Shown here in pieces: positions 1 to 64,000 of a stretch of 64,000 nucleotides of DNA (position 1 is its first letter; each line of letters starts with the position of its first letter). Position numbers and translations under genes: made by a program. A model generated the notes under the pieces. It searched no databases and was not told the origin of the DNA. It worked only from the letters and a program-made list of their open reading frames with translations. Source of the stretch: Auanema rhodensis (Eukaryota > Animalia > Nematoda); assembly GCA_964057225.1 (NCBI GenBank), contig OZ059895.1:12214001-12278000 (forward strand), written 5' to 3'.

Positions 1-22
1 TCATTGAATATCAGATATTTTC

Positions 23-141
23 GCTTACGACCATACCACGTTGAAAGTACGCCATCCCGTCCGATCTGGCAAGTCAAGCAACGTTGGGCCCGGTTAGTAC
101 TTGGATCGGAGACGGCTTGGGAATCCCGGGTGCCGTAAGCT
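23..141 (+). rRNA. 5S rRNA (representative full copy, 119 nt)
   Basis: GCTTACGACCATACCACGTTGAAAGTACGCCATCCCGTCCGATCTGGCAAGTCAAGCAACG...GGGAATCCCGGGTGCCGTAAGCT. The ends pair (GCTTACG/CGTAAGC), the sequence closely resembles nematode 5S, and T-runs follow it. Confidence 0.98.
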
Positions 142-155
142 TTTCAAATTTTTTT
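141..155 (+). terminator. Pol III terminator (T4 then T7 run), present in every full unit
   Basis: TTTTCAAATTTTTTT directly at the 5S 3' end. Confidence 0.8.
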
Positions 156-156
156 A

Positions 157-185
157 ACGATCATACCACGTTGAAAGTACGCCAT
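157..185 (+). repeat. 29-bp downstream duplicate of 5S nt 5-33 (in every full unit)
   Basis: ACGATCATACCACGTTGAAAGTACGCCAT at 157-185 vs ACGACCATACCACGTTGAAAGTACGCCAT at 27-55; offset 130 bp. Confidence 0.95.
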
Positions 186-551
186 GCAGCTGATTTTCAA
201 TTTTATCTCTTCCGTAACAAATGTTTTCAATTTTCCAGCAGTTTTACTTAGATAGCTCAACCCAAGGCATTAAAATATCTTCAATCTTATTTCTATATTA
301 CAGTTATAAACCAGTAGTTTATGAACCTTCATCTTAACTTTACTGTTTCTATCTATTTCCTATTGAAACAAACATTGTTTAAACACTATACAACTGTGAA
401 ACCTTTTTCAATTTATTGTATTTGGAGCTCATAAGATTTGATATCATCGAGGGATTTAGATGTAACGTAGAAAATTACATAACTAACATGAAATTGGAAA
501 AAAAACAATAACGAGGATAAGTATGTAAATCATTGAATATCAGATATTTCC

Positions 552-584
552 GCTTACGACCATACCACGTTGAAAGTACGCCAT
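552..584 (+). pseudogene. Truncated 5S (nt 1-33 only) in a 399-bp unit (representative)
   Basis: The 5S 5' end runs straight into the spacer (..GCCAT|GCAGCTG). Unit length 399 = 529 - 130. Confidence 0.93.
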
Positions 585-950
585 GCAGCTGATTTTCAAT
601 TTTATCTCTTCCGTAACAAATGTTTTTAATTTTCCAGCAGTTTTACTTAGATAGATAAACCCAAGGCATCAAAATATCTTCAATCTTATTTCTATATTAC
701 AGTTATAAACCAGTAGTTTATGAACCTTTATCTTAACTTTATTGTTTCTATCTATTTCCTATTGAAACAAACATTGTTTGAACACTATACAACTGTGAAA
801 CCTTTTTTAATTTATTGTATTTGGATCTCATAAGATTTGATATCATCGAGGGATTTAGATATTACGTAGAAAATTACATAACTAACATGAAATTGGAAAA
901 AAAACAATAACGAGGATAAGTATGTAAATCATTGAATATCAGATATTTTC

Positions 951-1069
951 GCTTACGACCATACCACGTTGAAAGTACGCCATCCCGTCCGATCTGGCAA
1001 GTCAAGCAACGTTGGGCCCGGTTAGTACTTAGATCGGAGACGGCTTGGGAATCCCGGGTGCCGTAAGCT
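951..1069 (+). rRNA. 5S rRNA
   Basis: Full 119-nt copy (ACTTAGATC variant). Confidence 0.95.
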
Positions 1070-4000
1070 TTTCGAATTTTTTTAACGATCATACCACGTT
1101 GAAAGTACGCCATGCAGCTGATTTTCAATTTTATCTCTTCCGTAACAAATGTTTTCAATTTTCCAGCAGTTTTACTTAGATAGCTCAACCCAAGGCATTA
1201 AAATATCTTCAATCTTATTTCTATATTACAGTTATAAACCAGTAGTTTATGAACCTTCATCTTAACTTTACTGTTTCTATCTATTTCCTATTGAAACAAA
1301 CATTGTTTAAACACTATACAACTGTGAAACCTTTTTCAATTTATTGTATTTGGATCTCATAAGATTTGATATCATAGAGGGATTTAGATATTACGTAGAA
1401 AATTACATAACTAACATGAAATTGGAAAAAAAACAATAACGAGGATAAGTATGTAAATCTTTGAATATCAGGTATTTTCGCTTACGACCATACCACGTTG
1501 AAAGTACTCCATCCCGTCCGATCTGGCAAGTCAAGCAACGTTGGGCCCGGTTAGTACTTAGATCGGAGACGGCTTGGGAATCCCGGGTGCCGTAAGCTTT
1601 GCGAATTTTTTTAACGATCATACCACGTTGAAAGTACGCCATGCAGCTGATTTTCAATTTTATCTCTTCCGTAACAAATGTTTTCAATTTTCCAGCAGTT
1701 TTACTTAGATAGCTCAACCCAAGGCATTAAAATATCTTCAATCTTATTTCTATATTACAGTTATAAACCAGTAGTTTATGAACCTTCATCTTAACTTTAC
1801 TGTTTCTATCTATTTCCTATTGAAACAAACATTGTTTAAACACTATACAACTGTGAAACCTTTTTTAATTTATTGTATTTGGATCTCATAAGATTTGATA
1901 TCATCGAGGGATTTAGATATTACGTAGAAAATTACATAACTAACATGAAATTGGAAAAAAAACAATAACGAGGATAAGTATGTAAATCATTGAATATCAG
2001 ATATTTTCGCTTACGACCATACCACGTTGAAAGTACGTCATCCCGTCCGATCTGGCAAGTCAAGCAACGTTGGGCCCGGTTATTACTTGGATCGGAGACG
2101 GCTTGGGAATCCCGGGTGCCGTAAGCTTTTCAAATTTTTTTAACGATCATACCACGTTGAAAGTATGCCATGCAGCTGATTTTCAATTATATCTCTTCCG
2201 TAACAAATGTTTTCAATTTTCCAGCAGTTTTACTTAGATAGCTCAACCCAAGGCATCAAAAAATCTTCAATCTTATTTCTATATTACAGTTATAAACCAG
2301 TAGTTTATGAACCTTAATCTTAACTTTACTGTTTCTATCTATTTCCTATTGAAACAAACGTTGTTTAAACACTATACAACTGTGAAACCTTTTTTAATTT
2401 ATTGTATTTGGAGCTCATAAGATTTGATATCATCGAGGGATTTAGATGTAACGTGGAAAATTACATAACTAACATGAAATTGGAAAAAAAACAATAACGA
2501 GGATAAGTATGTAAATCATTGAATATCAGGTATTTTCGCTTACGACCATACCACGTTGAAAATACGCCATCCCGTCCGATCTGGCAAGTCAAGCAACGTT
2601 GGGCCCGGTTAGTACTTGGATCGGAGACGGCTTGGGAATCCCGGGTGCCGTAAGCTTTTCAAATTTTTTTGACGATCATGCCACGTTGAAAGAACGCCAT
2701 GCAGCTGATTTTCAATTCTATCTCTTCCGTAACAAATGTTTTTAATTTTCCAGCAGTTTTACTTAGATAGCTCAACCCAAGGCATCAAAATATCTTCAAT
2801 CTTATTTCTATATTACAGTTATACACCAGTAGTTTATGAACCTTAATCTTAACTTTATTGTTTCTATCTATTTCCTATTGAAACAACAATGTTTTAACAC
2901 TATACAACTGTGAAACCTTTTTTAATTTATCGTATTTGGAGCTCATAAGATTCAATATCATCGAGGGATTTAGATGTAACGTGGAAAATTACATAACTAA
3001 CATGAAATTGGAAAATAAGCAATAACGAGGATAAATATGTAAATCATTGAATAACAGATATTTTCGCTTACGACCATACCACGTTGAAAATACGCCATGC
3101 AGCTGATTTTCAATTTTATCTCTTCCGTAACAAATGTTTTCAATTTTCCAGCAGTTTTACTTAGATAGCTCAACCCAAGGCATTAAAATATCTTCAATCT
3201 TATTTCTATATTACAGTTATAAACCACTAGTTTATGAACCTTCATCTTAACTTTACTGTTTCTATCTATTTCCTATTGAAACAAACATTGTTTAAACACT
3301 ATACAACTGTGAAACCTTTTTTAATTTATTGTATTTGGATCTCATAAGATTTGATATCATCGAGGGATTTAGATATTACGTAGAAAATTACATAACTAAC
3401 ATGAAATTGGAAAAAAAACAATAACGATGATAAGTATGTAAATCATTGAATATCAGATATTTTCGCTTACGACCATACCACGTTGAAAGTACGCCATCCC
3501 GTCCGATCTGGCAAGTCAAGCAACGTTGGGCCCGGTTAGTACTTGGATCGGAGACGGCTTGGGAATCCCGGGTGCCGTAAGCTTTTCAAATTTTTTTAAC
3601 GATCATGCCACGTTGAAAGTACGCCATGCAGCTGATTTTCAATTTTATCTCTTCCGTAACAAATGTTTTTATTTTTCCAGCAGTTTTACTTAGATAGCTC
3701 AACCCAAGGGATCAAAATATCTTCAATCTTATTTCTATATTACAGTTATAAACCAGTAGTTTATGAACCTTAATCTTAACTTTATTGTTTCTATCTATTT
3801 TCTATTGAAACAACAATGTTTTAACACTATACAACTGTGAAACCTTTTTTAATTTATCGTATTTGGAGCTCATAAGATTCAATATCATCGAGGGATTTAG
3901 ATGTAACGTGGAAAATTACATAACTAACATGAAATTGGAAAATAAGCAATAACGAGGATAAATATGTAAATCATTGAATAACAGATATTTTCGCTTGCGA

Positions 4001-7000
4001 CCATACCACGTTGAAAGTATGCCATGCAGCTGATTTTCAATTTTATCTCTTCCGTAACAAATGTTTTCAATTTTCCAGCAATTTTACTTAGATAGCTCAA
4101 CCCAAGGCATTAAAATATCTTCAATCTTATTTCCATATTACAGTTATAAACCAGTAGTTTATGAACCTTCATCTTAACTTTACTGTTTCTATCTATTTCC
4201 TATTGAATCAAACGTTGTTTAAACACTATACAACTGTGAAACCTTTTTTAATTTATTGTATTTGGAGCTCATAAGATTTGATATCATCGAGGGATTTAGA
4301 TGTAACGTGGAAAATTACATAACTAACATGAAATTGGAAAAAAAACAATAACGAGGATAAGTATGTAAATCATTGAATATCAGATATTTTCGCTTACGAC
4401 CATACCACGTTGAAAGTACGCCATCCCGTCCGATCTGGCAAGTCAAGCAACGTTGGGCCCGGTTAGTACTTGGATCGGAGACGGCTTGGGAATCCCGGGT
4501 GCCGTAAGCTTTTCAAATTTTTTTAACGATCATGCCACGTTGAAAGTACGCCATGCAGCTGATTTTCAATTTTATCTCTTCCGTAACAAATGTTTTTAAT
4601 TTTCCAGCAGTTTTACTTAGATAGCTCAACCCAAGGCATCAAAATATCTTCAATCTTATTTCTATATTACAGTTATAAACCAGTAGTTTATGAACCTTAA
4701 TCTTAACTTTACTGTTTCTATCTATTTCCTATTGAAACAAACAATGTTTTAACACTATACAACTGTGAAACCTTTTTTAATTTATTGTATATGGAGCTCA
4801 TAAGATTCAATATCATCGAGGGATTTAGATGTAACGTGGAAAATTACATAACTAACATGAAATTGGAAAATAAGCAATAACGAGGATAAATATGTAAATC
4901 ATTGAATAACAGATATTTTCGCTTACGACCATACCACGTTGAAAATACGCCATGCAGCTGATTTTCAATTTTATCTCTTCCGTAACAAATGTTTTCAATT
5001 TTCCAGCAGTTTTACTTAGATAGCTCAACCCAATTCATCAAAATATCTCCAATCTTATCTCTATATTACAGTTATAAACCAGTAGTTTATGAACCTTAGT
5101 CTTAACTTTACTGTTTCTAACACTATACAACTGTGAAACCTTTTTTAATTTATTGTATTTGGATCTCATAAGATTTGATATCATCGAGGGATTTAGATAT
5201 TACGTAGAAAATTACATAACTAACATGAAATTGGAAAAAAAACAATAACGAGGATAAGTATGTAAATCATTGAATATCAGATATTTTCGCTTACGACCAT
5301 ACCACGTTGAAAGTACGTCATCCCGTCCGATCTGGCAAGTCAAGCAACGTTGGGCCCGGTTATTACTTGGATCGGAGACGGCTTGGGAATCCCGGGTGCC
5401 GTAAGCTTTTCAAATTTTTTTAACGATCATACCACGTTGAAAGTATGCCATGCAGCTGATTTTCAATTATATCTCTTCCGTAACAAATGTTTTCAATTTT
5501 CCAGCAGTTTTACTTAGATAGCTCAACCCAAGGCATCAAAAAATCTTCAATCTTATTTCTATATTACAGTTATAAACCAGTAGTTTATGAACCTTAATCT
5601 TAACTTTACTGTTTCTATCTATTTCCTATTGAAACAAACGTTGTTTAAACACTATACAACTGTGAAACCTTTTTTAATTTATTGTATTTGGAGCTCATAA
5701 GATTTGATATCATCGAGGGATTTAGATGTAACGTGGAAAATTACATAACTAACATGAAATTGGAAAAAAAACAATAACGAGGATAAGTATGTAAATCATT
5801 GAATATCAGGTATTTTCGCTTACGACCATACCACGTTGAAAATACGCCATCCCGTCCGATCTGGCAAGTCAAGCAACGTTGGGCCCGGTTAGTACTTGGA
5901 TCGGAGACGGCTTGGGAATCCCGGGTGCCGTAAGCTTTTCAAATTTTTTTGACGATCATGCCACGTTGAAAGAACGCCATGCAGCTGATTTTCAATTCTA
6001 TCTCTTCCGTAACAAATGTTTTTAATTTTCCAGCAGTTTTACTTAGATAGCTCAACCCAAGGCATCAAAATATCTTCAATCTTATTTCTATATTACAGTT
6101 ATACACCAGTAGTTTATGAACCTTAATCTTAACTTTATTGTTTCTATCTATTTCCTATTGAAACAACAATGTTTTAACACTATACAACTGTGAAACCTTT
6201 TTTAATTTATCGTATTTGGAGCTCATAAGATTCAATATCATCGAGGGATTTAGATGTAACGTGGAAAATTACATAACTAACATGAAATTGGAAAATAAGC
6301 AATAACGAGGATAAATATGTAAATCATTGAATAACAGATATTTTCGCTTACGACCATACCACGTTGAAAATACGCCATGCAGCTGATTTTCAATTTTATC
6401 TCTTCCGTAACAAATGTTTTCAATTTTCCAGCAGTTTTACTTAGATAGCTCAACCCAAGGCATTAAAATATCTTCAATCTTATTTCTATATTACAGTTAT
6501 AAACCACTAGTTTATGAACCTTCATCTTAACTTTACTGTTTCTATCTATTTCCTATTGAAACAAACATTGTTTAAACACTATACAACTGTGAAACCTTTT
6601 TTAATTTATTGTATTTGGATCTCATAAGATTTGATATCATCGAGGGATTTAGATATTACGTAGAAAATTACATAACTAACATGAAATTGGAAAAAAAACA
6701 ATAACGATGATAAGTATGTAAATCATTGAATATCAGATATTTTCGCTTACGACCATACCACGTTGAAAGTACGCCATCCCGTCCGATCTGGCAAGTCAAG
6801 CAACGTTGGGCCCGGTTAGTACTTGGATCGGAGACGGCTTGGGAATCCCGGGTGCCGTAAGCTTTTCAAATTTTTTTAACGATCATGCCACGTTGAAAGT
6901 ACGCCATGCAGCTGATTTTCAATTTTATCTCTTCCGTAACAAATGTTTTTATTTTTCCAGCAGTTTTACTTAGATAGCTCAACCCAAGGGATCAAAATAT

Positions 7001-10000
7001 CTTCAATCTTATTTCTATATTACAGTTATAAACCAGTAGTTTATGAACCTTAATCTTAACTTTATTGTTTCTATCTATTTTCTATTGAAACAACAATGTT
7101 TTAACACTATACAACTGTGAAACCTTTTTTAATTTATCGTATTTGGAGCTCATAAGATTCAATATCATCGAGGGATTTAGATGTAACGTGGAAAATTACA
7201 TAACTAACATGAAATTGGAAAATAAGCAATAACGAGGATAAATATGTAAATCATTGAATATCAGATATTTTCGCTTACGACCATACCACGTTGAAAGTAC
7301 GCCATCCCGTCCGATCTGGCAAGTCAAGCAACGTTGGGCCCGGTTAGTACTTGGATCGGAGACGGCTTGGGAATCCCGGGTGCCGTAAGCTTTTCAAATT
7401 TTTTTAACGATCATGCCACGTTGAAAGTACGCCATGCAGCTGATTTTCAATTTTATCTCTTCCGTAACAAATGTTTTTATTTTTCCAGCAGTTTTACTTA
7501 GATAGCTCAACCCAAGGCATCAAAATATCTTCAATCTTATTTCTATATTACAGTTATAAACCAGTAGTTTATGAACCTTAATCTTAACTTTATTGTTTCT
7601 ATCTATTTTCTATTGAAACAACAATGTTTTAACACTATACAACTGTGAAACCTTTTTTAATTTATCGTATTTGGAGCTCATAAGATTCAATATCATCGAG
7701 GGATTTAGATGTAACGTGGAAAATTACATAACTAACATGAAATTGGAAAATAAGCAATAACGAGGATAAATATGTAAATCATTGAATAACAGATATTTTC
7801 GCTTGCGACCATACCACGTTGAAAGTATGCCATGCAGCTGATTTTCAATTTTATCTCTTCCGTAACAAATGTTTTCAATTTTCCAGCAATTTTACTTAGA
7901 TAGCTCAACCCAAGGCATTAAAATATCTTCAATCTTATTTCCATATTACAGTTATAAACCAGTAGTTTATGAACCTTCATCTTAACTTTACTGTTTCTAT
8001 CTATTTCCTATTGAATCAAACGTTGTTTAAACACTATACAACTGTGAAACCTTTTTTAATTTATTGTATTTGGAGCTCATAAGATTTGATATCATCGAGG
8101 GATTTAGATGTAACGTGGAAAATTACATAACTAACATGAAATTGGAAAAAAAACAATAACGAGGATAAGTATGTAAATCATTGAATATCAGATATTTTCG
8201 CTTACGACCATACCACGTTGAAAGTACGCCATCCCGTCCGATCTGGCAAGTCAAGCAACGTTGGGCCCGGTTAGTACTTGGATCGGAGACGGCTTGGGAA
8301 TCCCGGGTGCCGTAAGCTTTTCAAATTTTTTTAACGATCATGCCACGTTGAAAGAACGCCATGCAGCCGATTTTCAATTTTATCTCTTCCGTAACAAATG
8401 TTTTTAATTTTCCAGCAGTTTTACTTAGATAGCTCAACCCAAGGCATCAAAATATCTTCAATCTTATTTCTATATTACAGTTATAAACCAGTAGTTTATG
8501 AACCTTAATCTTAACTTTACTGTTTCTATCTATTTCCTATTGAAACAAACAATGTTTTAACACTATACAACTGTGAAACCTTTTTTAATTTATTGTATAT
8601 GGAGCTCATAAGATTCAATATCATCGAGGGATTTAGATGTAACGTGGAAAATTACATAACTAACATGAAATTGGAAAATAAGCAATAACGAGGATAAATA
8701 TGTAAATCATTGAATAACAGATATTTTCGCTTACGACCATACCACGTTGAAAATACGCCATGCAGCTGATTTTCAATTTTATCTCTTCCGTAACAAATGT
8801 TTTCAATTTTCCAGCAGTTTTACTTAGATAGCTCAACCCAATTCATCAAAATATCTCCAATCTTATCTCTATATTACAGTTATAAACCAGTAGTTTATGA
8901 ACCTTAATCTTAACTTTACTGTTTCTAACACTATACAACTGTGAAACCTTTTTTAATTTATTGTATTTGGATCTCATAAGATTTGATATCATCGAGGGAT
9001 TTAGATATTACGTAGAAAATTACATAACTAACATGAAATTGGAAAAAAAACAATAACGAGGATAAGTATGTAAATCATTGAATATCAGATATTTTCGCTT
9101 ACGACCATACCACGTTGAAAGTACGTCATCCCGTCCGATCTGGCAAGTCAAGCAACGTTGGGCCCGGTTAGTACTTGGATCGGAGACGGCTTGGGAATCC
9201 CGGGTGCCGTAAGCTTTTCAAATTTTTTTAACGATCATACCACGTTGAAAGTACGCCATGCAGCTGATTTTCAATTTTATCTCTTCCGTAACAAATGTTT
9301 TCAATTTTCCAGCAGTTTAACTTAGATAGCTCAACCCAAGGCATTAAAATATCTTCAATCTTATTTCTATATTACAGTTATAAACCAGTAGTTTATGAAC
9401 CTTCATCTTAACTTTATTGTTTCTATCTATTTCCTATTGAAACAAACATTGTTTGAACACTATACAACTGTGAAACCTTTTTTAATTTATTGTATTTGGA
9501 TCTCATAAGATTTGATATCATCGAGGGATTTAGATATTACGTAGAAAATTACATAACTAACATGAAATTGGAAAAAAAACAATAACGAGGATAAGTATGT
9601 AAATCATTGAATATCAGATATTTTCGCTTACGACCATACCACGTTGAAAGTACGCCATCCCGTCCGATCTGGCAAGTCAAGCAACGTTGGGCCCGGTTAG
9701 TACTTAGATCGGAGACGGCTTGGGAATCCCGGGTGCCGTAAGCTTTTCGAATTTTTTTAACGATCATACCACGTTGAAAGTACGCCATGCAGCTGATTTT
9801 CAATTTTATCTCTTCCGTAACAAATGTTTTCAATTTTCCAGCAGTTTTACTTAGATAGCTCAACCCAAGGCATTAAAATATCTTCAATCTTATTTCTATA
9901 TTACAGTTATAAACCAGTAGTTTATGAACCTTCATCTTAACTTTACTGTTTCTATCTATTTCCTATTGAAACAAACATTGTTTAAACACTATACAACTGT

Positions 10001-13000
10001 GAAACCTTTTTCAATTTATTGTATTTGGATCTCATAAGATTTGATATCATAGAGGGATTTAGATATTACGTAGAAAATTACATAACTAACATGAAATTGG
10101 AAAAAAAACAATAACGAGGATAAGTATGTAAATCTTTGAATATCAGGTATTTTCGCTTACGACCATACCACGTTGAAAGTACTCCATCCCGTCCGATCTG
10201 GCAAGTCAAGCAACGTTGGGCCCGGTTAGTACTTAGATCGGAGACGGCTTGGGAATCCCGGGTGCCGTAAGCTTTGCGAATTTTTTTAACGATCATACCA
10301 CGTTGAAAGTACGCCATGCAGCTGATTTTCAATTTTATCTCTTCCGTAACAAATGTTTTCAATTTTCCAGCAGTTTTACTTAGATAGCTCAACCCAAGGC
10401 ATTAAAATATCTTCAATCTTATTTCTATATTACAGTTATAAACCAGTAGTTTATGAACCTTCATCTTAACTTTACTGTTTCTATCTATTTCCTATTGAAA
10501 CAAACATTGTTTAAACACTATACAACTGTGAAACCTTTTTTAATTTATTGTATTTGGATCTCATAAGATTTGATATCATCGAGGGATTTAGATATTACGT
10601 AGAAAATTACATAACTAACATGAAATTGGAAAAAAAACAATAACGAGGATAAGTATGTAAATCATTGAATATCAGATATTTTCGCTTACGACCATACCAC
10701 GTTGAAAGTACGTCATCCCGTCCGATCTGGCAAGTCAAGCAACGTTGGGCCCGGCTATTACTTGGATCGGAGACGGCTTGGGAATCCCGGGTGCCGTAAG
10801 CTTTTCAAATTTTTTTAACGATCATACCACGTTGAAAGTATGCCATGCAGCTGATTTTCAATTATATCTCTTCCGTAACAAATGTTTTCAATTTTCCAGC
10901 AGTTTTACTTAGATAGCTCAACCCAAGGCATCAAAAAATCTTCAATCTTATTTCTATATTACAGTTATAAACCAGTAGTTTATGAACCTTAATCTTAACT
11001 TTACTGTTTCTATCTATTTCCTATTGAAACAAACGTTGTTTAAACACTATACAACTGTGAAACCTTTTTTAATTTATTGTATTTGGAGCTCATAAGATTT
11101 GATATCATCGAGGGATTTAGATGTAACGTGGAAAATTACATAACTAACATGAAATTGGAAAAAAAACAATAACGAGGATAAGTATGTAAATCATTGAATA
11201 TCAGGTATTTTCGCTTACGACCATACCACGTTGAAAATACGCCATCCCGTCCGATCTGGCAAGTCAAGCAACGTTGGGCCCGGTTAGTACTTGGATCGGA
11301 GACGGCTTGGGAATCCCGGGTGCCGTAAGCTTTTCAAATTTTTTTGACGATCATGCCACGTTGAAAGAACGCCATGCAGCTGATTTTCAATTCTATCTCT
11401 TCCGTAACAAATGTTTTTAATTTTCCAGCAGTTTTACTTAGATAGCTCAACCCAAGGCATCAAAATATCTTCAATCTTATTTCTATATTACAGTTATACA
11501 CCAGTAGTTTATGAACCTTAATCTTAACTTTATTGTTTCTATCTATTTCCTATTGAAACAAACATTGTTTAAACACTATACAACTGTGAAACCTTTTTTA
11601 ATTTATTGTATTTGGATCTCATAAGATTTGATATCATCGAGGGATTTAGATATTACGTAGAAAATTACATAACTAACATGAAATTGGAAAAAAAACAATA
11701 ACGATGATAAGTATGTAAATCATTGAATATCAGATATTTTCGCTTACGACCATACCACGTTGAAAGTACGCCATCCCGTCCGATCTGGCAAGTCAAGCAA
11801 CGTTGGGCCCGGTTAGTACTTGGATCGGAGACGGCTTGGGAATCCCGGGTGCCGTAAGCTTTTCAAATTTTTTTAACGATCATGCCACGTTGAAAGTACG
11901 CCATGCAGCTGATTTTCAATTTTATCTCTTCCGTAACAAATGTTTTTATTTTTCCAGCAGTTTTACTTAGATAGCTCAACCCAAGGGATCAAAATATCTT
12001 CAATCTTATTTCTATATTACAGTTATAAACCAGTAGTTTATGAACCTTAATCTTAACTTTATTGTTTCTATCTATTTTCTATTGAAACAACAATGTTTTA
12101 ACACTATACAACTGTGAAACCTTTTTTAATTTATCGTATTTGGAGCTCATAAGATTCAATATCATCGAGGGATTTAGATGTAACGTGGAAAATTACATAA
12201 CTAACATGAAATTGGAAAATAAGCAATAACGAGGATAAATATGTAAATCATTGAATATCAGATATTTTCGCTTACGACCATACCACGTTGAAAGTACGCC
12301 ATCCCGTCCGATCTGGCAAGTCAAGCAACGTTGGGCCCGGTTAGTACTTGGATCGGAGACGGCTTGGGAATCCCGGGTGCCGTAAGCTTTTCAAATTTTT
12401 TTAACGATCATGCCACGTTGAAAGTACGCCATGCAGCTGATTTTCAATTTTATCTCTTCCGTAACAAATGTTTTTATTTTTCCAGCAGTTTTACTTAGAT
12501 AGCTCAACCCAAGGGATCAAAATATCTTCAATCTTATTTCTATATTACAGTTATAAACCAGTAGTTTATGAACCTTAATCTTAACTTTATTGTTTCTATC
12601 TATTTTCTATTGAAACAACAATGTTTTAACACTATACAACTGTGAAACCTTTTTTAATTTATCGTATTTGGAGCTCATAAGATTCAATATCATCGAGGGA
12701 TTTAGATGTAACGTGGAAAATTACATAACTAACATGAAATTGGAAAATAAGCAATAACGAGGATAAATATGTAAATCATTGAATATCAGATATTTTCGCT
12801 TACGACCATACCACGTTGAAAGTACGCCATCCCGTCCGATCTGGCAAGTCAAGCAACGTTGGGCCCGGTTAGTACTTGGATCGGAGACGGCTTGGGAATC
12901 CCGGGTGCCGTAAGCTTTTCAAATTTTTTTAACGATCATGCCACGTTGAAAGTACGCCATGCAGCTGATTTTCAATTTTATCTCTTCCGTAACAAATGTT

Positions 13001-16000
13001 TTTATTTTTCCAGCAGTTTTACTTAGATAGCTCAACCCAAGGGATCAAAATATCTTCAATCTTATTTCTATATTACAGTTATAAACCAGTAGTTTATGAA
13101 CCTTAATCTTAACTTTATTGTTTCTATCTATTTTCTATTGAAACAACAATGTTTTAACACTATACAACTGTGAAACCTTTTTTAATTTATCGTATTTGGA
13201 GCTCATAAGATTCAATATCATCGAGGGATTTAGATGTAACGTGGAAAATTACATAACTAACATGAAATTGGAAAATAAGCAATAACGAGGATAAATATGT
13301 AAATCATTGAATAACAGATATTTTCGCTTGCGACCATACCACGTTGAAAGTATGCCATGCAGCTGATTTTCAATTTTATCTCTTCCGTAACAAATGTTTT
13401 CAATTTTCCAGCAATTTTACTTAGATAGCTCAACCCAAGGCATTAAAATATCTTCAATCTTATTTCCATATTACAGTTATAAACCAGTAGTTTATGAACC
13501 TTCATCTTAACTTTACTGTTTCTATCTATTTCCTATTGAATCAAACGTTGTTTAAACACTATACAACTGTGAAACCTTTTTTAATTTATTGTATTTGGAG
13601 CTCATAAGATTTGATATCATCGAGGGATTTAGATGTAACGTGGAAAATTACATAACTAACATGAAATTGGAAAAAAAACAATAACGAGGATAAGTATGTA
13701 AATCATTGAATATCAGATATTTTCGCTTACGACCATACCACGTTGAAAGTACGCCATCCCGTCCGATCTGGCAAGTCAAGCAACGTTGGGCCCGGTTAGT
13801 ACTTGGATCGGAGACGGCTTGGGAATCCCGGGTGCCGTAAGCTTTTCAAATTTTTTTAACGATCATGCCATGTTGAAAGAACGCCATGCAGCTGATTTTC
13901 AATTTTATCTCTTCCGTAACAAATGTTTTTAATTTTCCAGCAGTTTTACTTAGATAGCTCAACCCAAGGCATCAAAATATCTTCAATCTTATTTCTATAT
14001 TACAGTTATAAACCAGTAGTTTATGAACCTTAATCTTAACTTTACTGTTTCTATCTATTTCCTATTGAAACAAACAATGTTTTAACACTATACAACTGTG
14101 AAACCTTTTTTAATTTATTGTATATGGAGCTCATAAGATTCAATATCATCGAGGGATTTAGATGTAACGTGGAAAATTACATAACTAACATGAAATTGGA
14201 AAATAAGCAATAACGAGGATAAATATGTAAATCATTGAATAACAGATATTTTCGCTTACGACCATACCACGTTGAAAATACGCCATGCAGCTGATTTTCA
14301 ATTCTATCTCTTCCGTAACAAATGTTTTTAATTTTCCAGCAGTTTTACTTAGATAGCTCAACCCAAGGCATCAAAATATCTTCAATCTTATTTCTATATT
14401 ACAGTTATACACCAGTAGTTTATGAACCTTAATCTTAACTTTACTGTTTCTAACACTATACAACTGTGAAACCTTTTTTAATTTATTGTATTTGGATCTC
14501 ATAAGATTTGATATCATCGAGGGATTTAGATATTACGTAGAAAATTACATAACTAACATGAAATTGGAAAAAAAACAATAACGAGGATAAGTATGTAAAT
14601 CATTGAATATCAGATATTTTCGCTTACGACCATACCACGTTGAAAGTACGTCATCCCGTCCGATCTGGCAAGTCAAGCAACGTTGGGCCCGGTTAGTACT
14701 TGGATCGGAGACGGCTTGGGAATCCCGGGTGCCGTAAGCTTTTCAAATTTTTTTAACGATCATACCACGTTGAAAGTACGCCATGCAGCTGATTTTCAAT
14801 TTTATCTCTTCCGTAACAAATGTTTTCAATTTTCCAGCAGTTTAACTTAGATAGCTCAACCCAAGGCATTAAAATATCTTCAATCTTATTTCTATATTAC
14901 AGTTATAAACCAGTAGTTTATGAACCTTCATCTTAACTTTACTGTTTCTATCTATTTCCTATTGAAACAAACATTGTTTAAACACTATACAACTGTGAAA
15001 CCTTTTTTAATTTATTGTATTTGGATCTCATAAGATTTGATATCATCGAGGAATTTAGATATTACGTAGAAAATTACATAACTAACATGAAATTGGAAAA
15101 AAAACAATAACGAGGATAAGTATGTAAATCATTGAATATCAGATATTTTCGCTTACGACCATACCACGTTGAAAGTACGCCATCCCGTCCGATCTGGCAA
15201 GTCAAGCAACGTTGGGCCCGGTTAGTACTTGGATCGGAGACGGCTTGGGAATCCCGGGTGCCGTAAGCTTTTCAAATTTTTTTAACGATCATACCACGTT
15301 GAAAGTACGCCATGCAGCTGATTTTCAATTTTATCTCTTCCGTAACAAATGTTTTCAATTTTCCAGCAGTTTAACTTAGATAGCTCAACCCAAGGCAATA
15401 AAATATCTTCAATCTTATTTCTATATTACAGTTATAAACCAGTAGTTTATGAACCTTCATCTTAACTTTACTGTTTCTATCTATTTCCTATTGAAACAAA
15501 CATTGTTTAAACACTATACAACTGTGAAACCTTTTTTAATTTATTGTATTTGGATCTCATAAGATTTGATATCATCGAGGAATTTAGATATTACGTAGAA
15601 AATTACATAACTAACATGAAATTGGAAAAAAAACAATAACGAGGATAAGTATGTAAATCATTGAATATCAGATATTTTCGCTTACGACCATACCACGTTG
15701 AAAGTACGTCATCCCGTCCGATCTGGCAAGTCAAGCAACGTTGGGCCCGGTTAGTACTTGGATCGGAGACGGCTTGGGAATCCCGGGTGCCGTAAGCTTT
15801 TCAAATTTTTTTAACGATCATACCACGTTGAAAGTATGCCATGCAGCTGATTTTCAATTTTATCTCTTCCGTAACAAATGTTTTCAATTTTCCAGCAGTT
15901 TTACTTAGATAGCTCAACCCAAGGCATCAAAAAATCTTCAATCTTATTTCTATATTACAGTTATAAACCAGTAGTTTATGAACCTTAATCTTAACTTTAC

Positions 16001-19000
16001 TGTTTCTATCTATTTCCTATTGAAACAAACGTTGTTTAAACACTATACAACTGTGAAACCTTTTTTAATTTATTGTATTTGGAGCTCATAAGATTTGATA
16101 TCATCGAGGGATTTAGATGTAACGTGGAAAATTACATAACTAACATGAAATTGGAAAAAAAACAATAACGAGGATAAGTATGTAAATCATTGAATATCAG
16201 GTATTTTCGCTTACGACCATACCACGTTGAAAGTACGTCATCCCGTCCGATCTGGCAAGTCAAGCAACGTTGGGCCCGGTTAGTACTTGGATCGGAGACG
16301 GCTTGGGAATCCCGGGTGCCGTAAGCTTTTCAAATTTTTTTAACGATCATACCACGTTGAAAGTACGCCATGCAGCTGATTTTCAATTTTATCTCTTCCG
16401 TAACAAATGTTTTCAATTTTCCAGCAGTTTTACTTAGATAGCTCAACCCAAGACATTAAAATATCTTCAATCTTATTTCTATATTACAGTTATAAACCAG
16501 TAGTTTATGAACCTTCATCTTAACTTTACTGTTTCTATCTATTTCCTATTGAAACAAACATTGTTTAAACACTATACAACTGTGAAACCTTTTTTAATTT
16601 ATTGTATTTGGATCTCATAAGATTTGATATCATCGAGGGATTTAGATATTACGTAGAAAATTACATAACTAACATGAAATTGGAAAAAAAACAATAACGA
16701 GGATAAGTATGTAAATCATTGAATATCAGATATTTTCGCTTACGACCATACCACGTTGAAAGTACGTCATCCCGTCCGATCTGGCAAGTCAAGCAACGTT
16801 GGGCCCGGTTAGTACTTGGATCGGAGACGGCTTGGGAATCCCGGGTGCCGTAAGCTTTTCAAATTTTTTTAACGATCATACCACGTTGAAAGTATGCCAT
16901 GCAGCTGATTTTCAATTTTATCTCTTCCGTAACAAATGTTTTCAATTTTCCAGCAGTTTTACTTAGATAGCTCAACCCAAGGCATCAAAAAATCTTCAAT
17001 CTTATTTTCATATTACAGTTATAAACCAGTAGTTTATGAACCTTAATCTTAACTTTACTGTTTCTATCTATTTCCTATTGAAACAAACGTTGTTTAAACA
17101 CTATACAACTGTGAAACCTTTTTTAATTTATTGTATTTGGAGCTCATAAGATTTGATATCATCGAGGGATTTAGATGTAACGTGGAAAATTACATAACTA
17201 ACATGAAATTGGAAAAAAAACAATAACGAGGATAAGTATGTAAATCATTGAATATCAGGTATTTTCGCTTACGACCATACCACGTTGAAAGTACGTCATC
17301 CCGTCCGATCTGGCAAGTCAAGCAACGTTGGGCCCGGTTAGTACTTGGATCGGAGACGGCTTGGGAATCCCGGGTGCCGTAAGCTTTTCAAATTTTTTTA
17401 ACGATCATACCACGTTGAAAGTACGCCATGCAGCTGATTTTCAATTTTATCTCTTCCGTAACAAATGTTTTCAATTTTCCAGCAGTTTTACTTAGATAGC
17501 TCAACCCAAGACATTAAAATATCTTCAATCTTATTTCTATATTACAGTTATAAACCAGTAGTTTATGAACCTTCATCTTAACTTTACTGTTTCTATCTAT
17601 TTCCTATTGAAACAAACATTGTTTAAACACTATACAACTGTGAAACCTTTTTTAATTTATTGTATTTGGATCTCATAAGATTTGATATCATCGAGGGATT
17701 TAGATATTACGTAGAAAATTACATAACTAACATGAAATTGGAAAAAAAACAATAACGAGGATAAGTATGTAAATCATTGAATATCAGATATTTTCGCTTA
17801 CGACCATACCACGTTGAAAGTACGTCATCCCGTCCGATCTGGCAAGTCAAGCAACGTTGGGCCCGGTTAGTACTTGGATCGGAGACGGCTTGGGAATCCC
17901 GGGTGCCGTAAGCTTTTCAAATTTTTTTAACGATCATACCACGTTGAAAGTATGCCATGCAGCTGATTTTCAATTTTATCTCTTCCGTAACAAATGTTTT
18001 CAATTTTCCAGCAGTTTTACTTAGATAGCTCAACCCAAGGCATCAAAAAATCTTCAATCTTATTTTCATATTACAGTTATAAACCAGTAGTTTATGAACC
18101 TTAATCTTAACTTTACTGTTTCTATCTATTTCCTATTGAAACAAACGTTGTTTAAACACTATACAACTGTGAAACCTTTTTTAATTTATTGTATTTGGAG
18201 CTCATAAGATTTGATATCATCGAGGGATTTAGATGTAACGTGGAAAATTACATAACTAACATGAAATTGGAAAAAAAACAATAACGAGGATAAGTATGTA
18301 AATCATTGAATATCAGGTATTTTCGCTTACGACCATACCACGTTGAAAATACGCCATCCCGTCCGATCTGGCAAGTCAAGCAACGTTGGGCCCGGTTAGT
18401 ACTTGGATCGGAGACGGCTTGGGAATCCCGGGTGCCGTAAGCTTTTCAAATTTTTTTGACGATCATGCCACGTTGAAAGAACGCCATGCAGCTGATTTTC
18501 AATTTTATCTCTTCCGTAACAAATGTTTTTAATTTTCCAGAGCAGTTTTACTTAGATAGCTCAACCCAAGGCATCAAAATATCTTCCATCTTATTTCTAT
18601 ATTACAGTTATAAACCAGTAGTTTATGAACCTTAATCTTAACTTTATTGTTTCTATCTATTTCCTATTGAAACAACAATGTTTTAACACTATACAACTGT
18701 GAAACCTTTTTTAATTTATTGTATTTGGAGCTCATAAGATTTGATATCATCGAGGGATTTAGATGTAACGTGGAAAATTACATAACTAACATGAAATTGG
18801 AAAAAAAACAATAACGAGGATAAGTATGTAAATCATTGAATATCAGGTATTTTCGCTTACGACCATACCACGTTGAAAATACGCCATCCCGTCCGATCTG
18901 GCAAGTCAAGCAACGTTGGGCCCGGTTAGTACTTGGATCGGAGACGGCTTGGGAATCCCGGGTGCCGTAAGCTTTTCAAATTTTTTTGACGATCATGCCA

Positions 19001-21899
19001 CGTTGAAAGAACGCCATGCAGCTGATTTTCAATTTTATCTCTTCCGTAACAAATGTTTTTAATTTTCCAGAGCAGTTTTACTTAGATAGCTCAACCCAAG
19101 GCATCAAAATATCTTCAATCTTATTTCTATATTACAGTTATAAACCAGTAGTTTATGAACCTTAATCTTAACTTTATTGTTTCTATCTATTTCCTATTGA
19201 AACAACAATGTTTTAACACTATACAACTGTGAAACCTTTTTTAATTTATTGTATTTGGAGCTCATAAGATTTGATATCATCGAGCGATTTAGATGTAACG
19301 TGGAAAATTACATAACTAACATGAAATTGGAAAAAAAACAATAACGAGGATAAGTATGTAAATCATTGAATATCAGATATTTTCGCTTACGACCATACCT
19401 CGTTGAAAGTACGCCATCCCGTCCGGTCTGGCAAGTCAAGCAACGTTGGGCCCGGTTAGTACTTAGATCGGAGACGGCTTGGGGATCCCGGGTGCCGTAA
19501 GCTTTTCGAATTTTTTTAACGATCATACCACGTTGAAAGTACGCCATGCAGCTGATTTTCAATTTTATCTCTTCCGTAACAAATGTTTTCAATTTTCCAG
19601 CAGTTTTACTTAGATAGCTCAACCCAAGACATTAAAATATCTTCAATCTTATTTCTATATTACAGTTATAAACCAGTAGTTTATGAACCTTCATCTTAAC
19701 TTTACTGTTTCTATCTATTTCCTATTGAAACAAACGTTGTTTAAACACTATACAACTGTGAAACCTTTTTTAATTTATTGTATTTGGAGCTCATAAGATT
19801 TGATATCATCGAGGGATTTAGATGTAACGTGGAAAATTACATAACTAACATGAAATTGGAAAAAAAACAATAACGAGGATAAGTATGTAAATCATTGAAT
19901 ATCAGGTATTTTCGCTTACGACCATACCACGTTGAAAATACGCCATCCCGTCCGATCTGGCAAGTCAAGCAACGTTGGGCCCGGTTAGTACTTGGATCGG
20001 AGACGGCTTGGGAATCCCGGGTGCCGTAAGCTTTTCAAATTTTTTTGACGATCATGCCACGTTGAAAGAACGCCATGCAGCTGATTTTCAATTTTATCTC
20101 TTCCGTAACAAATGTTTTTAATTTTCCAGCAGTTTTACTCAGATAGCTCAACCCAAGGCATCAAAATATCTTCAATCTTATTTCTATATTACAGTTATAA
20201 ACCAGTAGTTTATGAACCTTAATCTTAACTTTATTGTTTCTATCTATTTCCTATTGAAACAACATTGTTTTAACACTATACAACTGTGAAACCTTTTTTA
20301 ATTTATCGTATTTGGAGCTCATAAGATTCAATATCATCGAGGGATTTAGATGTAACGTGGAAAATTACATAACTAACATGAAATCGGAAAATAAGCAATA
20401 ACGAGGATAAATATGTAAATCATTGAATAACAGATATTTTCGCTTACGACCATACCACGTTGAAAATACGCCATGCAGCTGATTTTCAATTTTATCTCTT
20501 CCGTAACAAATGTTTTTAATTTTCCAGCAGTTTTACTTAGATAGCTCAACCCAAGGCATTAAAATATCTTCAATCTTATTTCTATATTACAGTTATAAAC
20601 CAGTAGTTTATGAACCTTCATCTTAACTTTACTGTTTCTATCTATTTCCTATTGAAACAAACATTGTTTTAACACTATACAACTGTGAAACCTTTTTTAA
20701 TTTATTGTATTTGGATCTCATAAGATTTGATATCATCGAGGGATTTAGATATTACGTAGAAAATTACATAACTAACATGAAATTGGAAAAAAAACAATAA
20801 CGAGGATAAGTATGTAAATCATTGAATATCAGATATTTTCGCTTACGACCATACCACGTTGAAAGTACGTCATCCCGTCCGATCTGGCAAGTCAAGCAAC
20901 GTTGGGCCCGGTTAATACTTGGATCGGAGACGGCTTGGGAATCCCGGGTGCCGTAAGCTTTTCGAATTTTTTTAACGATCATACCACGTTGAAAGTACGC
21001 CATGCAGCTGATTTTCAATTTTATCTCTTCCGTAACAAATGTTTTCAATTTTCCAGCAGTTTTACTTAGATAGCTCAACCCAAGGCATCAAAAAATCTTC
21101 AATCTTATTTCTATATTACAGTTATAAACCAGTAGTTTATGAACCTTAATCTTAACTTTACTGTTTCTATCTATTTCCTATTGAAACAAACGTTGTTTAA
21201 ACACTATACAACTGTGAAACCTTTTTTAATTTATTGTATTTGGAGCTCATAAGTTTTGATATCATCGAGGGATTTAGATGTAACGTGGAAACTTACATAA
21301 CTAACATGAAATTGGAAAAAAAACAATAACGAGGATAAGTAAGTAAATCATTGAATATCAGGTATTTTCGCTTACGACCATACCACGTTGAAAATACGCC
21401 ATCCCGTCCGATCTGGCAAGTCAAGCAACGTTGGGCCCGGTTAGTACTTGGATCGGAGACGGCTTGGGAATCCCGGGTGCCGTAAGCTTTTCAAATTTTT
21501 TTGACGATCATGCCACGTTGAAAGAACGCCATGCAGCTGATTTTCAATTTTATCTCTTCCGTAACAAATGTTTTTAATTTTCCAGAGCAGTTTTACTTAG
21601 ATAGCTCAACCCAAGGCATCAAAATATCTTCAATCTTATTTCTATATTACAGTTATAAACCAGTAGTTTATGAACCTTAATCTTAACTTTATTGTTTCTA
21701 TCTATTTCCTATTGAAACAACAATGTTTTAACACTATACAACTGTGAAACCTTTTTTAATTTATTGTATTTGGAGCTCATAAGATTTGATATCATCGAGG
21801 GATTTAGATGTAACGTGGAAAATTACATAACTAACATGAAATTGGAAAAAAAACAATAACGAGGATAAGTATGTAAATCATTGAATATCAGATATTTTC

Positions 21900-22018
21900 G
21901 CTTACGACCATACCTCGTTGAAAGTACGCCATCCCGTCCGATCTGGCAAGTCAAGCAACGTTGGGCCCGGTTAGTACTTAGATCGGAGACGGCTTGGGAA
22001 TCCCGGGTGCCGTAAGCT
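21900..22018 (+). rRNA. 5S rRNA (last copy before LTR element 1)
   Basis: Full copy with CCTCG and TTAGATC variants. Confidence 0.95.
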
Positions 22019-22363
22019 TTTCGAATTTTTTTAACGATCATACCACGTTGAAAGTACGCCATGCAGCTGATTTTCAATTTTATCTCTTCCGTAACAAATG
22101 TTTTCAATTTTCCAGCAGTTTTACTTAGATAGCTCAACCCAAGACATTAAAATATCTTCAATCTTATTTCTATATTACAGTTATAAACCAGTAGTTTATG
22201 AACCTTCATCTTAACTTTACTGTTTCTATCTATTTCCTATTGAAACAAACATTGTTTAAACACTATACAACTGTGAAACCTTTTTTAATTTATTGTATTT
22301 GGATCTCATAAGATTTGATATCATCGAGGGATTTAGATATTACGTAGAAAATTACATAACTAA

Positions 22364-22729
22364 CGTTCCATTCGGAGACTCTATATATGTAACTGCAGGG
22401 TTAGAGCCAGACCGACTAGAGGAATGAGGAATGGCACCGCCTTCCCTCATGCCCCTATTCGGGAGTTCGCCCCTTTGCAAGCCCATGGACGGTTTGCATC
22501 TAACTTAGTTAATCTTATATATTAGTCTTTGTCTTGTAAATGTAGTTTACTTTATCCTTGTGTTATTGTATTGTAATGATATTGTATTGTGTATAATAAA
22601 CCTATATATTTCCTTATCTTATGTAATCCTTATGCTCTGTTTCCATACCGCTACACTTATGGAATACTATACGCGTAGTTGAGCAGACTACAATGGTCTG
22701 TTCAATATACGTAGGAGCGTAATGGAACG
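22364..22729 (+). repeat. 5' LTR of element 1 (366 bp)
   Basis: No differences seen vs 29478-29843. Perfect 9-bp terminal inverted repeat CGTTCCATT...AATGGAACG; internal AATAAA. Confidence 0.95.
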
Positions 22730-22742
22730 TGGAGGTTCCACC
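22730..22742 (+). promoter_or_regulatory. Primer binding site, tRNA-Gln-like
   Basis: TGGAGGTTCCACC directly after the LTR; complement of the metazoan tRNA-Gln 3' end (..GGTGGAACCT-CCA). Confidence 0.85.
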
Positions 22743-23710
22743 TCGAACTCATTTTTGTCGCAAAAACTCGCATAAAAAGTCCATATTTTGATATCTAAAT
22801 TAAAACTTCCTCCACGGTTAGCAACATAATGAGGGCGCCAACTTGTATAAGGTGCAGGTACAAGGGATCTCTCTTTTAGAGAGCTAGGACTATATAATTT
22901 TGAAATTTCACCCGCTGTCCCCACTCATAAAACCGTCTGAGTGTCCACCCTTATAATACCGTATCCTGCACCGCTTCTCTTGCATTTTTTTTTGAGGACG
23001 TTTGGATCGAAATAGGGGACAATTTCACCAAACGAAATTTTGATTACATTATTATTTGGCAACGAGGAGTTAGAATGAAATTTTGAAAGCGCACAAAGTT
23101 TAATATTTTATTGTGGTCAGGACTAGAGATTTGAAAGTTAAATTCAGGCGTAAAAGAGCATGCTAACTAAATATTTTTGCGGGAGCCGTTATTCGGTTTT
23201 TATTTTTTTTTTGATTGTGAGAATAGACCACACTAGTCCGAAAAATCCTGGCACAAATTTTGTTGCCTGTCAGGTCATTTTGGCGAAAGCACATGGGCTA
23301 CGGATGTTTTCTTCTCCGTAGAATGTGTCACCTTCCTCAGCTCATTTTTGTTGCTAACATCATAAGATATTCCCACACACCTACCGTAGTCTTCATATTG
23401 TAATATTCTATAAATTAGTAAAATGGTTTAAAGAAAAAAATTGCGTTTTATAAACGAGCTTTGGTCTCAGTCCATTAGTAAAATGAGCAATCTTTTTAAA
23501 TATTCTCGGAATCTCATTAGCATGCCAAAATCATTCCGGAAAAGAATCGCCCACGGCTTTTAATAATCAACGTGCACATGAGCCATTTTCCCAAGGCGCA
23601 CGCACTCCTTCTTTATTAATAAGCTCGACCAAAGTTTGTGTTATGAAAAAAAAAAGAGAGAGAGAGAACAAATGAGTGAAATTAAGTATTTATTATATAT
23701 AAAACAATTG

Positions 23711-24311
23711 TTAAAAGCCCCATTTAAAATGCAACTGTCTCACAAATTCTATAGGCTGTGAGATGGGCTCATTGCTAGGCTCTAAATACTGCGAATACTC
23801 TGAATCCGCAGAGGTCCTTAGCAATAAGCCCATAGGAGACTGTTCATAAAACAAATAAATTTTAAACAAAATTTTAGACATATAATCATAAAAATCATGA
23901 GGCTTATGCTCATACCAATTCCAAGGGGATGCGATTAAATTGGGGTTTTCATACCAATGCGCGCACAAATCGGTGAGGCACCATCGCCCAATAGCTGCAA
24001 CCTCATCCGCTATTTCTTGCATTAGGGAGAAATTCACTAATCCCCTCCCCAGATAATGCATTTTTAAATCCTCGATAAACTAAAATTTTTTTTTTATTAT
24101 TAATATAACATGTTTCTTTGCTTTAACCAACCATCTTAATCATGTCTGGGTGAGGCCTATAAGCTAACACTTCGTCTTGATCATACAAGACGAGGTCAGC
24201 GTACAGCTTTCTCAAGACAAAAGTCATTCCCGATAGACCTTCATAAGCCATTCTTTGATTATTTTTTTTTCTTTCTTCTTCAGCTCTACAAATATAAAGA
24301 ATCTTATGCAT
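23711..24311 (-). CDS. Putative spliced antisense accessory gene of element 1 (exons 24311-24132 and 24079-23711; ~182 aa, unknown function)
   Basis: Two minus-strand ORFs join in frame across a 52-nt AT-rich GTTGGT...TTTTAG intron (24131-24080). TTTTCAG acceptor 20 nt before the ATG; AATAAA just after the stop. Confidence 0.6.
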
Positions 24312-24671
24312 AAAAAGGGGACATAAAACGACTGAAAATCTCTCTCATATTTTCAAGAATTCAATTAGAGTAAAGTATTAAGATTGAGGCTGGAAAGAGC
24401 GAAGACCAACAAAATTTATAATTGATGAACATCTGTGAAAAAGAATAAAGAAAAGAGAATACGGTAGATAGGCGGAGCCAGATCTCAGGCCAAGATTTTA
24501 AAACTCTTTCTCATCTAATAACGATTCTCGGCGAAAGACGCCACGTCTCAATCTTCAAACTTTTCTTACTTTTCCCTATAACCGACCTGAATTTCTTGTC
24601 ACTCATTCAACGTCAACATCCCCCATATAACGAAACACTCGCGGTTTTTCCAAACCAAGAGTGATTCCAAA

Positions 24672-27600
24672 GTGGCACGAAGATACTCTTCGGCCGTCCC
24701 TGCTCTATACCCTTCTGAGTCCAGTGACGACATCGCAGTCGCCAGTCGAACCAGAAGCCGCACTCGACTCCTCAGTGTTCAGATTGAAGAGCCTGAACAA
24801 GAGGTAAAACCCAAAGTCGAGAAAACCTTCATTCCTCGAGAAGGCACGTATTCACCTCCGGACAACACCGAGGAGGACCCTGATTTCTATATTCAGGACT
24901 ACAATATTCAAACTTCAGCTTCAACTCCAAAGGTACACTCTTTTAAAAGTAATAAAAAGATTCAAAAAATTCAAAAACCAAAACAAATAACCTCTAATAC
25001 TTCACCAGCCACTCCCCACCTAAACTTATCAACTTTATCAGTTAATACTGATAACGATCTTGCATCTTCTTTTGAACTAACTCTAACACCGCAGGCATTT
25101 TCCACTCCGATAGAAAACTCACAACTTAATAAAACCTCATCTCTCACTATTCGCAAATCACCCTTATCAGTTATCACTGATAAGCTTGATTCGAAAAAGC
25201 TTGATTCTAAAAAAATTAATAAAAGAAAAACTAATACACCGCGTAGGCGCTCAACCTCTAATAATCCCGTAGAACCAAATCAGGAAATTACCGAAGTTTT
25301 GCCCTTATCACTAACTACTGATAAGTTCAAAAGTAAGAAATCTTTAACAGCTCGCTTAATAAAAGTTTTGAATTTGTCTCCAGGGGAGGTAACAACAGAA
25401 CAAGTTGATAACTCTCTTCACGTATCCTCCAACCCAACCCTTAATAAGTCAGATAGCGCTATACCCAGCTCAAGCGTATCAATACATTCGACGCCTCAGG
25501 CAACGAGTCGAATTATCAAACTCCCAGGGAAGCGGTTCTCCTCAGCCGCCCCTACCATTAGTTATCCAACATCTGGTAACTCGAAAAAGGGAGGTAAGAA
25601 TTTAACGGCGAGAAGCTCAGGCAGTAAAGGGATTACGTCATCTCGCACATACCCTGAGGATATACCAACCATGACGGAGACACCACGTCTTCCGGGAGCT
25701 GGTAAATCTACCATTGCGCACGCATTAAGCTCACCTTATTGCCCCATATACGACGGAAGTCGTAACTTTAGAGATTTCGTGGCAAAGTTTAATACCTTTT
25801 CTAACGCCTTAGGCTTAGTGATGCCCGAAAGACTAACTATTTTACCATTACTATTGAAAAATGATAGAGCAGAGGAAGCTTATTTAGAGCTACCTGACAA
25901 GGTCAGAACAGCTGGACCTTGGGTTACCCTAATAGAAGAGTTAACATCCAAGCTGTGTCCCGAATACAATCAAGACCCTGCCCTTATCACACTTCAAAAC
26001 AGCACTCAAGGCGATTTATCAATTGATGGTTTTGCACAAACGTTAAGAAACCTCAGCTTAAATGCTTTCTCTAATAGTGATACTCATAAAGATCACATTC
26101 TGAGGTCCACATTTTTGAGAGGCTTGAAAAATACGATACGCCCAGGGGTAATTCGAGCAAAACCCAAAACTTTTGCTGAGGCTGTTGATAGTGCTCGCTG
26201 GGAGGAATCAATTGCAAACCAAGTAGCAGACCCTCAGGCGCTATTGGTTAACGCAATTGAAAGAACTTTCCCCCCGCGCAGAAACAATGGTGGGAGAGGT
26301 ATGGCAAGAGGTTATCAATCTTTTAATAATAAAAATTATCAAAATTATAATAATTATAACAATTATCATCCAAACTTTCAAAACAATCAAAATTATCATA
26401 AATTTTCAAAAAATCAAAAAGGCTGGAATTTCCAAAACCCATTTGCTAGGAACCGCAATTTTGGTGACCGCGGTCGAAATTATCAGAATCAAAATCAAAA
26501 TGGGTATCAAAGAAGCCATAATGCATCACAAAATCAAGAAATGAGCAATAATAGACAGAGAAATAACAGTACCTTTAGGGGAAATAACAACAATAGAGGC
26601 AGAGGTAGAGGCTCAAGAGTCAATAATTTGACTCTGATATCTCCTTTGACTTTAGCCGTAGCTTTATCAGTAATCTTATCACTGGTTACAACAGCTGAAG
26701 CATACCAGCTATGTACTAAAGCTACTGGAGGAGCCCTTCTCCGTCCCCCATCTCTCCGAAAATGCTTATTACCACCAATAAAGCATATCTTACGAACAAA
26801 AGTTCATCTTTATACAAGGAATCAAACGGCACATGAATGGGATGCATGGAGATGCTCCAAAGAAATTCATAAAATGTGTATCAGAGACCTTTTGTTCCTT
26901 AGAGATACCAATACAACGATAGCGAGAATTGAAAAGATACCAGCTGCAGAATGCAGACTGGCAGTGAGAGATAGAAGATGGAATTGGAGTGAATTAAAGA
27001 AGATCGACAGCATAACATATGCAACTGACGAGCCTTCCTTCTCGCCAGGCCGATCTTTTAATAATGAACTATGTGAAGAGAAAGCCAGATTGGTTATCGA
27101 AAGAGGGGTTATGACACGGATGCCAGATGAAACTATAATCTCCAATTTAATACTAAATACTGAAGGATGCTTAGCGCATCATGGAGAATGTGCATCAGAT
27201 ACCTCAATCATCATATGGGAGAAACAGCCTTATGAATATCGATGCAACTATATCGACATGAGTGAATATAATGTGATAATTGGAGACGGCATTATTCTGT
27301 TACCAACCACTCAATCAGCCCTTGTAATCGATCAAAAAGAGATACCGAAGCAAATATCTTCTTGTTTTAAACAGCCAATCTTCCACACCACAACTGGCAA
27401 TTACATTCTCTTACCACAGTACCCAAATGACACCAATATCCATGTTTTAATAGAGAGAGAATATAAGAAACTTCCGGCGAAAAGAGATAAAAGAGCAATT
27501 GCGGAATGCACGGTTGAATTAAACAAGGAGTGGATACAAAAACAGGAAGATTTTGAAACTTTAATATTAAATATTTGTCCTTATCCTTTCTTACGACCGG

Positions 27601-28232
27601 TGATGAGTAATCCTGGTATTTATCAGATAATACCGCTTATAAAGGCCAGACGAGCTGTCAACCCTTCATATTCAATTATTGATTGGGTTTCAGCACATCC
27701 CGAGAAGTTTTATTTCTTCTTAAGAAGTCCCGTATCTGATAAATCCATACAACGTTTCCTTCAAACATACGAAATACACGACCCTGAGGAAGCAATACTT
27801 TATTTTCTTGCGCAAAAGGAACTGGCAGCAACCACTCGCGGCGCTATACGGTATTTAACCTCACAACAATTATTAGAACAGATAGGTGACAGATTAACAG
27901 CACACGAATTTGACGAAAAACTGCTAGAAAAAGACGGATCCTACCGTGAAAGAGCCGAAAGCATAGCGATGGAGTTAGCTTATACACCGGTAATATTTGA
28001 AAACAATCTGTCGGTACCATCAAGGCAAGAGGTTTTAAAATCCTTTGTGAACATGCCGCCGATCCGACCAACTCTAACAACTGACAATGCTGATGAGCGT
28101 ATAGTACTTAGAAATACTCTTTACTTATACTTATACTTACTGAGATACTGTATTACCAAAAATCACTTTTGCTATAAACAATATTCAGCACGCGACTACA
28201 GGGATTGCGCCATACATTGCATTATTTGGTAA
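24672..28232 (+). CDS. Gag + signal peptide + N-terminal half of envelope glycoprotein (truncated polyprotein of element 1)
   Basis: Gag capsid-like region (CPIYDGSRNFRDF...FLRGL) and N/R/G-rich tail. Hydrophobic signal LTLAVALSVILSLVTTAEA|YQLC, Cys-rich ectodomain, furin site KRDKR (27480-27494). Collinear with the element 2 ORF. Last ~35 codons are out-of-frame read-through. First in-frame ATG is at 25671. Confidence 0.9.
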   Translation: MARRYSSAVPALYPSESSDDIAVASRTRSRTRLLSVQIEEPEQEVKPKVEKTFIPREGTYSPPDNTEEDPDFYIQDYNIQTSASTPKVHSFKSNKKIQKIQKPKQITSNTSPATPHLNLSTLSVNTDNDLASSFELTLTPQAFSTPIENSQLNKTSSLTIRKSPLSVITDKLDSKKLDSKKINKRKTNTPRRRSTSNNPVEPNQEITEVLPLSLTTDKFKSKKSLTARLIKVLNLSPGEVTTEQVDNSLHVSSNPTLNKSDSAIPSSSVSIHSTPQATSRIIKLPGKRFSSAAPTISYPTSGNSKKGGKNLTARSSGSKGITSSRTYPEDIPTMTETPRLPGAGKSTIAHALSSPYCPIYDGSRNFRDFVAKFNTFSNALGLVMPERLTILPLLLKNDRAEEAYLELPDKVRTAGPWVTLIEELTSKLCPEYNQDPALITLQNSTQGDLSIDGFAQTLRNLSLNAFSNSDTHKDHILRSTFLRGLKNTIRPGVIRAKPKTFAEAVDSARWEESIANQVADPQALLVNAIERTFPPRRNNGGRGMARGYQSFNNKNYQNYNNYNNYHPNFQNNQNYHKFSKNQKGWNFQNPFARNRNFGDRGRNYQNQNQNGYQRSHNASQNQEMSNNRQRNNSTFRGNNNNRGRGRGSRVNNLTLISPLTLAVALSVILSLVTTAEAYQLCTKATGGALLRPPSLRKCLLPPIKHILRTKVHLYTRNQTAHEWDAWRCSKEIHKMCIRDLLFLRDTNTTIARIEKIPAAECRLAVRDRRWNWSELKKIDSITYATDEPSFSPGRSFNNELCEEKARLVIERGVMTRMPDETIISNLILNTEGCLAHHGECASDTSIIIWEKQPYEYRCNYIDMSEYNVIIGDGIILLPTTQSALVIDQKEIPKQISSCFKQPIFHTTTGNYILLPQYPNDTNIHVLIEREYKKLPAKRDKRAIAECTVELNKEWIQKQEDFETLILNICPYPFLRPVMSNPGIYQIIPLIKARRAVNPSYSIIDWVSAHPEKFYFFLRSPVSDKSIQRFLQTYEIHDPEEAILYFLAQKELAATTRGAIRYLTSQQLLEQIGDRLTAHEFDEKLLEKDGSYRERAESIAMELAYTPVIFENNLSVPSRQEVLKSFVNMPPIRPTLTTDNADERIVLRNTLYLYLYLLRYCITKNHFCYKQYSARDYRDCAIHCIIW

Positions 28233-28779
28233 AGAATGCAGAATGTCAATGGACGCTGAATTACCAGAAACGATCACCAAAATTCAAGAAATTTCTGAAG
28301 AATTACTCCAAAGAAGACCGGATATGGACAAGAGAGACAAAATAATAAAGAACCGCATAGCTAAAAATCAAGAAAATGCGAAAAAGAAGAAGGATAGAAC
28401 GCAAAGAGCACACCATAGAGACATTCAACCGGGCGACATGGTGATGACGACCATAAAATCACACCAAATCGGCCAAAAGCTTCGGAGAAGCTATGATGGA
28501 CCATACGAAGTCATCAACGTAGAAGGATCAAAAGTTCAAATCAGAAATTCATCAGGAAAACTACAAGATATCCACAAAGATAACTTGAAAATCTTCTCTC
28601 CTGCTTCACAAAACATCTCTTACAACACTCGCGCAAGACTTCGAGAAAGTCAAGCAGAAGAAGATAGCGACATTGAAATAATAAAAGTGATCAACAGGAA
28701 CAACAAGGATAGCATAGATACAGAGCCAGAAGATGAAAATGAAGACGAAATATGGCTTCCGAGGAATGAAGAAGAATAA
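28144..28779 (+). pseudogene. Integrase C-terminal remnant incl. GPY/F motif (element 1)
   Basis: The frame reads DTVLPKITFAINNIQHATTGIAPYIALFGKECRMSMD...GDMVM...YDGPYEV...IHKDNLK. It aligns with element 2 WDIHLPKVMFAINT...SPYVVLFGRDARLPID...FEGPYLV...VHKDFVK. Confidence 0.88.
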
Positions 28780-29466
28780 CAACAAGATAATGCTACGTTA
28801 TTTAATATATTGTAACAAAATAACGATGAATTAGAAAAAAAAAATTAATGCTAAATAACATTCAAAATAAAAATAGCATTTAATAGAGATTGAGAAAGGA
28901 AAAATAAGGCAAATTCTAAACGAGGAGATGTTATGACTAATGGTTCCAAGTTACCGTAATCCTATGCGGACTAGAGGACATTTTGACAACCATCCGAGCT
29001 CCATGTGCCTCTCCAAATAAGATGAGATAAACACTGGTAGGCGTATCAACCACAATTTCATCTTAAGTGGTAGTCTCCATTAGTAATCAAGGATTCACTC
29101 TGGGAGACATATGGAGACACATTATTAAATCATAATCTCGGTTCAATTTAGAAATGAGTACTTCTTGAGACCATTAGTCAAAATAATAACATATTCCCAT
29201 TCATTACTAGCCCCTTATTCTACAATCTCTATTAGGAAATGCTTGAATATTAAGATAATTAATTTATGAAATTAATAATATTCTAATTCATCGTCACTTC
29301 ATATTATATTGAACCCTTCTTTTAAATTATTGTAATTTTGTTTGTATACTAACTAAAACTCTATCATACTATAGTTATTGTGAAGCTAAAACAATTGAAC
29401 TCTAAAACTCAGTTACATATAAGCCCAAATTTTTGTTTAAAATATCGCGAGGTCACGACAATCTTT

Positions 29467-29477
29467 GAAAAAGGGCA
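29467..29477 (+). promoter_or_regulatory. Polypurine tract of element 1
   Basis: GAAAAAGGGCA abutting the 3' LTR. Confidence 0.65.
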
Positions 29478-29843
29478 CGTTCCATTCGGAGACTCTATAT
29501 ATGTAACTGCAGGGTTAGAGCCAGACCGACTAGAGGAATGAGGAATGGCACCGCCTTCCCTCATGCCCCTATTCGGGAGTTCGCCCCTTTGCAAGCCCAT
29601 GGACGGTTTGCATCTAACTTAGTTAATCTTATATATTAGTCTTTGTCTTGTAAATGTAGTTTACTTTATCCTTGTGTTATTGTATTGTAATGATATTGTA
29701 TTGTGTATAATAAACCTATATATTTCCTTATCTTATGTAATCCTTATGCTCTGTTTCCATACCGCTACACTTATGGAATACTATACGCGTAGTTGAGCAG
29801 ACTACAATGGTCTGTTCAATATACGTAGGAGCGTAATGGAACG
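29478..29843 (+). repeat. 3' LTR of element 1 (366 bp)
   Basis: Direct repeat of 22364-22729. Confidence 0.95.
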
Positions 29844-32800
29844 CTAACATGAAATTGGAAAAAAAAACAATAACGAGGATAAGTATGTAAATCATTGAAT
29901 ATCAGGTATTTTCGCTTACGACCATACCACGTTGAAAATACGCCATCCCGTCCGATCTGGCAAGTCAAGCAACGTTGGGCCCGGTTAGTACTTGGATCGG
30001 AGACGGCTTGGGAATCCCGGGTGCCGTAAGCTTTTCAAATTTTTTTGACGATCATGCCACGTTGAAAGAACGCCATGCAACTGATTTTCAATTTTATCTC
30101 TTCCGTAACAAATGTTTTTAATTTTCCAGAGCAGTTTTACTTAGATAGCTCAACCCAAGGCATCAAAATATCTTCAATCTTATTTCTATATTACAGTTAT
30201 AAACCAGTAGTTTATGAACCTTAATCTTAACTTTATTGTTTCTATCTATTTCCTATTGAAACAACAATGTTTTAACACTATACAACTGTGAAACCTTTTT
30301 TAATTTATTGTATTTGGAGCTCATAAGATTTGATATCATCGAGGGATTTAGATGTAACGTGGAAAATTACATAACTAACATGAAATTGGAAAAAAAACAA
30401 TAACGAGGATAAGTATGTAAATCATTGAATATCAGATATTTTCGCTTACGACCATACCTCGTTGAAAGTACGCCATCCCGTCCGATCTGGCAAGTCAAGC
30501 AACGTTGGGCCCGGTTAGTACTTAGATCGGAGACGGCTTGGGAATCCCGGGTGCCGTAAGCTTTTCGAATTTTTTTAACGATCATACCACGTTGAAAGTA
30601 CGCCATGCAGCTGATTTTCAATTTTATCTCTTCCGTAACAAATGTTTTCAATTTTCCAGCAGTTTTACTTAGATAGCTCAACCCAAGACATTAAAATATC
30701 TTCAATCTTATTTCTATATTACAGTTATAAACCAGTAGTTTATGAACCTTAATCTTAACTTTACTGTTTCTATCTATTTCCTATTGAAACAAACGTTGTT
30801 TAAACACTATACAACTGTGAAACCTTTTTTAATTTATTGTATTTGGAGCTCATAAGATTTGATATCATCGAGGGATTTAGATGTAACGTGGAAAATTACA
30901 TAACTAACATGAAATTGGAAAAAAAACAATAACGAGGATAAGTATGTAAATCATTGAATATCAGGTATTTTCGCTTACGACCATACCACGTTGAAAGTAC
31001 GTCATCCCGTCCGATCTGGCAAGTCAAGCAACGTTGGGCCCGGTTAGTACTTGGATCGGAGACGGCTTGGGAATCCCGGGTGCCGTAAGCTTTTCAAATT
31101 TTTTTAACGATCATACCACGTTGAAAGTATGCCATGCAGCTGATTTTCAATTTTATCTCTTCCGTAACAAATGTTTTCAATTTTCCAGCAGTTTTACTTA
31201 GATAGCTCAACCCAAGGCATCAAAAAATCTTCAATCTTATTTCTATATTACAGTTATAAACCAGTAGTTTATGAACCTTAATCTTAACTTTACTGTTTCT
31301 ATCTATTTCCTATTGAAACAAACGTTGTTTAAACACTATACAACTGTGAAACCTTTTTTAATTTATTGTATTTGGAGCTCATAAGATTTGATATCATCGA
31401 GGGATTTAGATGTAACGTGGAAAATTACATAACTAACATGAAATTGGAAAAAAAACAATAACGAGGATAAGTATGTAAATCATTGAATATCAGGTATTTT
31501 CGCTTACGACCATACCACGTTGAAAATACGCCATCCCGTCCGATCTGGCAAGTCAAGCAACGTTGGGCCCGGTTAGTACTTGGATCGGAGACGGCTTGGG
31601 AATCCCGGGTGCCGTAAGCTTTTCAAATTTTTTTGACAATCATGCCACGTTGAAAGAACGCCATGCAGCTGATTTTCAATTTTATCTCTTCCGTAACAAA
31701 TGTTTTTAATTTTCCAGCAGTTTTACTCAGATAGCTTAACCCAAGGCATCAAAATATCTTCAATCTTATTTCTATATTACAGTTATAAACCAGTAGTTCA
31801 TGAACCTTAATCTTAACTTTATTGTTTCTATCTATTTCCTATTGAAACAACAATGTTTTAACACTATACAACTGTGAAACCTTTTTTAATTTATTGTATT
31901 TGGAGCTCATAAGATTTGATATCATCGAGGGATTTAGATGTAACGTGGAAAATTACATAACTAACATGAAATTGGAAAAAAAACAATAACGAGGATAAGT
32001 ATGTAAATCATTGAATATCAGATATTTTCGCTTACGACCATACCACGTTGAAAGTACGTCATCCCGTCCGATCTGGCAAGTCAAGCAACGTTGGGCCCGG
32101 TTAGTACTTGGATCGGAGACGGCTTGGGAATCCCGGGTGCCGTAAGCTTTTCGAATTTTTTTAACGATCATACCACGTTGAAAGTACGCCATGCAGCTGA
32201 TTTTCAATTTTATCTCTTCCGTAACAAATGTTTTCAATTTTCCAGCAGTTTTACTTAGATAGCTCAACCCAAGACATTAAAATATCTTCAATCTTATTTC
32301 TATATTACAGTTATAAACCAGTAGTTCATGAACCTTAATCTTAACTTTATTGTTTCTATCTATTTCCTATTGAAACAAACGTTGTTTAAACACTCTACAA
32401 CTGTGAAACCTTTTTTAATTTATTGTATTTGGAGCTCATAAGATTTGATATCATCGAGGGATTTAGATGTAACGTGGAAAATTACATAACTAACATGAAA
32501 TTGGAAAAAAAACAATAACGAGGATAAGTATGTAAATCATTGAATATCAGGTATTTTCGCTTACGACCATACCACGTTGAAAGTACGTCATCCCGTCCGA
32601 TCTGGCAAGTCAAGCAACGTTGGGCCCGGTTAGTACTTGGATCGGAGACGGCTTGGGAATCCCGGGTGCCGTAAGCTTTTCAAATTTTTTTAACGATCAT
32701 ACCACGTTGAAAGTATGCCATGCAGCTGATTTTCAATTTTATCTCTTCCGTAACAAATGTTTTCAATTTTCCAGCAGTTTTACTTAGATAGCTCAACCCA

Positions 32801-33758
32801 AGGCATCAAAAAATCTTCAATCTTATTTCTATATTACAGTTATAAACCAGTAGTTTATGAACCTTAATCTTAACTTTACTGTTTCTATCTATTTCCTATT
32901 GAAACAAACGTTGTTTAAACACTATACAACTGTGAAACCTTTTTTAATTTATTGTATTTGGAGCTCATAAGATTTGATATCATCGAGGGATTTAGATGTA
33001 ACGTGGAAAATTACATAACTAACATGAAATTGGAAAAAAAACAATAACGAAGACAAGTATGTAAATCATTGAATATCAGGTATTTTCGCTTACGACCATA
33101 CCACGTTGAAAATACGCCATCCCGTCCGATCTGGCAAGTCAAGCAACGTTGGGCCCGGTTAGTACTTGGATCGGAGACGGCTTGGGAATCCCGGGTGCCG
33201 TAAGCTTTTCAAATTTTTTTGACGATCATGCCACGTTGAAAGAACGCCATGCAGCTGATTTTCAATTTTATCTCTTCCGTAACAAATGTTTTTAATTTTC
33301 CAGCAGTTTTACTCAGATAGCTTAACCCAAGGCATCAAAATATCTTCAATCTTATTTCTATATTACAGTTATAAACCAGTAGTTCATGAACCTTAATCTT
33401 AACTTTATTGTTTCTATCTATTTCCTATTGAAACAACATTGTTTTAACACTATACAACTGTGAAACCTTTTTTAATTTATCGTATTTGGAGCTCATAAGA
33501 TTCAATATCATCGAGGGATTTAGATGTAACGTGGAAAATTACATAACTAACATGAAATTGGAAAATAAGCAATAACGAGGATAAATATGTAAATCATTGA
33601 ATAACAGATATTTTCGCTTACGACCATACCACGTTGAAAATACGCCATGCAGCTGATTTTCAATTTTATCTCTTCCGTAACAAATGTTTTTAATTTTCCA
33701 GCAGTTTTACTTACATAGCTCAACCCAAGGCATTAAAATATCTTCAATCTTATTTCTA
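29844..33758 (+). repeat. 5S rDNA array, segment 2
   Basis: Full 5S at 29914, 30444, 30973, 31502, 32030, 32559, 33088; truncated at 33616. Confidence 0.96.
29914..30032 (+). rRNA. 5S rRNA (70 bp downstream of element 1)
   Basis: Full 119-nt copy. Confidence 0.95.
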
Positions 33759-35042
33759 TTAGGTTGGTCGGAAAGTAATGTCGTTTTTTTCGATTGTATT
33801 CGATCAAAAAAAATTATGAACACATGAATCAGTATATAAAGGAAAAAATAATAATAATAAGTATTATTATATGTTATTAATTCTTATTTATACTTTTCTG
33901 AACAGTAGATTAATTCTGAGTTTTTTATAGCTTTTTGAAATCATGCTGGAGAAGAGGGATTTAAGAGCAATTTTTTTGTATGAATTCAAACTAGGACGTA
34001 AAGCTGTTGAAGCAGCTGAAAGAATCAACGTTGCCTTCGGCGAAAGGACTTGTTCTGTACGTATGGTGCAGAGATGGTTCAAGAATTTTAAAGAGGGAAA
34101 CGAGAGCTTGGAAGATGACGATCGATCTGGACGACCTGCTGCCGTTGATGCACAAGTTCTGAAAAACTTGGTAGAAGCAGACCCATGCAGTTCCACCAGA
34201 AGTCTAGCAGAAGATCTAGGTATATCTCACACAACAGTGTTAGAGCATTTGAGACACATTGGAAAAGTGAAAAAGCTTGACAAGTGGGTTCCACATGAAT
34301 TAAACGATGCTCAGAAAAATCGAAGATTGGAAGTGGCTTTTTCACTGGTTTCAAGATGTGATGCCGAATCTTTTTTGGACCGGATCGTAACCTGTGATGA
34401 GAAATGGATCATTTACGACAACAGAAGAAGACAGGCACAATGGCTTGATCGTACAGAAGCTCCAAAACAGTTCGCAAAGCCGAGCATCACTCAGAAGAAG
34501 ATCATGATAACAGTTTGGTGGACAAGCGCAGGTTTAATTCACTATAGGTTTCTGAACTCGGGAGAAACAATCACTTCTGAAACCTACGCAGCTGAAATTG
34601 AAATAATGCATCAGAAATTATTGGAGAAACAGCCAGGATTAGTCAATAGAAAAGGACCAATTTTACTTCACGACAACGCGAGGCCACATATAGGAAGGAA
34701 GACAATAGAAAAACTAGGAGAATTGAACTATGAGACTCTACCTCATCCTCCATATTCACCAGACCTTTCCCCCACTGATTATCATTTTTTTAAACACTTA
34801 GATCACTTCTTGACTGGGAAACGATTTAGAACACGAGAAGATGCGATAACAGCGTTTGAAGAATTCGTCAGCTCTCGCTCTCATGATTTTTATTATAATG
34901 GTATTTATAAGTTATATAATCGTTGGAAAAGTTGTATTGATGCTGCTGGTTCTTATTTTGAATAAAAAAGTTGATTTTAGCAAAAGTTATAACAAATTGA
35001 AAAGATAGCATGAAAAACGACATTACTTTCCGACCAACCTAA
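33759..35042 (+). mobile_element. Mariner DNA transposon, Hsmar1-like (cecropia subfamily), 1284 bp, intact
   Basis: Perfect 30-bp ITRs TTAGGTTGGTCGGAAAGTAATGTCGTTTTT (33759-33788 / 35013-35042), TA TSD (33757-58 / 35043-44), full transposase ORF. Confidence 0.97.
33943..34965 (+). CDS. Mariner DD34D transposase (340 aa)
   Basis: WVPHEL, TCDEKW, HDNARPH and YSPDLSPTDYHFF motifs; 34 residues between the second and third catalytic Asp; N-terminal HTH region. Confidence 0.97.
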   Translation: MLEKRDLRAIFLYEFKLGRKAVEAAERINVAFGERTCSVRMVQRWFKNFKEGNESLEDDDRSGRPAAVDAQVLKNLVEADPCSSTRSLAEDLGISHTTVLEHLRHIGKVKKLDKWVPHELNDAQKNRRLEVAFSLVSRCDAESFLDRIVTCDEKWIIYDNRRRQAQWLDRTEAPKQFAKPSITQKKIMITVWWTSAGLIHYRFLNSGETITSETYAAEIEIMHQKLLEKQPGLVNRKGPILLHDNARPHIGRKTIEKLGELNYETLPHPPYSPDLSPTDYHFFKHLDHFLTGKRFRTREDAITAFEEFVSSRSHDFYYNGIYKLYNRWKSCIDAAGSYFE

Positions 35043-38000
35043 TATATTACAGTTATAAACCAGTAGTTTATGAACCTTCATCTTAACTTTACTGTTTCTA
35101 TCTATTTCCTATTGAAACAAACATTGTTTTAACACTATACAACTGTGAAACCTTTTTTAATTTATTGTATTTGGATCTCATAAGATTTGACATCATCGAG
35201 GGATTTAGATATTACGTAGAAAATTACATAACTAACATGAAATTGGAAAAAAAACAATAACGAGGATAAGTATGTAAATCATTGAATATCAGATATTTTC
35301 GCTTACGACCATACCACGTTGAAAGTACGTCATCCCGTCCGATCTGGCAAGTCAAGCAACGTTGGGCCCGGTTAGTACTTGGATCGGAGACGGCTTGGGA
35401 ATCCCGGGTGCCGTAAGCTTTTCAAATTTTTTAAGGATCATACCACGTTGAAAGTATGCCATGCAGCTGATTTTCAATTTTATCTCTTCCGTAACAAATG
35501 TTTTCAATTTTCCAGCAGTTTTACTTAGATAGCTCAACCCAAGGCATCAAAAAATCTTCAATCTTATTTCTACATTACAGTTATAAACCAGTAGTTTATG
35601 AACCTTAATCTTAACTTTCCTGTTTCTATCTATTTCCTATTGAAACAAACGTTGTTTAAACACTATACAACTGTGAAACCTTTTTTAATTTATTGTATTT
35701 GGAGCTCATAAGATTTGATATCATCGAGGGATTTAGATGTAACGTGGAAAATAACATAACTAACATGAAATTGGAAAAAAAACAATAACGAGGATAAGTA
35801 TGTAAATCATTGAATATCAGGTATTTTCGCTTACGACCATACCACGTTGAAAATACGCCATCCCGTCCGATCTGGCAAGTCAAGCAACGTTGGGCCCGGT
35901 TAGTACTTGGATCGGAGACGGCTTGGGAATCCCGGGTGCCGTAAGCTTTTCGAATTTTTTTAACGATCATACCACGTTGAAAGTACGCCATGCAGCTGAT
36001 TTTCAATTTTATCTCTTCCGTAACAAATGTTTTCAATTTTCCAGCAGTTTTACTTAGATAGCTCAACCCAAGACATTAAAATATCTTCAATCTTATTTCT
36101 ATATTACAGTTATAAACCAGTAGTTCATGAACCTTAATCTTAACTTTATTGTTTCTATCTATTTCCTATTGAAACAAACGTTGTTTAAACACTCTACAAC
36201 TGTGAAACCTTTTTTAATTTATTGTATTTGGAGCTCATAAGATTTGATATCATCGAGGGATTTAGATGTAACGTGGAAAATTACATAACTAACATGAAAT
36301 TGGAAAAAAAACAATAACGAGGATAAGTATGTAAATCATTGAATATCAGGTATTTTCGCTTACGACCATACCACGTTGAAAGTACGTCATCCCGTCCGAT
36401 CTGGCAAGTCAAGCAACGTTGGGCCCGGTTAGTACTTGGATCGGAGACGGCTTGGGAATCCCGGGTGCCGTAAGCTTTTCAAATTTTTTTAACGATCATA
36501 CCACGTTGAAAGTATGCCATGCAGCTGATTTTCAATTTTATCTCTTCCGTAACAAATGTTTTCAATTTTCCAGCAGTTTTACTTACATAGCTCAACCCAA
36601 GGCATTAAAATATCTTCAATCTTATTTCTATATTACAGTTATAAACCAGTAGTTTATGAACCTTCATCTTAACTTTACTGTTTCTATCTATTTCCTATTG
36701 AAACAAACGTTGTTTAAACACTATACAACTGTGAAACCTTTTTTAATTTATTGTATTTGGAGCTCATAAGATTTGATATCATCGAGGGATTTAGATGTAA
36801 CGTGGAAAATAACATAACTAACATGAAATTGGAAAAAAAACAATAACGAGGATAAGTATGTAAATCATTGAATATCAGGTATTTTCGCTTACGACCATAC
36901 CACGTTGAAAATACGCCATCCCGTCCGATCTGGCAAGTCAAGCAACGTTGGGCCCGGTTAGTACTTGGATCGGAGACGGCTTGGGAATCCCGGGTGCCGT
37001 AAGCTTTTCGAATTTTTTTAACGATCATACCACGTTGAAAGTACGCCATGCAGCTGATTTTCAATTTTATCTCTTCCGTAACAAATGTTTTCAATTTTCC
37101 AGCAGTTTTACTTAGATAGCTCAACCCAAGACATTAAAATATCTTCAATCTTATTTCTATATTACAGTTATAAACCAGTAGTTCATGAACCTTAATCTTA
37201 ACTTTATTGTTTCTATCTATTTCCTATTGAAACAAACGTTGTTTAAACACTCTACAACTGTGAAACCTTTTTTAATTTATTGTATTTGGAGCTCATAAGA
37301 TTTGATATCATCGAGGGATTTAGATGTAACGTGGAAAATTACATAACTAACATGAAATTGGAAAAAAAACAATAACGAGGATAAGTATGTAAATCATTGA
37401 ATATCAGGTATTTTCGCTTACGACCATACCACGTTGAAAGTACGTCATCCCGTCCGATCTGGCAAGTCAAGCAACGTTGGGCCCGGTTAGTACTTGGATC
37501 GGAGACGGCTTGGGAATCCCGGGTGCCGTAAGCTTTTCAAATTTTTTTAACGATCATACCACGTTGAAAGTATGCCATGCAGCTGATTTTCAATTTTATC
37601 TCTTCCGTAACAAATGTTTTCAATTTTCCAGCAGTTTTACTTACATAGCTCAACCCAAGGCATTAAAATATCTTCAATCTTATTTCTATATTACAGTTAT
37701 AAACCAGTAGTTTATGAACCTTCATCTTAACTTTACTGTTTCTATCTATTTCCTATTGAAACAAACGTTGTTTAAACACTATACAACTGTGAAACCTTTT
37801 TTAATTTATTGTATTTGGAGCTCATAAGATTTGATATCATCGAGGGATTTAGATGTAACGTGGAAAATAACATAACTAACATGAAATTGGAAAAAAAACA
37901 ATAACGAGGATAAGTATGTAAATCATTGAATATCAGGTATTTTCGCTTACGACCATACCACGTTGAAAATACGCCATCCCGTCCGATCTGGCAAGTCAAG

Positions 38001-41000
38001 CAACGTTGGGCCCGGTTAGTACTTGGATCGGAGACGGCTTGGGAATCCCGGGTGCCGTAAGCTTTTCGAATTTTTTTAACGATCATACCACGTTGAAAGT
38101 ACGCCATGCAGCTGATTTTCAATTTTATCTCTTCCGTAACAAATGTTTTCAATTTTCCAGCAGTTTTACTTAGATAGCTCAACCCAAGGCATCAAAATAT
38201 CTTCAATCTTATTTCTATATTACAGTTATAAACCAGTAGTTCATGAACCTTAATCTTAACTTTATTGTTTCTATCTATTTCCTATTGAAACAACATTGTT
38301 TTAACACTATACAACTGTGAAACCTTTTTTAATTTATCGTATTTGGAGCTCATAAGATTCAATATCATCGAGGGATTTAGATGTAACGTGGAAAATTACA
38401 TAACTAACATGAAATTGGAAAATAAGCAATAACGAGGATAAATATGTAAATCATTGAATAACAGATATTTTCGCTTACGACCATACCACGTTGAAAATAC
38501 GCCATGCAGCTGATTTTCAATTTTATCTCTTCCGTAACAAATGTTTTTAATTTTCCAGCAGTTTTACTTACATAGCTCAACCCAAGGCATTAAAATATCT
38601 TCAATCTTATTTCTATATTACAGTTATAAACCAGTAGTTTATGAACCTTCATCTTAACTTTACTGTTTCTATCTATTTCCTATTGAAACAAACATTGTTT
38701 TAACACTATACAACTGTGAAACCTTTTTTAATTTATTGTATTTGGATCTCATAAGATTTGACATCATCGAGGGATTTAGATATTACGTAGAAAATTACAT
38801 AACTAACATGAAATTGGAAAAAAAACAATAACGAGGATAAGTATGTAAATCATTGAATATCAGATATTTTCGCTTACGACCATACCACGTTGAAAATACG
38901 CCATGCAGCTGATTTTCAATTTTATCTCTTCCGTAACAAATGTTTTTAATTTTCCAGCAGTTTTACTTACATAGCTCAACCCAAGGCATTAAAATATCTT
39001 CAATCTTATTTCTATATTACAGTTATAAACCAGTAGTTTATGAACCTTCATCTTAACTTTACTGTTTCTATCTATTTCCTATTGAAACAAACGTTGTTTA
39101 AACACTATACAACTGTGAAACCTTTTTTAATTTATTGTATTTGGAGCTCATAAGATTTGATATCATCGAGGGATTTAGATGTAACGTGGAAAATAACATA
39201 ACTAACATGAAATTGGAAAAAAAACAATAACGAGGATAAGTATGTAAATCATTGAATATCAGGTATTTTCGCTTACGACCATACCACGTTGAAAATACGC
39301 CATCCCGTCCGATCTGGCAAGTCAAGCAACGTTGGGCCCGGTTAGTACTTGGATCGGAGACGGCTTGGGAATCCCGGGTGCCGTAAGCTTTTCAAATTTT
39401 TTTAACGATCATACCACGTTGAAAGTATGCCATGCAGCTGATTTTCAATTTTATCTCTTCCGTAACAAATGTTTTCAATTTTCCAGCAGTTTTACTTAGA
39501 TAGCTCAACCCAAGGCATCAAAAAATCTTCAATCTTATTTCTATATTACAGTTATAAACCAGTAGTTTATGAACCTTAATCTTAACTTTACTGTTTCTAT
39601 CTATTTCCTATTGAAACAAACGTTGTTTAAACACTATACAACTGTGAAACCTTTTTTAATTTATTGTATTTGGAGCTCATAAGATTTGATATCATCGAGG
39701 GATTTAGATGTAACGTGGAAAATTACATAACTAACATGAAATTGGAAAAAAAACAATAACGAAGACAAGTATGTAAATCATTGAATATCAGGTATTTTCG
39801 CTTACGACCATACCACGTTGAAAATACGCCATCCCGTCCGATCTGGCAAGTCAAGCAACGTTGGGCCCGGTTAGTACTTGGATCGGAGACGGCTTGGGAA
39901 TCCCGGGTGCCGTAAGCTTTTCAAATTTTTTTGACGATCATGCCACGTTGAAAGAACGCCATGCAGCTGATTTTCAATTTTATCTCTTCCGTAACAAATG
40001 TTTTTAATTTTCCAGCAGTTTTACTCAGATAGCTTAACCCAAGGCATCAAAATATCTTCAATCTTATTTCTATATTACAGTTATAAACCAGTAGTTCATG
40101 AACCTTAATCTTAACTTTATTGTTTCTATCTATTTCCTATTGAAACAACATTGTTTTAACACTATACAACTGTGAAACCTTTTTTAATTTATCGTATTTG
40201 GAGCTCATAAGATTCAATATCATCGAGGGATTTAGATGTAACGTGGAAAATTACATAACTAACATGAAATTGGAAAATAAGCAATAACGAGGATAAATAT
40301 GTAAATCATTGAATAACAGATATTTTCGCTTACGACCATACCACGTTGAAAATACGCCATGCAGCTGATTTTCAATTTTATCTCTTCCGTAACAAATGTT
40401 TTTAATTTTCCAGCAGTTTTACTTACATAGCTCAACCCAAGGCATTAAAATATCTTCAATCTTATTTCTATATTACAGTTATAAACCAGTAGTTTATGAA
40501 CCTTCATCTTAACTTTACTGTTTCTATCTATTTCCTATTGAAACAAACATTGTTTTAACACTATACAACTGTGAAACCTTTTTTAATTTATTGTATTTGG
40601 ATCTCATAAGATTTGACATCATCGAGGGATTTAGATATTACGTAGAAAATTACATAACTAACATGAAATTGGAAAAAAAACAATAACGAGGATAAGTATG
40701 TAAATCATTGAATATCAGATATTTTCGCTTACGACCATACCACGTTGAAAGTACGTCATCCCGTCCGATCTGGCAAGTCAAGCAACGTTGGGCCCGGTTA
40801 GTACTTGGATCGGAGACGGCTTGGGAATCCCGGGTGCCGTAAGCTTTTCAAATTTTTTAAGGATCATACCACGTTGAAAGTATGCCATGCAGCTGATTTT
40901 CAATTTTATCTCTTCCGTAACAAATGTTTTCAATTTTCCAGCAGTTTTACTTAGATAGCTCAACCCAAGGCATCAAAAAATCTTCAATCTTATTTCTACA

Positions 41001-43940
41001 TTACAGTTATAAACCAGTAGTTTATGAACCTTAATCTTAACTTTACTGTTTCTATCTATTTCCTATTGAAACAAACGTTGTTTAAACACTATACAACTGT
41101 GAAACCTTTTTTAATTTATTGTATTTGGAGCTCATAAGATTTGATATCATCGAGGGATTTAGATGTAACGTGGAAAATAACATAACTAACATGAAATTGG
41201 AAAAAAAACAATAACGAGGATAAGTATGTAAATCATTGAATATCAGGTATTTTCGCTTACGACCATACCACGTTGAAAATACGCCATCCCGTCCGATCTG
41301 GCAAGTCAAGCAACGTTGGGCCCGGTTAGTACTTGGATCGGAGACGGCTTGGGAATCCCGGGTGCCGTAAGCTTTTCAAATTTTTTTGACGATCATGCCA
41401 CGTTGAAAGAACGCCATGCAGCTGATTTTCAATTTTATCTCTTCCGTAACAAATGTTTTTAATTTTCCAGCAGTTTTACTTAGATAGCTCAACCCAAGGC
41501 ATCAAAATATCTTCAATCTTATTTCTATATTACAGTTATAAACCAGTAGTTTATGAACCTTAATCTTAACTTTATTGTTTCTATCTATTTCCTATTGAAA
41601 CAACAATGTTTTAACACTATACAACTGTGAAACCTTTTTTAATTCATCGTATTTGGAGCTCATAAGATTCAATATCATCGAGGGATTTAGATGTAACGTG
41701 GAAAATTACATAACTAACATGAAATTGGAAAATAAGCAATAACGAGGATAAATATCTAAATCATTGAATAACAGATATTTTCGCTTACGACCATACCACG
41801 TTGAAAATACGCCATGCAGCTGATTTTCAATTTTATCTCTTCCGTAACAAATGTTTTTAATTTTCCAGCAGTTTTACTTAGATAGCTCAACCCTAGGCAT
41901 TAAAATATCTTCAATCTTATTTCTATATTACAGTTATAAACCAGTAGTTTATGAACCTTCATCTTAACTTTACTGTTTCTATCTATTTCCTATTGAAACA
42001 AACATTATTTTAACACTATACAACTGTGAAACCTTTTTTAATTTATTGTATTTGGATCTCATAAGATTTGACATCATCGAGGGATTTAGATATTACGTAG
42101 AAAATTACATAACTAACATGAAATTGGAAAAAAAACAATAACGAGGATAAGTATGTAAATCATTGAATATCAGGTATTTTCGCTTACGACCATACCACGT
42201 TGAAAGTACGCCATCCCGTCCGATCTGGCAAGTCAAGCAACGTTGGGCCCGGTTAGTACTTGGATCGGAGACGGCTTGGGAATCCCGGGTGCCGTAAGCT
42301 TTTCAAATTTTTTTGACGATCATGCCACGTTGAAAGAACGCCATGCAGCTGATTTTCAATTTTATCTCTTCCGTAACAAATGTTTTTAATTTTCCAGCAG
42401 TTTTACTTAGATAGCTCAACCCAAGGCATCAAAATATCTTCAATCTTATTTCTATATTACAGTTATAAACCAGTAGTTTATGAACCTTAATCTTAACTTT
42501 ATTGTTTCTATCTATTTTCTATTGAAACAACAATGTTTTAACACTATACAACTGTGAAACCTTTTTTAATTTATCGTATTTGGAGCTCATAAGATTCAAT
42601 ATCATCGAGGGATTTAGATGTAACGTGGAAAATTACATAACTAACATGAAATTGGAAAATAAGCAATAACGAGGATAAATATGTAAATCATTGAATAACA
42701 GATATTTTCGCTTACGACCATACCACGTTGAAAGTATGCCATGCAGCTGATTTTCAATTTTATCTCTTCCGTAACAAATGTTTTCAATTTTCCAGCAGTT
42801 TTACTTAGATAGCTCAACCCAAGGCATTAAAATATCTTCAATCTTATTTCTATATTACAGTTATAAACCAGTAGTTTATGAACCTTTATCTTAACTTTAC
42901 TGTTTCTATCTATTTCCTATTGAAACAAACATTGTTTAAACACTATACAACTGTGAAACCTTTTTTAATTTATTGTATTTGGATCTCATAAGATTTGATA
43001 TCATCGAGGGATTTAGATATTACGTAGAAAATTACATAACTAACATGAAATTGGAAAAAAAAACAATAACGATGATAAGTATGTAAATCATTGAATATCA
43101 GATATTTTCGCTTACGACCATACCACGTTGAAAGTACGCCATCCCGTCCGATCTGGCAAGTCAAGCAACGTTAGGCCCGGTTAGTACTTGGATCGGAGAA
43201 GGCTTGGGAATCCCGGGTGCCGTAAGCTTTTCAAATTTTTTTGACGATCATGCCACGTTGAAAGAACGCCATGCAGCTGATTTTCAATTTTATCTCTTCC
43301 GTAACAAATATTATTAATTTTCCAGCAGTTTTACTTAGATAGCTCAACCCAAAGCATCAAAATATCTTCAATCTTATTTCTATATTACAGTTTTAAAACC
43401 AGTAGTTTATGAACCTTAATCTTAACTTTACTGTTTCTATCTATTTCCTATTGAAACAAACAATGTTTTAACACTATACAACTGTGAAACCTTTTTTAAT
43501 TTATTGTATTTGGAGCTCATAAGATTCAATATCATCGAGGGATTTAGATGTAACGTGGAAAATTACATAACTAACATGAAATTGGAAAATAAGCAATAAC
43601 GAGGATAAATATGTAAATCATTGAATAACAGATATTTTCGCTTACGACCATACCACGTTGAAAATACGCCATGCAGCTGATTTTCAATTTTATTTCTTCC
43701 GTAACAAATGTTTTCAATTTTCCAGCAGTTTTACTTAGATAGCTCAACCCAAGGCATCAAAATATCTTCAATCTTATTTCTATATTACAGTTATAAACCA
43801 GTAGTTTATGAACCTTAATCTTAACTTTACTGTTTCTATCTATTTCCTATTGAAACAAACATTGTTTTAACACTATACAACTGTGAAACCTTTTTTAATT
43901 TATTGTATTTGGAGCTCATAAGATTTGATATCATCGAGGG
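35043..43940 (+). repeat. 5S rDNA array, segment 3
   Basis: Full 5S at 35301, 35829, 36358, 36887, 37416, 37945, 39271, 39800, 40727, 41255, 42182, 43110; truncated at 38473, 38872, 40328, 41783, 42710, 43640. Confidence 0.96.
35301..35419 (+). rRNA. 5S rRNA
   Basis: Full 119-nt copy. Confidence 0.95.
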
Positions 43941-44321
43941 TGTCACATCTGCAAGCACATGGTAAACATGTGCGCGCTATTCAAATAGCGGGAGCCTGAA
44001 CAAGCCCCGCCTACAACATGGGACACACATGGCACTCTTGCTTCTGGCCTAACCCAGATAGGTTGTCTTATAGTCATGTGAGTCTCATCTCTATATCATC
44101 TATATATATACTCTATTTAATACTTTATTAGATCTCTTCATATTCTTTCTTAATGTAATTCTTATATTGTATTTTCTTGTTATCTGATAATGAATCTTTT
44201 TCTCTTTAAGTATTTGTCTTAATAAGGAAATCGGGGCGTTCGGGTCTGCCTACCTAAGGAACAAGGTAGAAGTACATATATTTTCCGACCATGAAAAGAC
44301 GGGAAGAAACAATATGTAACG
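43941..44321 (+). repeat. 5' LTR of element 2 (381 bp)
   Basis: TGTCACAT...ATGTAACG; no differences seen vs 53707-54087. Confidence 0.95.
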
Positions 44322-44334
44322 TGGAGGTTCCACC
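44322..44334 (+). promoter_or_regulatory. Primer binding site, tRNA-Gln-like
   Basis: TGGAGGTTCCACC, identical to the element 1 PBS. Confidence 0.85.
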
Positions 44335-45485
44335 TTGCTTACTTTACTGTTAATTTATTGACAGCAAGTTTACGAGACTTTTGGACTTAATTACCCAACA
44401 GTGAGGAGTAACCGAGCCGTGCACCATGATTTCCCCAAAAAATTATTTTGGCTACCACTTCTCCTCCGCTCAACGAAAACTGGGAGGTGTCTGAGACGTT
44501 TGGGGAAACTATCAGACAATAGTTTTGACGAGCGTTACCTTTTTGTTATGCACGCGCGTGCTATTTTGATTCATTACTTTATGATGTGAATGTCCAGTGT
44601 GGCAACAGAGCTCACTTTTTAGCTGAGTTGTTTGGAAGCTGGAGGCTGTTGGGATAATTTTATTTATGATTTTTTGATTTTGATTCACATCCAAGGGTTC
44701 ATCAGGGTTCTACTCCTGTTAACTCTTTTCTTATTAGTTGTTATTAGTTCAGAGATAATAAGAATATTTGAATTCCTACCCACCCAAGTCCACTCTACGT
44801 CTGCCAACGTTTCCTTTTTCCTATCTTATTGACAGATTACTGAATTTAAATTCCTATATCAATCTTAAATTACCTTCTAAATCTTTTGAAATTAAATTAA
44901 AAATTATCTTAATTAAGATTTATTTTGAAATTCTTCCTACAAATCTTAACAAACTTCATAAAATTGAACTTAATATACGAGATGAGACATTTTTGTTTAC
45001 TTTAAGCTTACTCACATTCAAATAGTTGGCCCACGCGTACCAGCTGTTCGACATGTGTAGTCAATAACAGCTGTTAAAATTCAAAAGTTTTCAAACAGGC
45101 TTAAGGCACCATCTGTGATTCCTTATTTGTCTCTAAGCTGACATAAGTGATTATAATATTCAAATATCACGACAGACGGTCAATGGTTGTTTACCATAAG
45201 CGCTAACATCTGGTGTCGTGACACATGGCTGGAGGCGGAGCTTGAAGCTTCAACGATCCTCCTTCATCAGACGCCATTGTCACAAACGTTTTTACTGGAG
45301 TCTAGTTGCTTCCAGTACGCGCTCTTATATTCATCTAACTGTATTCACCAGCCACCCTGTCGGACTCGGACATCAGCGAGGAAAACAAAGATCAGGAACA
45401 AGGATCACCAGAGGTACGCCAAGTTTTTGAATTTAATTCTAAAAACTTAAATACTCCATCCACCTACCTCTCTCCTTTTGAATTT

Positions 45486-48400
45486 TTGAGAGAAGAAGGT
45501 GATTCCTCTTCTTCTTCTCACTCTTCTTCTCTAACAATTAGAACGAGAAGTAAAAGCAGAAAGGCCATCACTGAGGAAACACCTCGGGCACCTACTACAG
45601 TACGAAATAGATCACCAAGTCGGTGGGCCGCTGCTATAACTAAAGCTTTTGAAAGAAAAATGACTCCTACCTCTCCATCTCCTAATTCTAATGTTGCTCC
45701 ACCCTCTAGAAATATGGCAACTATTTTGAATTGCCATCTCTGTCCCAGGTATGACGGCTCTCGTAGCTTTCGTTCTTTTGTTGAATCTTTAAATAGATTT
45801 TTTAATGTTATGAATCTAAGCTTACCTGAGAGACTATTAATTTTGCCTCTTCTTTTGGAATCAAATGAAACAGCTCTCTCCTTGTATAATAGTATTCCTA
45901 GTGGCATAAGAACTAATGGCCCATGGATTGTTTTGATGGATCAGCTCACTGAGCTTTTAGCGCCTAAAACAGATAAAAATTTCACCATAGCGCTTATTCA
46001 TCGAGTACAACAAGGAGATAAATCTGTTCTTGATTTTAGTATGGAATTAGAGAGAATGGCAAGCACCATAATGTCACCAATGGATCCCGAGCGGGAACCA
46101 ATGTTGAAAACGGCATTTTTAAATGGTTTAAAAGAGGAACTGGGTATTGCGGTTTTAACTAAAAACCCCGCCACTTATGAACAAGCTAAGAAATTAGCTA
46201 GGTTTGAAGAAGGCGTTCGAAATAGCTTCATGAAAAGAAATGAAGACACCAGCACCTTGAAGGAGCTCATAAATGCTTTACAGCATAAATTAAGCTTTAG
46301 TGAAGAAAGAGAAAGAAGTAGGAATAATAATAATAATAAAAATTATAAAAATAATAAAAATAATAAAAAAAATAATAACTGGACTCAGCACAATAATGGC
46401 TCTAATGATTATGAGCGAGAGAGAGAGCGACCTTCTGCCGTACGTTATAATAATAATAACTCGCAGAACGGGAATATGAATAGGCGTCCTAACCCGGGAA
46501 ACCGCCCATTTGCCAATGGCAGAAATGCCAATAGCTCGTCTTGGAACCCTAGGCCTAGTTCCCCAAGAAGACAAAAACCATCAGCCAATGGGAATGGTAA
46601 CTCAAGGGTATACAGCGTAGCGACCCCATTCATGCCACCGGTCACGTTGTGCCTGACTTTATTGGCACTCTCATGCCTTCCCTTTGGGTTGGCAAAATAT
46701 CAGATTTGCGCTCAATCTGAAGGGGGTATATTAGTAACACCTCCTGTGGTCACAGGCTGCCATAAGGCAGAAATTGAAAAGGCTCACAGTGTTGAGGTAG
46801 AAATATATCTACCAAAGGCTGAGATAGAGTCATGGGAAGCATGGAAATGCTATGTGAAAAAGTATAAAAGCTGTGTGAGAGATTTCATGTTTTTGAGAGA
46901 TCGTAACACCACATTCTCTCATATTGAAACAGTAGATAAGAAAGATTGTGTTCGAGCACATAGAAATCGTATGTGGAATGATAAAATCATGAATGCCCAA
47001 CAGCATTCAGTTTTTGAAACACCATTAAACGAGCATAATCCAACTCGCTCTTGGTCCACTGAAGAATGTGTAGAAATTGAACAATTTGTATTGAAGCGAG
47101 GGATAATAACTAGATTGAAAGAAGATCACATTGTATCAGACTTATTTATAAATACTGATAATTGTAAAGGAAATGAAGGGTTTTGTGCAACTGGTGAAGG
47201 TGCAGTTATCTGGCAACCACCTATCCTATCAGTTGTCTGTCACTATCAAAAACTTGGCCCCTTCTCCGCCATGTTGGGTGATCATATTCTTCTAGTTCAC
47301 TCTATTGAAAGCGCTTTTGTTCTCCAAAATCATTTCACATCCGCTCACGTTCAATCTTGTTTCGAATTCGCTGTTTTTGAATCATCTTCTGAGGCAATTA
47401 TCCGATTCACAGCATATCCCCGTGTTTATAATTTGCTTGATCTTTCCAATACTTTGCTTAATGCTGATAGACGCAGAAATAAACGTAATGCATTACCTCA
47501 AAAACATCGCTCTTTCAGTGATGATTATCTTTTTGTTAATGCGAAATCCCAACCATATGCGTTTCCATTTCTAAGACCTACTTTCATTTTTGGATCTGCA
47601 TCTATCACTAAGTTTTACGCAAAATATATGAGATATGCAGCTACATCATCTTATGAGAGTTTGCTCCAATTCGCGATAGATAATCCACTGTTCATTGACA
47701 CAATTGTTAGTTTAGGATTGACAAAAGATCATATAACTAACTGGGCAAAGTCTAATAATTTCAAAGATCCCAATCTTTTGATTTTACAATGTATGGGTAT
47801 AGAGGAAATTAAACTGGCTACTAGACAGATGATTAATAGCATGAAATTGGATGATCTTATCACTCAAGTAGCTCGTCGTATAGAAGTTCCTCGGTTAAAA
47901 AGATCTTTGATGAAATCTACAACATCCATAGAAGATTTCTTTCGAGGAATGGCTCACGCAGTAGTATATCAAGCCACAATTCTTGATGGTACACAAACAG
48001 TTCCATCAATTGAACAGTTGGCAAGAGCCTTATATCCATCTATATTACCACGCAGTGGAAATATGAATCAATCTGAAATTATTGCAACTGCTCAAGGCAT
48101 GTTATTCATGATCCAACAACAATCGGGAAAAGAACAAATATCTCGTGACATGCAAGTCAGTCGACAACAAAAAGCTGATGCTACTGTTAGAAATAACCAA
48201 GAGCAAGATTTAGCAATTATATCCAAGCTGCCTGACTATCACAACCTTTATACAAAGAATAGTACAGCATATTATGGATTTCCTCCACAGTCCATCGAAT
48301 ACCCACAGGAAAATCCTAAATTCAATAAAACAGAAGTTTTAGAATTCATAAGTTGGGTTAAAACTCAAATCACAACTGATAAAAATATGGTACAGCATAC

Positions 48401-51400
48401 TACTGTAACCCCAATAACTGCCACCAAAACTACAATTCGTAGTTTAACAACTCCTACCCCTAATGCGTACGAGAGAGGTCGAGAGTTGTATGTAGCAGAA
48501 GTATATGACAATGTTCTCCACAAATCAGAGCATAAAACTAAAACGATAATAGATAATAAGTTGAATTATGGGTTTGAGAAAGCGCGTCTCTCCATAATTG
48601 ACGAATTTCATCAACAGTTTCATACCATCTGTAAATCTCAAATGGAAACTGTAAAAAGCTGGCAAGCTATATTACGTATACATCCTACAATAGGAGTAAG
48701 AGCTATGCTTCAGCGGGATGATATCGTTGCCCGATTTGTTGGAAGAAATGTTTTAAAAATAACAACTTGTCAGGAAATAGAACCACATTTTATTTATCGT
48801 AATCATTCTTACAATGATAAATGTTATGCAGAGACCCCTGTTTTAACACACGATAAACAATTATTCTTTGCTCCTATCGATAGCTACGATTTGAGCACTG
48901 AAGGACATGAGATCAATTGTGAACACAAAGAGACAGAAATTTGGTATGAAAATGGAACATGGAGAGATTATAAAGGTGACACACATAAAGTAGATAGTAT
49001 TCATTCAGAAAAACATGATCATTATGCTGAATTGAGTAAACTTCGATTCACAGGGCGGAATTTGTTTGAAAATTCGACTGAAAAATCCTTAGCCCTATCT
49101 ATTGGATTAACTTATGGTTATAGTTTATCTACTTCACCTCACCATGATCTTCTCCGCGTAATTTCTCGTTCACGTGATTGGCCTCAAATTTCCTCTTTCA
49201 TCTTCAAAGGAAGTAAACTTATAAGAGATGCCAGGAAAATTGTTTTCTCCAATTGGGATCTCTTCATTGACTTTTGTATAGGTTCAATTGAACGAACACT
49301 CATTACCATCGGTTGTATAACTCTGATATTATGTCTAATGATAGCATTATATTTCACTATAAAATGTTATCTCTCCCCTACTTCTATGTTAAAAATAAAC
49401 CATATCATGTTGAGCCCAACAGCTCCACCACTTGAGGGAGATGAGATTCATGAAACAGTTAGTGATGAATTGATGCGGAGCTATTTTCCCACCATCATAA
49501 CTTACATTCCTTTAGCCATACCTTTTGTATGTCACACAGCAACGAAGAAAGATGGACACATGTTACCGTTTGTTCATATTGACATTGAAGGTAGAGGACT
49601 GTTAGCATTATGGGATTCTGGAGCTACTGTCTCATATATTCCGTTCTCCACATTGGCATATATTGGAAGACAATATTTTACAAAATATTCTAAATCTGCA
49701 TCCACTGCAAATGGATCAGAGTTTCGCTTTGTAGGAAAATGCAGGTTAGATGTGGGTATAGCAGGTTACCAAGTGGAACACGAATTTTTAATATCTGAAG
49801 ACAATGACTGTCCAGGACAAATGTTACTTGGTACTGATTTTATGCGTACGTTGGAAGAAAGAAAGATATTTACTACATTAAAACTATGTAAAGGAAAGTT
49901 GATTGTTGGTAATATGGAAACACCCTTAGTAAAACCTGGTTGTTTTGCATATAAAACCACGACTAAAACAGTAAATATCATAAGTTTGTCCACAGTAACA
50001 GTTCCACCACACAGTACCTCCCATATATCTTTGCAAACGGGACCAGAATTAGATTTTGATCAATATGCTCTTTTAAAATCTAGCACAGGTCCTATCTCAA
50101 TTCCAGATGCCGCCATAGGACCTTTTCCTATTACTATGGTAGTATCAAACAATTCTTCAAAGCCAATTAAAATTAATAAAAATGACCACATTGGTTCAGG
50201 ACTTATAGCATCTAAAGAAATTATGAACGATTATGTTCCACCTGAAGCTGATTGGGAAGATAAGTTACCAACTTTTCCTCAGCATCTTTTGGATGATTTG
50301 AACTTCAATTCTTGCACTCTGTCCCATAAAATGAAGAAAAATCTGATCACAATCATTAAGGAAAACCAAACGGCATTTTTCAACCATGATCATAATATTG
50401 GTCTCTTTTGCGGACCAGTTGAACATGCCATTCCTATAAGATCTGATATGGATTTTCCAAAAAGTAGATCTTACAGAGTACCATTGGGTAAGCAAGAAGA
50501 AGTAGAACGGCAAGTGAAAGAAATGTTGTCGCAAGGTATAATCGAAAATTCGACGGCTACTTTCACTAGTCCAGTTGTTCTTGTGAAAAAGAAAGATAAT
50601 TCTTTCCGGTTCGTTACTGACTTTAGAGCATTGAATAGTGTTACTAAGAAACAAACATACAGCATCCCACACATTCCTGATATCATAGACTTAGCGGCTG
50701 GAGCTCAGTTCTTTTCGAATTTTGATCTCATTTCTGGTTTCTTCCAAATACCGTTGAAACGCTCAGATAGATACCTAACTGCTTTTACCACTCCATCAGG
50801 TACCTATCAGTATTGCCGAATGCCTATGGGATTGTGTGGAGCGCCACACACTTTTCAATCCGCAGTACGATACTTGCAATCTCTTGTTAGATGCAAACTG
50901 TTTGTATATCTAGATGATTTGCTAATAATTTCGAACTCAGCTGAAGAACATTTAAGAGATATACAAGAAGTGCTGAAAAAGGTCACTGAACTAGGGTTAA
51001 AAATTAAGTTATCTAAATGTTGCTTTGCAGCCACTGAAGTAAAGTTTTTGGGTTTTATAATAGGTAGAAATGGTGTTAAACCAGATCCTGCTAAAATACA
51101 GGCTGTTTCCGAATTTCCAAATCCAAGCACAGTTACGGCTGTCAGATCCTTTCTAGGTATGACTAACTATTTTCGACGGTTTATTCAAAATTATGCCGGA
51201 ATAGCTGAGCCATTGTATAAGTTAACACATAAGGATACTCCTTTTGAGTGGAAATCGGAACATGCAGACGCATTTAAAACTTTAAAAACATTACTGTGTA
51301 CTGCCCCTGTACTGAAACCTCCTAAAGCAGACCAACCTTTTGTTATAGAAAGTGATGGCAGTATGATCGCTGTGGGAGCAGTTTTATTGCAATCAGCAGA

Positions 51401-53093
51401 GAAAAATTCTCCATTACACCCGATTGCGTTCGCTAGTAGAAAGTTGACTCCAGCGGAACGGAAATATCCTCCTATTGAAGTTGAAGCACTCGGTTTAGTC
51501 TTTGCTCTTCAACAATTCCGTACCTATGTATTAGGAGTACCTACCACAGTTATCACAGATCACCGACCATTAACCAGTTTAATGTCGCGTAAAGATCTCA
51601 TAGGTAGATTAGCCAAGTATCAACTAATGATACAAGATTTCAACATAAAGATTGAATATCGTCCTGGCAAATTAAACAGTGTCTGTGATGCTCTCTCCAG
51701 GTATATAGGAAACGAAGCAAATGACAGTCGTCCTACTAAACCAAAGGACAAAGTAAAACCTGTTGATGCTTTTATTGCTCATATTACAACTATTTCTTCT
51801 ATTGACCAACTAAATTGTGAAGAAATACGGAAAGTTCAAGCTGGAGTTCCCTGGATTCGCGAAGCACTTTCTCAAATTAATAATGATAACTGTCCGGCTA
51901 ATATATCAGACCGGTATGAAGAACGAGAAGGCATATTACATGCAAAACAAGCGAAAAATTATTTAAAACCATCTATTATTTTACCTCGAAACGACAAAAT
52001 AACTGATGTTGTCATCAAATTTTTTCTCGAAGATTCCAAAATTGGTGCACACCTAGGTATAAATAAAACTACTGATGCGATTCGACGACGATTCTTTTGG
52101 ACTAACATGGTTCCACAAATAACTGAATTTATTAATCGTTGTACAAAATGTGCAAGTAGGAAATCTAACTCACACCAATCGTATATTCAACCTATGGGAA
52201 GATTTGTTATACCCGAAAAGCCATTTGATCGTATTCATGTAGATATACTAGGTCCTTTACCTCGCACTAATGATGGACATCGATACATCTTGAGTATTCA
52301 AGACGCTTTTAGTAAATGGGGAACAACTTGCCCATTAATAACACAAACGGCTACTGAAATCACAAAAGCGTTTGTAATTAGATTTGTTTTCATATATGGA
52401 CCACCAATGAGTATGATAACCGATAATGGTAGTAGCTTTTTGTCATCTGAATTTCAAGCTATGTGTAAACAATTTGGAATTAAACACACTACTACGCTAC
52501 CATATCATAAAAATGCTAATGGACAAGTTGAGAGACTTCATAGAACTTTAGAAGAAGCTCTCTCTTCATTCGTGAATGAACAACAAACTAACTGGGATAT
52601 ACACCTACCCAAAGTTATGTTTGCGATCAATACGTTACCAAACTCATCAACATCTATTAGTCCATATGTTGTATTATTTGGTCGGGATGCAAGACTTCCT
52701 ATTGACCATCAATTGCCTGGAAATAATCTTCAAACTGAAGAACCAGCCAATCCTACAGAAGATTTTGTCAATAGATCGCTAATACAAAATGAAAGCACAT
52801 CTAATATAGTAAAAGATAGAATTGAAACATGCACAAAGAAGAATGAACAACGGTACAATACACGAAATAGAACACAAAATAAAGAAATTCAGGTTAATGA
52901 CTTAGTTATGATAAAAGTGAATTCTACTCGAAACAAACTAACACCTTCATTCGAAGGGCCTTATTTAGTTACAGCAGTTCAAAGATCTTTCGTCGTGGTT
53001 CAAACAGATAAAGGAAAAAGCAGAAGAGTACACAAGGACTTCGTCAAACCTTACCAACGGACAACATCTATTCCGGTTATCACAATTTCTTGA
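45486..53093 (+). CDS. Gag-Env-Pol polyprotein (Gag, signal peptide, class III-like glycoprotein, TM, aspartic protease, RT, RNase H, integrase)
   Basis: Signal peptide ~46632-46694; furin RRRNKR 47469-47486; TM ~49299-49373; protease WDSGA (DSG 49614-49622). RT has SPVVLVKKKD..DFRALN, DLISGFFQI and YLDD (50907-50918). RNase H has ESDGS..PIAFASRKL..TDHRPL. Integrase has HLG..CTKC, HVD, TDNG, NGQVER and GPY (52956-52964). The order PR-RT-RH-IN and the RT motifs are Ty3/Gypsy. First ATG is at 45660. Confidence 0.96.
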   Translation: MREEGDSSSSSHSSSLTIRTRSKSRKAITEETPRAPTTVRNRSPSRWAAAITKAFERKMTPTSPSPNSNVAPPSRNMATILNCHLCPRYDGSRSFRSFVESLNRFFNVMNLSLPERLLILPLLLESNETALSLYNSIPSGIRTNGPWIVLMDQLTELLAPKTDKNFTIALIHRVQQGDKSVLDFSMELERMASTIMSPMDPEREPMLKTAFLNGLKEELGIAVLTKNPATYEQAKKLARFEEGVRNSFMKRNEDTSTLKELINALQHKLSFSEERERSRNNNNNKNYKNNKNNKKNNNWTQHNNGSNDYERERERPSAVRYNNNNSQNGNMNRRPNPGNRPFANGRNANSSSWNPRPSSPRRQKPSANGNGNSRVYSVATPFMPPVTLCLTLLALSCLPFGLAKYQICAQSEGGILVTPPVVTGCHKAEIEKAHSVEVEIYLPKAEIESWEAWKCYVKKYKSCVRDFMFLRDRNTTFSHIETVDKKDCVRAHRNRMWNDKIMNAQQHSVFETPLNEHNPTRSWSTEECVEIEQFVLKRGIITRLKEDHIVSDLFINTDNCKGNEGFCATGEGAVIWQPPILSVVCHYQKLGPFSAMLGDHILLVHSIESAFVLQNHFTSAHVQSCFEFAVFESSSEAIIRFTAYPRVYNLLDLSNTLLNADRRRNKRNALPQKHRSFSDDYLFVNAKSQPYAFPFLRPTFIFGSASITKFYAKYMRYAATSSYESLLQFAIDNPLFIDTIVSLGLTKDHITNWAKSNNFKDPNLLILQCMGIEEIKLATRQMINSMKLDDLITQVARRIEVPRLKRSLMKSTTSIEDFFRGMAHAVVYQATILDGTQTVPSIEQLARALYPSILPRSGNMNQSEIIATAQGMLFMIQQQSGKEQISRDMQVSRQQKADATVRNNQEQDLAIISKLPDYHNLYTKNSTAYYGFPPQSIEYPQENPKFNKTEVLEFISWVKTQITTDKNMVQHTTVTPITATKTTIRSLTTPTPNAYERGRELYVAEVYDNVLHKSEHKTKTIIDNKLNYGFEKARLSIIDEFHQQFHTICKSQMETVKSWQAILRIHPTIGVRAMLQRDDIVARFVGRNVLKITTCQEIEPHFIYRNHSYNDKCYAETPVLTHDKQLFFAPIDSYDLSTEGHEINCEHKETEIWYENGTWRDYKGDTHKVDSIHSEKHDHYAELSKLRFTGRNLFENSTEKSLALSIGLTYGYSLSTSPHHDLLRVISRSRDWPQISSFIFKGSKLIRDARKIVFSNWDLFIDFCIGSIERTLITIGCITLILCLMIALYFTIKCYLSPTSMLKINHIMLSPTAPPLEGDEIHETVSDELMRSYFPTIITYIPLAIPFVCHTATKKDGHMLPFVHIDIEGRGLLALWDSGATVSYIPFSTLAYIGRQYFTKYSKSASTANGSEFRFVGKCRLDVGIAGYQVEHEFLISEDNDCPGQMLLGTDFMRTLEERKIFTTLKLCKGKLIVGNMETPLVKPGCFAYKTTTKTVNIISLSTVTVPPHSTSHISLQTGPELDFDQYALLKSSTGPISIPDAAIGPFPITMVVSNNSSKPIKINKNDHIGSGLIASKEIMNDYVPPEADWEDKLPTFPQHLLDDLNFNSCTLSHKMKKNLITIIKENQTAFFNHDHNIGLFCGPVEHAIPIRSDMDFPKSRSYRVPLGKQEEVERQVKEMLSQGIIENSTATFTSPVVLVKKKDNSFRFVTDFRALNSVTKKQTYSIPHIPDIIDLAAGAQFFSNFDLISGFFQIPLKRSDRYLTAFTTPSGTYQYCRMPMGLCGAPHTFQSAVRYLQSLVRCKLFVYLDDLLIISNSAEEHLRDIQEVLKKVTELGLKIKLSKCCFAATEVKFLGFIIGRNGVKPDPAKIQAVSEFPNPSTVTAVRSFLGMTNYFRRFIQNYAGIAEPLYKLTHKDTPFEWKSEHADAFKTLKTLLCTAPVLKPPKADQPFVIESDGSMIAVGAVLLQSAEKNSPLHPIAFASRKLTPAERKYPPIEVEALGLVFALQQFRTYVLGVPTTVITDHRPLTSLMSRKDLIGRLAKYQLMIQDFNIKIEYRPGKLNSVCDALSRYIGNEANDSRPTKPKDKVKPVDAFIAHITTISSIDQLNCEEIRKVQAGVPWIREALSQINNDNCPANISDRYEEREGILHAKQAKNYLKPSIILPRNDKITDVVIKFFLEDSKIGAHLGINKTTDAIRRRFFWTNMVPQITEFINRCTKCASRKSNSHQSYIQPMGRFVIPEKPFDRIHVDILGPLPRTNDGHRYILSIQDAFSKWGTTCPLITQTATEITKAFVIRFVFIYGPPMSMITDNGSSFLSSEFQAMCKQFGIKHTTTLPYHKNANGQVERLHRTLEEALSSFVNEQQTNWDIHLPKVMFAINTLPNSSTSISPYVVLFGRDARLPIDHQLPGNNLQTEEPANPTEDFVNRSLIQNESTSNIVKDRIETCTKKNEQRYNTRNRTQNKEIQVNDLVMIKVNSTRNKLTPSFEGPYLVTAVQRSFVVVQTDKGKSRRVHKDFVKPYQRTTSIPVITIS

Positions 53094-53694
53094 AGGTAGT
53101 TTTTTTTTTAACAAAATCAAATTGTTGAAATTTTTTTATTTTATTTTGTGCCATTTCTGATTGTACCACTTCTTTGTTGTTGATTGATTTTCTCTGAGAA
53201 GTCTGCTATTGTTTTACAAAAGTTTGTTTTATTACTCCAACTCTCATTGAGTAGATTTTTTTTTCAACATTCTCTTGTGAATTTTGCTATTTTTTATGCT
53301 TAATCATTACTTGTATTCACCTTATGGACATTAGTCATACGGGTTAAACGAGTTTTCATTTTTTTGTACAGAACGGGCTCGACCTATTCTCAGGGTAACT
53401 CCGTACCTGTACAACTCGAGAAAATGAACGACTATATCACAGTCGAATGGTTTAGAAGCAAAGCTCTCGTTTGCAAGCATTTCACTACTCAAGTGAATGG
53501 AATAGAATCTATTCGATACTACATTTTGAATTCAACAAACTTGAAGAGACAATAGCTAAACTTTCAAATCGTATTGTATACATTATTTTTTATCGACTAC
53601 ACCATGATTTTTTTTGTTATCTTTTTCCAACATCCAACTATCTTAAAAAGTGAATTAATTTATTTTGTTTTTGAACGAGGACGTTCAACTTTTT

Positions 53695-53706
53695 AAGGTG
53701 GGGGGA
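53695..53706 (+). promoter_or_regulatory. Polypurine tract of element 2
   Basis: AAGGTGGGGGGA abutting the 3' LTR. Confidence 0.85.
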
Positions 53707-54087
53707 TGTCACATCTGCAAGCACATGGTAAACATGTGCGCGCTATTCAAATAGCGGGAGCCTGAACAAGCCCCGCCTACAACATGGGACACACATGGCA
53801 CTCTTGCTTCTGGCCTAACCCAGATAGGTTGTCTTATAGTCATGTGAGTCTCATCTCTATATCATCTATATATATACTCTATTTAATACTTTATTAGATC
53901 TCTTCATATTCTTTCTTAATGTAATTCTTATATTGTATTTTCTTGTTATCTGATAATGAATCTTTTTCTCTTTAAGTATTTGTCTTAATAAGGAAATCGG
54001 GGCGTTCGGGTCTGCCTACCTAAGGAACAAGGTAGAAGTACATATATTTTCCGACCATGAAAAGACGGGAAGAAACAATATGTAACG
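53707..54087 (+). repeat. 3' LTR of element 2 (381 bp)
   Basis: Direct repeat of 43941-44321. Confidence 0.95.
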
Positions 54088-54189
54088 AGGGATTTAGATG
54101 TAACGTAGAAAATTACATAACTAACATGAAATTGGAAAAAAAACAATAACGAGGATAAGTATGTAAATCATTGAATATCAGATATTTTC

Positions 54190-54308
54190 GCTTACGACCA
54201 TACCACGTTGAAAGTACGCCATCCCGTCCGATCTGGCAAGTCAAGCAACGTTGGGCCCGGTTAGTACTTGGATCGGAGACGGCTTGGGAATCCCGGGTGC
54301 CGTAAGCT
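54190..54308 (+). rRNA. 5S rRNA (102 bp downstream of element 2)
   Basis: Full 119-nt copy. Confidence 0.95.
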
Positions 54309-57300
54309 TTTCAAATTTTTTTAACGATCATGCCACGTTGAAAGTACGCCATGCAGCTGATTTTCAATTTTATCTCTTCCGTAACAAATGTTTTTAATTT
54401 TCCAGCAGTTTTACTTAGATAGCTCAACCCAAGGCATCAAAATATCTTCAATCTTATTTCTATATTACAGTTATAAACCAGTAGTTTATGAACCTTAATC
54501 TTAACTTTACTGTTTCTACCTATTTCCTATTGAAACAAACAATGTTTTAACACTATACAACTGTGAAACCTTTTTTAATTTATTGTATTTGGAGCTCATA
54601 AGATTCAATATCATCGAGGGATTTAGATGTAGTGTGGAAAATTACATAACTAACATGAAATTGGAAAATAAGCAATAACGAGAATAAATATGTAAATCAT
54701 TGAATGACAGATATTTTCGCTTACGACCATACCACGTTGAAAATACGCCATGCAGCTGATTTTCAATTTTATCTCTTCCGTAACAAATGTTTTCAATTTT
54801 CCAGCAGTTTTACTTAGATAGCTCAACCCAAGGCATCAAAATATCTTCAATCTTATTTTTTTATTACAGTTATAAACCAGTAGTTTATGAACCTTAATCT
54901 TAACTTCACTGTTTCTATCTATTTCCTATTGAATTAAACATTGTTTTAACACTATACAACTGTGAAACCTTTTTTAATTTATTGTATTTGGAGCTCATAA
55001 GATTTGATATCATCGAGGGATTTAGATGTAACGTAGAAAATTACATAACTAACATGAAATTGGAAAAAAAAACAATAACGAGGATAAGTATGTAAAACAT
55101 TGAATATCAGATATTTTCGCTTACGACCATACCACGTTGAAAGTACGCCATCCCGTCCGATCTGGCAAGTCAAGCAACGTTGGGCCCGGTTAGTACTTGG
55201 ATCGGAGACCGCTTGGGAATCCCGGGTGCCGTAAGCTTTTCAAATTTTTTTAACGATCATGCCACGTTGAAAGTACGCCATGCAGCTGATTTTCAATTTT
55301 ATCTCTTTCGTAACAAATGTTTTCAATTTTCCAGCAGTTTTACTTAGATAGCTCAACCCAAGGCATCAAAATATCTTCAATCTTATTTCTATATTACAGT
55401 TATAAACCAGTAGGTTATGAACCTTAATCTTAACTTTACTGTTTCTATCTATTTCCTATTGAAACAAACAATGTTTTAACACTATACAACTGTGAAACCT
55501 TTTTTAATTTATTGTATTTGGAGCTCATAAGATTCAATATCATCGAGGGATTTAGATGTAACGTGGAAAATTACATAACTAACATGAAATTGGAAAATAA
55601 GCAATAACGAGGATAAATATGTAAATCATTGAATAACAGATATTTTCGCTTACGACCATACCACATTGAAAATACGCCATGCACCTGATTTTCAATTTTA
55701 TCTCTTCCGTAACAAATGTTTTCAATTTTCCAGCAGTTTTACTTAGATAGCTCAACCCAAGGCATCAAAATATCTTCAATCTTATTTCTATATTACATTT
55801 ATAAACCAGTAGTTCATGAACCTTCATCTTAACTTTACTGTTTCTATCTATTTCCTATTGAAACAAACATTGTTTTAACACTATACAACTGTGAAACCTT
55901 TTTTAATTTATTGTATTTGGAGCTCATAAGATTTGATATCATCGAGGGATTTAGATGTAACGTAGAAAATTACATAACTAACATGAAATTGGAAAAAAAA
56001 CAATAACGAGGATAAGTATGTAAATCATTGAATATCAGATATTTTCGCTTACGACCATACCACGTTGAAAGTACGCCATCCCGTCCGATCTGGCAAGTCA
56101 AGCAACGTTGGGCCCGGTTAGTACTTGGATCGGAGACGGCTTGGGAATCCCGGGTGCCGTAAGCTTTTCAAATTTTTTTAACGATCATGCCACGTTGAAA
56201 GTACGCCATGCAGCTGATTTTCAATTTTATCTCTTCCGTAACAAATGTTTTTAATTTTCCAGCAGTTTTACTTAGATAGCTCAACCCAAGGCATCAAAAT
56301 ATCTTCAATCTTATTTCTATATTACAGTTATAAACCAGTAGTTTATGAACCTTAATCTTAACTTTACTGTTTCTACCTATTTCCTATTGAAACAAACAAT
56401 GTTTTAACACTATACAACTGTGAAACCTTTTTTAATTTATTGTATTTGGAGCTCATAAGATTCAATATCATCGAGGGATTTAGATGTAGTGTGGAAAATT
56501 ACATAACTAACATGAAATTGGAAAATAAGCAATAACGAGAATAAATATGTAAATCATTGAATGACAGATATTTTCGCTTACGACCATACCACGTTGAAAA
56601 TACGCCATGCAGCTGATTTTCAATTTTATCTCTTCCGTAACAAATGTTTTCAATTTTCCAGCAGTTTTACTTAGATAGCTCAACCCAAGGCATCAAAATA
56701 TCTTCAATCTTATTTTTTTATTACAGTTATAAACCAGTAGTTTATGAACCTTAATCTTAACTTCACTGTTTCTATCTATTTCCTATTGAATTAAACATTG
56801 TTTTAACACTATACAACTGTGAAACCTTTTTTAATTTATTGTATTTGGAGCTCATAAGATTTGATATCATCGAGGGATTTAGATGTAACGTAGAAAATTA
56901 CATAACTAACATGAAATTGGAAAAAAAAACAATAACGAGGATAAGTATGTAAAACATTGAATATCAGATATTTTCGCTTACGACCATACCACGTTGAAAG
57001 TACGCCATCCCGTCCGATCTGGCAAGTCAAGCAACGTTGGGCCCGGTTAGTACTTGGATCGGAGACCGCTTGGGAATCCCGGGTGCCGTAAGCTTTTCAA
57101 ATTTTTTTAACGATCATGCCACGTTGAAAGTACGCCATGCAGCTGATTTTCAATTTTATCTCTTTCGTAACAAATGTTTTCAATTTTCCAGCAGTTTTAC
57201 TTAGATAGCTCAACCCAAGGCATCAAAATATCTTCAATCTTATTTCTATATTACAGTTATAAACCAGTAGGTTATGAACCTTAATCTTAACTTTACTGTT

Positions 57301-60300
57301 TCTATCTATTTCCTATTGAAACAAACAATGTTTTAACACTATACAACTGTGAAACCTTTTTTAATTTATTGTATTTGGAGCTCATAAGATTCAATATCAT
57401 CGAGGGATTTAGATGTAACGTGGAAAATTACATAACTAACATGAAATTGGAAAATAAGCAATAACGAGGATAAATATGTAAATCATTGAATAACAGATAT
57501 TTTCGCTTACGACCATACCACATTGAAAATACGCCATGCACCTGATTTTCAATTTTATCTCTTCCGTAACAAATGTTTTCAATTTTCCAGCAGTTTTACT
57601 TAGATAGCTCAACCCAAGGCATCAAAATATCTTCAATCTTATTTCTATATTACATTTATAAACCAGTAGTTCATGAACCTTCATCTTAACTTTACTGTTT
57701 CTATCTATTTCCTATTGAAACAAACATTGTTTTAACACTATACAACTGTGAAACCTTTTTTAATTTATTGTATTTGGAGCTCATAAGATTTGATATCATC
57801 GAGGGATTTAGATGTAACGTAGAAAATTACATAACTAACATGAAATTGGGAAAAAAACAATAACGAGGATAAGTATGTAAATCATTGAATATCAGATATT
57901 TTCGCTTACGACCATACCACGTTGAAAGTACGCCATCCCGTCCGATCTGGCAAGTCAAGCAACGTTGGGCCCGGTTAGTACTTGGATCGGAGACGGCTTG
58001 GGAATCCCGGGTGCCGTAAGCTTTTCAAATTTTTTTAACGATCATGCCACGTTGAAAGTACGCCATGCAGCTGATTTTCAATTTTATCTCTTCCGTAACA
58101 AATGTTTTCAATTCTCCAGCAGTTTTACTTAGATAGCTAAACCCAAGGCATCAAAATATCTTCAATCTTATTTCTATATTACATTTATAAACCAGTAGTT
58201 CATGAACCTTCATCTTAACTTTATTGTTTCTATCTATTTCCTATTGAAACAAACAATGTTTTAACACTATACAACTGTGAAACCTTTTTTAATTTATTGT
58301 ATTTGGAGCTCATAAGATTCAATATCATCGAGGGATTTAGATGTAGTGTGGAAAATTACATAACTAACATGAAATTGGAAAATAAGCAATAACGAGGATA
58401 AATATGTAAATCATTGAATAACAGATATTTTCGCTTACGACCATACCACGTTGAAAATACGCCATGCAGCTGATTTTCAATTTTATCTCTTCCGTAACAA
58501 ATGTTTTCAATTTTCCAGCAGTTTTACTTAGATAGCTCAACCCAAGGCATCAAAATATCTTCAATCTTATTTCTATATTACAGTTATAAACCAGTAGTTT
58601 ATGAACCTTAATCTTAACTTTACTGTTTCTATCTATTTCCTATTGAATTAAACATTGTTTTAACACTATACAACTGTGAAACCTTTTTTAATTTATTGTA
58701 TTTGGAGCTCATAAGATTTGATATCATCGAGTGATTTAGATGTAACGTAGAAAATTACATAACTAACATGAAATTGGAAAAAAAACAATAACGAGGATAA
58801 GTATGTAAAACATTGAATATCAGATATTTTCGCTTACGACCATACCACGTTGAAAGTACGCCATCCCGTCCGATCTGGCAAGTCAAGCAACGTTGGGCCC
58901 GGTTAGTACTTGGATCGGAGACCGCTTGGGAATCCCGGGTGCCGTAAGCTTTTCAAATTTTTTTAACGATCATGCCACGTTGAAAGTACGCCATGCAGCT
59001 GATTTTCAATTTTATCTCTTTCGTAACAAATGTTTTCAATTTTCCAGCAGTTTTACTTAGATAGCTCAACCCAAGGCATCAAAATATCTTCAATCTTATT
59101 TCTATATTACAGTTATAAACCAGTAGTTTATGAACCTTAATCTTAACTTTACTGTTTCTATCTATTTCCTATTGAAACAAACAATGTTTTAACACTATAC
59201 AACTGTGAAACCTTTTTTAATTTATTGTATTTGGAGCTCATAAGATTCAATATCATCGAGGGATTTAGATGTAACGTGGAAAATTACATAACTAACATGA
59301 AATTGGAAAATAAGCAATAACGAGGATAAATATGTAAATCATTGAATAACAGATATTTTCGCTTACGACCATACCACATTGAAAATACGCCATGCACCTG
59401 ATTTTCAATTTTATCTCTTCCGTAACAAATGTTTTCAATTTTCCAGCAGTTTTACTTAGATAGCTCAACCCAAGGCATCAAAATATCTTCAATCTTATTT
59501 CTATATTACATTTATAAACCAGTAGTTCATGAACCTTCATCTTAACTTTATTGTTTCTATCTATTTCCTATTGAAACAAACATTGTTTAAACACTATACA
59601 ACTGTGAAACCTTTTTTAATTTATTGTATTTAAAGCTCATAAGATTTGATATCATCGAGGGATTTAGATGTAACGTGGAAAATTACATAACTAACATGAA
59701 ATTGGAATATAAGCAATAACGAGGATGAATATGTAAATCATTGAATAACAGATATTTTCGCTTACGACCATACCACGTTGAAAATACGCCATGCAGCTGA
59801 TTTTCAATTTTATCTCTTCCGTAACAAATGTTTTCAATTTTTCAGCAGTTTTACTTAGATAGCTCAACCCAAGGCATCAAAATATCTTCAATCTTATTTC
59901 TATATTACAGTTATAAACCAGTAGTTTATGAACCTTAATCTTAACTTTACTGTTTCTATCTATTTCCTATTGAAACAAACATTGTTTTAACACTATACAA
60001 CTGTGAAACCTTTTTTAATTTATTGTATTTGGAGCTCATAAGATTTGATATCATCGAGGGATTTAGATGTAACGTAGAAAATTACATAACTAACATGAAA
60101 TTGGGAAAAAAACAATAACGAGGATAAGTATGTAAATCATTGAATATCAGATATTTTCGCTTACGACCATACCACGTTGAAAGTACGCCATCCCGTCCGA
60201 TCTGGCAAGTCAAGCAACGTTGGGCCCGGTTAGTACTTGGATCGGAGACGGCTTGGGAATCCCGGGTGCCGTAAGCTTTTCAAATTTTTTTAACGATCAT

Positions 60301-62942
60301 GCCACGTTGAAAGTACGCCATGCAGCTGATTTTCAATTTTATCTCTTCCGTAACAAATGTTTTCAATTCTCCAGCAGTTTTACTTAGATAGCTAAACCCA
60401 AGGCATCAAAATATCTTCAATCTTATTTCTATATTACATTTATAAACCAGTAGTTCATGAACCTTCATCTTAACTTTATTGTTTCTATCTATTTCCTATT
60501 GAAACAAACATTGTTTAAACACTATACAACTGTGAAACCTTTTTTAATTTATTGTATTTGGAGCTCATAAGATTTGATATCATCGAGGGATTTAGATGTA
60601 ACGTAGAAAATTACATAACTAACATGAAATTGGAAAAAAAACAATAACGAGGATAAGTATGTAAAACATTGAATATCAGATATTTTCGCTTACGACCATA
60701 CCACGTTGAAAGTACGCCATCCCGTCCGATCTGGCAAGTCAAGCAACGTTGGGCCCGGTTAGTACTTGGATCGGAGACGGCTTGGGAATCCCGGGTGCCG
60801 TAAGCTTTTCAAATTTTTTTAACGATCATGCCACGTTGAAAGTACGCCATGCAGCTGATTTTCAATTTTATCTCTTCCGTAACAAATGTTTTCAATTCTC
60901 CAGCAGTTTTACTTAGATAGCTAAACCCAAGGCATCAAAATATCTTCAATCTTATTTCTTTATTACAGTTATAAACCAGTAGTTTATGAACCTTCATCTT
61001 AACTTTACTGTTTCTATCTATTTCCTATTGAAACAAACGTTGTTTAAACACTATACAACTGTGAAACCTTTTTTAATTTATTGTATTTGGAGCTCATAAG
61101 ATTCAATATCATTGAGGGATTTAGATGTAACGTGGAAAATTACATAACTAACATGAAATTGGAAAATAAGCAATAACGAGGATAAATATGTAAATCATTG
61201 AATAACAGATATTTTCGCTTACGACCATACCACGTTGAAAATACGCCATGCAGCTGATTTTCAATTTTATCTCTTCCGTAACAAATGTTTTCAATTCTCC
61301 AGCAGTTTTACTTAGATAGCTAAACCCAAGGCATCAAAATATCTTCAATCTTATTTCTATATTACATTTATAAACCAGTAGTTCATGAACCTTCATCTTA
61401 ACTTTATTGTTTCTATCTATTTCCTATTGAAACAAACAATGTTTTAACACTATACAACTGTGAAACCTTTTTTAATTTATTGTATTTGGAGCTCATAAGA
61501 TTCAATATCATCGAGGGATTTAGATGTAGTGTGGAAAATTACATAACTAACATGAAATTGGAAAATAAGCAATAACGAGGATAAATATGTAAATCATTGA
61601 ATAACAGATATTTTCGCTTACGACCATACCACATTGAAAATACGCCATGCACCTGATTTTCAATTTTATCTCTTCCGTAACAAATGTTTTCAATTTTCCA
61701 GCAGTTTTACTTAGATAGCTCAACCCAAGGCATCAAAATATCTTCAATCTTATTTCTATATTACATTTATAAACCAGTAGTTCATGAACCTTCATCTTAA
61801 CTTTATTGTTTCTATCTATTTCCTATTGAAACAAACATTGTTTAAACACTATACAACTGTGAAACCTTTTTTAATTTATTGTATTTGGAGCTCATAAGAT
61901 TTGATATCATCGAGGGATTTAGATGTAACGTAGAAAATTACATAACTAACATGAAATTGGGAAAAAAACAATAACGAGGATAAGTATGTAAATCATTGAA
62001 TATCAGATATTTTCGCTTACGACCATACCACGTTGAAAGTACGCCATCCCGTCCGATCTGGCAAGTCAAGCAACGTTGGGCCCGGTTAGTACTTGGATCG
62101 GAGACGGCTTGGGAATCCCGGGTGCCGTAAGCTTTTCAAATTTTTTTAACGATCATGCCACGTTGAAAGTACGCCATGCAGCTGATTTTCAATTTTATCT
62201 CTTCCGTAACAAATGTTTTCAATTCTCCAGCAGTTTTACTTAGATAGCTAAACCCAAGGCATCAAAATATCTTCAATCTTATTTCTATATTACATTTATA
62301 AACCAGTAGTTCATGAACCTTCATCTTAACTTTATTGTTTCTATCTATTTCCTATTGAAACAAACAATGTTTTAACACTATACAACTGTGAAACCTTTTT
62401 TAATTTATTGTATTTGGAGCTCATAAGATTCAATATCATCGAGGGATTTAGATGTAGTGTGGAAAATTACATAACTAACATGAAATTGGAAAATAAGCAA
62501 TAACGAGGATAAATATGTAAATCATTGAATAACAGATATTTTCGCTTACGACCATACCACATTGAAAATACGCCATGCACCTGATTTTCAATTTTATCTC
62601 TTCCGTAACAAATGTTTTCAATTTTCCAGCAGTTTTACTTAGATAGCTCAACCCAAGCCATCAAAATATCTTCAATCTTATTTCTATATTACATTTATAA
62701 ACCAGTAGTTCATGAACCTTCATCTTAACTTTATTGTTTCTATCTATTTCCTATTGAAACAAACATTGTTTAAACACTATACAACTGTGAAACCTTTTTT
62801 AATTTATTGTATTTGGAGCTCATAAGATTTGATATCATCGAGGGATTTAGATGTAACGTAGAAAATTACATAACTAACATGAAATTGGAAAAAAAACAAT
62901 AACGAGGATAAGTATGTAAAACATTGAATATCAGATATTTTC

Positions 62943-63061
62943 GCTTACGACCATACCACGTTGAAAGTACGCCATCCCGTCCGATCTGGCAAGTCAAGCA
63001 ACGTTGGGCCCGGTTAGTACTTGGATCGGAGACCGCTTGGGAATCCCGGGTGCCGTAAGCT
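62943..63061 (+). rRNA. 5S rRNA (last full copy, GAGACCGC variant)
   Basis: Full 119-nt copy. Confidence 0.93.
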
Positions 63062-64000
63062 TTTCAAATTTTTTTAACGATCATGCCACGTTGAAAGTAC
63101 GCCATGCAGCTGATTTTCAATTTCATCTCTTTTGTAACAAATGTTTTCAATTTTCCAGCAGTTTTACTTAGATAGCTAAACCCAAGGCATCAAAATATCT
63201 TCAATCTTATTTCTTTATTACAGTTATAAACCAGTAGTTTATGAACCTTCATCTTAACTTTACTGTTTCTATCTATTTCCTATTGAAACAAACGTTGTTT
63301 AAACACTATACAACTGTGAAACCTTTTTTAATTTATTGTATTTGGAGCTCATAAGATTCAATATCATCGAGGGATTTAGATGTAACGTGGAAAATTACAT
63401 AACTAACATGAAATTGGAAAATAAGCAATAACGAGGATAAATATGTAAATCATTGAATAACAGATATTTTCGCTTACGACCATACCACGTTGAAAATACG
63501 CCATGCAGCTGATTTTCAATTTTATCTCTTCCGTAACAAATGTTTTCAATTCTCCAGCAGTTTTACTTAGATAGCTAAACCCAAGGCATCAAAATATCTT
63601 CAATCTTATTTCTATATTACATTTATAAACCAGTAGTTCATGAACCTTCATCTTAACTTTATTGTTTCTATCTATTTCCTATTGAAACAAACAATGTTTT
63701 AACACTATACAACTGTGAAACCTTTTTTAATTTATTGTATTTGGAGCTCATAAGATTCAATATCATCGAGGGATTTAGATGTAGTGTGGAAAATTACATA
63801 ACTAACATGAAATTGGAAAATAAGCAATAACGAGGATAAATATGTAAATCATTGAATAACAGATATTTTCGCTTACGACCATACCACATTGAAAATACGC
63901 CATGCACCTGATTTTCAATTTTATCTCTTCCGTAACAAATGTTTTCAATTTTCCAGCAGTTTTACTTAGATAGCTCAACCCAAGGCATCAAAATATCTTC

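Follow-up and report, generated by a model that had tools for sequence, protein, structure and literature searches.

The window analysed here, a 64,000-nt stretch of DNA from the nematode Auanema rhodensis, carries what is quite probably an intact Ty3/gypsy element of a kind already in print, the nematode GAG-ENV-POL elements: a single frame encodes Gag, a predicted gB-type fusogen and Pol, the insertion is likely recent, and an internal signal together with a single transmembrane (TM) helix likely threads the polyprotein through the ER. The coordinates of its features are collected in Table 1. The 5′ and 3′ LTRs showed 0 mismatches over 381 bp, and the flanks of the element enclose a single AGGG in 52 of the 56 empty array units matched. 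Both in this element and in a divergent relative within the window (element 1), the 3′ terminus of the LTR is CG, versus the usual CA. Recent activity, which the first-pass annotation had deduced from apparently identical LTRs and an intact ORF, is borne out by the faultless LTR match and the AGGG duplication; the element is likely intact and its insertion young. A Pol order of PR-RT-RNase H-IN, with the integrase 3′ of RNase H, is the Ty3/gypsy (Metaviridae) order, and LTRs, primer-binding site (PBS), polypurine tract (PPT) and a short target-site duplication (TSD) are likewise those of this group. The Pfam set is gypsy-type, with no Peptidase_A17. In the accessible part of supplement 1 of PMC13524379, the 12-mer of the PBS is given as the tRNA-Gln 3′ end in nematode GAG-ENV-POL elements. 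We also considered an env-bearing BEL/Pao element of the Cer7/Tas/Atlas type and rejected it, as there is no Peptidase_A17/DUF1759 Pol and env does not stand after the integrase.

Table 1. Features of the main element and position of element 1, in window coordinates (a slash marks the joint; residues are counted from the ATG at 45660)
Feature	Position	Strand	Remarks
Left TSD AGGG, 4 bp	43937..43940	.	
5′ LTR, 381 bp	43941..44321	+	ends TG...CG
PBS, directly after 5′ LTR	44322..44333	+	complement of tRNA-Gln 3′-end 12-mer
Upstream open stretch in polyprotein frame	45339..45659	+	107 codons before first ATG
GT donor of gag-env-skipping joint	45414..45415	+	CAGAG/GTAC
Single Gag-Env-Pol ORF, 2477 aa	45660..53093	+	from first ATG
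Gag capsid domain, aa 72-159	45873..46136	+	Pfam Retrotrans_gag E 0.004, below cut-off
Basic Arg/Asn/Lys-rich region, aa 215-320	46302..46619	+	50% R+N+K, CCHC knuckle absent
Internal signal-like segment, aa 327-345	46638..46694	+	predicted signal-peptidase cut before K346
Env N-terminal half, aa 346-585	46695..47414	+	beta-rich, predicted gB domains I-II, 10 conserved Cys
Furin-type site RRRNKR, aa 604-609	47469..47486	+	
~340-aa insert, furin site to central helix	47493..48509	+	predicted helical then low-complexity; no family match
Env C-terminal half, aa 951-1150	48510..49109	+	predicted central helix + crown, 4 conserved Cys
TM helix, aa 1214-1232	49299..49355	+	Kyte-Doolittle 2.63
AG acceptor of gag-env-skipping joint	49514..49515	+	TTCCTTTAG/C; 15 codons before Met1301, protease start
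Aspartic protease, aa 1306-1396	49575..49847	+	Pfam; DSG at 1319
Reverse transcriptase, aa 1642-1801	50583..51062	+	Pfam; YLDD at aa 1750
RNase H, aa 1864-1994	51249..51641	+	Pfam
Integrase zinc finger + core, aa 2125-2283	52032..52508	+	Pfam
PPT	53691..53706	+	
3′ LTR	53707..54087	+	identical to 5′ LTR
Right TSD	54088..54091	.	
Element 1, divergent relative	22364..29843	+	identical 366-bp LTRs, TSD CTAA, same PBS

The polyprotein frame is free of stops from 45339 to the stop codon at 53093 (2584 codons) and has its first ATG at 45660. The first-pass annotation had started at 45486, an in-frame TTG, and its residue numbers are 58 higher than ours. Its description of one stop-free ORF with about 900 aa between Gag and the protease held, and the Pfam order agrees with it. 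Along the ORF we found Gag, a hydrophobic signal-like segment, the envelope, a TM helix, PR, RT, RNase H and IN. Although 21 slippery heptamers were counted, they are not needed because the frame is open throughout. Among the changes listed for other copies, 9 of 17 ORF variants were synonymous versus 22% expected, with 0 stops. The homologues P0005, P0008 and P0002 exceed the Retrotrans_gag cut-off that the capsid domain itself did not reach. Cysteines are absent from aa 190-326 of the Gag part, and the basic region within this span is likely, from its composition, the putative RNA-binding part of Gag. We noticed neither a glycine-2 nor a separate matrix signal in Gag. The open stretch ahead of the first ATG, first acidic and then Ser/Arg-rich, has a chance of ∼0.002 of arising at random; the corresponding stretch in element 1 spans 360 open codons (chance 3e-9). 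These upstream codons possibly extend the protein at its N-terminus, from a start that is either non-ATG or spliced.

The middle region of the ORF is, by its predicted fold, a gB-like class III fusogen whose fusion activity is putative. Pfam family PF24664 (Monjiviricetes_fusion) matched the C-terminal part of Env with 33.7 bits against a cut-off of 27 (E 1.3e-8). PF00606 (herpes Glycoprotein_B) matched the C-terminal half below its cut-off (E 3e-5), and the full-length Pfam search placed Glycoprotein_B at aa 966-1057, also below cut-off (E 4e-4). An AlphaFold2 model of Env built from 77 sequences reached a mean pLDDT of 70.8, with high values at aa 346-600 and 945-1110 and low ones in the insert. 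Searched against the PDB with Foldseek, this model returned herpes gB in all of its top matches (E 4e-10), and VIA-align superposed it on prefusion HSV-2 gB with a Z of 15.0 (rmsd 6.1, 377 residues aligned). The Foldseek TM-scores were low (0.16-0.28 by query) because the model is long and one third of it is insert. Rhabdo-like, Nyavirus (rank 3) and chu-like glycoproteins were the top matches in BFVD. A sequence search of Env against the PDB gave no real match (best E 0.23). The model thus predicts a gB-like trimeric fusogen fold, and both the Pfam match and the structural comparison favour the envelope that had been proposed for this region. The furin site proposed with it is present; the furin site of gB also lies in the linker ahead of the central helix. 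Fourteen of the 16 ectodomain cysteines recur unchanged in 46-61 of the 76 rows aligned. The two conserved halves hold 10 and 5 cysteines and the 340-aa middle only 1, so the proposed Cys-rich ectodomain stands for the halves but not for the middle. Seven N-glycosylation sequons are indeed present in the ectodomain but are not diagnostic, as the 327-aa Gag part also has 7.

This layout is a lineage trait and not a one-off, as first proposed. A word-index search with the env region found no homologue at E 1e-5, whereas a full HMMER search found 246 matches at E 0.001, the best 150 of which were scored for layout. Env preceded pol in 48 of the 51 proteins among these 150 that carry env and a pol domain, and 15 of these were single proteins of at least 2000 aa with env, RT, RNase H and IN. 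Pfam confirmed the env-first order on 19 chosen proteins; two env-last matches, P0030 and P0073, are BEL/Pao. In an RT-RNase H tree of relatives and two metagenome loci, with no named reference elements, the sister of the main element was P0012 from Caenorhabditis japonica (58% identity, support 100/99), and the nearest relatives were nematode elements of the same layout. The partial loci L003 and L005, and L004, which has stops, were left out. Ten relatives were looked up, and all seven for which an organism was given are nematodes. A metagenome scan with the RT yielded five distant loci (32-38% identity), which did not help in judging whether the splice sites are conserved.

The ∼340-aa insert behind the furin site, predicted to be helical at low confidence, was matched in sequence only by element 1 and P0001 among the matches listed. 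One clade of the RT tree, with 10 rows and a support of 99/97, is marked by long linkers, which 8 of 8 have. The best match to the insert in an ESM Atlas search scored 0.83, which we take as a lead only; folded alone from three sequences, the insert reached a pLDDT of 50, too low for a fold search.

Two hydrophobic segments frame the envelope. Across the 2477 aa, no 19-residue window other than aa 327-345 (Kyte-Doolittle (KD) 1.92) and the TM helix exceeds 1.9, in agreement with the signal-like segment and TM helix noted originally. A signal-like peak (KD ≥ 1.5) lies ahead of env in 41 of 49 rows, including both proteins from the window, and 33 of 34 proteins, the one from the window again among them, have a TM helix (KD ≥ 1.9) between env and PR; both positions are conserved, as threading needs. 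The furin motif R-x-K/R-R occurs in the linker of 20 of the 34 env-pol proteins, the window's included, and is missing in 14. From the conserved positions of signal and TM, membrane threading of the polyprotein appears well supported, the topology being read from hydropathy and conservation. The motif [VI]N-x-[VIL], in its strict form, was found before the signal in 16 of 49 cases and after the TM in 6 of 34, versus a background of 6% per 27-mer. As a protease site it is suggestive before the signal and weak after the TM, and we do not claim it.

We propose that Gag would be made in the cytosol, after which aa 327-345 would start translocation and signal peptidase would release Env at K346, the cut signal remaining on the Gag C-terminus as a membrane tether. 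The Env ectodomain would be glycosylated and cut by furin at R609, and aa 1214-1232 would stop transfer, with Pol emerging as a cytosolic tail. The element's protease would then cut itself off and free Pol. Capsid, fusogen and enzymes would thereby be gathered at one membrane for budding.

How much of each product is made may depend on a splice-like joint. Contigs of all four runs, from three studies, connect 45413 directly to 49516; the 4102 nt left out have GT..AG ends and comprise the Gag ATG, the whole of gag and the whole of env including the TM. Random deletions had GT..AG ends in 0.4% of trials. Ranked by a crude consensus, the donor is within the top 15 of 428 GT and the acceptor, only a moderate consensus match, within the top 41 of 543 AG. 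In element 1, a comparable acidic stretch is followed by a GAG/GTA donor of the same phase. The joint is also present in DNA runs (in the run X1, depth 718 at the joint versus 328 in gag-env), so genomic copies without the gag-env span exist. The joint probably originated by splicing, with RNA copied back as the simplest origin; it may instead be an old deletion that amplified. Under our preferred scheme, part of the RNA would be spliced from 45413 to 49516 with LTR, PBS and PPT kept, and the spliced RNA would likely be packaged and copied back, giving the abundant gag-env-less copies in the DNA contigs. With part of the RNA spliced, the output would probably have no fixed 1:1:1 ratio. Of the 1:1:1 output without frameshifting that the first-pass annotation had envisaged, the continuous ORF stands, but the joint weakens the fixed ratio. 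Transcripts that always lose the middle region had been named there as an observation that would speak against the proposal. The joint, which recurs in every run, goes part of the way towards this, but the middle is not always removed: DNA runs also have contigs that cross the Gag-Env and Env-Pol junctions.

That the joint is a working Pol mRNA is rather doubtful. One reading goes further and has Pol made mainly from the spliced RNA, in the manner of foamy viruses, from Met1301 or an upstream leader frame, with Env-Pol continuity as a minor route. The acceptor indeed precedes an in-frame ATG (49560, Met1301) at the protease N-terminus that opens 1177 codons, and a leader frame open across 45200-45412 would join pol in phase; foamy viruses employ a spliced pol mRNA (PMC7828637, accessible part). 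However, ATGs at 49529 and 49552, both out of frame, come before 49560, which has a C at −3; its position is not conserved, no Met position before the catalytic Asp being common to more than 4 of 31 proteins, and the leader frame has no ATG. Depth is similarly divided. In X1, pol was covered at 425-476 against 328 for gag-env, an excess of ∼100-150 that calls for copies with the first joint and a retained pol, but X5 had no clear pol excess (191-221 versus 127-239). Furthermore, in both runs labelled "RNA?", a label for guessed RNA status, the contig that carries the joint is missing most of pol as well. A second joint on the same contigs (49541 to 52833) has 2-nt microhomology and, with no GT..AG ends, was rejected as a splice. 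Carrying this second, non-splice deletion, the contigs represent a shortened derivative rather than a Pol mRNA. We regard spliced RNA as an unlikely main source of Pol. Coverage of gag-env was low in the two "RNA?" runs, an observation that we did not take as evidence by itself.

At the other extreme, unspliced RNA could supply all three products 1:1:1, with chance deletions accounting for the gag-env-less copies. The ORF is continuous here and in the long single-protein relatives; plain deletions do occur in this element family, as the second joint tells from its missing GT..AG ends, and element 1 is itself a deletion copy. Set against this are the rarity of GT..AG ends by chance, the good donor and its counterpart in element 1, whose protein is 27% identical, and we consider a strict single-mRNA model improbable. 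A broader proposal is that GAG-ENV-POL elements evade the apparent 1:1:1 ratio by splicing out gag and env as a 4.1-kb intron, which would give a Gag-independent, foamy-like Pol mRNA; the same RNA would be packaged and seed short non-autonomous copies, and the long-insert subclade may also target the spacer upstream of 5S rRNA genes. We put this forward tentatively, as a speculation more likely wrong than right.

Returning to Env, the protein could be a structurally intact passenger, the element replicating inside the germ cell with no cell entry, or Env doing no more than scaffold the membrane during assembly. The 340-aa insert might stand in the way of refolding, and in X1 the gag-env-less copies outnumber full ones, as the depth at the joint indicates. 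Such deleted copies, however, could be moved in trans, and the cysteines, signal, TM and furin site are kept across proteins of 20-30% identity, which argues for long selection on a secreted, folded fusogen and makes a passenger Env very unlikely. An assembly artefact, for which the difficult tandem array around the element might speak, or a one-off insertion of a viral glycoprotein into a gag-pol element is already refuted and practically without probability, because a 4217-nt contig of X1, an independent assembly run possibly from the same source sample, runs through gag-env (45327-49543) with 12 letter differences and, a masked repeat aside, without gaps, while relatives share the env-first order among the matches listed and the class is published.

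Element 1 retains the succession Gag-signal-Env-furin-insert, with 27% identity to the main element over 835 aa, but has no equivalent of aa ∼809-2312, that is, the second half of env, the TM and nearly all of pol. It had been called as evidence for a lineage trait; the Gag-signal-Env junction is indeed common to both elements, but element 1 cannot show the Env-Pol half because that part is lost. The window is a 5S rDNA array, and both elements lie in the orientation of a 5S gene, element 1 70 bp and the main element 102 bp upstream of it. Thus 2 of 2 insertions are 5S-proximal (−70 and −102), and two sites do not show 5S targeting. Our literature search found nothing on 5S targeting by GAG-ENV-POL elements or on splicing in them, although the full text of Sacco et al. 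2022 or bioRxiv supplements could contain such data. The accessible part of PMC5911963 (table 1) gives retrotransposons that target Pol III genes for fungi and amoebae only. If 5S targeting holds, Pol III-gene targeting would be extended to an animal env-bearing element.

Several known systems resemble this element. The NERVs of Sacco et al. 2022, non-canonical endogenous retroviruses of nematodes, reportedly have a continuous gag-env-pro-pol ORF with an env akin to Nyamiviridae; a Nyavirus glycoprotein is among our BFVD matches. Herpesvirus gB and Monjiviricetes glycoproteins (Nyamiviridae, chu-like) have the fold of domains I-IV in common with Env (Z 15), but at ∼10-12% identity, and Env differs by its 340-aa extra linker and by being embedded in a retroelement polyprotein. 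Closest are the nematode GAG-ENV-POL elements. According to the accessible parts of Chary & Hayashi (eLife 2026, PMC13524379), elements of Nematoda, Bryozoa and Platyhelminthes have only HSV/gB-type ENV, arranged GAG-ENV-POL, and the "ancient errantiviruses" have an ectodomain set between a signal and a TM, or between two TMs; Sacco et al. 2022 is cited there for nematode ERVs with ENV and POL flipped. As here, the nematode elements described in these parts combine a Ty3/gypsy Pol with a gB-type Env between Gag and Pol, and, compared by eye, they have the same Cys and Trp spacing in domains I-II. The main element likewise has env between gag and pol and an HSV/gB-type ectodomain between signal and TM. 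In the accessible part of supplement 1, a tRNA-Gln PBS is found in 8 nematode rows among 30 of 36, two with the same 12-mer; as the group also has several other PBS types, PBS type is no strict criterion. The novelty that the first-pass annotation had implied for the gag-env-pol layout is therefore lost: the layout is in print in that study, and our main claim adds one further intact member to the published nematode class.

The accessible main text of PMC13524379 holds nothing on splicing, linker inserts, stoichiometry, rDNA or non-autonomous copies, and the accessible part of its preprint does not mention splicing. Our literature search did not return the gag-env-skipping joint, the 5S setting or the ∼340-aa insert, a candidate marker of one RT subclade, and we offer these as testable leads.

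Env-bearing BEL/Pao elements have a related gB-type Env (P0030 and P0073 matched) but a Peptidase_A17 Pol and a C-terminal env. C. elegans Cer1 is, in the accessible part of PMC10309623, a nematode Ty3/gypsy element with gag-pol uninterrupted by a stop and a spliced RNA beside the genomic RNA, so a stop-free Gag-Pol is not special among nematode elements; Cer1 differs in having no fusogen and in that its spliced RNA encodes the export factor CERV. The locus described here gives exact coordinates at which to ask how such a polyprotein is expressed, from the conserved signal and TM to the splice-like joint. Foamy viruses, in the parts of PMC7828637 accessible, have a spliced pol RNA and keep their long Env leader as a membrane-anchored piece, but they are Retroviridae with env 3′ of pol in its own frame, and the likeness is one of analogy only. 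Should the joint turn out to be a working Pol mRNA, this would be a convergence with foamy viruses inside Ty3/gypsy.

The two halves of Env are joined by a linker that, among the relatives' matches listed (the best 150 of 246 from the HMMER search), varies from about 6 to 500 aa. All eight linkers of 150 aa or more fell within one clade of 10 rows in the RT-RNase H tree (support 99/97), and none of 500 shuffles gave a value as low for the clustering of long linkers. Many relatives also carry, by eye, a recurring (T/S/D/E)-Y-(I/L/V)-P-like motif 25-45 residues N-terminal of the catalytic Asp of the protease, which may be a protease cut site; in the main element, the intact GAG-ENV-POL copy, the motif overlaps the candidate splice acceptor. 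Two protease matches each were present in the relatives' proteins P0009, P0023 and P0034, and an RRM domain lies between Gag and Env in P0036.

Contigs from the sequencing runs X12 and X13 contained a short derivative of the main element bearing both the splice-like joint that skips gag and env (45413>49516) and the non-GT..AG joint that removes most of pol (49541>52833), with a length by subtraction of about 2.7 kb. Judged by depth, this two-joint derivative seems to be commoner than the full element in run X1, where a further joint, 44321>52940, leaves out even the PBS.

In element 1, the divergent relative, half of env is missing, as is the greater part of pol. Its LTRs are nevertheless identical and its TSD is clean; it likely moved in trans or lost these parts directly after insertion. 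Both LTR ends carry CG, with a perfect 8-bp inverted repeat. Upstream of its first ATG, 360 Ser/Thr/Pro/Lys-rich codons are open, a run with a chance probability of 3e-9, so that the polyprotein probably starts further upstream, either at a codon other than ATG or through an exon added by splicing.

Features and their window positions
Feature	Position	Details
5S rDNA tandem array	1-64000	background of whole window
Element 1	22364-29843
Open run before first ATG of element 1	24591-25670	360 codons
Mariner transposon	33760-35042	30-bp inverted ends, TA target
Mariner transposase	33943-34965	intact, 340 aa
Main element	43941-54087
Env linker, main element	47493-48509
Motif region, main element	49485-49515

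The array that forms the background of these insertions comprises 64 near-full 5S genes, all on the + strand, in units mostly of 529 bp; shorter 399-bp units bear a truncated 5S gene. The Mariner transposon sits 258 bp 5′ of a 5S gene. Element 1 and the main element, whose proteins share 27% identity, both occupy the spacer immediately 5′ of a 5S gene, at −70 and −102, in the orientation of that gene. The chance of such a placement is a few percent, a post hoc figure for two elements in the window, and targeting of Pol III genes by the two elements is possible.
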